The notes under the pieces were generated by a model that was not told the origin of the DNA, ran no database searches, and saw only the letters and a list, made by a program, of their open reading frames with translations. Positions 1 through 42,754 of a DNA stretch of 42,754 nt are shown here, piece by piece. Each line of letters opens with the position of its first letter. Position 1 is the stretch's first letter. Origin of the DNA: Candidatus Methanoxibalbensis ujae (GTDB lineage: Archaea > Halobacteriota > Syntropharchaeia > Alkanophagales > Methanospirareceae); NCBI GenBank assembly GCA_026134085.1, contig JAOQIN010000012.1:1-42754 (forward strand). The letters run 5' to 3'. The position numbers and the translations under genes were made by a program.

Positions 1-144
1 TCAGAAGCGATCATTTCCGGAAGAAAGACGCATCCGCTTCCGTATCTCCTTCTCCTGTTACCCCAAACTCCCTCCCTTAAAACCTCCTCTCCTCCGATAT
101 TTAAAGGGGAAAAGCCAATTAAAATATAGGAGTGATAAGAAAGG

Positions 145-1260
145 ATGGAAGAGGACATAATATTGCATCCGAGACCGAGTGCGATAGTTGCAGCGCTTTA
201 TACGCTTCGTGATCTTGATGTGGATGTTGCGATAATTCACGGACCTTCTGGATGCTGTTTCAGGCACAGCAGGATGCTTGAGGAGGATGGCATGACAGTG
301 CTCACAACCGCTATGGACGAGCGCAATTTCGTCTTCGGCGCTCATGATGCGCTTGTGCAGGTGCTGCGTGCCGCTGAGAAAATGTTCAAGCCATCGCTCA
401 TGGGGGTTGTCGGGACATGTTCATCAATGATAATAGGGGAGGACATCCATGAGGCTGTGATGGACAGCGGAGTGAGCTGCAGTGTGATAGAGGTTGAGGT
501 GCATGCTGGATACCGCGATAACACAACAGGCGTGATAAAGACGCTTGAGGCTGCTGTGCGTGCCGGCGTTATTGACAATGAGGAATTCAGGCGACAGAAG
601 CGCATACTTGAGGCTGCAACGGAGATAGAGAAGCGTGTAGGCGCCGCATCAAAGAAATACATCCCGATATCAAAGGGAGATTCAAAGATAAGCGTTGCTG
701 AGCGGCTGATTGAGCTGATTGAGCGTGGGAAAAAGGGGATATGTGTGCTCAATGCGAAGAAAGAGACGGCGTTCATGTTCGCTGACATACTGAGAGCAGT
801 GAACATCGCAGCTGCGGAGAAGGGAGGGAATCTTGTGAACATCGCAAATCTCGCCAGTGATGTAGGATTGAAGCGTGTGCGCGGATATGCCGAACGCATT
901 CTGAATGATCTTGCCGCACATGGCATAGAGATCGCACATATAACCGGAGGACTGGATGAATATCCAATATCAGGTGAGCGCGCTTCTCGGATAATCCGTG
1001 AGAATTATGCAGATCGTGATTTCGCTGTCCTCATAGGTGTGCCGCACGCTGTCACGCCTCTTCCCGATGAAATGGAGATATTCTCGGTGACCAACGGTCC
1101 TCGCACGGTTGAACCGCTCAGATCGCTCGGCCATCATCATGTTGTACTTGAACTTGATCTGCATCCCAAAACAATGGGCGTCAAAAAGATGATCCCGTCT
1201 GAATTCGGCGATGCAATCATGAAGGCGTTGAGAGATGGAAAAACATCACAGCGCAGTTGA
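145..1260 (+). CDS. cfbD: Ni-sirohydrochlorin a,c-diamide reductive cyclase catalytic subunit (coenzyme F430 biosynthesis, NflD)
   Basis: N-terminus HPRPSAIVAALYTLRDL, HGPSGCCF, GTCSSMIIGED, GGLDEY and ELDLHPKT are typical of CfbD/NflD; 371 aa. Confidence 0.95.
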   Translation: MEEDIILHPRPSAIVAALYTLRDLDVDVAIIHGPSGCCFRHSRMLEEDGMTVLTTAMDERNFVFGAHDALVQVLRAAEKMFKPSLMGVVGTCSSMIIGEDIHEAVMDSGVSCSVIEVEVHAGYRDNTTGVIKTLEAAVRAGVIDNEEFRRQKRILEAATEIEKRVGAASKKYIPISKGDSKISVAERLIELIERGKKGICVLNAKKETAFMFADILRAVNIAAAEKGGNLVNIANLASDVGLKRVRGYAERILNDLAAHGIEIAHITGGLDEYPISGERASRIIRENYADRDFAVLIGVPHAVTPLPDEMEIFSVTNGPRTVEPLRSLGHHHVVLELDLHPKTMGVKKMIPSEFGDAIMKALRDGKTSQRS

Positions 1261-1457
1261 TAATGTAATGCGTTTTCGTTTTTTGCTGCTGTTTGACAGC
1301 TCAGGGCTTCAAACCATACATGATGCTGTTTTTGCTGAATTGCCATTTGCAATGATGTGAAAATAACACTGCTGAACATCGTGTTCTGGTTCTGTGTGGG
1401 GATCATTGAGATGATAAGTTGAGATGAGATGATGAGCTGATAATGAGGAGAGGAAAA

Positions 1458-1531
1458 TGGGGCAGCCCAGATTTGAACTGGGGTCGCGGGCTCCCAAAGC
1501 CCGAAGGATGACCTGGCTACCCTACTGCCCC
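1458..1531 (-). tRNA. tRNA-Pro (anticodon TGG), no intron, CCA not encoded
   Basis: Reverse complement GGGGCAGTAGGGTAGCCAGGTCATCCTTCGGGC-TTTGGGA-GCCCGCGACCCCAGTTCAAATCTGGGCTGCCCCA folds as a cloverleaf with a GTTCAAATC T-loop. Confidence 0.95.
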
Positions 1532-1843
1532 TCTCGCTGCTCGCTGTCAGCAGCTCTGTTCCTCCAGCACTGTGTTTCACTCATCTTCTCATCAGCCACA
1601 GAAGAATCTTTGATTCAACAATAAAATATTTAATTCCACTCTCATGAGAGGTGTGAGAGGAATAAGATGGTGTGAGGCGGCTGTCTGACGATTGTATTGG
1701 TGTGGCGCGCACATTCGGCGGAAAATGAAAGCGGTGTGAAGAGGGATTTTGCTCTTGTCCCTCCTCCGCGCAGCAGGCGGGAGGGGCTTTCAAGACGAAG
1801 CGGGATTACATAAATACACACCAGACAATAGACATCATAAGAG

Positions 1844-2562
1844 GTGGAAGAATTGGGTGACAATTACTCCGGGATGGAGATACAAATGTTCATGCAGACA
1901 CGGACGGATGGATTGTCGCTTACTTCACTGCAGAGAGGAACGATAGAAACACATAGGATAAGCTCAACCACGCTTGGAGATGCTAGATGCTATAAGTGCT
2001 GTTGGAACAGGAATCACAGCAGATATAAAATACCACCTTGAATATGCAGATGGCATAACGATTTTCGTTAGAAAAGGGACAACTGATGGAACAAATATCG
2101 TGCAGTTTTCCTACAAATTACACGCGAGGTGTCTTACTATATGCATACCTGACGATTCTAAATTGAAAGCGGATGGAACCTGTGGATGCTATAAGAGAGC
2201 ATTTGGCGCATACGGAGGAGCAATAGAGGAGCAATCATAACAGGTGCACAGAAATTTTTTACGACAGATTACGGAGTGTAGGTTCAGAGGGAGTGGCGAC
2301 GATGCTGATATACAGGAAAGGATGAGCGTGTGAGAGCGTAGAAAGACTGATTTGTAAATGGAGCATCCCGACGATGCCTGTTACGCAACCGAAGCATCTA
2401 TTGGAGAGTGCTTCAACGAAGCCAGTTCCTGTGAGTGAGATTTTCATGAATCCTGCAGAAGCGAGCATGGAAGAGGCGTTGCTCCCTCTTTTCCCGCACC
2501 AACTCACAACTCCCGCACCAACTCACCAGAACCAGGACTCCGGTGAACCAGATGATCCTTAG
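1844..2562 (+). pseudogene. Fragmented remnants of an unidentified, possibly extracellular protein
   Basis: Short consecutive + ORFs (1844-2041, 1974-2240, 2374-2562); the last has a Pro/Thr-rich linker-like stretch with a 15-bp duplication CCCGCACCAACTCAC; family not recognised. Confidence 0.25.
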
Positions 2563-2949
2563 GCACTTTCAGAAGGACAATCACACCAAACAAAACAATC
2601 ATCGCAACGAAGCTCTGATGCGAAGGGACAGGCGGTCATACTGAATATGCTCTTATTTTCAGGCATGGAACATGGGGAGCGGAAGCAAAAAGGTTATGAG
2701 GGAATATATACAAAACAATCATTCCAATTCCAAAAACATACAAAAAGATTACCTGATTCACCGCACTTCCTCCCTTAAAACAGACAATAGATGATAAACT
2801 GCACTGAATTCATAGATACCATTCTCATAACTGGCCCAGGTTGCATGACTCGCTCTCGCCAAAAGCGAGAAGAAATCAAAGCGAAGAGGGATATGAATCG
2901 GCGCCCTCTTTTTTTATTATTACGGTCTCGAGCAAAACTATTTTCTTAT

Positions 2950-3790
2950 ACTAAAGTAAAAAAACAAAATCCATGGGCAGAAAACGATTCTACGAATCTG
3001 AAAACACTTCAGCAGAAGAACCCGATGAAAGGATCAACTCGGGAAAGACACAAGCTTGAAAGAATTCATCACAGAGGGATGAGCGTTGAAGAAGCTGCCG
3101 AATTGGTAGGAGTAACAGGCTACGCATGGTTTAGAAGGTTCCAGAGGTTATTAATCCGATTCCCGAATTTGGAGGAAGACCTTCTAAACAAAAGAAAAGA
3201 GGGAAGAACTCATGCCAAAGAAAAAGGATTCCCATACGAAGAAGGAAAAGTCCGAGAGCTCATCAGAATTTGGAATCACATGTCGTGGCAGGGAGAAAAA
3301 TCTTTTGAGATAAAGGATTACAGAAAACCCGATAAAAGATAAAACCTGGATCAGGCTGGAATTGGTGCGGATGAGATGGCGGTTGAAGCGAACGCACAGC
3401 AAGAGGAGCTTTACCCGTTGAGTTTCTATCTCTAAGCTATGCAGGGTTCTATTGTATGGAGAGAGAGAGTGGTGGAGTTTCGATAAAGCTGAAGACTTTA
3501 CAGCGTTTCTGGATAAGAGAGGGTCAAAAGAAAAGGATCGTGGACAATTTCAGGACATATCATGGCAGGTGAGAAAGGGGGCTGAGAAAATGAAAATTGC
3601 GTCACCTCCCTCCTCACTCTACTGATAAATCCGATTGAAAATGGAATTTAAAAGAACAGTTTCTGAAAACCTTAATACGGAAGAGCTGAAGGAAACGATT
3701 GCTGAAGCTTTAAGCGGAGTCATTATCATTTGCAAAAAGGAGGGTTGAGAAGTTCTTGGTTGATAAATTCTTGGGTGATAGGTTGCACTT
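2950..3790 (+). mobile_element. IS630-family transposase relic (multiply frameshifted)
   Basis: HTH GMSVEEAAELVGVT-GYAW, then KDYRKP, GADEMAVEAN (first D), VDNFRT (second D), LPPHS..NPIE and SFAKR.VEKFL across frames; ends approximate. Confidence 0.8.
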
Positions 3791-3935
3791 AATCATGATT
3801 TCTTTTCGTCATTATCTGATCACAGCTGAGCGCATATCGCATTATTTATTTCGATATATTGCATAGATATATTGCATATAAAATCCCATTGTTTGGCCGC
3901 GATTTGGGCGTGCCTATTTATATCTAATATGATCA

Positions 3936-4751
3936 TCAAGGGAATTTGCAGCAACATATCATGTCCTCAAACACTGCAGACAATGTGAGATTATTAAAAA
4001 TTTCATTTTTCAGCTTTTCTTTCAGTCTGTTTAGTGCGTATTCGTCGTACTCAAACTCTATGTTATATTTCACATCTCTCAGCAGCAGACCGCATGCAGG
4101 TGCTGGTGCGATGTGGTGATGCTGTGGGGAATGCAACAGATATGAGAGCCACTCAGGCGGTTTTTCACATTCGCCTACGATTTTAAGCGCGGTTACCATC
4201 TTACGCACCATCTTTCGGAGGAAGCTGTGTGCGCGGACATCTATTATGATGAATTTTCCATCTCTTTTTATGTCTATGCGGAGAACATGCCTGACTGTTG
4301 TTTTCTCCTCCCTGTCTCTTTCAGCGAAGTTTCTGAAATCATGCACACCTATAAGGGATGATGATGCGATGCGCATGCTTTCTATGTTGAGTGAGGAATC
4401 CGCATCAAGAAGAAAATACCTGTATTCACGCCATAAAGCATCTTTCCTCGCATTGAATTTCTGATATGGATATGCCATTGCTATCACAAATATGTCGTCT
4501 GGAAGTGCGCTGTTGATCATACGAACGGAGATATCCGGATTTTTCGTCTCAAAAGAGATGACCTGTGATATTGCATGAACTCCCCTGTCGGTTCTACCGG
4601 CAAATGAGAATGCAGCAGTGTGCCTGTTTTCTATTATGTTGAGCTCTTCAAGCGCGTTCAGTATGACAGAAGACACTGTTGGAACATCTGGCTGTATCTG
4701 GAAGCCGTGATAGTTTGTGCCTATGTATCCAAGCTTCAACGCGACACGCAT
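3936..4751 (-). CDS. truA: tRNA pseudouridine(38-40) synthase
   Basis: YIGTNYHGFQIQP, AGRTDRGVHA, FLRKMVRKMV and APACGLLL motifs; ATG at 4751 (GTG at 4760 also possible). Confidence 0.95.
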   Translation of the reverse strand: MRVALKLGYIGTNYHGFQIQPDVPTVSSVILNALEELNIIENRHTAAFSFAGRTDRGVHAISQVISFETKNPDISVRMINSALPDDIFVIAMAYPYQKFNARKDALWREYRYFLLDADSSLNIESMRIASSSLIGVHDFRNFAERDREEKTTVRHVLRIDIKRDGKFIIIDVRAHSFLRKMVRKMVTALKIVGECEKPPEWLSYLLHSPQHHHIAPAPACGLLLRDVKYNIEFEYDEYALNRLKEKLKNEIFNNLTLSAVFEDMICCCKFP

Positions 4752-5389
4752 TCCCACCACCTGCTTTTATATGTTGCCAAATAGGCCCGATGGAATATAT
4801 CCCCGATGGAATGAGGAGGGAATAAGCCATCTCAGGATCATTGAGGCTGGGGAAACCTGCCTTGCGAGAGGGTTGATGTGAGCCATAGATCTGAACTTTG
4901 CATGTTTCCATAATTGTGGTCACAGGAAGTCCTCTGATATTATGAAAACGCCTCTCTCCAGAGCCACCACGACAACCCTCATAGCAGCTTGTAAGCCCTC
5001 TCAGCGACAATCTTCCACATCATAGCAAGTTAATGTTTAAGAGAGAATGATTTGAGAGAGAATCAAAGAGAGAATCAGGACATGATCTTGCTGCTCTTTA
5101 TGAGGGTTAGGGTTTAGCCATAAGTTATGGGATTTTGCTATCTCATATAATCCGCAGTAGAACCTCACACAATCCGCAGTAGAGCTAAGTGAACCATCAT
5201 GTGGCAGGGCTTCCTGATTCAGAGAGAAGTGACATTCTCCAATCCCATCCCCTATCGTTTCCGCCTCCCAGGACTTAAGGATCTGTTGCCTCATATGCCT
5301 ATCTGACGGTGCCACCCGCCTCCAGTCTCAAAACAGAATTTCCGACTATCCGCCTTTCAAGGGCTTGAGTTCCCCGTTTTTCATGCGTT

Positions 5390-6040
5390 CTGCGCCAAGT
5401 CACCTGATGTCGGAGATGCCGTGTGAGTATGACTTCATTCACAAATGTTTCATCTCATCCCTCAACATGTTGCGATTGTGTTGCTCTCAATGCATAAGGA
5501 GTGTGGTCGTATCCTCTCGTTTCCTGTGCTTTCAACACCATCCTCTGAATGCATAAAGGTTCAGTATACCTTCCTCAACAAAACAGTGCGCTGTGAATGG
5601 ACATCTTCTCCATCCTCCTGTGTTCAACAAAGGGCTGTTCCATTGTATTGTCGTTAAGATGCGCCCTGTTCACCTATCGCGGAGAGCGATTTCTCCGCAC
5701 ATTCTCAGCGCTGAAACAAGCAGTGAGAGGTATGATGTCGTGTTTAGTCAAGATAACAGACCATTCTCATATCTGAAACTTTTTCTCTTTTTTTTGCTTT
5801 GTCAATAGTAGCTAATTGAGTGAAGTGGCGAAGCTTTCTTCTCCTTTTCTGTTCTTTCAACTTTTGATTCATCATCTTGGATTTTGCCATTTTTAAGCGG
5901 TTGTTTCCGTTGATGTATGTTCACAGTTAAGTGTATCGCAAATTTCGCGAATCTTCTGCTTTATAGTTCCTTTCCCGCGACACTTCACAGCAGAGATAGG
6001 ATGATAGTGAAGATAGCAGATGAGCAACTCCTTCTTCAGT
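5390..6040 (-). pseudogene. Degenerate Xer/integrase-type tyrosine recombinase
   Basis: Minus-strand fragments in the expected order: ERNYKAE (~5975-5955), LSLLVSALRMCGEIAL (box I-like, ~5730-5685), SALF..GRYTEPLCIQRMV and HTPYALRAT..NMLRD (box II-like, ~5505-5455); many stops and frameshifts. Confidence 0.55.
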
Positions 6041-6239
6041 TGTAAGAAACCGAAAACACACCTCCTGCACCCCCCTCTGCCTCGCCGTATCCCATCGCTT
6101 TCGCAAGAGAAAGCAGCGGAAAGTTAAGATAAAATCAATAAAATTATGGAAGAGCCTTCAGCTGGGCTTTGTGTTGACGCTGCCCGAGTTGCTGATCAGC
6201 CCCAAAGTATGACCAAGTCCCACAACAAAATAAGTGGGG

Positions 6240-6525
6240 CATATCTTACGGATGAAAGCGCTGAGAATGATCAAGATAGATAAAACGATAAACGATAGAT
6301 GATGGAATATGAGATGCGGGCATGACTGGCAAGCTGACTATGAGGATGCCATAGTAAAAACGCCAATGGATTTTGGACAGGTTGCTATGGGAAATCCCGT
6401 GCACCGAGTGCTTATCCCTCAAAAGGTTGCTCCGCTTCTCCTCACCGCCACCAGCAGCATTGACACAGGATTGCACTGGCGGGATTGCTTTCAATTGTCG
6501 CTGCAATGAACAGCATAAGATAGGA
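6240..6525 (+). pseudogene. Decayed paralogue of the C-terminus of the surface protein at 42452-42754
   Basis: CGHDWQADYEDAIV vs CGYDWQAEFEDAIV; QKVAP vs QKAAP; PPPAALT and IALAGLLSIVAA vs PALT and IALAGLLSVIAV, across frameshifts. Confidence 0.8.
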
Positions 6526-6717
6526 ATAAATCATTTTTTATTTTTAAATCGTAGTTTCTGCATTGCATACATATTTTATTTACCATAAATTTTTGGTTAT
6601 TTATCATAACCAAATCGCATTGTTGCGAGGAGAATGGAGCGGGAGGCACTCATGGTTGAATCCCCTCACCTGCCACTCGCTTTATTAGAGCATGTCCGAT
6701 GCATTTGATAAGAGAGG

Positions 6718-7836
6718 GTGAGCAATGTGAATGGGATGGGAGGATATGAGAGGTTGCGTGCGGATGTAGTGGATCGGAAGTTATGCACATTCTGCGGTGC
6801 CTGCATATCAGCATGCCTTCTCCGCCATCTTGAGTGGGCGGGAGAGCCTCTGCGCACGGAGAGAAAAGCGGCGTGTGAAGATTGTTTGATATGTTATGAG
6901 GCATGTCCCGTTCGTGGTGAGATAGGAGATGATGAAGTGTTTGGCGAGAAGAGGCGAGATCGCTTTCTCGGAGTTTACAGGCGGATAGTTGCTGCAAGGT
7001 CTGAAGATGAGGAGGTTGTGAGGAATGCGCAGGACGGTGGCGTTGTTTCAACGATACTGAAGCATCTCATGAAATCATATGTTGACGGTGCAATTGTCGT
7101 GAGGAAGCAGGACGGCTGGGCACCTCTTCCATCGGTTGCGAAGGATGTTGATGATGTGCTTGCGGCGGGAAAGACAAAATTCGGCATATCACCGAACCTG
7201 ATGCTCATCCGTGATGCTGTTCTTGATGATTATCTTGATCGCATATGTGTTGTCGGTATGCCGTGTCATGTGAGAGGGGTGAGACATCTGCAGCGTATGA
7301 AATTTGAGCTTGCGCCCGCCATAAAATTTGTAATAGGGCTTTTCTGTCGTGAGAATTATGAATATGATGCGCTCAGGAGATATGTTGAGAGCATCATGCA
7401 TGACATCTCAGCCGTGCGGAAATTCAGTGTTGTTGAGGATGCCATGCTGGTGCATTTTGACGATGAGACTCTCTCAATTCCGATAACTGAGGTGAAGAAG
7501 TGGGTGCCCCGGCACTGCCTGCTGTGTGAGGATTTTGCATCTGAACTTGCTGATATTTCGGTTGGATGTGACGGCTCTCCCGAGGGATTCTCAACTGTCA
7601 TAATCAGGACGGAACATGGAGAAAGGGTTTTCACAGAGATTGAAGAGGAGGGACTGCTCAAAACAACCTCAGCGGATCTCTCAACAATACGAGATATCGC
7701 AAAGCGCAAGAAGGAAAAGGCTGAGCAGACATCCAGAATATATGCGCTGCGGGATGAGAACAAGAGTGTTGAGGAAATAGCAGAGCAACTGGGGATTGAA
7801 CAGTCGACAGTGATACACAGATTGGAGAAATATTAA
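6718..7836 (+). CDS. Coenzyme F420 hydrogenase/dehydrogenase beta-subunit family protein (FrhB/FdhB/FqoF-like) with an N-terminal ferredoxin-like module and a C-terminal HTH
   Basis: CTFCGACISAC and CEDCLICYEACP; AQDGGVVSTIL, VGMPC, GLFCRENY, CLLCEDF and ADISVG motifs; tail KSVEEIAEQLGIEQSTVIHRL. The start may be ATG 6736. Confidence 0.9.
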   Translation: MSNVNGMGGYERLRADVVDRKLCTFCGACISACLLRHLEWAGEPLRTERKAACEDCLICYEACPVRGEIGDDEVFGEKRRDRFLGVYRRIVAARSEDEEVVRNAQDGGVVSTILKHLMKSYVDGAIVVRKQDGWAPLPSVAKDVDDVLAAGKTKFGISPNLMLIRDAVLDDYLDRICVVGMPCHVRGVRHLQRMKFELAPAIKFVIGLFCRENYEYDALRRYVESIMHDISAVRKFSVVEDAMLVHFDDETLSIPITEVKKWVPRHCLLCEDFASELADISVGCDGSPEGFSTVIIRTEHGERVFTEIEEEGLLKTTSADLSTIRDIAKRKKEKAEQTSRIYALRDENKSVEEIAEQLGIEQSTVIHRLEKY

Positions 7837-7844
7837 TATTAATA

Positions 7845-8849
7845 TTAATGCCAGACGCTCGGATATGTGTTGGCTTTCATAAGCACCTTTTCAACGCGCA
7901 CGCAAATTCCTTCTGTCGCGTTCAGCATTTCATCTCCTCCCATCTCCGCAATGCCTACAGCGACTGCCTCCCCCTTTCTTGTGAATAAGGCGACTTGATT
8001 TCCCTTTTCTATGCGCTCCGATATGCGGAGAATGCCGGGTGCATACAGGCTCGCACCATGACATATCGCATCAACAGCAGTGTCCTTCAGAACGACACAC
8101 GGCATATCAAGCCGCAAAATCGCAGTTTCAACAGGTTTAACGAATTCACGCAGCTGCTTCTCATCATTGTTTTCCTCATAGAAAGCATATGCATCCTTGA
8201 GGTCGTGAAGCCTCACACATTCTCTCTCGGAGAAAGGAAATGAAAATGTCCTGCGAAGTTGCAGCATGTGAGCGCCGACGCCGAGCGCGAGCCCGATATG
8301 ATGGCAGAGCATTCGCACATATGTGCCTGCCTCGCATCGCACTGTGAAAAGCACATTTCTTCCGGAAATCTCATCCACACTGATGTGATGCACCTTTCTC
8401 ACACGCACACGCCTGCGGACAGCACTTCTAAATGGAGGTCGCTGATATATATCGCCGACGAACTCGCTGAATGCACGCCTCAGATCAGATTCGCTGACAC
8501 TGTCATGAAGATGCATCACGCACACATACTCTTTGTGTCCGCTCACGAAAATGTTCAACAGCCTCGTTGCCTTTCCAAGCAGAATTGGGAGGACACCTGT
8601 CACATTTGGGTCAAGAGTGCCCGCATGCGCCGCCTTACCGACGCCCAGAATTTCCTTCACCCACACTACAACCTCATGTGATGTCGGTCCTGCAGGTTTG
8701 TCTATGACGACAATGCCGTTCTCAATGATGTCTCGCATATCACGCTCCTCAGGCATGCAGCCGTAAGCATGATGCACCTCCCTCTCCCTCCCTCGCCACT
8801 CCTCCTTCTCAAGAACACATTTCTTCATCAGTTCCTCCAGCACACTCAT
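7845..8849 (-). CDS. cbf5: H/ACA RNA-guided pseudouridine synthase Cbf5 (TruB family) with PUA domain
   Basis: DKPAGPTSHEVV, HAGTLDPNVTGVLP, YQRPP, CEAGTYVR and AVDAICHGA motifs. Confidence 0.95.
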   Translation of the reverse strand: MSVLEELMKKCVLEKEEWRGREREVHHAYGCMPEERDMRDIIENGIVVIDKPAGPTSHEVVVWVKEILGVGKAAHAGTLDPNVTGVLPILLGKATRLLNIFVSGHKEYVCVMHLHDSVSESDLRRAFSEFVGDIYQRPPFRSAVRRRVRVRKVHHISVDEISGRNVLFTVRCEAGTYVRMLCHHIGLALGVGAHMLQLRRTFSFPFSERECVRLHDLKDAYAFYEENNDEKQLREFVKPVETAILRLDMPCVVLKDTAVDAICHGASLYAPGILRISERIEKGNQVALFTRKGEAVAVGIAEMGGDEMLNATEGICVRVEKVLMKANTYPSVWH

Positions 8850-8967
8850 CTCTCATGTCTCTCTTTCATATCTCTCCTTCAGCTCATCTCTCCTCCATCT
8901 CATCTCTTCTCCATCTCATCATTGTTTCATGTTGTCATGTTGTCACGTTGTCACGTTGTGCGTTGTG
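8850..8967. repeat. Low-complexity simple repeats (CATCTCTC-like and GTTGTCAY tandem units)
   Basis: Repeated catctct(c) units followed by gttgtcat gttgtcac gttgtcac gttgtgc gttgtg. Confidence 0.6.
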
Positions 8968-9409
8968 AAGGGTGACTGAATGGTGACACATCAACTCCTG
9001 CGGCGAGGAAGCTTGATCGGACTGCTGATATGAGTGTGTTCAGATGGGGTGAGAAGAAAAGATGGGATATGCACGAGCAGTCTGAGCATCCGAAACCCTT
9101 CACAGGCTCCATGACAGCTGACATGTGAGCAGCAATCTCGCACTCCTTTCGCTCCTCTGTTCTGCCAACAAAAACCATCACAATTCTCACCGGTTGTGCG
9201 GCGAGCATGAAATCAATATGCCAGTGCAGTTTTTTGTCATCACGCATGTGTCTCTCTATCCGCCTGTCCAATCCCGACAACGCGGAACCGATGTATGCGT
9301 AATATCCTCTGCGAAATTCCATCACGCGCCGCGCATGCCCGATCTCAATGCTTATATCCCGGCTGTTCGCAATGACGAGTGCATACACTCCCTTTGATTT
9401 CCCCTCCAT
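8951..9409 (-). CDS. GIY-YIG/Uri superfamily endonuclease (DUF123)
   Basis: KGVYALVI, GYYAYIGSA, RIERH, KKLHWHIDF and GFGCSDCSCISHLF; start placed at MEGKS because the upstream extension is a (ATCCTCC)n repeat. Confidence 0.85.
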   Translation of the reverse strand: MEGKSKGVYALVIANSRDISIEIGHARRVMEFRRGYYAYIGSALSGLDRRIERHMRDDKKLHWHIDFMLAAQPVRIVMVFVGRTEERKECEIAAHMSAVMEPVKGFGCSDCSCISHLFFSPHLNTLISAVRSSFLAAGVDVSPFSHPSQRTT

Positions 9410-9605
9410 TGTTTTTCCATTGTTTTTTCTCTTTCTATCCTCCATCCTCCATCCTCCATCATTTCTCCAACTCTCCAATTCCCCCTCTCTCCATCCTCCA
9501 TCATCCCGTCATCCGTGCTGGCGCGTGGGCGCGCTGTGCGGTTGCGGAGTGATGAGGTGCAGTGTGTGAGGGTGTGATTTCTTTTGAGGGAGGGAATGAA
9601 TAAGG

Positions 9606-10592
9606 ATGAGGGAACGAGCAGAGGAGGGTTGGACATATGCGAAAGCCGGTGTTGATATTGCGAAGGAGGCTGCGTTTATCCGTGCGCTCACATACGAAGG
9701 CAGGGGATTCGCATCGCTCGTTGAGATTCCGGGATGCGATCTGATGATGGCGATATCCACGGACGGTGTGGGCACGAAAATACTTGTAGCGGCTGCACTG
9801 CAGAAATGGGACACCATAGGGATAGACTGCGTTGCTATGAATGTGAATGATGTGCTGTGCGTTGGTGCGAATCCTGTGTGTTTTGTGGATTATATTGCAG
9901 CGGAGCATCTTGACGAGCGTGTTGCTGCCGAGATGGGCAGGGGATTGCGACGTGGAGTGGAGATGGCATCAGTGCAATGGGCGGGCGGAGAGACAGCTTC
10001 GCTTCCTGAGATAGTGCGTGGCTACGACCTTTCAGGAACATGCGTCGGAGTTGTCAAAAGAGAGCGCGTCATACATCCGAGAGCTGATGTGGGCGATCTG
10101 ATAATCGGTATCCCTTCGTGCGGAATTCACTGCAACGGCTTGACATTAGCCCGCACAGTCGTTCAGAAAGCCGGTTTCTCGCTCAATGACCCTTTTCCCA
10201 TGAACACCGAACGCACCATAGGCGAAGAGCTGCTCACTCCCACACGAATATACACGGAGATACTCTCATTTCTTGATGTATGCAGCGATGTGCATGGACT
10301 TGCACACATCACAGGCGGCGGATTCCTCAAGCTAAAACGGCTTTCTGACAGGGATGAAATAGGCTATGACATATATGATCCGCTGCCTCCTCAGCCTATA
10401 TTTGAGTTTCTGCAGGAGTGCGGGCGCATTGAAACAGCTGAAATGTTCAGAACATTCAATTGCGGAATGGGATTTGCAGTCGCTATACCACCATCAGAGG
10501 AGAAAACAGCGCTGAAAGTGTTGAAGGATGCCAAAGTCGTCGGAGAAGTCGTTCGCAGGCGAGGTATATGGGTGCGTGACACGCTTCTGTGA
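9606..10592 (+). CDS. purM: Phosphoribosylformylglycinamidine cyclo-ligase (AIR synthetase)
   Basis: TYAKAGVDI, STDGVGTK, DCVAMNVND, GGETA, AHITGGG and EMFRTFNCGMG. Confidence 0.95.
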   Translation: MRERAEEGWTYAKAGVDIAKEAAFIRALTYEGRGFASLVEIPGCDLMMAISTDGVGTKILVAAALQKWDTIGIDCVAMNVNDVLCVGANPVCFVDYIAAEHLDERVAAEMGRGLRRGVEMASVQWAGGETASLPEIVRGYDLSGTCVGVVKRERVIHPRADVGDLIIGIPSCGIHCNGLTLARTVVQKAGFSLNDPFPMNTERTIGEELLTPTRIYTEILSFLDVCSDVHGLAHITGGGFLKLKRLSDRDEIGYDIYDPLPPQPIFEFLQECGRIETAEMFRTFNCGMGFAVAIPPSEEKTALKVLKDAKVVGEVVRRRGIWVRDTLL

Positions 10593-10639
10593 ATGAGCCA
10601 TCAGTCCAGTGACGATGCGCCAGCCACAACTGGTGGCTC

Positions 10640-11400
10640 TTCATCTTGAGTATATTTTCAATTCTTCTCATTCTTCTCACTTCCTCAAGATGATTTTTCC
10701 CATGTCAGCCCCCTGTGACTTGAGGAATGATTATAGGGGGATGTTCAATCATGTTGAGCCATCATTCGCAGGAAGAAAGCAGGAAGAAAATCCACATTCA
10801 CACCAATCATTCTTTTGTCAATGATTGCGGTCTCTCATCAAAATCAAACAATAATCTGAGAACTGTGCTTCATCTCTCCCTCCTTTTGATGTGCTCATCT
10901 TATTCTTTTTCTTTTTCGAAAGCGGAGAAGACTTAAACCTATGTATGTGGCTTCATCCCCATTTCTCTCCTGACTGTCCCATTTCTCTCCCGACTTCACC
11001 TCAGGAGGTCCTCATCAAAGCATATTACTCTTCCATCCTTTGGAGGCTGTATCTATCTCTCCGCCTAAACTCGTAATCAGGATCGTTTGATTCTTTCAAT
11101 GTCTTGGTTCTCCTGTATTGGTGTGTTTTATTCTCCTCTCTCAGGATTTGCCCTATTCATTCTATGCCTATTCTATATTCCTCTCTCAATCACATAATCT
11201 CTCAACTTTGAAAGAGCCATTGAAAAGGCAAATCCCCGGCTCAAAGCGACATCAGCATTGGACTTAAGTTTAAATCAATCTTCCGGAACTTTCATTGCTT
11301 GAGCATATGCAAATTTTTACTTCCACTATGTCCCTGCTGTATCCAATTTGAGTTTGTTCCCCTCTTCATTTGTAATTTCACAACATATATCATTTAACTA
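10640..11400 (-). mobile_element. IS630-family transposase relic (subgroup distinct from the adjacent element)
   Basis: Minus-strand fragments SKLRDYVIERGI, ILREENKTHQYRRTKTLKESNDPDYE, PPKDGRVICFDE and WLNMIE; ends approximate. Confidence 0.75.
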
Positions 11401-11414
11401 TGATTTTGAGGCAA

Positions 11415-12543
11415 TAGTACTCCAACATCTATTTCGAGTTAAGCTTAAACTTCTTACTTGCCTTCTCCCTCGTAAATCTCCAGTTAATCTTTGCTCTCTG
11501 TTCATTCCTTGCATTTTGCCATGCACTCATTTTTCCATAGTATCAATATCAGGAATCCTCCTCTTAAGGCACTGACTTTCTATAACTCCTATTTCAATCT
11601 CAGCCATGTCCAGCTACCATGTTTTGGAGTGTAATGGAAAACAACATTCTTCATTTTCTCCGCCTTCTTTTTATCAGAGGTAATAAGAGATTTCTCAGAA
11701 TGAGTATTCAGGTTATCCATGACTATGTGTTATGAATTTTATTAACCTTGTAGATGTCCACGAGTCTCTCTATAATGAGGAGTCCTCCTTTTTCCTTCTC
11801 TCTCTCACAATTGTGTACCTAAGACCTGCCTTAGGTTCTACCATCACAAATATGTTTGCTGTTCCATTCCTTATTCTGAATCTATACGCTCAGGCATTCC
11901 CGATCTCATTGGTAATGGAGTTCGAGGCAAGAAGTTGCTTGCTCTTCTCATCAAAGCATATTACTGGCTCCTCAGGATTGTATGGTCTTTCATACAACTC
12001 AAGTATTCTGTTCATTTGCTTTATGAATTCATCGGTTAATTCTGAGATACGCCATTTTAACCAGGGCTTTAGATTATGTTTCTTCAGCAGGATCCTGATG
12101 GGTTCTGTATATTGTCAACATCTTTATTGCTTCTTTCCTCAGCAGTTCTAATGTCCATCTTTCCCTGCTTTCAGGAGCATCACTGCATGCAATTGCTATA
12201 ATTTGCGCTTCTTGGGAAGATGACAGCTTTTTGTCCTGGCCCTGGTTTATCGTAAATTGCATTCAAACTATCATTAACATACCTTGTTCTTATCCTTTCC
12301 ACGGTCCTTTTTGAGACATTAAGGAGTTCACTTATTAAGGAGTTTACTTATTTCTCTGTCAGTTTTACCTTTATCTGCTAAAAGCAGAATCCATGCACGC
12401 TGAAATTCTCTTGCAGATCTCTTTTTGATACGAATTGCTGCGGGTATCCTTTGTCTTCTGTGGTGAGTTTAACCTCATACTTTTTGTTGACCATGAAGTA
12501 TATGGTAACTAGTCATATTTAATCATATTTATGTTGCATACCA
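11415..12543 (-). mobile_element. IS630-family element with pseudogenised transposase
   Basis: Start MVNKKYEVKL at 12494, IIAIACSDAP..RERWTL, PVICFDEK, VFHYTPKHGSW..AEIEIG and QCLKRRIPD; imperfect terminal IRs TAGTACTCCAACAT (11415) and ATGTTGCATACCA (12531-12543). Confidence 0.85.
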
Positions 12544-12860
12544 GTTCAGTAGCGTAAGCTGTCGGCATTGGTTTTTGCATGTTCAATTCTCGGTCGTAAT
12601 TATTGTCGTCCTCATGTTCCTCTCCGCCCAAGGCAATCTGCCCGGCTAACGACAATGGCTCACCACATCAGCCTGAAGCACCTTTCCATCACAGCTACCC
12701 ACCCCTTCTCAGCGATGCAGCACTGCACTTGATTGAATTCTGCACTGAGCTCCCCGAACTTCCGGAGTGTATTTGCAGGGATGGAAATGGAGTCAGGGCG
12801 AGGCAGTTCTTTGTTGGTTCTTTATACTCTTGCTCTCTTTTATACTGTTGCATGTGTGAA

Positions 12861-14327
12861 ATGCGGCGCACGATGCTGAGTGCGGTGGATATGAGTGAGC
12901 GTGTGAGATCCGGTGAGAATTGTGAGGAGATTCTGCACGAGATATACGAGCGTATAAGAAGCAGTGAGCTGAACTGCTACATCACATTGAATGACAAGGC
13001 GCTTGATGAAGCCGTTCAAATTGACAGGAGAGAAGGGGGTAAAAGTGGATGTGGGAAACTGCTTGGCGTGCCTGTTGCGGTAAAAGATTGCATATCCACA
13101 CGCGGGATACGAACAACATGCGCGTCAAGGATTCTCAATGATTATGTTCCGCCATTTGATGCGACTGTGGTTGCTGCGCTTAGGGAGGAGGGTGCGATAA
13201 TCGTGGGAAAGACGAACATGGATGAGTTCTGCATGGGTTCAACAACCGAAACCAGTTACTTCGGTCCGACGCTCAACCCGCATGACACGAGCAGAGTTCC
13301 GGGAGGCTCATCAGGTGGGAGCGCAGCGGCTATAGCTGCGGGAGAAACGATAATTGCACTCGGCTCTGACACTGGAGGCTCTATTCGCTGTCCTGCTGCA
13401 TTCTGCGGTGTGGTCGGGCTGAAGCCAACTTACGGTCTTGTGAGCAGATACGGGCTCATCGCGTATGCGAACTCACTTGAGCAGATAGGACCGATGGCAT
13501 CATCCGTCAGAGATGTTGCACTGCTGCTTGATGTGATCTCACTGAAGGATCGCAGGGACAGCACGCAGGTGAAGCTTCCGCCGAGCGATGCGCGGACAAA
13601 TTTCAACGCAGATTCCGTTCTGGGTATGAGCGGGGATGATGCGATCTCCTCATTGAAAGGATTGCGAATAGGAGTTCCGGCAGAGTTTGTTCATGGAATT
13701 TCAAAAGATGTTGAGCGTGCTTTTTGGAGTGCGATTCACGCACTTGAGGATGAAGGAGCTTCTTATGAAGAGATGCACATGGACACCATGAAATATGCGC
13801 TCGCCGCTTACTACATCATCGCAATGTCTGAGGCATCATCAAACCTCGCCCGCTACGACGGACTTCGCTATGGATTGCGCCTCAACAGAGATGATGACTG
13901 GCACACAACTTTCTCCCGCATAAGAGGCGAAGGATTCGGTGAAGAAGTGAAACGTCGCATAATCCTCGGCACCTTCGCACTCTCCGCGGGATATTACGGG
14001 CGATACTACCTCAAAGCGCTCAAGGTGCGCACACTCGTTAAGCGTGAGTTTGAATCTGCTTTCAGGAAATACGATGTGCTTGCAACGCCTACAATGCCTA
14101 TGACCCCTTTCAGACTTGGGGAAAGAATAAAAGATCCGCTTTCGCTTTATCTCGTGGATGTCAACACAGTTCCAATAAATCTCGCAGGCGTCCCCGCAAT
14201 TTCTATACCTTGCGCACTCTCACCACTGCCCGTGGGAATGCAACTGATCGCTTCGCATTTTGAGGAGGAAAAACTGCTGAAAGTCGCTCTCGCCTGCGAA
14301 AATTTGATGAATGCTCACTTTTTATGA
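12861..14327 (+). CDS. gatA: Asp/Glu-tRNA amidotransferase subunit A
   Basis: Amidase signature GKTNMDEF, PGGSSGGSAAA, GSDTGGSIRCPA, EASSNLARYDG and EVKRRIILG; true start is probably ATG 12861 or 12873, not the TTG at 12603. Confidence 0.95.
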   Translation: MRRTMLSAVDMSERVRSGENCEEILHEIYERIRSSELNCYITLNDKALDEAVQIDRREGGKSGCGKLLGVPVAVKDCISTRGIRTTCASRILNDYVPPFDATVVAALREEGAIIVGKTNMDEFCMGSTTETSYFGPTLNPHDTSRVPGGSSGGSAAAIAAGETIIALGSDTGGSIRCPAAFCGVVGLKPTYGLVSRYGLIAYANSLEQIGPMASSVRDVALLLDVISLKDRRDSTQVKLPPSDARTNFNADSVLGMSGDDAISSLKGLRIGVPAEFVHGISKDVERAFWSAIHALEDEGASYEEMHMDTMKYALAAYYIIAMSEASSNLARYDGLRYGLRLNRDDDWHTTFSRIRGEGFGEEVKRRIILGTFALSAGYYGRYYLKALKVRTLVKREFESAFRKYDVLATPTMPMTPFRLGERIKDPLSLYLVDVNTVPINLAGVPAISIPCALSPLPVGMQLIASHFEEEKLLKVALACENLMNAHFL

Positions 14328-14716
14328 AAAGACCACACTTTTCACACACATCATCTGCTGTGCGACAATTGATGTCAAATTTCTCACCTTGATATTCACG
14401 CTGCTTACTCGGTTCTGCACAGTCCTGACCGCAGGAGCACAGTGATAAAAAGTGTTAATTATATTATTTTATTTAATTTTATTATTATATAGTATTTTTC
14501 CCTCTGTTTTTCTTTCTTCAGGCACTCCAAATTCTTCCTCAAATTTTCTTATTTTCGTCAAATTATGATAGAGTAATGAGCTGACGCCATGATTATATGC
14601 TTTTTCAATGATATATTTCCAGTATTTATCGTTTGTCTCAACCATATATTAAGGTCAAACAATCTGCTGACAATGAACAGATGGCAATGAATAGATGTCA
14701 ATGAGATGGAGAGGCG

Positions 14717-15724
14717 ATGACATCGTATATGATTGAAACTTTCAATTTGACAAAAAAGTTTGTTCATGTGAGGGGATTCACGGAGTTATTGTTGCATCCG
14801 TTCAGGAAAAGGGAGGTCATAGCGTTCAAAGATGTGAGTATAAAGGTTAAAGAGGGAGAAATATTTGGCATTCTTGGACCAAATGGAGCGGGAAAAACAA
14901 CCTTAGGTGTTATGCACTTTAATCCTGCCAACAAGCGGAAAAGCATTTGTAGATGGCCATGATATCGTTAAAGAGGAGAAAGAAGTGAAGACATCCATCG
15001 GTCTTGTTACGGGTGAAGAGCGGAGTTTCTACTGGAGATTGACAGGCAGGCAGAACCTGAAATTCTTCGCCCATCTTTACAATCTGTCTCCTTCTGAAGC
15101 GCAGAGGAGAATAGACGAAGTGCTGGAATTCGCTGGATTGAAAGAGAAAGCAGATGACAGGTTTTACAGCTATTCCGCAGGCATGAAACAGCGATTGGCA
15201 ATCGCGAGAGCTCTGTTAAATGATCCAAAAATACTGTTCATGGATGAGCCTACAAAGAGCTTGGATCCCATCGCCGCTCAAAATCTGAGAGATTTTATCG
15301 AGAAAATTGTCAGAGAGCAGGGAAAAACTGTTTTCCTGTCCACTCACAACCTGACTGAGGCAGAGCAGTTATGCGACAGGATCGCCTTCATCAATAAGCA
15401 GATAAAAGCGTATGGAACAGTAAATGAGCTCAGGAAGATGATGGCGGGAAGAGGAGAAATATATGTCATAGAAGTGAAAAATATCAACAGAAGAACTCTC
15501 ATACACTGAGAAATTTTGACAATATTGTCAATTTTTCGTGTCATTTTCAATCCGATTCTGCGTTAATAGAGATACATCTCATCAGCAGGGAAATTTTACC
15601 GTATATAATAGAGGAAATTGTGAAGGCGGGCGGTAAGATATATGCATGTAGTAGAAAGGAGATAGTTATTGATGATATATTCAAAGTAATTGAGGATGAT
15701 GGAAGAAAAAGAAACGGAACATGA
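14717..15724 (+). pseudogene. ABC-2 type exporter ATP-binding subunit, frameshifted twice
   Basis: Walker [10 protein letters not shown] in ORF 14717-14962; YSAGMKQR, ILFMDEPT and STH in ORF 14907-15509; the C-terminal tail (..IIEEIVKAGGKIY..DDIF..) continues in another frame to TGA 15722-15724. Confidence 0.85.
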
Positions 15725-15795
15725 TGGAAGAAATTGAACAAAAAGCAAAAGGGAGGAGGGATGGAATTTAAAAACCGTGAATGTGTGAGGAGGCT

Positions 15796-16620
15796 ATGAA
15801 TAAAAATTCTGATGCGATTGTTAAAGCACTTGCATTCGTTAAAAGGGATTTCATGATGGCAATAAGCTATAAATTCTCTTTTTTTCTGCAATTATTTGGC
15901 ATTTTTCTCTCCGTCCTGACTTTTTATTTTATAGCGAAGATGTTTGGCAGTGCTTCCATACCCTATCTTGAACCTTATGGAGGTGATTATTTCTCCTTTG
16001 TGCTTATAGGTATTGCATTCTCGGGTTATCTGACGACGGGATTGGGAAGTTTCTCGGGAAGCATAAGGAGTGAGCAGGTGATGGGAACTCTGGAGGCGGT
16101 GCTCTTGACGCCGACAAGCACTCATTTCATCATCATCTCATCATCTCTCTGGAGTTTCATATTTACTTCCATAAGGGTGATGGCATATCTGCTCATAGGC
16201 GTGTTCCTGTTTGATGTGAACATGAGCAGCGCGAATATTTTCGGCGCATTGCTTGTCCTCGCCCTGACGATCATATGCTTCAGCTGTATCGGAATAATCT
16301 CAGCGAGCTTTATCATGATTTTCAAACAGGGCGACCCAATAAATTGGGCATTCAGCACATTGTCCGGACTTCTTGGAGGCGTGTTCTACCCCATAACAGT
16401 TCTTCCTGAATGGCTGCAAAATTTTTCCCATCTGTTGCCCATCACTTATTCATTAAGGGCGATGAGACTTGCTCTATTGCAGGGCCACTCCCTGAGAGCA
16501 TTGGCTCCTGATATATTCGCTTTAATTTTGTTTTCCATCATTTTGATTCCTATCAGTGCCACAATATTCAAATATGCAGTCAAAATTGCCAAAAAAGAAG
16601 GAAGTCTCGCTCTGTATTAA
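15796..16620 (+). CDS. ABC-2 type transporter permease
   Basis: About six hydrophobic segments, EQVMGTLEAVLLTP, GVFYPITVLPEWLQ and LPITY; RBS GAGGAGG before ATG 15796. Confidence 0.9.
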   Translation: MNKNSDAIVKALAFVKRDFMMAISYKFSFFLQLFGIFLSVLTFYFIAKMFGSASIPYLEPYGGDYFSFVLIGIAFSGYLTTGLGSFSGSIRSEQVMGTLEAVLLTPTSTHFIIISSSLWSFIFTSIRVMAYLLIGVFLFDVNMSSANIFGALLVLALTIICFSCIGIISASFIMIFKQGDPINWAFSTLSGLLGGVFYPITVLPEWLQNFSHLLPITYSLRAMRLALLQGHSLRALAPDIFALILFSIILIPISATIFKYAVKIAKKEGSLALY

Positions 16621-16800
16621 AATTTTTAATGCATTATCATCTGTTCACAGCACTTTCAGCACATCCACGAGACTTCCTCCCGGCGATCGCCTTCGCGGTT
16701 CCGTTTATCTGAAATGCCTGAAAAATAAAAATGATGATGATGAAATAAAAATGAAAATAAAAATAAAAAATCAATCAACAAAAAAGAAAAAAAGAAAAAC

Positions 16801-18555
16801 TCACAATTTTCTGCGGCTTATCAGAGCGATCAGAGTGAGTGCGGCGAGAATCGCTGACATCATGACAATTCCGACCGGCGAAAGCACAGGCACCCTCTCA
16901 CGAATTTCATGAATGTTCACTTTGAACACACGTGTTTCTGGGAGGTAGAGGAACGCAGATTTCAAATCATCCTTTGCATATTTGAACGCTTTCTTCTCCT
17001 CAGATGTCGCCGTTCCAGTTTTGCATTTCTTTCTCAGATCAAAGAATCGCTCTGGGAATATGTCTTCCCTCGCTTCAACACGAACTTCATGCCCGCTTGA
17101 CCTTTGAATGAATGTGTATGCGTAGTTCTCAACACTCAAATTCACTATGTCCGTTCCCGCAGGAGGCTCAATTCTCAAATTCTCGCCGCCAAAAATGTAT
17201 TCAAATGTCTGTCTATGCCCCTTTGAGGGGTGAGCGCAGATGACTTCAATGTCTCCTCTCACTGGCCTCTCAAATATTTCAAATATTGAAAATGCGAGCT
17301 GCGTGGCTCTGAACGCCGACGCAACGCAAGGACAGATTTCGCCATCGCCGACCTCCTCAATTGTGATGTTCAAAAGCGTTTCTCCGTCGCAGTCGTAAAT
17401 CTGCAGGACAAATGTTGAAATCTCCCTGTTCGCTGAAATCTCCACCCATTTCACAATATTTTCGTGAGGGCAGAGCGCCCTGCTACCGTTGTATTTGTAT
17501 GTCAGGTTTTCAAGAAGCATCGGAATGTATTTTTTCGTGAAGAAGCCAACGCTCACCATGTTCGCAACGACGACAGGCGTTGAGTTCACGCTCACATTCT
17601 CCACAACCGCTCGCAGTCCAAGCTCTGGATGCATCGTTTTGTTGTCCACGACGGGCAGATGAATGAAACCGAAGCGCACATCCTCAATTGGAATGCCCTT
17701 CCGATGCCTCAGAATGAGTTTTATCTGCTCCGCAAGCGACTCGTGGTCTGCAATCCATTTTTCAAAGTAAGAGGCGTTGAATGTGCCGTGAGATGCGAAG
17801 ACAACTGTCTCGTTCTCCGCCTCAGAAATGAGCTCTGCTGCGTTCTCCGCAAGCGTCTGTGCGAGCAATGAGCTGTTGTCCAACGCATCCGTAAGAACGA
17901 TTTCTGCTGTTGTGTTCACTGGAACCAGTTCATCTTCCTCCGTATGCTTCACTGTGAGCGCAGGCGTCAGATATTCACGGCGAATTATGCATTTTCCTTC
18001 CACTGCGAGGACAGAACGGCGGACAGGCTCGCCTTCAACGAAAGTAAGCACTTCTGACTCTGGAGGCGTTTCTCGAAGGCGTAGAACATATTTTATCTCC
18101 TCAATATGACCGCTGTGCGACGAGATGAACAGAGGAACCGCTACAATTTTCGTGACATTATGCTCGTTCAGCCTGTCAACCGCTATGTTTATCGTCTCAT
18201 CAGGCACAAATTCAAGAAATCCAAGCTCAACAGGATATGGAAGCTCTGAAGCAACTCTGCGAAAAACCTCACGAACAGGCTCGCGCCATGTCTCACTGGG
18301 ACTGCCGTGTGCGATTATGAGGATGCCCACTCCATTTTTCTCACTTATATCTCCTTCACTTCCAGCTGCATCTGCGATTTCGCCACTTGGCGTCTTTGAT
18401 GTTTGCACAGTTTCTGTCTGTGCCTCTGCTTTCTGCATTGCGCCCGGTGCGTGTGACGCTGCTGAAAGTAAAAACTGAGCTGAAAACGAAAAAGGCACTG
18501 ATAAAAGCATTATTAAAACAACAGTTGCCACATTCAGCATCACGCCTCGCATCAT
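16801..18555 (-). CDS. Exported CbiX/sirohydrochlorin-chelatase-like protein with an FmdE-like C-terminal domain and a VPxxxP-type sorting tail
   Basis: Hydrophobic N-terminal signal; GILIIAHGS, ELGFLEF, AVPLFISSHSGH and a second VFASHG; ICPCVASAFRA..AHPSKGH; tail VPVLSPVG-hydrophobic-RRKL. Start uncertain (18570/18555/18540). Confidence 0.75.
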   Translation of the reverse strand: MMRGVMLNVATVVLIMLLSVPFSFSAQFLLSAASHAPGAMQKAEAQTETVQTSKTPSGEIADAAGSEGDISEKNGVGILIIAHGSPSETWREPVREVFRRVASELPYPVELGFLEFVPDETINIAVDRLNEHNVTKIVAVPLFISSHSGHIEEIKYVLRLRETPPESEVLTFVEGEPVRRSVLAVEGKCIIRREYLTPALTVKHTEEDELVPVNTTAEIVLTDALDNSSLLAQTLAENAAELISEAENETVVFASHGTFNASYFEKWIADHESLAEQIKLILRHRKGIPIEDVRFGFIHLPVVDNKTMHPELGLRAVVENVSVNSTPVVVANMVSVGFFTKKYIPMLLENLTYKYNGSRALCPHENIVKWVEISANREISTFVLQIYDCDGETLLNITIEEVGDGEICPCVASAFRATQLAFSIFEIFERPVRGDIEVICAHPSKGHRQTFEYIFGGENLRIEPPAGTDIVNLSVENYAYTFIQRSSGHEVRVEAREDIFPERFFDLRKKCKTGTATSEEKKAFKYAKDDLKSAFLYLPETRVFKVNIHEIRERVPVLSPVGIVMMSAILAALTLIALISRRKL

Positions 18556-19529
18556 ATTCAAAATAATCAAAATTAGAAACTCAAAAATTTTACTCTAAAA
18601 TTTTTAGGAATTTAAGAATTATCCCGAAATTTTTAGATTTTAGCCAGATGCTGAAGATATTGACAGCGCATGTTACAGCGCATGTTCCTCCTATGCGTCG
18701 CATCCATCCGCTGCAAACGCACATGCATCAAGAAGCGATGAATATCTTGGCATCCTCACAGAACCATCGCCCCAATTCACGCTTTATCTCCTCAAAATTC
18801 CTCTCTATATCCTCCACTGTCATCCTGTTACATTCTTCCGCGGATAATTTTCTCAACAGCCTTTCCAAATCTCTCAAAATCCTGCTCATTTCATCCGTTC
18901 TCACTTCTTATCACCTTTCCGCTGCTTCACATGCTCAGATGCCATACAGTGCTGCAAAAAATGGGCGGAGATATCCATTGCATGCATTTTTTTCCCCTCT
19001 ATTATAATGAATTAATTAGATTTGTAAATAATTTTTCCTAAAAAATGTAGATTGAAAATGTAAAATCAAATTTGCATAACAGACATGATCTCAAGTGGAG
19101 CGGATTTATAAAAGAATTTTTGAGATCATCTTACATTAACCTCAGCCTTCTGGGCAGACCGGATGATGTCGGAGCCTCCATGATTGTGGCAGAGGAATCG
19201 CACTCTCGCATGCATTATACACTCTCATTGCATATATTGACACTCTCCAAGATGTTTTAAGATTCACACAAAGCTTCACCCTTGGCTGCCCAAAAGGCTC
19301 TTTTCTTTAAATCTCCGTGCATGTCATTTCAAAACCATTGCATCTCTGCAATTTTTTCATTATGATAAAAAGAAATCATGGATTTCTGCAAAGGGATGAT
19401 GTCGGATTGCTTTGATGATGTTGGATTGCCTGATGAAATTGAAGAAAGAAGTAAGATAGGGCAAGATAAGGCAAGCGGAGGGAGGAGGAAGGAGGATATA
19501 GAAAGAGAAAAACGAAGAGATAAGCACAC

Positions 19530-19790
19530 TTTTAAAGGTTTTTCAATGGCACGCAGATGAACTATTATGTTGTATGCATGTGGCTTTTCTCGCATTTCGT
19601 GACGATGGAACGCACATCAGACATCGTTTCATATGGCCGGCTACGACATCTCATACTTTCATATAGCTGGCTACGACATCTCATACAGAGAAAAGAAGGA
19701 AACGATGAACATCATGCGCATTGAATACTACCTGAATACTCTGGAACACAGGAATGTGAGAGGTGAAATGGAAATGATAAATAGCTTGAT
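19530..19790 (+). pseudogene. cas4: cas4 (type I-B-like) remnant
   Basis: GTQMNYYVVC-MWLFSHFVTMERTSDIVSYGRL then SYREKKE..EYYLNTL; internal deletions and a 30-bp tandem duplication at 19627-19686. Confidence 0.8.
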
Positions 19791-20337
19791 TTACTCCATC
19801 GCCTGAGACGGAAAGGATAACGCAGCTTATGGTATTGGAAGGAGCCATACACTTTCAGAGCTGGAGATATTGGAGGGTTTCAGATTTAAAACAAGGACTG
19901 AAACTCCTACGCTAAGCTTCGGTAACTCACTGCTATACGGTGCTGACTGAAACAACACGCAGCTGAATCCTGCGATAAGCTATTTGCATGAGCCTTTTGA
20001 GCGGAGGTTCTCACTCGCTCTTGACATTGCGGAAGTATTCAAGCCATTCCTCGTTGATCGTGTGATATTCAAGCTTGTGAACATGAACATGCTTTGTGAT
20101 AATGATTTTGTGAGCGATCTGAATGCGTGTTTGCTGAATGAGAGAGGTCGCAGTTTATTGAGGAATGGGGGAGGATGGTATCATATCAGAGGCAAGTTTA
20201 ACGGGACGCTCATGCGTAATGGTATAAACGGAATGGGAGAGGATAGTATCATATCAGAGGCTTATCAGACTGGAGTGCTATAAATGAAACATCTGCTCAG
20301 CACAAAAAAATATAAGCCGTTTGTTATCTGGTGGTAG
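19790..20337 (+). pseudogene. cas1: cas1 (type I-B) remnant
   Basis: [50 protein letters not shown] and C-terminus KHLL..KKYKPFVIWW*; N-terminal half largely deleted. Confidence 0.9.
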
Positions 20338-20427
20338 TGGAGGGAAGAAATGAATGAGCTCCGCAGAAGCTCGTGGCTGCGGGGATGTGAGGATGTGAGA
20401 CAGTGAATAGGAAGCGGAGAATAGAAA

Positions 20428-20675
20428 ATGTATGTCATAATCGTGTATGATGTGAATGTGGAGCGCGTGGCGAAAATATACCATTATTTACTCAAATACC
20501 TTAATTGGGTGCAGAACTCAGGAGGGAGAACTTACAGACTCACAACAAATAAAGCATGACATCAAAAGAATCATAAATGAAGGAGAAGATTCTGTGAGAT
20601 TGTATATTTTTAGAACGAAGGATCAACTGAAAACTGAGACAATATGAAAAAAGATCAATCTCAACCATTATCTGA
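20428..20675 (+). pseudogene. cas2: cas2, frameshifted
   Basis: [31 protein letters not shown], then frameshift (VF codons lost) to EGELT..GEDSVRLY. Confidence 0.9.
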
Positions 20676-20679
20676 GATT

Positions 20680-20926
20680 AATTTATTAAATTGAAATTTT
20701 CTTATTTCTACTGCTCGCCTCCAGCATTTTCAAAATGTCTGTCCTCTCCGTTATTGTAATCTATATTAATAAGAAAACTGAATACGGAAGATGTTCAATA
20801 TTATCATAAGATTCAATCGTCGGCAACCTTTATATATGGGGAGCATGATCATAGATTCGAGAGGAGGCATCGCTGAGGGAGAAAGGAGATCCCCGATATA
20901 CGGGGAAATGAGAAATATCAGAGGCT
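20680..20926 (+). promoter_or_regulatory. CRISPR leader with TATA-like element
   Basis: Non-coding segment between cas2 and the first repeat; AACC-TTTATATA at about 20825-20836; the degenerate repeat lies at the opposite end of the array. Confidence 0.7.
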
Positions 20927-23252
20927 GTTAAACACGGACTATGGTAGGATTGAAAGGTTCTATTTCTTCTTTTTCTTTCGCTCGCTCTTTTTGGTTAAAC
21001 ACGGACTATGGTAGGATTGAAAGACATTTGCATGGTGGAATGGTGATTGGAAATATAGAGTTAAACACGGACTATGGTAGGATTGAAAGATTGAAGGAAC
21101 AAGGAGTGATGTTGCGGTCTCGGCAGGTTAAACACGGACTATGGTAGGATTGAAAGAACGGGTAACATTCACTGAGCTGGAATTCAGCACCTTGTTAAAC
21201 ACGGACTATGGTAGGATTGAAAGGATGGACAGGAGGGAGGGAAATGACTGAATTTGAAGAGTTAAACACGGACTATGGTAGGATTGAAAGTTCTTTTCCT
21301 TCCATATTCCCTCACCTTGATAACTTGTTAAACACGGACTATGGTAGGATTGAAAGAACCCACTGAAAAAACCAAATCCGATTGATTGCAATGATGTTAA
21401 ACACGGACTATGGTAGGATTGAAAGAGAAAGATATACCTCTTTAGCCCTTTCCTTCAAGTCCAGTTAAACACGGACTATGGTAGGATTGAAAGATCTCTG
21501 TGCTTCAACTGTAAATGATCTCGGTGTGTGTTAAACACGGACTATGGTAGGATTGAAAGTGAAAGACTTTCCATAAAACGCATTGACATGCTTGAGGTTA
21601 AACACGGACTATGGTAGGATTGAAAGAAAGATGGGAGGTGATTTGGGATGTGTGATGCACCACATATGTTAAACACGGACTATGGTAGGATTGAAAGGAC
21701 TTTGAGGTCTATAAGATAGAATACTGGTTCATGGGTTAAACACGGACTATGGTAGGATTGAAAGCAGCATACTACGACTGCGACTTGAGCGAAGAGGAAA
21801 GTTAAACACGGACTATGGTAGGATTGAAAGCAAACAGGACATGTTGTGAGTTTGTAAGGAAGTCTATGTTAAACACGGACTATGGTAGGATTGAAAGGCA
21901 AGATGGAGGGGGGAGGTGAATAGATAGGAGGGATGTGGTTAAACACGGACTATGGTAGGATTGAAAGCAACTGTGAAGGATTTTGGTGTGTAAAATCGCT
22001 CTCCGTTAAACACGGACTATGGTAGGATTGAAAGGTCAATCCTTGCCAGACGATAAGAGCAACCCTCTGCGTTAAACACGGACTATGGTAGGATTGAAAG
22101 TAAAAGTTTGTGTGCGCTATCTCCTCTATAATATTACGGTTAAACACGGACTATGGTAGGATTGAAAGAAAAATAAAGGAAGGGGGAATGTCTGTTTTTA
22201 TTGTAGTTAAACACGGACTATGGTAGGATTGAAAGAGTGCCTTTGACGGACACCCGAGCTTGCGTGGGTTAGTTAAACACGGACTATGGTAGGATTGAAA
22301 GAAGACGGTAGAGTGCATTGGCATATCTGGGCTGCCTCGTTAAACACGGACTATGGTAGGATTGAAAGGTAGATAAAACGCAACTACGTTATCTCGCTCT
22401 ACTATGTTAAACACGGACTATGGTAGGATTGAAAGCTTCTTCTTTTCTTAAGACATAAGTTTTGACTGTTTCGTTAAACACGGACTATGGTAGGATTGAA
22501 AGGAAGTTTAACAGCATCAGGTATCACTTAGTGACATCTGTTAAACACGGACTATGGTAGGATTGAAAGCAAGATCATCATGCAGTGATTTCGTATAGGG
22601 ACCAAAGTTAAACACGGACTATGGTAGGATTGAAAGAGTGATCAGTTGGTAATGGGAATAGATCTTGCGAGAGTTAAACACGGACTATGGTAGGATTGAA
22701 AGCATGATGTTCTGTTTACAGTCATTGGTGTTTCTAAGTGTTAAACACGGACTATGGTAGGATTGAAAGTTGAAAAGAGGAGTGGTGAGGTAACATGATT
22801 GATGATGAGTTAAACACGGACTATGGTAGGATTGAAAGTAACGGCAACAGTGATTGAAATGATAAACAGAGAAGGTTAAACACGGACTATGGTAGGATTG
22901 AAAGGATGCCCCACGCATAGAGAGGTGGATCAATTATATCTGTTAAACACGGACTATGGTAGGATTGAAAGAGAAAAGAGAGGAAGTAGAACAGGTAAAG
23001 AAGAACATGTTAAACACGGACTATGGTAGGATTGAAAGGTAGCTGTCTGTGAGGTCGTCTCTATCAACCACGAGTTAAACACGGACTATGGTAGGATTGA
23101 AAGATATCTATGAGAGAATGAGTGGGAAACTTTGATGCATGTTAAACACGGACTATGGTAGGATTGAAAATATTCGCTACATCCTAAAAAGTGAAAGAAA
23201 CCTAAAAAATGAAGGAAACCAAGTCAAACACAGACTAAGGATGGGTTGAAAG
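20927..23252 (+). CRISPR. CRISPR array, 30-bp repeat GTTAAACACGGACTATGGTAGGATTGAAAG: 34 conserved repeats (33 spacers of 35-41 bp) plus one degenerate terminal repeat
   Basis: Repeats counted from 20927 to 23141-23170 (the last ends in A); degenerate copy GTCAAACACAGACTAAGGATGGGTTGAAAG at 23223-23252 has 6 mismatches. Confidence 0.98.
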
Positions 23253-24176
23253 CACACCTGTGAGTATCCAGTGATCAAAGTAGCCGTCGCTGTTTTCATT
23301 TTTAAAAGTCTCGCAGTTGAAATTGCGGAGCATGCTTTTGACCTTTTCAGCTTCCCATTCGCTTGAAAATGAGAGGAATATGTATGAATTGTTTTTCAGC
23401 GCATTCGGTATATCTCTTATCACGGGCTCCCATTCAAACAGATTAAAAGGAGTTATCTTGCCGAGCATGAACCCGAAGAGGCAGTCAAACGCGTTCGGAA
23501 AGAAATGAGAGAGGTGCGCACAGTTAAGCACAACACTCCTCCTCGGATCAAGCACACCCTCCCGAAGCCCCCGACATATCTCACATTTGTTTATGTCCGC
23601 TGCAATCGGTGAAATCCCGAGCTCATGCAGCGCAATTGTCGCAGCGCCATCGCCGCAGCATATCTCAACAGTATCACTGTCACTGCCAATACCATTATCC
23701 CTGATAAATTTTGAAAGAACATTTTTAAGCACTTTTACACGCTCTTTTGAATAAAATGCGCGCTCTTTTATATCACAATCGCACAGAAATCCTTTAACAA
23801 GACCTGTTGAAAAGTATTCAATTATGCTTTCAATGAATTCCTTTCTGCCTATATGCACTGTATCATGTTCAACACAGCTCAATATATCTGCTGAAATTTG
23901 CTCAAATTGCTTTTTCTGATATCCATCGGCGAATATATCTGTGAAGATAATCCAGCACGCAGCATCTCTCGCGCCACTCTTGTGCTCATTGCGCTCAATG
24001 CTTCCATCACTTTTGAGTGCGATGCCGAGTCTTCGCTCTGTTTCAGATTCTGCTATGAGAATTGCACGCTCTGCTTCCATGCGGCGCATGATGTGCAGTG
24101 ATTTCATGATGCCTCTCAGGTCCTCAAACCACGATTCGGCGAGCACAAAATCTCCGAGCACCCTCCTGAGCTCCAT
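23235..24176 (-). CDS. Hypothetical protein with a C-terminal class I SAM-dependent methyltransferase-like fold
   Basis: VEICCGDGAAT (motif I-like), IAADIN and FDCLFGFM. Confidence 0.6.
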   Translation of the reverse strand: MELRRVLGDFVLAESWFEDLRGIMKSLHIMRRMEAERAILIAESETERRLGIALKSDGSIERNEHKSGARDAACWIIFTDIFADGYQKKQFEQISADILSCVEHDTVHIGRKEFIESIIEYFSTGLVKGFLCDCDIKERAFYSKERVKVLKNVLSKFIRDNGIGSDSDTVEICCGDGAATIALHELGISPIAADINKCEICRGLREGVLDPRRSVVLNCAHLSHFFPNAFDCLFGFMLGKITPFNLFEWEPVIRDIPNALKNNSYIFLSFSSEWEAEKVKSMLRNFNCETFKNENSDGYFDHWILTGVLSTHP

Positions 24177-24284
24177 GACATCTGTTTCTCTTTTTCATTA
24201 TTATTTTCATTATTATTTTCTACGCATTGTCTGCTCTGCCAACGCATTGCTCATTGCGGCGAGCTGCTATATCGCCGAGCGGCG

Positions 24285-25601
24285 TCAATCATCGTCGGAC
24301 CACCACATTCTCAGCACAGTCTCATCATGTTTTTTCCGTTTCATTCTCACACGCGCTCTTCTGCCTGCGGCTGAAGTTCTGCGATCGACCTGACTGCGCA
24401 GCTTACTGCTCTCTGATGCATCAGGCTGCATGCAGCACCTCTCATGCTGGCGCCCGCCCTCATTTTTCATCCATCGCTCTTCAAAGAAATCCTCAGCAAT
24501 TCTTATTGCATCTTCAATATTGTCGTTTGATAACGGGCGAAACAATGATTCAGCAAGTTCCACAAGGGTATCGGGCAGAAACGCAGCAAATATATCACGA
24601 ATATTCAGCATTTCATCACTCAACTGTATGTTTTCTCCCGACTCACGCTCTTTAAACGCATATCTACATCTCAGAACCCTTTCTTTAAGTGTTTTGTCAA
24701 GAGTTTCCATTATTTTGTGCCTGTTCATCTGCCTGTCTCCGATGACAGTGAGATGCAGTATGGGGAGTTTCCCTCCACCCGGAATATGTATGTTATCAAC
24801 ATCTTTCTCATCTATCTCAATCTCTATCTGAGGTCTGATTGATTTCAGATTGACTGTTTTCAGGTTGATTGTATGAAGCGATGGCTCATCTTTCTTACCG
24901 TTGATATCAACAATGAAGAAACCCTTTCCGTTTTTCCTCCATGATGCTATTTCATCCTTTCTCATTATCTCAGTTGAGCCCGAATAAGCGAAGATTCCGT
25001 TTCCGAATCTCATACTTGTTCGTGCGTGGATATGGCCGAATGCGTAATAATTTATGTTCCTGGGCAGGTCATTCTCATGAAGCTCGTAAGCGCCCTCAAA
25101 TGGGAGGAATCTGTGAACTGCCTGATGTGCGATGAGGACGCTCGCTCCTTTGAATTCGCCTGCGACCTTCTCAAATTTTGAGATCTCTGATTTGAGCGCT
25201 TTTGTGTATTTTCCCTTGAGGTTTGATATGCCTCCGAAGAGCACTCCTTTGACTTCTGTCCACTCCATGCCGTGAACTCCGAGAAGGCGCACATCAAACA
25301 GCCTGTGAGGTGGCATTCCCCTCCGCTTGGGTATGTCGTGGTCGCCGAGGACAGCAAGCACATTCATTCCGCTTCTCCTTGCATCTATCTCCCGCAGTGC
25401 CTCCTTGAACACATGCAGCGCTTTTACAGGCGGAGAAGCAGCATCAAATGTGTCCCCAGCCAGTACAAGCACATCCGCACGCTCCTCTATAACACACTCA
25501 ATTGCCTCCCTGAACGCCTCATACACATCATTCTCACGCTCCTCCATGTTATACTGGCGGAATCCGAGATGTGTGTCTGAGAGATGCGCAATCCGCACCA
25601 T
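24285..25601 (-). CDS. mre11: DNA double-strand break repair nuclease Mre11 (SbcD family)
   Basis: Phosphoesterase motifs SDTHLG, AGDTFD, GDHD, AHQ, GHIH and YSGSTE. Confidence 0.9.
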   Translation of the reverse strand: MVRIAHLSDTHLGFRQYNMEERENDVYEAFREAIECVIEERADVLVLAGDTFDAASPPVKALHVFKEALREIDARRSGMNVLAVLGDHDIPKRRGMPPHRLFDVRLLGVHGMEWTEVKGVLFGGISNLKGKYTKALKSEISKFEKVAGEFKGASVLIAHQAVHRFLPFEGAYELHENDLPRNINYYAFGHIHARTSMRFGNGIFAYSGSTEIMRKDEIASWRKNGKGFFIVDINGKKDEPSLHTINLKTVNLKSIRPQIEIEIDEKDVDNIHIPGGGKLPILHLTVIGDRQMNRHKIMETLDKTLKERVLRCRYAFKERESGENIQLSDEMLNIRDIFAAFLPDTLVELAESLFRPLSNDNIEDAIRIAEDFFEERWMKNEGGRQHERCCMQPDASESSKLRSQVDRRTSAAGRRARVRMKRKKHDETVLRMWWSDDD

Positions 25602-25622
25602 GTTCATTCACTCTCTTTCCCC

Positions 25623-26327
25623 TCAATAGCATATTTCAATGCTCCTCTCAAGTGAGCTCTTCCATTTTCGGCTGAGAATGCCCTCAGGAATCTCGCACAG
25701 AGCGGACATTGCCTCCTCCCTTCTCATTCCTATGAGATATGCGAGTGCAATTATCTCACGAGGTGCTCTCATCTCATATATTGAATGAGCACCGCTTGTG
25801 AGAAGAGGCATCGCACGATACTTTCGCACGAACTTGAGAAGTGAGCGCATCTTGCCAAGCACCTGTGCCCGCTCTTTCCGCCTGCTTTTTATGATTGATT
25901 GCATGTTGAATTCAATTGAAACAGCATTTTCAGCTGCGAAGCGCACATCAACTGCGCCCAAATCCGCTCCTTCTGAGGGGTTTGCAATGAAATCAACACG
26001 GAAATCACGCACAGCTGCCCTGTTCACCTTTTCATCGTTGCTGCTTCTGAATGCGAGAAAGTATGATCTGCCGCTGAACCTGTTTATCTTTCGCTTGAGA
26101 TCGCTTACGGAGCTCGCTGATATCTCAACACCACAGCTGATGCGCTCCCGCATTGAGCTCAGGGATTTGATTGTTTCCAGAATTTCATCATCTTCTCCGC
26201 TTATCAGCAATGCAATTCCCGCATATCCGAATCTATCCGCGAGCGAGACCATCTGTGGAACCTCTTCGGTGTCCTCACACCTGATACATATATCGTAAGG
26301 ACGGCATCGCATTATTATGCATCGCAT
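25623..26327 (-). CDS. rnp3: Ribonuclease P protein component 3 (Rpp30)
   Basis: KVNRAAV, AAENAVSIEFN and SGAHSIYEMRAPRE motifs. Confidence 0.9.
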   Translation of the reverse strand: MRCIIMRCRPYDICIRCEDTEEVPQMVSLADRFGYAGIALLISGEDDEILETIKSLSSMRERISCGVEISASSVSDLKRKINRFSGRSYFLAFRSSNDEKVNRAAVRDFRVDFIANPSEGADLGAVDVRFAAENAVSIEFNMQSIIKSRRKERAQVLGKMRSLLKFVRKYRAMPLLTSGAHSIYEMRAPREIIALAYLIGMRREEAMSALCEIPEGILSRKWKSSLERSIEICY

Positions 26328-26442
26328 TGTTTGTTATGTTATAACATGACCGCCAAAACCGAGCTCGGCACAGCATGTGAGCCGACAGCATTATGGCACG
26401 CCTGTGTCAGCACGCTTATGTCAGAAAATGAAGGTGAATGTT

Positions 26443-28362
26443 ATGGAGATGGATTGGGAGGAATTGGGTCTGAAGGTGGGTCTGGAGATTCATCAGCAGT
26501 TGGATACGAGGAAAAAGCTGTTCTGCGGCTGTCCGACGGTGTTATGTGAGAAGGAAGATGCCGTTTTCAAGTTCAAAAGATATCTGAGGGCTGCTAAGAG
26601 CGAGCTCGGCGAAGTTGATGCTGCTGCGATTGAGGAGGCGAAGAAGAGGCGTGCGTTCGTTTACTATGTGTATGAGAGCACATGTCTTGTTGAGAGTGAT
26701 GAAGAGCCGCCGGGCGAGTTGAATGATGAGGCGCTTGACATCGCACTTGAGGTTGCGCTGCTCCTGCACATGAAACCCGTTGATGAGGTGCATACCATGC
26801 GAAAGATAGTCATTGACGGCTCAAACACGAGCGGATTCCAGCGCACTGCACTCGTCGCGACGGATGGATGGATAGAAAGCGATGAGGGCACAGTCAGAAT
26901 AGACACGCTTTGTGTTGAAGAGGAGGCAGCTCAGAGGATAGGTGAGCATGATCAACATTCAGACGCGGACATGCAGGAATATTCGCTTGACCGTCTTGGA
27001 ATTCCGCTTGTTGAGATAACCACATCTCCCGACATAAAAACTCCATCGCATGCGAGGGAGGTTGCCGAGCGGATCGGAATGATACTGCGCTCAACCGGAA
27101 AAGTGAAGAGGGGAATAGGAACAATAAGGCAGGACCTCAACATCTCAATAAGCAGAGGTGCGAGGGTTGAGATCAAGGGAGTTCAGGAACTCCGGTTGAT
27201 AGAGAGAATTGTCGAAAATGAGGTGAGAAGGCAGCTCATGCTCATAGAAATTTCTGAGGAGTTGAGACGCAGGAACGCGCGGGTTGAGCGCCGCATCGTT
27301 GAGCTGTCTCACATATTCAGGGATACGAGCTCAAATGTGATAAAAAGGGCCGGAGGGAAAGTCTTTGGAGCATGCCTGCGAGGATTTGGCGGCATTCTGG
27401 GCATTGAAATCCAGCCTGAAAGGAGGTTTGGCGCTGAACTTGCTGATTATGCGAGGCGATACGGAGTCGGCATAATGCACACTGACGAGCTTCCCGCATA
27501 CGGAATAAGCGCTGATGAAGTGCGTCGTGTCAGAGAGGCTTTCAACGCATCTGAAGATGATTGCGTTGTTCTGATTGCGAGCGATGATATTGAGCGTGTT
27601 GAGAGAGCGTTTGATGCTGTTTTGAATCGTGCTGAGCTCGCGATGAGAGGAGTTCCTGAGGAGACGAGGAGAGCGATGCCCGATGGGAACACAGCGTATA
27701 TGAGACCACTGCCCGGTGCCGCTCGGATGTATCCTGAGACCGATGTGCCTCCTGTATCTGTGGATGAAGAGCGCATTGAGCGGATATTGAGATCCCTTCC
27801 AGAGACAATAGAGCAAAAGAAGGAGCGATATAAGCGGGAATACGGATTGAACGAGGAGCTTGCGAGGAAAATCGCGGCATCCTCATCTGATTTGTTTGAG
27901 AAGTTGGTGAAATCGTGCTGCCGTGGAGGTGCTGTCACACCGAAGTTGATCGCGAGAACACTCACAGACACTCTCACAGAGCTCGCCCGTGAGGGTGTTG
28001 CTGTTGATGCCGAGCGAATTGATTTTGAGGAGATCTTCCGCATGATATCTGAAAATGCGTTCGGGAAGGAGGCGATCCCTGATATACTGAAGTTCCTTTC
28101 CGCGCATCCTGATGCGGGTGTTGATGATGCCGTCAATGCGCTCGGACTGCGTGCAATGCGTCTGGAAGATGTTGAGCGGCTTGTTGATGAAGTTGTGCAG
28201 TCACGAATTGATTTTGTGAGGGAGCGTGGGATGTCAGCCGCAGGACCTCTTATGGGCGTCATAATGAAAGATGTTCGCGGAAAGGTGGATGGCAAGTTGG
28301 TGAGCGACATACTGCGTAAAAAAATCGCAAGCGCACTGGTGATGGAGCATGACCGCAGATGA
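26443..28362 (+). CDS. gatE: Glu-tRNA(Gln) amidotransferase subunit E
   Basis: GLKVGLEIHQQL, MRKIVIDGSNTSGFQRT, LDRLGIPLVEI, RGIGTIRQD and RPLPGAARMYPETD. Confidence 0.97.
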   Translation: MEMDWEELGLKVGLEIHQQLDTRKKLFCGCPTVLCEKEDAVFKFKRYLRAAKSELGEVDAAAIEEAKKRRAFVYYVYESTCLVESDEEPPGELNDEALDIALEVALLLHMKPVDEVHTMRKIVIDGSNTSGFQRTALVATDGWIESDEGTVRIDTLCVEEEAAQRIGEHDQHSDADMQEYSLDRLGIPLVEITTSPDIKTPSHAREVAERIGMILRSTGKVKRGIGTIRQDLNISISRGARVEIKGVQELRLIERIVENEVRRQLMLIEISEELRRRNARVERRIVELSHIFRDTSSNVIKRAGGKVFGACLRGFGGILGIEIQPERRFGAELADYARRYGVGIMHTDELPAYGISADEVRRVREAFNASEDDCVVLIASDDIERVERAFDAVLNRAELAMRGVPEETRRAMPDGNTAYMRPLPGAARMYPETDVPPVSVDEERIERILRSLPETIEQKKERYKREYGLNEELARKIAASSSDLFEKLVKSCCRGGAVTPKLIARTLTDTLTELAREGVAVDAERIDFEEIFRMISENAFGKEAIPDILKFLSAHPDAGVDDAVNALGLRAMRLEDVERLVDEVVQSRIDFVRERGMSAAGPLMGVIMKDVRGKVDGKLVSDILRKKIASALVMEHDRR

Positions 28363-28873
28363 AACAGTTTTCACCGGGAGATTGATCAAACTTGTTTTGA
28401 GGGATGTGGTGCTTCAGGACGGAAGCAGGAAGCGCCGTGAGATAATAGTTCATCCTGGCGCAGCTGCGGTTTTGGCTGTCCGCAACGGAGGAATGGGCGC
28501 TGAAGTTCTGCTTGTCAAACAGTTCAGGAAGGCAGTTGAGCGCACAACTCTTGAGATTCCAGCAGGAACACTTGAAGAGAACGAAACACCGGAGGAATGC
28601 GCAAGGCGTGAACTTTTGGAGGAGACGGGATACGATGCCATGCGATTTGAGAGGCTTATCTCCTTCTTTCCGTCTCCCGGATACAGCAACGAGGTCATTC
28701 ACATATTCAAAGCCACTGAGCTGCGCAGCGTGGGAGATGCTGAACTGAAACCCATATTCATGCCTGTTGAAAAAGTGCTCGCAAAAATACGAAGCGGTGA
28801 GATAAAAGACGGAAAAACAATAATAGGCATACTGTTCCTCACACAGTGCATTGATGCTCTCGCCGGAAAGTGA
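28349..28873 (+). CDS. Nudix hydrolase (ADP-ribose pyrophosphatase-like)
   Basis: Nudix box GTLEENETPEECARRELLEETGY; HPGAAAV, SPGYSNE and DGKT. Confidence 0.9.
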   Translation: MTADETVFTGRLIKLVLRDVVLQDGSRKRREIIVHPGAAAVLAVRNGGMGAEVLLVKQFRKAVERTTLEIPAGTLEENETPEECARRELLEETGYDAMRFERLISFFPSPGYSNEVIHIFKATELRSVGDAELKPIFMPVEKVLAKIRSGEIKDGKTIIGILFLTQCIDALAGK

Positions 28874-30816
28874 GACAGATGAGCAGGTTATTTGAGGTCA
28901 AAAAGCGTGATTGTGCAGCTCGCATAGGTGAACTGACGCTGCGAGATCGCCGCTTGAAAACTCCTCTTATCATTGAGGCAGGAGCTCTCGTGAGAGATGG
29001 CATGGATCTGTTGAGCGCGTTGGCATGCAGTGATATGCGGATATTGCGGGATGATGAGGAACTGATGTCAGAAGATGAGGAGAGGGAGGTGCCGCGTGGC
29101 GCTGTTTTGCTGCCTGAGGAGCATCCATTATATGAGCGAAGAGATCTGAAGAATCTGCATGTTGATTTTTTCGTGCTCTCTCATTCTTCCCGCCTGTTGA
29201 AGAGCCCGAGGGAATTTGCAAGCATCGTGAAACTCCGGGAGCAGATATCACCGGATGTTGCACTGTGGGTTCCCGCAATTGCGACACCTGATAACATTGC
29301 GATACTCACATACATGGGTGTTGACATTGTTGACAATGTTGTCCCCGTGCTGAGGGGCTATGATGATGTCTTCATGCTTGAAGAGGGATGCGTGCGAATA
29401 GCCGAGATGGGGGATGAGCAGATTCCATGCAACTGCGAGGTCTGTGCATCCTGCGAATCTGTGGAGCAATTGAAAGAGATGGACAGGCGTGAGAGAGCGG
29501 ATCTGATAGCGAGGCACAATTCACTCGTTCTTCTCAGAGAATTGAGAAAAGTGCGAATGCACATAATATCGGGAGACCTGAGGGAGTATGTTGAGATGCG
29601 TGTGCGCTCATCCGCTTTTCTGACTGCTGTCCTGCGCATACTTGATAAGGACCATGAGTATTTTTTTGAGAGGAGGGCGCCCGTCGCGAGGAGAAATGTC
29701 ATGCTCGCGAACACAATGGAATCCCTGCGTCGTGTTGAGGTGAAGCGGTTCGCATCTCGTGTGATTGAGAGATACGAGCCTCCTCCTGAGAAAAAAGTGC
29801 TTCTCATAATTCCATGCGCCGCTCGCAAACCGTATTCTCTGTCAAAATCGCATGCACTCTTCAGGCGTGCGGTCGCGGGATTTAAGGCGCATGTCCACGA
29901 AATCATAATCACATCTCCCCTCGGCATCGTGCCTCGTGAAATTGAAATTGCATATCCGGCAGCATTTTACGATATTCCAGTGACAGGATACTGGGATGCT
30001 GAGGAGCGTGCGTGGGTCAGTTCATGTTTGCGCGCATATCTTGAGCACAATATCCACAAATACAACGCAATATTCGTCCATCTTGAAGGAGAATGCGCGG
30101 AAATATGCAGAGATGTCGCTGCTGATGGAGGATATGATATGATATTCACCTGCAGAAATGGTGAAAAAGCTGTGTCTAAGAGCGCTCTGCGGAGATTGAG
30201 AGATGAGATCTCAAAATTCTGCATCTCTGAGGGGCTTGAAAGAGATGAAGATGATCGTGCGCTCAGCAATGTCATAAAGGCGCTTGCAGACTTTCAGTTC
30301 GGAAGGGGAGCAGGTGAGAAGCTGACAGGTGGCGCTGTGGTGCGTGGAAAATATCCGAGACTGACGCTGTATGAATCATCATGTGCTCATGAAAAAACAG
30401 ATGCAGAAGACGCAAAGGCGAGCGAATGTGGCAGTGTGCATCGTGACGGAAACTGCGATGAAGGATGCGTGCTTGCGAGGATATCACCGGAATACGGAAT
30501 GCTCTCAATCACAACAAGAGGTGCGAGAAAGTTGCGGGAGGCGATAGGCGATGCGTATTTCGTGCTGACGGATGATTTTGTGCCCGGAAACACGATATTC
30601 GCGGGCGGTGTGCTGCACGCAGACGAGAAAATACGCGTGAACGATTATGTCATATTCTCAAGCAGAAATGAAAGCGTTTTCGGCGTGGGAAGAGCGAAGA
30701 TGAGCGGATGGGAGATGATTGAATCCGTGAGAGGTGTCGCAGTTCAGGTTAGAGAATTTGAATGTCATCGTGACGACATCAACAGCAGCCGGCGCTTGCG
30801 GCAGAGCACAGCGTGA
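28870..30816 (+). CDS. arcS: Archaeosine synthase subunit alpha (TgtA2) with PUA domain
   Basis: TGT-like N-terminus (ARIGEL, YMGVDIVD, CNCEVC, HN), PCAARKPYSLSKSH, TSPLGIVPRE, YDIPVTGYW and a C-terminal PUA domain. Confidence 0.9.
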   Translation: MRQMSRLFEVKKRDCAARIGELTLRDRRLKTPLIIEAGALVRDGMDLLSALACSDMRILRDDEELMSEDEEREVPRGAVLLPEEHPLYERRDLKNLHVDFFVLSHSSRLLKSPREFASIVKLREQISPDVALWVPAIATPDNIAILTYMGVDIVDNVVPVLRGYDDVFMLEEGCVRIAEMGDEQIPCNCEVCASCESVEQLKEMDRRERADLIARHNSLVLLRELRKVRMHIISGDLREYVEMRVRSSAFLTAVLRILDKDHEYFFERRAPVARRNVMLANTMESLRRVEVKRFASRVIERYEPPPEKKVLLIIPCAARKPYSLSKSHALFRRAVAGFKAHVHEIIITSPLGIVPREIEIAYPAAFYDIPVTGYWDAEERAWVSSCLRAYLEHNIHKYNAIFVHLEGECAEICRDVAADGGYDMIFTCRNGEKAVSKSALRRLRDEISKFCISEGLERDEDDRALSNVIKALADFQFGRGAGEKLTGGAVVRGKYPRLTLYESSCAHEKTDAEDAKASECGSVHRDGNCDEGCVLARISPEYGMLSITTRGARKLREAIGDAYFVLTDDFVPGNTIFAGGVLHADEKIRVNDYVIFSSRNESVFGVGRAKMSGWEMIESVRGVAVQVREFECHRDDINSSRRLRQSTA

Positions 30817-31331
30817 CGCAGTGGTGATGTGACAACTGAGCGCTTTCAAATTGCTGCCGGCAGGTCTTGCTATCACTCCCCAGTTTCGTCAATATGGTAT
30901 TCTGCAGTTATCGCGCAGTTGCAGTTATCGCGCAGAGGAAAGCATCGTATTCCTGCTTGAAGCGTTTGTTATTTTGTGGTATTGTAATATTCGCCCGGAA
31001 GCACTTCAACTTCACATTTTCTCATTATGAGTGATGAGATGCGCATGCCACGCATTGAAAGCTGCCGCATGAATGTGAGAGGTAACACGGGACATATGCG
31101 CATCACCGCGATATCGCAATCTCTGAAAGGAGCTCCTGTGAGAGTCTATACCCACCACACGCTATACTCACCACACGCGGATTATGCGCAATATTCAGTT
31201 CATCTGTGCGAACTGAGTGAAATGATATGAGATATATCACAATCATATATGCAAATCCCTGTGATGTTTCGAGGAGAACCCGCAAGTCTGTTCCGATAAC
31301 ACTCTTTTCATCTCAGATGTTATATAAGCTC

Positions 31332-31416
31332 AGATATCATTCCGAGCGTATCTGAAGTCCCCCGAAGAGGAATTTGGGCGGAGGCGGTAGCAGAAGCCAG
31401 ATACGCTCTGTTAGGC
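31332..31416 (-). other. attC-like recombination site 3 (85 bp; distal core degenerate)
   Basis: GTTAGGC at 31410-31416; inner arms GAGCGTATCT/AGATACGCTC are a perfect 10-bp inverted repeat; the other core reads AGATATC instead of RYYYAAC; lies 13 bp after the stop of 31430-31941. Confidence 0.75.
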
Positions 31417-31429
31417 GACGTCGCAATGC

Positions 31430-31941
31430 TCATATAACCTCTATTCCTCCTATTTTATATTTAACTACGTATATTGCAAGAAAAACACCGATGAAGAAAT
31501 ACGAAATCCATTCATCTCGAAGCAATCGGGCATAACAGCTCATCTGAAGTTGCTTGGGTTTATCCCCGATTTTTATTTCAATCTTTTTTCCATCTCTGAA
31601 ATCACCTCCCCGAGAAATAGTCTTAACAGAGTTTCGCAAAAAGTTTTCTTCTAGTTCACGAGCTGACAATATCCAATAGCGGTGATTATTAAAACCACAC
31701 TTCGCCAGTAGAAACCACAATCCACACAAGATGATTCCAACAATAGGCATCCCTAGAACACCTTTAAACAATTCGATGTGCTCATGGTTAAGCTGGTTGT
31801 TGCAAGGATAATGCTGTTGGCCACTATTAGGGTATTAAACTTTGACCATAGCAATTCACCTTCATATATCCATAGACTTACAGCTACCTGGTAACCAATT
31901 CTTGCATTATCTATTTCTGGCTGATTTACAGACTCTTTCAT
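31430..31941 (-). pseudogene. Cassette-borne small membrane protein (about 3 TM), split by one frameshift near 31755-31770
   Basis: ORFs 31753-31941 and 31430-31771 join into one ~170 aa protein: YQVAVSLWIYEGELLWSKFNTLIVANSIILA..GIILCGLWF..YWILSARELE..YFFIGVFLAIYVV. Confidence 0.7.
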
Positions 31942-31980
31942 TTTACCTTTCCCATATTCTTATTCTCTTCATGCGATGTC

Positions 31981-32065
31981 GCCTAACGTTCTGCGGGTAT
32001 CTAAAGTCGCCGAAGGCGATTTGGGTGAGGGCTGAAAGCCCGAACCAGATACCCGCTTGTTGTGC
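31981..32065 (-). other. attC-like recombination site 2 (85 bp)
   Basis: GCCTAAC ... GTTGTGC cores; perfect inner arms GCGGGTATCT/AGATACCCGC; two sub-hairpins in the loop; lies 12 bp after the stop of 32078-33010. Confidence 0.85.
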
Positions 32066-32077
32066 GACGTGCCTATA

Positions 32078-33010
32078 CTACCGTTCCCTCCATTCATTGT
32101 CTATTAAAGTTTGGTTTAAGTATTCTTTTTTACGAATTATTTTTCTAAAAGGTGCTAAAGTAAAAGCGTTTCCCAACGCTATTTTCTTATATAATAAGTA
32201 CACAAGTGAACCTATAGGAAAAAATAAATGTGATGTCTGAATACTATCAAAACTCTTTGCCACAAAAATTCCATATATTTCTTTATTTTTGTATTTATTT
32301 TTTGCATCTTCAATATATTGGTTAAGTTTTCTTCTGTCCTCTGCGCTTGGAACAAAATCATGAGAATTTTTGCAGTCATAAACCAGTATAATGTCCTCGT
32401 CAAGCTCAATCTCACCATCTGGATATTCTCCAACAACTTTATGTCCAAACTGTGTAACTTTAAACCCCAATGCCTTAAATAACTCAGCAACTCTGTCTTC
32501 AAATTCTTCATTACCTAGATCTCTATCGATTAATTCCAAAAAGCGCACACCTACGTAATCTCTCCAACTCTTAGCAGGTTTTTCAGCTGTAATCAACTCC
32601 ATCCATTCTTGTGGCGGCTCTTCCCCCAAAATTTTTAAAATCTTTAATAAATCTTCACTTTTTATTGTTGAAAATAGTAGTAGTGAAGGTAACTGTTCTA
32701 AAAGTCTTTTACTGCTCGTCTCTGAAGCTTTAATAGGATCGAAATTGAAATAAGGTTGTCCGGTATTTCTATCATATTTCATCTTTTTAATTTTTAAATA
32801 TACAAATTTTTTATCTCTGTGATCTATATCCCTACCTTTTATCCTCTGTTTAATATAAACTCCCAAACCGGCTAAAGGACAATTTGAAGCTAAAGTCTTC
32901 CACTCCGGCAGGTCAGTATATCGTCTTTTGGGATACGGAGCTTCTTTTGAAGTCTCCCAGTAATCCGGACTCCATGCTGTGCAGAGGATTATTACTCTGT
33001 CTTTATCCAT
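32078..33010 (-). CDS. Cassette-borne Mrr-like PD-(D/E)xK restriction endonuclease with an uncharacterised N-terminal domain
   Basis: EEFEDRVAELFKALGFKV...YPDG...YDCK...LNQYI in the C-terminal half; RBS GGAGAGGGG. Confidence 0.75.
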   Translation of the reverse strand: MDKDRVIILCTAWSPDYWETSKEAPYPKRRYTDLPEWKTLASNCPLAGLGVYIKQRIKGRDIDHRDKKFVYLKIKKMKYDRNTGQPYFNFDPIKASETSSKRLLEQLPSLLLFSTIKSEDLLKILKILGEEPPQEWMELITAEKPAKSWRDYVGVRFLELIDRDLGNEEFEDRVAELFKALGFKVTQFGHKVVGEYPDGEIELDEDIILVYDCKNSHDFVPSAEDRRKLNQYIEDAKNKYKNKEIYGIFVAKSFDSIQTSHLFFPIGSLVYLLYKKIALGNAFTLAPFRKIIRKKEYLNQTLIDNEWRER

Positions 33011-33042
33011 CTTAACACCCCTCTCCTATTTACTTGCATGTC

Positions 33043-33123
33043 GCCTAACGGTTTGGGCATATCCGAAGTTCCGAGCGAGGAATCTGGACAAGCAAAGAGA
33101 AGTCGGATATACACCTGTTAGGC
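33043..33123 (-). other. attC-like recombination site 1 (81 bp)
   Basis: GCCTAAC (33043-33049) and GTTAGGC (33117-33123) cores; inner arms ATATCCGA/TCGGATAT; same layout as the other two sites. Confidence 0.85.
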
Positions 33124-33191
33124 GTGGGCGATGATCCCGAAGTGAGCGAGAGCGAACGGAGAGTCGGGGGGTATGGCTTTTAGTTTTCATT

Positions 33192-34109
33192 TTAAACACA
33201 CTGCATCCTCCCATCGTGCAATATTTTCACGAATTGATTGTGGAGGATTTTAGTTCCCGGTGAAAGATAATATTCTGGCTTTGATATCACCTTACCTGGC
33301 TTATCAGATGCCTTTCCACAATTTTGAGGGTCAAAATATCCTCTTCCGGCTAAAAGTTCTATATCTCCTTTAAAGTTTATATTTTTATCATATTTCAAAT
33401 GGAAGACTATATGTTCATTCGACTTTATTTCTATTTTTTCAGGATTTTTCCACTTAAAAGGAGCAAGATTTGAAGATTCTACTCTGTTAATCGAATCAAG
33501 CAAAACATGCCCAAAGCCATACTTTGATTCTCCACCAAGAATAAGTTCTTGAATTATGTTAAAGTTTTCAATAAAGATTCCCTTATCATTTATAATAACC
33601 TTTTTATCCTCTATTTTTGCATTTTCCTTGATCCAAATGCATCCTGCGATTTTCACATCCTTTAAATCTCCAGTTTCATCCTTAAATCTGTTATTTATGA
33701 ATTCAATTTCATGCAAGCTTTCATCTTTCGCAGTTCCATTGCTGTCTATCGCTGTTGAAATAAGACTTCCTATGAATCTACGCTCAAATTCTGATTTAGT
33801 TATTTCTTCCTTATTATTTCCGTATTTAAGTCCTTCATCTGTATAACGAGGAAAATATATCGTTCTTCCATCATAAAGATAGAAATATGATAATCTAAAA
33901 TTCTCTATAACTTGCCTGCCTATTCTCTTGTAATCGTCTGCCTTAGGTTTTTCGCATAAATACTCTGTTACCCTCTTTGTTATAGCACCCCACAGGTTTC
34001 TTCCGGGAACATAATAGCGAGTGGGTGAAACAACAGAACCTTTGAAAGGTATATATCCTATATGGAGAGGGCTTTTCAACTTAAATACAACATCAACTTT
34101 TTTCCACAT
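33192..34109 (-). CDS. cmr3: Type III-C RAMP, Cmr3/Cas5-group subunit
   Basis: FKLKSPLHIG, YVPGRNLWGA, STAID..TAKDESLHEIE and G-rich loop LGGESKYGFG; last gene of the operon. Confidence 0.7.
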   Translation of the reverse strand: MWKKVDVVFKLKSPLHIGYIPFKGSVVSPTRYYVPGRNLWGAITKRVTEYLCEKPKADDYKRIGRQVIENFRLSYFYLYDGRTIYFPRYTDEGLKYGNNKEEITKSEFERRFIGSLISTAIDSNGTAKDESLHEIEFINNRFKDETGDLKDVKIAGCIWIKENAKIEDKKVIINDKGIFIENFNIIQELILGGESKYGFGHVLLDSINRVESSNLAPFKWKNPEKIEIKSNEHIVFHLKYDKNINFKGDIELLAGRGYFDPQNCGKASDKPGKVISKPEYYLSPGTKILHNQFVKILHDGRMQCV

Positions 34110-34110
34110 C

Positions 34111-34476
34111 TTATTCACCTATTTTTGTGTGATATAGTGCATAGATTAATGTGCGTTCAAGGAGCTTCTTCACAAACAGTAATTTATCTATATCCTGGGC
34201 AATTTCCCTTAACTTCTCACAAAACTTACTGAAATCCTCAGGAAAATCACTCGAATTAGTCAGAAGATATTTTCTTATCTCTGATTCATTTAACAATCTA
34301 ATAAGAATTTTTCTTATGTTCTTCCCTTCCTTGCTTTCAAGCCAGAGAAACATTGCATAAACGCCATCTTCCTGTAAAACTCCAAGAGCCTTTCTTAGAT
34401 TATTTTCAAGATTGGAATCACTGATTTTACTTATCTCCTGAGCGTACTTTATACATTCGTAATCAAGATTGAGCAT
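34111..34476 (-). CDS. cmr5: Type III small subunit Cmr5 (Cas11)
   Basis: Small helical protein KALGVLQEDGVYAMFLWL..KLLERTLIYALYH located between two RAMP genes. Confidence 0.8.
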   Translation of the reverse strand: MLNLDYECIKYAQEISKISDSNLENNLRKALGVLQEDGVYAMFLWLESKEGKNIRKILIRLLNESEIRKYLLTNSSDFPEDFSKFCEKLREIAQDIDKLLFVKKLLERTLIYALYHTKIGE

Positions 34477-35377
34477 TAGTTTCACCTCCTTGAGATTTTA
34501 CTTTTTGTTCTATAGCCAGCTCAATTCTACCAAAACCTCTTGTTCCCATCCCACCTATACCAAGAAGTTTAAAGTATGGTGAAACTGCATTTATTATTTT
34601 ATTAACATCTACGCTCCCATCTCTGTGCTTATCTACACCGATTTCAAATCCGAACACTGTTCCCCGTGGTATTGCTTCGTAGGTGAATAACTTTCCCGCT
34701 TCGGCTGTTCCTGTATCTGAATCTATTTTTACAGAGGTTCTTACTTCAAGATTGTCATTTACTATGTGAGAAAAGAGCTTCTCTGACACGAGAACAATTC
34801 TTTTCACCCATTTATCTATTTCTGAGGGCAGAACTACCTCTTTTCCGTTTTCAGCTTTCTCAACTTTAAGCAATAACCAGCTAAGATTTAGGGGTTTGTC
34901 AGTGTTTATCCCTTTAATTGCATATGCTTCATTGTCAATTTCATCCGGAATCGCTATTTTTTCTCCATTTTTATCTTTTATTTCCCCAAACCAGTACTCA
35001 ATCAGTTCTTTCGTTGTAATCCACACAGTCCCCTGAATTGACGAAACTGGAAAGAAAACTATCTGTCCATCGTAGAATCGCAAAATGCCTTTTTTTGTTT
35101 CGTCGCCAAAAACCAACTTAGCCTTCTCTTCCGCACATTTCTTTTTTTCTTCTTCGTTACTCTTACTTTTACATTCATTATCATTTTCCATCAGATATAC
35201 CGTATAAAACGCCCTTACAACACCTGCAATTGAAGTTCCCGGTACTTTCGGCACATCTGTCGCTGGGTCTCTCACAATCGTATTATCCACTCTTCCAAGT
35301 CTATACCCTCCGGCCCCTATATGTACTGGGTCGAGAGCTCTTGTATAAACCCTTTTTATTCCCGCATCTTCATTCAT
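34463..35377 (-). CDS. cmr4: Type III RAMP Cmr4 (Cas7-group target RNA nuclease)
   Basis: ALDPVHIGAG, GRVDNTIVRD (Asp at the catalytic position), PGTSIAG, LFTYEAIP and IGGMGTRGFG. Confidence 0.9.
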   Translation of the reverse strand: MNEDAGIKRVYTRALDPVHIGAGGYRLGRVDNTIVRDPATDVPKVPGTSIAGVVRAFYTVYLMENDNECKSKSNEEEKKKCAEEKAKLVFGDETKKGILRFYDGQIVFFPVSSIQGTVWITTKELIEYWFGEIKDKNGEKIAIPDEIDNEAYAIKGINTDKPLNLSWLLLKVEKAENGKEVVLPSEIDKWVKRIVLVSEKLFSHIVNDNLEVRTSVKIDSDTGTAEAGKLFTYEAIPRGTVFGFEIGVDKHRDGSVDVNKIINAVSPYFKLLGIGGMGTRGFGRIELAIEQKVKSQGGETNAQS

Positions 35378-38300
35378 ATTCATCAACCCCCTTAACTTTT
35401 ATTATATGTCCGAAAAGAATCATGGTATCAAGTAAAAGTCCATTAATGGCAGAACATACAAGGAAAGACTTAGTTTCGTCTCTTGGTCCATTCCATTTAC
35501 CGCCAAAAGCATCTTTTAAGGTAGCCTCTGCGAATTCTCTAAATATATTTTGTCTATTTTCATCTTCGACACTTCTCCATTCCCTTAATTTTGAAGTAAG
35601 CATTTCTTCAATGAAATTTATCTGTGAGCTTGGGAGATTTGACAATACATCCCACAACTCCAGTATTTCAGAAATTTGGTAGAAATAGTAAGGTCTCCCT
35701 GTAAATAGTTTGTAGTCCTCGCACCCTCTCCTTCCACCTTTATAATATATGCTGTATCTATCAGTCGTTCCTAAAAGCAAATCAAAGTCAAAATATCCCA
35801 GATAGAGGTAGAAGACTTTCCCTTTGGAGATAGAAGATAAATCATCAAGAGAGTATTTTCCGTCTTCTTCTATTGGTTTTGTCGGATAAAAACCATAGTA
35901 TTTGTCATTTCTCATTCCGTTCACGTTCCACCATGGGGTTATTGGCATCTGTTTTTTAAATCCCTCCCCTTCAAGCATTCTGTTTTCTGCATCGAGGAGA
36001 ATATAGAGCGGAAATTTCCTTTTTGCCACGAGTAGTTTAGCGTTCAATGGTAGTTTTCCCAACACTTTCTCAAACCTCTCATTGTAGAGTTTTGTAATCA
36101 ATTCTATAACTTTCATGGAATCCAAAGCTGGAACCATTAAGCGAAGTGATAGCGGAGATTTGTTGATTTCTATTAGGGGGTAGTATTCTTCTGTTTCTAT
36201 ACTATTCTCATCAGGTTTTAATTTCTCATCATAACTTAACTGTAATAAATTTTTATCTGGATCATCCTCCAGAGCAAGATGTTTGAATCCATGTTTTAAT
36301 GCCTCTTTAACAGCTTCTTCCCCTATTTTGTTGTTAAATTTGAATTTTCCAAGAGATTCTATTGTATAGAATTCTCCGTTCTCATTGTGAAAAACGAGGA
36401 GTTTTTGGGGTTCTAAATTATCTATTTGGATTATGTAAGGTGTACACTTCTCTATTCTCCTTCCCTGCTTTAGTTTGGATTTTAAGTCGGTATAATTCAC
36501 AGAAAACTTTATTCTTTTCCATTTGGTGCCATAAATCTTATCCTTTATCTTTTCAATTACTAGATCAAAGAATTCTTCTGTTTCTTGCCATATTCTGTAT
36601 AATCGGGCAGGAGACGGGTTTTGTGTAAAAAGATAAGTTGCTAGATTTTCTTTAGTTAAGCTACTAATTTCTATCCTCTCTTTGATGTTAGTTAAATGTT
36701 TTTCAAGAGTGTTTTTATCCAATCCAATGTTTTCCTCGAAAAATGTATCTAATATTTTTGCAGCAATTTCTCTATCATTATCTTTTACTTTGAAAAATAT
36801 GTCTAAAACTTTATAGATCATTCTCTTTTCAGGGATTAAAATAAATGTAAGTTGCTTTATTTTTTGCTCTAATTCTTTCTTTTCTTTGATCTTCTCGTTT
36901 ATTCTGGCTTTAACCTTGCTGGGATCTTTTGCTTTTTTCATATTCTCAATAGCCTTTTCTAAACTTTCAATCTGTTTTTTTATTTTTTCTTTTAATACAT
37001 CTTGTATTTTGGACAAATTCTCTTTTTCCTTATCCAACCAGTCCTCAAAGCTCTGCGAATAAATAGTTCCAATCATCGTTCCATCAAGCCACTTATCAAG
37101 ATAAAAATTCAGGGAAATCAGAGCGATTCTATTATTTTTATCTGCAGATTCGTCAATCCATATTGTATCTTGCCTGTTTGAAAGCCATTGCAATAGTCTT
37201 CCTTTTCTTCTTTCTTCACAAACATCACATCTTTCCTTTTTCGCATCCTTTGGCCTTATCCCGCAAATAGGACAGACATCTTGTCCTTCGGAAGGTGTGG
37301 CAATTTCAGGATTCTCAAAGGTCTCTACTTCCTTACCTTCAATAAACAGAGTTGGACTCATCTTTGGTATTTTTCTCTTTTCAGCTGCAAATTTTAATTC
37401 ATCAGCGATGATAGTAAGTGTCCCTGAGGCTTTGCTTAAGGTGAAAAACGGCCACAGTTCACTATCGCTTTCTTTATAAATTATTTTCAGCGCCTCTTTT
37501 GCACATTCTTTAGCAAGGTCTTTTGACTCATCAGCCAGATCGGGAAACGTGAAATAAATCCCATTTGTATCTTCATAAACTGCATCTCCTATGGGAATTT
37601 CATCCTCGAATTTCCTCTTTAATTTCTTTTTGATATTTTCAATAATCTCACTCCTTGCCTTAATTTCTGCAATCTTTCTTCCCTTGTTTATGAATTCTAC
37701 CCCATCCCAGCAGATACTAAATATACTCCATTTCAAATTATTAGGATCTGGAGATGCTCCACATATCATCTCCGCTAAAACGGTTTTAAACAGCGATGCT
37801 GTTGAATAGGAGTGATCCCACAGGGTGACATCGTTTGCGGGTATTCTCGTTTCTCCAAGGGTGTGAGAAAATACTGTTTTGAGGTTGTTTATTAGAGATT
37901 CTCTGAAACAACTTAAATCTATCGTTCCCGAGATGTAATTTTTAAATAATCCGATCAAGTTATCTTCTAAATCCTCAAACCTTTTTTGGAGGCAATTTAA
38001 ATCTATTTTCTCTTTTGGATATCCAAAAGGAGATGAGATAATTGTACTTTTTATAGACTGCTTTTTTCTCACTATTCCTTTATCGTCTGCGGAATCCTTT
38101 CGGTCACATCCTTGCAAAAATTTTACAATTTCATCATTTATGTTATAATTGTGATGTTCTGTAATAAGTTTGTAAACATCTGTAACTTTTCCATTTATTT
38201 TTATTTCAAGTTTGTTATGTTTAATAAATCTCACTAAATCGTATTTTAAAAAGCCATCGATTTTTGAGTGAGAAAATCTTTGGGGAATATTCTCAATAGA

Positions 38301-38414
38301 ATTCGTTCCAATAAAATGGGGGTGCAATTTTCCAATATCGTGAAGCAATGCTCCCATTTCTCCGGTTAATATCGCTTCTTTATTGTTTTTAATTTTATCT
38401 AGGCAGTTACTCAT
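35370..38414 (-). CDS. cas10: Type III-C large subunit Cas10 (Csx11-like): HD domain present, Palm GGDD absent
   Basis: LLHDIGK, ETRIPANDVTLWDHS, Zn finger CPIC..CDVC and SPARLYRIW; no GGDD in 1014 aa. Confidence 0.9.
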   Translation of the reverse strand: MSNCLDKIKNNKEAILTGEMGALLHDIGKLHPHFIGTNSIENIPQRFSHSKIDGFLKYDLVRFIKHNKLEIKINGKVTDVYKLITEHHNYNINDEIVKFLQGCDRKDSADDKGIVRKKQSIKSTIISSPFGYPKEKIDLNCLQKRFEDLEDNLIGLFKNYISGTIDLSCFRESLINNLKTVFSHTLGETRIPANDVTLWDHSYSTASLFKTVLAEMICGASPDPNNLKWSIFSICWDGVEFINKGRKIAEIKARSEIIENIKKKLKRKFEDEIPIGDAVYEDTNGIYFTFPDLADESKDLAKECAKEALKIIYKESDSELWPFFTLSKASGTLTIIADELKFAAEKRKIPKMSPTLFIEGKEVETFENPEIATPSEGQDVCPICGIRPKDAKKERCDVCEERRKGRLLQWLSNRQDTIWIDESADKNNRIALISLNFYLDKWLDGTMIGTIYSQSFEDWLDKEKENLSKIQDVLKEKIKKQIESLEKAIENMKKAKDPSKVKARINEKIKEKKELEQKIKQLTFILIPEKRMIYKVLDIFFKVKDNDREIAAKILDTFFEENIGLDKNTLEKHLTNIKERIEISSLTKENLATYLFTQNPSPARLYRIWQETEEFFDLVIEKIKDKIYGTKWKRIKFSVNYTDLKSKLKQGRRIEKCTPYIIQIDNLEPQKLLVFHNENGEFYTIESLGKFKFNNKIGEEAVKEALKHGFKHLALEDDPDKNLLQLSYDEKLKPDENSIETEEYYPLIEINKSPLSLRLMVPALDSMKVIELITKLYNERFEKVLGKLPLNAKLLVAKRKFPLYILLDAENRMLEGEGFKKQMPITPWWNVNGMRNDKYYGFYPTKPIEEDGKYSLDDLSSISKGKVFYLYLGYFDFDLLLGTTDRYSIYYKGGRRGCEDYKLFTGRPYYFYQISEILELWDVLSNLPSSQINFIEEMLTSKLREWRSVEDENRQNIFREFAEATLKDAFGGKWNGPRDETKSFLVCSAINGLLLDTMILFGHIIKVKGVDEYE

Positions 38415-38416
38415 CT

Positions 38417-39334
38417 TTACCCTCCAAATAACTTAATTAATTTATTCTTCAGTTCATCCAATCGAGAGAATGTTTCTTCTTTAATTTTCGTATTAGATTT
38501 TATCCAGAACTTTCCTTCATTCAGTTGTTCTTCAATTACTCCAAAGCCAGATGTTTTCTTTGCCGAGAATCCATAGATATAAAACATCAATTTCAAAGCT
38601 TTAGCAAGAAACATTAAATCCTCTTTAATCTGCTCTTCTTTGAAATCCTTTCCTTTTGGATATGGAACATAGAGAAGGTAAAACTCTCCTTTACTTCCGG
38701 GTTTCACAACTTCAATAGGTATTGGGCTTCTACCTTTTACGGGAGTTCTTGTATCTCTCCTCAAGGGTGTTATTACATCTTTTTCTGCATCGCTTTTAAA
38801 GAAAGTTGGGAAGAAGTAAAGCCTCCCCTTCAGTGCCACATCTTCTCCGGATTCCGAGCCGAAGAGCCTTTTGATAATCTTTTTCTTCTTTTCTTCATCG
38901 TATTCAACCTTTTCAGCAGAAAATCTCAAATGTCCTTTCCATGTTGATGGTCTTACCATCGGAAGTCCAGTGAATTTATCTCTGACAATTGGGTTTTCAA
39001 AGATTCTACCATTGAGAATGTGAAATTCTCCTTCATCTTTGCTTAGATATGGTTTTTTGAGAGTAAAGGAGATTTTTATGAGCACAGAATTTTCAGAGAA
39101 GGTTTGTAAATCCACTGACTTGGGATAAAAGTCATTAATATACTTTTCTTTTGAAAGAATCATATCTTTCTTTTTCCTCCCTACAATTTCTTCTTGTTGC
39201 CAAATAATGCGTTTCTCTCCTACACTTTTTCCTTTTAGTCTTCTCTTGTTTTCTCTTTCCCACTCCTCGAACGAGCTAATCTTGTCTTCATCCACTGGTT
39301 CTAATAAAAGTTTTAGATAATAATCGTGCATCAT
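38417..39334 (-). CDS. cmr6: Type III-C RAMP Cmr6-like subunit
   Basis: ENPIVRDKFTGLPMVRPSTWKGHLR, KGRLYFFPTFF and GFSAKKTSGFG. Confidence 0.75.
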   Translation of the reverse strand: MMHDYYLKLLLEPVDEDKISSFEEWERENKRRLKGKSVGEKRIIWQQEEIVGRKKKDMILSKEKYINDFYPKSVDLQTFSENSVLIKISFTLKKPYLSKDEGEFHILNGRIFENPIVRDKFTGLPMVRPSTWKGHLRFSAEKVEYDEEKKKKIIKRLFGSESGEDVALKGRLYFFPTFFKSDAEKDVITPLRRDTRTPVKGRSPIPIEVVKPGSKGEFYLLYVPYPKGKDFKEEQIKEDLMFLAKALKLMFYIYGFSAKKTSGFGVIEEQLNEGKFWIKSNTKIKEETFSRLDELKNKLIKLFGG

Positions 39335-40410
39335 CTTACTACCCCCAAGATCTCTTTACCCGTTTTTTCTTCTGTTAAAGTGCAACTTTCTAGGCTTTCT
39401 TTATATTCTTCTTTTGAAAACAACTTTTCTTTTAATTTATTTTCCAGTTCCTTCTTTATTTTATGTTTAATACTCTTTTCCACATCGTATCCCCAGACCC
39501 TTACTTCTACCGTTGTGTCGTCGACTTTATAACAGTGAGAGACAAAAATCTTTGAACCCTTTCCCAACTCGCCAAATATCTCATGCCGTTTATTTTTATC
39601 ATCCTCCACCTGTCTTATGGCGTCCCTTATATGAAATGCTATTGGAAGAAAATGGTAATCACTCCAGAGTTTTTTCCAGTTTTCCCAATTATCAATAAAA
39701 CCATAATGATCTGACTGATGTGTCCAAAAAACTTCTTTGTCGATCAAGTTAGATATACCCTTCTTGAATTTAATATGAAACTTGTAAAAGAAGAAGTTAG
39801 CCAAATTAGGTGAATTGATTTTGTTCCCTTTACCCTTTAATTCGGATTTTTTTGGATTTTCATCCTTATAGGGCAAATTGTTTTCAGCAATTTTAATCAC
39901 TCCACTGCCCTGTGATGTTTTTGCTCCTAAGGCACTGTAATCTGCTATTATTTGAAGTATTTTATTTAGTAAAGCCCACTCGTTTTGGGATATTTCTCTT
40001 AGAGGCATAAATTTTAGAATTATATCTCCATCAGCCATTAATCCTTCTACCTCTCGTATTAAGTATTTCTCTCTTTTTCTGATAACTCTCTTTTTTCTCG
40101 TTCCTATTTTAATTTTGAGATTTTTGGGAATAACTGCTAAATTAATAGATTCTATCTCCAGCCTGAACTTTCTTGCCCAACCCATACATCCAAATAATTC
40201 ACAAACATCACAATGATTTCCGTCTTTATCCGGACATCTGTTATCAGAAGTTGAGTCACATGCACTCCCACCTAATCCTCTAACCAAAGCTTCATACCAC
40301 CATCTCAAGCTTCCAAGCATCCCTGTTTCCCGTAATGTTTTGCATTCTCTATTCTCATCTCCTGTCCATATGGGAGTTAAGGGTTTAATCTTGACAATAA
40401 ATTCCCTCAT
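39331..40410 (-). CDS. cmr1: Type III RAMP Cmr1
   Basis: KPLTPIWTG, ETGMLGSLRWWYEALVRGLG, CDVCELFG and LGAKTSQGSG; ATG at 40410 after GGTGGTGA. Confidence 0.9.
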   Translation of the reverse strand: MREFIVKIKPLTPIWTGDENRECKTLRETGMLGSLRWWYEALVRGLGGSACDSTSDNRCPDKDGNHCDVCELFGCMGWARKFRLEIESINLAVIPKNLKIKIGTRKKRVIRKREKYLIREVEGLMADGDIILKFMPLREISQNEWALLNKILQIIADYSALGAKTSQGSGVIKIAENNLPYKDENPKKSELKGKGNKINSPNLANFFFYKFHIKFKKGISNLIDKEVFWTHQSDHYGFIDNWENWKKLWSDYHFLPIAFHIRDAIRQVEDDKNKRHEIFGELGKGSKIFVSHCYKVDDTTVEVRVWGYDVEKSIKHKIKKELENKLKEKLFSKEEYKESLESCTLTEEKTGKEILGVVR

Positions 40411-40444
40411 ATTATCACCACCATAGCCATACACCCCCGATTAC

Positions 40445-40545
40445 GCCTAACTCTGGATATCCGCAGTACTGCATATATCATTCCCTTTTGTATTATATCT
40501 GCAATGCGTATATCCTTCCAATATCCGCAATAGTGCGTATATACA
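40445..40545 (-). other. attI-like site: single GTTAGGC core plus three imperfect ATATCCGCA-n-TGCGTATAT repeats
   Basis: GCCTAAC on the + strand at 40445-40451 with no partner core; repeat units at 40457-40478, 40495-40513 and 40521-40542. Confidence 0.6.
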
Positions 40546-40587
40546 TCCCTCCGAATGAAACTCCTATCTCCTCGATTTTCCTTCCTT

Positions 40588-40651
40588 TCATCCTTTTGCA
40601 CCTCCTCCATTCTCCTTCTCAAACAACCTGTCCACTTTTTATTTTCCCTAT
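40588..40651 (-). pseudogene. Possible last ~20 codons of an integron-integrase-like recombinase
   Basis: ATA GGG AAA ATA AAA AGT / G GAC AGG TTG TTT...TGA reads IGKIKS-(PL deleted)-DRLFEKENGGGAKG*, resembling the IxSPLD C-terminal motif; lies directly upstream of the attI-like site. Confidence 0.45.
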
Positions 40652-40752
40652 AAGGTGTATTATCTGATTTTTAGAGCGGGAAACTAATATATATACATAT
40701 TGCTTATTTAAATAAATTTAAAAAACAAAGCAATTGGTCCGGGGTGCACTCT

Positions 40753-41018
40753 TATTAGTATACAACAAGAAACAGTATGTGCCCACCACCTCTCACTGAG
40801 GGGCATCCAGTGAGGCTCATCGGTGCTTCATCGGGGAGACTTGCCTCAGCCTTCCCAGATTAAAAGAGATGCTGGCAGAGGAGGAATGGAAGGATGTAGA
40901 TTGACGATGGTTTTGGAAGAGGTTATCTCATACAGTGATGCTCCACATCAAGGGCTGAATGGTCTATCTCCAAATGTAAAAGGAGGCTGATGTGTGTGGC
41001 ATCTGGTTGACTATAATA
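40753..41018. mobile_element. Possible MITE/IS remnant
   Basis: Imperfect inverted ends TATTAGTATACAACAAGA and TCTGGTTGACTATAATA; internal hairpin CTCACTG..CAGTGAG. Confidence 0.25.
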
Positions 41019-41278
41019 CAGTCTGACAATTTTTCTTCATCTCAATTTCGTCCACATTTACCCCTGATTTTGATTAGAAATTATCGTATTTGACCGAGAA
41101 CCTATACTTTTTTAATCTGCTCTGTACCATGAGGATATCGCTCGCAAATCTCAAGTGCTTCTTTTAACACGCTCATCGCCTTGCTGCATTCCTTGCTGTA
41201 TTCCTGAATCCCGCTATATAAAATCCCCGTAAGGCATCTCGCCTGCTCTATCTCTCCGGGTATTGCTTCAAGCATCCA

Positions 41279-42312
41279 TAGTGCATTGACAACTTAATTT
41301 GCTTATATTAGAAAAAGAGAAGCACATAAACATTGTATGCCTGCAAAAAGTATCATGTTTACTTGAGAGATGAGGAAAGAGAATATCCTGAAAGAGTCAG
41401 CACTGGAACTAACAAAGCCCGAATAACCAAAGAATTCTGCTGCTTGCAGATGCAAAGGACAGGGAAAAACAATCAAGCTTTAGGAGTTTGCATGGTAGCA
41501 AAGACAGGAGAACGCTTCGTTGAGGACGGATCAGGAGCATTGAACGAGACATCCCGGCAAAAAACCAACAGGAAGAGATGAGGTAATGCTGACAGCAATT
41601 GCATTCAGAGACCCCCGGAAGGTGAACTATAAGTTGGAAGATAAACCCGGAACCCGGAATTGTTGATTCAATATCAAGGGAAACGGTAAGAAAAACATTA
41701 AAAAACGAAATTAAGCCATGGCTAAGGAAACATGGCTAAGGAAACAGTTGTGGAGAAAATGTGAGTTTATTGCAAGGATTGAGGATATATATGAGAACTA
41801 CGATCAAAAGAAACCTTATGCGTTGATGAAAGACCCTTCAAGTGGAAGATTTTATTCAACCAATTCCAGTGAAAAAAAGGATTTCCAGAGAGACAAGATT
41901 ACCAAGCGGAGAGGAGTATGCTGTCATTGCTTTCTGATAGGATGGCGTTATAAGGGAGAGAAGAACTAAATATTATGCAGAATTCATGAAAAATGTTGCA
42001 GATAGATCTGAAATCATAAGGGTTGTTCAGGATCTCAACACTCACACCCATGCTTCCTTTTACGAGAGGAACCAGAAGAGGCAGGATACCTGTGTAAGAA
42101 GATTGAATTCCATTACACCCCAAAGAAGCTGGTTGAACTTGGCAGAGATTCTCAGCATGTCTGGATCGCAGGACAGGAGATACGGGAATCCTTGAACGTG
42201 AGATAAAAGCTTAGAAGATCGGAATGCAAAAAGGGTTAAGGTTAAGTGGTGCTTCACAACCGGAGATGTAATAGAGAAGCCGAGAAGGCATTATTCTAAA
42301 ACCAGTGCACTA
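41279..42312 (+). mobile_element. IS630-family element with pseudogenised transposase
   Basis: KKYHVYLRDEER, EFIARIEDIY, CVDERP, IRVVQDLNTH..ASFYE, EFHYT..SWLNLAEI and VKWCFTT; terminal IRs TAGTGCATTG and CAGTGCACTA with TA ends. Confidence 0.88.
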
Positions 42313-42451
42313 GTTTTTCTCTTTCCTCTGTTTTCCTTCACTTTTTATATTCTTCTCCATTTGGCATTTCTACTTCTCACTCAATTACAATAAAAAGAAA
42401 GAAAAAAAGAGAAAAAACAAATAAAGTAGTTATCCCCTCATTTTTTTATAG

Positions 42452-42754
42452 TTATACTCTTCTTATACATATCACAGCGATTACCGAAAGCAATCCTGCT
42501 AGCGCTATCAATCCGATTGGTGTCAGTGCTGGAACTGCTGGTGGCGGAGTTGGTCTTGGTGGAGGAGCTGCCTTTTGCAAGGTAAGCAGAGCCCACTCTG
42601 TGCACAGGATTGGGTCTCCCCACAAGCAACCTGTCCAGGATCCATTATCGTTTTGCTGAGCTACTATGGCGTCCTCAAATTCAGCTTGCCAGTCATATCC
42701 GCATATATCATGGATATCAAGCGATGTGAGCCCCTTCATCGTGGTATACATTGC
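42452..42754 (-). CDS. C-terminal part (runs off the window) of a surface protein with a prenyltransferase-like QxxxGSW repeat and a VPxxxP-type sorting tail
   Basis: QQNDNGSW..TEWALLTL, a Pro-rich linker and VPALTPIGLIALAGLLSVIAVICIRRV. Confidence 0.75.
   Translation of the reverse strand, partial: AMYTTMKGLTSLDIHDICGYDWQAEFEDAIVAQQNDNGSWTGCLWGDPILCTEWALLTLQKAAPPPRPTPPPAVPALTPIGLIALAGLLSVIAVICIRRV

Follow-up and report, generated by a model that had tools for sequence, protein, structure and literature searches.

Integrons and CALINs have already been described in archaea (Ghaly et al., 2022, Sci Adv, PMC9668308). As far as the available part of that paper describes them, the locus considered here resembles these systems in that short ORFs of a single orientation stand in arrays, separated by folded attC sites, attI lies directly 3' of the integrase gene, the integrase is missing from most arrays, and attC sites are scattered over many contigs per MAG (up to 107 there and 52 here). 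It differs from them in that their IntIs carry the IntI-specific additional domain, whereas the recombinase that adjoins attI in the present lineage does not. The search used in that study joined attC sites less than 4 kb apart, a criterion by which a cassette of 7.4 kb would be cut off, and in the available part of the paper the word 'CRISPR' is absent from the main text. Bacterial phage-defence cassettes known as BRiCs offer a second parallel ('Mobile Integrons Encode Phage Defense Systems', bioRxiv 10.1101/2024.07.02.601719). In the available text of the preprint, which contains 0 occurrences of 'CRISPR', defence genes are found as promoterless cassettes, as is predicted for the cassette described below, and homologues outside integrons keep the coding sequence without attC, a situation comparable to that of locus L003 (see below). 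BRiCs, however, consist of one or two genes in bacterial hosts, whereas the cassette described here comprises six genes and 7.4 kb in an archaeal host and encodes an RNA-guided effector complex needing crRNA and Cas6 from elsewhere. A CRISPR-associated gene, Csa3, has also been found inside integron cassettes (Ghaly et al., 2023, iScience, PMC10661359) but, in the available part of that report, it is a lone regulator gene (COG3415) and not an effector complex. A first-pass annotation of the locus had known of no described case of a CRISPR module mobilized by integron recombination in an archaeon. That claim of novelty needs to be narrowed, because archaeal integrons are already published; for a CRISPR effector operon as an integron cassette, no published description was found in these sources, as far as they were available.

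The gene order cmr1-cmr6-cas10-cmr4-cmr5-cmr3 typifies type III-C, a class of CRISPR-Cas systems reportedly treated in the 2015 classification of Makarova and colleagues. In the window, by which we mean the whole stretch of 42 754 nt that was analysed from a methane-cycling archaeon, a complete six-gene operon of this kind lies on the minus strand (40410 to 33192) and stands at the head of an integron-like array, with two small cassettes after it. Its members, which all abut or overlap, are cmr1 (39331..40410; TIGR01894, 84 bits; PADLOC Cmr1), cmr6 (38417..39334; PADLOC Cmr6, 206 bits), cas10c/csx11 (35370..38414; TIGR02682, 822 bits; PADLOC Cas10c CAS-III-C, 853 bits), cmr4 (34463..35386; TIGR02580, 118 bits; PADLOC Cmr4, 191 bits), the small-subunit gene cmr5 (34111..34485; PADLOC Cmr5 CAS-III-C, 125–130 bits) and cmr3 (33192..34118; PADLOC Cmr3, 283 bits). 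The Cas10 protein, a member of the Csx11/Cas10c family, has HD at residue 25 but no GGDD/GGDE cyclase motif, and both this motif pattern and the set and order of its partners Cmr1, Cmr6, Cmr4, Cmr5 and Cmr3 agree with known type III-C loci. The operon differs from those loci in having a recombination core on one side and an attC site on the other, a 34-nt leader in place of a promoter region, and a Cmr3 whose last ~20 residues are replaced. The cassette contains neither cas6 nor adaptation genes. As the first-pass annotation had noted, the block is more AT-rich than host genes (G+C 0.31–0.38 over 32–40 kb vs 0.49–0.51 in core genes at 25–31 kb), and a Cas10c homologue is present in only 3 of 60 relatives; the operon is accessory in nature.

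The 7402 nt of the minus strand from 40450 to 33049 are likely, in our view, to form a single gene cassette within an integron-like system, placed first after an attI-like site that has lost all but the end of its recombinase gene. Its start is marked by a GTTAGGC core (40445..40451, minus strand), within which the crossover would fall at G|TTAGGC, giving a TTRRRY half-core and a cassette start at 40450; the minus strand from 40451 to 40425 reads GTTAGGCGTAATCGGGGGTGTATGGCT. The 34-nt leader (40411..40444) comprises a distal stem arm, TCGGGGGTGTATGGCT (40440 to 40425), and a Shine–Dalgarno-like ribosome-binding stretch, GGTGGTGAT, which is its sole content besides the arm and is followed by the cmr1 ATG at 40410, 34 nt 3' of the core, so that there is no space for a promoter. 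Beyond the stop codon of cmr3 (33192) come, on the minus strand, AGCCATACCCCCCGA (33178 to 33164), 39 nt, ACGCCTAAC and a hairpin ending in GTTAGGC (33049 to 33043). AGCCATACCCCCCGA is the distal arm of a degenerate attC-like segment, here called ext (33124..33179, minus strand), which lies between the cmr3 stop and R''; the leader arm pairs with 33164–33179, and ext-related segments also adjoin attC sites on contigs C8 and C10 of the host genome and in loci L005, L012 and L017. The attC site of the cassette (33043..33123, minus strand) extends from R'' GCCTAAC (33123 to 33117) to R' GTTAGGC (33049 to 33043), was detected by nhmmer with E = 1.5e-15 and has an attC-type fold, and the nhmmer search gave no attC-like match inside 33125–40444. 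The cores, the leader, the two ends and the hairpin reported by the first-pass annotation were all found where it had placed them.

The two ends of the cassette are complementary, as had also been noticed from the sequence at the outset: its first nucleotides can pair with the R'' side of the attC that closes it, over 9/9 outer and 15/16 inner positions. The latter include a one-base indel, because of which a gapless search (≤3 mismatches) fails to detect the pairing partner. With the 7-nt core excluded, the start scored 25 against the flank of its own attC; its best score against 31 other sites of the genome was 12, the 32 other cassette starts scored at most 18 against the cmr attC flank, and the 99th percentile of 558 non-cognate start/flank pairs was 20. 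The end-to-end pairing of this cassette is significant, although the cognate signal across the genome is weak (median 12 vs 11, with 2 of 18 adjacent pairs reaching the 99th percentile). Joining the two ends in silico, a check that the first-pass annotation had proposed, yielded an extended attC-type stem of −32.5 kcal/mol (z = −3.5), compared with −21.4 ± 3.1 kcal/mol for shuffled sequences and −23.6 kcal/mol for the arrangement found in the chromosome today. Such cognate pairing would be the trace left by a circular form. The frequency of the core motif carries no such signal: the five GTTAGGC copies all lie within 31.4–40.5 kb, yet a total of five against 2.39 expected is not significant, being equalled or exceeded in 11 of 100 shuffles.

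The 52 attC-like sites of the host genome are distributed over 20 contigs, in arrays with single-orientation ORFs, and combine RYYYAAC...GTTRRRY boxes with an imperfect hairpin conserved in structure over sequence. Their own arms pair at 8.69 of 10 positions vs 7.26 in chimeras, and at least nine positions are paired in 21 of 32 own sites vs 19% of chimeras; the 5' arms of these 32 sites comprise 28 distinct sequences, so that the stems have been kept despite differing sequences. The folds consist of R and L stems with a branched tip, on a strand chosen from ORF and attI orientation only. The spacer of the hairpins is asymmetric, with 4–5 nt on one arm and 0–2 nt on the other, unlike the roughly symmetric unpaired spacer of classical attC sites, which together with extrahelical bases marks the recombining bottom strand. 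Downstream of the operon, cassette 2 (32066..33042, minus strand) contains an ORF of 310 aa without a family match (33010 to 32078) and ends in an attC site (31981..32065, minus strand; R'' GCACAAC, R' GTTAGGC; nhmmer E = 4.6e-14; fold −25 kcal/mol). Cassette 3 (31417..31980, minus strand) contains an ORF of 113 aa with a weak 8xMP membrane-protein match (31771 to 31430), and is followed by a terminal attC-like site (31336..31416, minus strand) whose R'' is GCCTAAC and whose stem has 11 bp, GATATCT taking the place of R'.

Upstream of the operon, the attI-like site (40452..40587, minus strand) is made up of three inverted-repeat units of the ATATACGC..GCGGATAT type, the last of which abuts the core. 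It is preceded by the remnant of an Xer/IntI-like recombinase gene (40588..40652, minus strand), of which all but the last ~65 nt are gone; these last ~20 codons contain a 5-nt deletion and align to positions 213–381 of locus L025, where the aligned sequence still reads ...VSNKDIEKIKSPLDRLFEKENGGGAKG followed by a stop, matching the C-termini of the intact recombinases of relatives. A platform of ~200 nt corresponding to this attI occurs in 35 of 61 related genomes, and at 13 places in 10 of the related genomes a recombinase gene of the same strand reaches into it with its 3' end. Of 15 aligned sites, 14 have GTT where attI meets the cassette, and among 13 relatives the 40 nt 5' of the core are 68% identical, as against 30–35% 3' of it. 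Homology to relatives breaks at this GTT and the first cassette differs each time, L025 having the same platform followed by a NucS-like cassette, so that a stop of homology at the core beside differing cassettes, one of the tests put forward in the first-pass annotation, is borne out for attI.

The recombinase gene is absent from the host genome (89% complete), in which just a ~240-nt remnant (C7:15617–15860) accompanies the ~65 nt in the window. The recombinase of the relatives matches TIGR02249 in two stretches with 226–243 bits, below the cut-off of 265, which is exceeded in 0 of the 61 genomes, and it passes the NF040815 model ('tyrosine recombinase/integron integrase'). It aligns end to end with XerA (PDB 4a8e and 5hxy; 160 and 150 bits) and in two pieces with VchIntIA (PDB 2a3v; 157 bits), from which it differs in having 25 residues where VchIntIA has 67, ~42 residues of the IntI-specific domain region near patch III being missing. 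It has an additional N-terminal part of ~70 residues and, to judge from gene context, the putative enzyme differs from XerA also in adjoining attI and cassette arrays rather than a dif site. Of the integron recombination invoked by the first-pass annotation, the attI/attC array organization holds; the enzyme does not conform, the recombinase of the lineage being XerA-like, without the IntI domain, and absent here.

The main alternative is that an ordinary III-C operon was put into the frame of a small pre-existing cassette by homologous or illegitimate recombination and never travelled as a 7.4-kb cassette, the array being decayed and integrase-less and the differences between contigs arising by homologous recombination between repeated attC sequences. 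We regard this as unlikely, but several observations point towards it. One, which bears on the cassette reading too, concerns L003, the closest operon outside a cassette: its identity of 92.8% begins exactly at the ATG (40410) and extends no further than 33252, 60 nt short of the cmr3 stop, and it lacks an attC and is preceded by an AT-rich region of its own. The last ~20 codons of cmr3 in the window (33251 to 33192) have no homology to other Cmr3 proteins: homology to L003, L005, L023 and L032 ends at 33251–33253, and the relatives' ends inspected (L003, L005, L004 and L007) carry a ..NWDGT(L/I)../..EWNGI.. motif, while the end seen in the window is common to L012 and L017. L003-like stretches and L012-like ones alternate in mosaic fashion along the operon, which means that homologous recombination also has a part in shaping it. 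L017 is 98.4% identical to the window up to the attC site and then continues with the distal flank of the array (78% identical), without cassettes 2 and 3. This difference in neighbouring cassettes between near-identical copies favours the cassette reading; the L017 junction lies at the boundary between the attC loop and the 3' arm, not at G|TT, and fits homologous or microhomology recombination better. The lack of an integrase in the host genome and of R' in the terminal site of the array are likewise in keeping with decay.

Against this alternative stands L012, a metagenome contig ~84% identical to the window, in which the six intact ORFs, the leader, the altered cmr3 end, ext and attC are as in the window and the block is flanked on both sides by attachment-type sites, the upstream one without a recognizable R''. 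Homology with the window extends from 40467, which lies 16 nt 5' of the upstream core in an arm of the upstream hairpin, to 33045 within the GTTAG of the downstream core (R'), and the L012 flanks are unrelated to the window and have no match in the host genome. Because the same graft junctions recur between different flanks, the finished unit must have changed context at the cores at least once; L012 is the single independent case of the cassette in another context. Two further points are hard to reconcile with an operon that never moved, namely that the block in the window abuts attI exactly where relatives have other first cassettes, and that its two ends form a cognate stem. The cassette form is confined to L012 and L017 among 42 related loci, and in genomes G005 and G027 of the same family the operon is present with no attC at its ends. 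Among the related loci compared, none has a homologous operon that runs past both GTTAGGC cores into identical flanks, the observation that the first-pass annotation had named as fatal to its reading; its search for homologous blocks led instead to L012, which, together with attI conservation and the joined-end fold, supports interpretation as a cassette.

It is very improbable that repeats collapsed during metagenome assembly joined the operon to a foreign attI and attC array. Word depth in the attI bin (40409–40775) does reach 3495 in run X3 and 831 in run X4, where most operon bins have ~80–150 and 20–60, respectively, many short joints occur at attC sites, and the contig end shares 77 nt with two other contigs. 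However, independent contigs repeat both junction types (L012 at both ends and L017 at the 3' end), depth in run X1 is even over attI, operon and flanks (212–383 in most bins), and the array is continued on this contig by archaeal core genes. Least credible of all is a coincidence of GTTAGGC copies and inverted repeat, with hairpins that are ordinary terminators or REP-like repeats, for although the motif count alone is not significant and the AT-rich block holds many weak inverted repeats, chance resemblance is contradicted by the family of related sites in arrays between single-orientation ORFs, the link, in relatives, between such sites, a conserved attI and a recombinase gene, the conservation of GTT, the variation of cassette content among related contigs and a cognate score above the 99th percentile.

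Our working hypothesis for the cassette is that an ordinary III-C operon would have been grafted into a cassette frame at its ATG and 60 nt before the cmr3 stop, and that the resulting unit would have been transferred in circular form, its attC recombining with attI or another attC. The catalyst may have been the Xer-like recombinase encoded beside attI in relatives, supplied here formerly or in trans. Contigs of public runs contained no excision circle or empty site, and no 40451/33049 joint was among the joints listed for them. Since the operon is bounded as one 7.4-kb cassette, site-specific recombination may be a means of exchanging entire immune effector modules. We would give roughly even chances to the broader proposal that a short XerA-type recombinase lacking the IntI domain drives a system moving entire type III effectors as 7-kb-plus cassettes that plug into resident arrays, and that L003, set against the window and L012, preserves the junctions of operon capture; if true, this comparison would offer a rare view, preserved in nature, of how a cassette originates.

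Transcription of the operon would be expected to start upstream of attI; none of the 20 records containing the stretch is an RNA run. The Cmr complex would be loaded with crRNAs from resident arrays, processed by the Cas6 encoded on contig C78. One possible source of crRNA for the cassette is the CRISPR array 10 kb away (20927..23170, plus strand), which has ~34 repeats with a period of ~67 and the repeat end ATTGAAAG. A cas1 remnant with an in-frame TGA inside it is present at 19909–20163.

The operon that begins 34 nt past the GTTAGGC core on the minus strand is of type III-C, and all six of its proteins were identified by profile matches: Cas10c/Csx11 (822 bits on TIGR02682 and 853 bits on the PADLOC Cas10c profile), Cmr1, Cmr6, Cmr4, a III-C-type Cmr5 and Cmr3. 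Neighbouring ORFs abut or overlap, and the Cas10c protein carries an HD motif at residue 25 and lacks GGDD. The core and cassette start read GTTAGGCGTAATCGGGGGTGTATGGCT (40451 to 40425, minus strand), and the cmr1 ATG follows at 40410, preceded by a ribosome-binding stretch, GGTGGTGAT. Past the cmr3 stop (33192), the same strand reads AGCCATACCCCCCGA, 39 nt, ACGCCTAAC and a hairpin terminating in GTTAGGC (33049 to 33043). G+C content is 0.31–0.38 across 32–40 kb as against 0.49–0.51 for the adjoining core genes. The sequence, from 40451 to 40410 at one end and from 33192 to 33043 at the other, agrees with the first-pass annotation, which had described an AT-rich, six-gene type III-C effector operon with a core 34 nt before the cmr1 ATG, a leader too short to accommodate a promoter, and an arm sequence and attC-like hairpin after the cmr3 stop. 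GTTAGGC occurs five times in the window, all between 31.4 and 40.5 kb; 2.39 copies are expected, and five or more were found in 11 of 100 shuffles, so the bare count is not significant.

The contig also carries archaeal core genes (GatE, RNase P p30, an ArcTGT-type transglycosylase, Cbf5 and F430-synthesis genes) and a CRISPR array of approximately 34 repeats at 20927–23170, the repeat terminating in ATTGAAAG. The array adjoins a cas1 remnant with an in-frame TGA (19909–20163), and no intact adaptation genes were seen within the window. Neither cas6 nor adaptation genes lie inside the cmr block; a Cas6 gene is present on contig C78. Beyond the array of cassettes, the end of the window (40660–42754) is AT-rich, with short broken ORFs (41333–41581 and 41718–41969) and no family matches; positions 40802–40856 match contig C17 at 98%, and the final 77 nt recur unchanged at the ends of contigs C74 and C47, a sign of an assembly branch point.

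The complementarity that had been proposed for the two ends of the block held up against other sites. With the core excluded, the cassette start scored 25 against the flank of its own attC and at most 12 against 31 other sites, while 32 other cassette starts scored no more than 18 against the cmr attC flank; the 99th percentile of 558 non-cognate pairs was 20. The cognate end signal for the cmr cassette is clear. Across the genome this signal was weak in a crude test (median 12 versus 11; 2 of 18 adjacent pairs reached or exceeded the 99th percentile). When the two ends were connected computationally at the inferred crossover, they gave one long composite attC-type hairpin, as expected of a cassette junction, comprising a distal stem, a multiloop with the 39-nt insert, a box stem and a second stem; its folding energy was −32.5 kcal/mol, whereas shuffled sequences gave −21.4±3.1 and the arrangement now on the chromosome gave −23.6. 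A gapless pattern search missed the partner of the distal arm because of an indel, and an inverted-repeat search of the block returned 138 pairs, of which the 25 longest were chance-like pairs in AT-rich sequence and not the cassette-end pair. The segment between the cmr3 stop and the attC (33124–33179, here called ext) resembles a degenerate attC, and similar segments lie beside attC sites on contigs C8 and C10 of the same genome and at the related loci L005, L012 and L017.

Sites of this type are abundant in the genome. A profile search, begun with five sites and then iterated, found 52 attC-like sites on 20 contigs, arranged in arrays with gaps mostly of 0.2–2.9 kb; on contig C59, for example, the ORFs between six such sites are all in one orientation. 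All sites share a fold made up of a box stem, an internal loop, a second stem of 9–12 bp and a branched tip. Among 32 sites there are 28 distinct 5' stem arms, yet complementarity is retained: 8.69 of 10 positions pair within a site compared with 7.26 in chimeras, and nine or more positions pair in 21 of the 32 sites compared with 19% of chimeras. The internal loop is asymmetric (4–5 nt versus 0–2 nt), a lopsidedness that appears to depart from classical attC sites, and cassette orientation was taken from ORF direction and the attI/recombinase side rather than from the asymmetry of the hairpin arms. Three sites lie 3' of the operon (33043–33123, 31981–32065 and 31336–31416), bounding two small cassettes whose products, of 310 aa and 113 aa, are without clear function; the terminal site, 31336–31416, has GATATCT at the expected outer-box position. 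A scanner based on box pairs and folding detected none of the window's sites in its strict version and, when relaxed, one of the three plus a false match within cmr1 of the related locus L042; neither version was used for conclusions. We also considered whether a 10-mer at the outer edges of the array, ATATCATTCC (plus strand, 31339–31348 and 40477–40486), marks a target duplication of the whole array, and rejected this as incompatible with the hairpin at 40452–40519. On contigs C23 (33771–41294) and C27 (133–4382), consecutive attC-like sites are 7.5 kb and 4.2 kb apart; these stretches could be further large cassettes or could conceal overlooked sites, and the ends of the C23 block, with a score of 14, did not rate as cognate.

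The approximately 200 nt upstream of the core (40452–40652) are shared by 35 of 61 related genomes; in the same family, 29 of 36 have them. In 13 places in ten genomes, the start of this platform lies within the 3' end of a co-directional tyrosine-recombinase gene, of which the window retains a stub of approximately 65 nt (40652 to 40588, minus strand). At L025, a related locus on a metagenome contig, the last 26 or so recombinase codons are followed by the same platform, GTTATCG and a NucS-like cassette with its own attC. An alignment of 15 sites places three units of the ATATACGC..GCGGATAT type before the core, with GTT at the junction in 14, and in 13 relatives the 40 nt 5' of the core are 68% identical as against 30–35% for the 40 nt 3' of it. 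Conserved sequence upstream, a junction at GTT and divergent sequence downstream are how an attI behaves, and the cmr operon sits in the first cassette position.

Forty-two loci encoding a Cas10c relative were retrieved, and they include both cassette and non-cassette forms of the operon. L012, a contig of 7565 nt with six intact ORFs at roughly 84% nucleotide identity to the window operon, shares with the window the leader (here after a GTTATGC core), the non-ancestral cmr3 end and ext, and has an attC terminating in GTTAGAC. It resembles the window between 40467 and 33045: at one end the similarity breaks off within the downstream core, at the other 16 nt inside the hairpin arm 5' of the upstream core. 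The 150 and 70 nt of L012 outside this range have no match in the window or elsewhere in the genome. The homologous block therefore stops inside one core and just past the other, between unrelated flanks, as the first-pass annotation had anticipated of a mobile cassette. The upstream site of L012 is an attC-like hairpin rather than an attI, and among known loci L012 alone provides a fully independent example of the cassette form. In L017, with 98.4% identity over the cas10c-to-attC stretch, the two small cassettes are missing and the attC leads directly into the distal flank of the array (only 78% identical). This attC (2900–3010) is a hybrid of the 5' arm and loop of the 33043–33123 site and the 3' arm and flank of the 31336–31416 site, the switch ..ACTTC|AGATAC.. 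falling at the boundary of loop and 3' arm, not at the G|TT core.

In L003, from a MAG recorded as Archaeoglobales, the operon matches at 92.8% identity only between 40410 and 33252, a stretch that opens with the ATG and closes 60 nt short of the cmr3 stop. AT-rich sequence of its own lies upstream, and there is no attC. Homology ends in common at 33251–33253 for L003, L005, L023 and L032. The Cmr3 end ..NWDGT(L/I).. or ..EWNGI.. found in L003, L005, L004 and L007 is absent from the window, L012 and L017; the cmr3 3' end of the cassette form is therefore derived. In two genomes of the same family (G005 and G027) the operon is present with no attC at either end. L005, from a MAG recorded as 'bacterium', carries an ext-plus-attC of the window's family, located one gene past the 3' end of the operon; in this region (6750–7640) an orphan GTTAGGT follows the III-C operon, and the intervening small gene has, by eye only, a DNA-glycosylase-like look. 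In L007 (Paludibacteraceae), CRISPR-like direct repeats, ..TTTTAATCGCACCAGAAGGAATTGAAAT.., lie just upstream of the operon homologue (7700–7900) and a related copy, ..TTCATCGCACCATAAAGAATTGAAAG.., lies downstream (15050–15130), an ordinary array-linked context for the operon. Identity along the operon (33040–40475) is mosaic, at 77–98% to L003 and 60–95% to L012. The window is closer to L012 than to L003 at 38.3–37.9 kb and at both ends, while the middle part of cmr1 is approximately 60% identical to L012 and 77% (40.1–39.7 kb) and 92% (39.7–39.3 kb) identical to L003. This mosaic points to recombination among operon variants, and with the off-core junction of L017 it makes clear that homologous recombination is also at work.

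The IntI-specific domain is a defining feature of integron integrases and is held to be necessary for integron recombination. No intact recombinase gene was found in this genome (89% complete), the only traces being the window stub and, on contig C7 (15617–15860), a frameshifted C-terminal Xer/IntI-like remnant of approximately 240 nt adjoining a cluster of three attC-like sites (16978–18748). Searching the window by tblastn with the relatives' recombinases, at E values up to 100, gave only noise except for a short ..GKIKS.. remnant. The intact recombinases of relatives (346–362 residues) pass NF040815, the archaeal XerA/'integron integrase' model, with 253–255 bits (cut-off 220), but fall below the cut-off of TIGR02249 (integron integrase) with 226–243 bits against 265 and match it in two pieces; none of the 61 genomes gave a match above this cut-off. 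They align over their full length with XerA (4a8e, 5hxy), whereas the alignment with VchIntIA (2a3v) is in two pieces, with 25 residues where VchIntIA has 67. They thus lack the IntI-specific domain.

The cmr block is a cassette-shaped unit in the attI-first position; its two ends are cognate, its neighbours vary and a diverged copy exists elsewhere. These features support the earlier proposal of an integron-type gene cassette, with the amendment that the recombinase is not a classical IntI: on comparative sequence evidence, the block is best read as a CRISPR effector cassette of unusual size, with six genes, within an integron-like system. Our working model is that an ordinary III-C operon was grafted into a cassette frame, and that the cassette would be excised as a circle closed at G|TTAGGC and inserted at attI by a Xer-like recombinase, in the past or in trans. 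Transcription would come from upstream of attI, because the leader is too short for a promoter and the recombinase gene of relatives is co-directional with the cassettes, and the effector complex may be loaded with Cas6-processed crRNAs of resident arrays.

The integron cassette is usually pictured as a single small promoterless gene, the origin of cassettes is an open question in integron biology, and the shuffling of type III effector modules is well known. If the cassette moves, CRISPR interference modules would be exchangeable by site-specific recombination, independently of arrays and adaptation genes, which would give a concrete mechanism for such shuffling, and integron-like systems would be capable of moving operons. 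Set beside a non-cassette operon that is 93% identical, the cassette form offers defined junctions for studying cassette origin, and a recombinase beside attI that lacks the IntI-specific domain provides a test case for the recognition of folded attC sites. The archaeal integrons described are mostly integrase-less arrays, with attI just downstream of intI (PMC9668308), and reports exist of defence cassettes in bacterial integrons (bioRxiv 10.1101/2024.07.02.601719) and of single Csa3 cassettes (PMC10661359). The standard integron search joins attC sites only when they are <4 kb apart (PMC9668308), and multigene cassettes of the size of the cmr block are therefore missed by design. Searches of open full texts, main text only, on integrons with CRISPR-Cas, type III systems, phage defence or ANME-1 turned up no description of a CRISPR effector operon as a cassette.

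Four public DNA runs, stored as contigs, contained 65–96% of sampled words. The excision joint of the cmr block (40451 to 33049) was not among the joints listed in those contigs. Joints at attC/attI repeats (31413/31418 to 40493, 31414–31426 to 31975–31979, 32061 to 33107, and 33078 to 31395), with sides of 20–26 letters or unknown letters between them, are indistinguishable from arrays of other organisms, and no conclusion was based on them.

A second attI-like site lies in the same genome on contig C1 (60000–62180), with the core GTTATCT and a first cassette of approximately 2 kb containing two genes (442 aa and 220 aa), whose start and own attC flank agree in 13 of 14 bases. At L025 (1–12535) the order is the 3' end of hisF, a truncated recombinase stub, attI, the NucS-like cassette and its attC. 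Beyond that attC, at least 11 kb without a further attC carry an unknown 417-aa gene, a 107-aa gene, a Cas7b-like gene and a diverged III-C operon, and this block may be a second, larger cas cassette.
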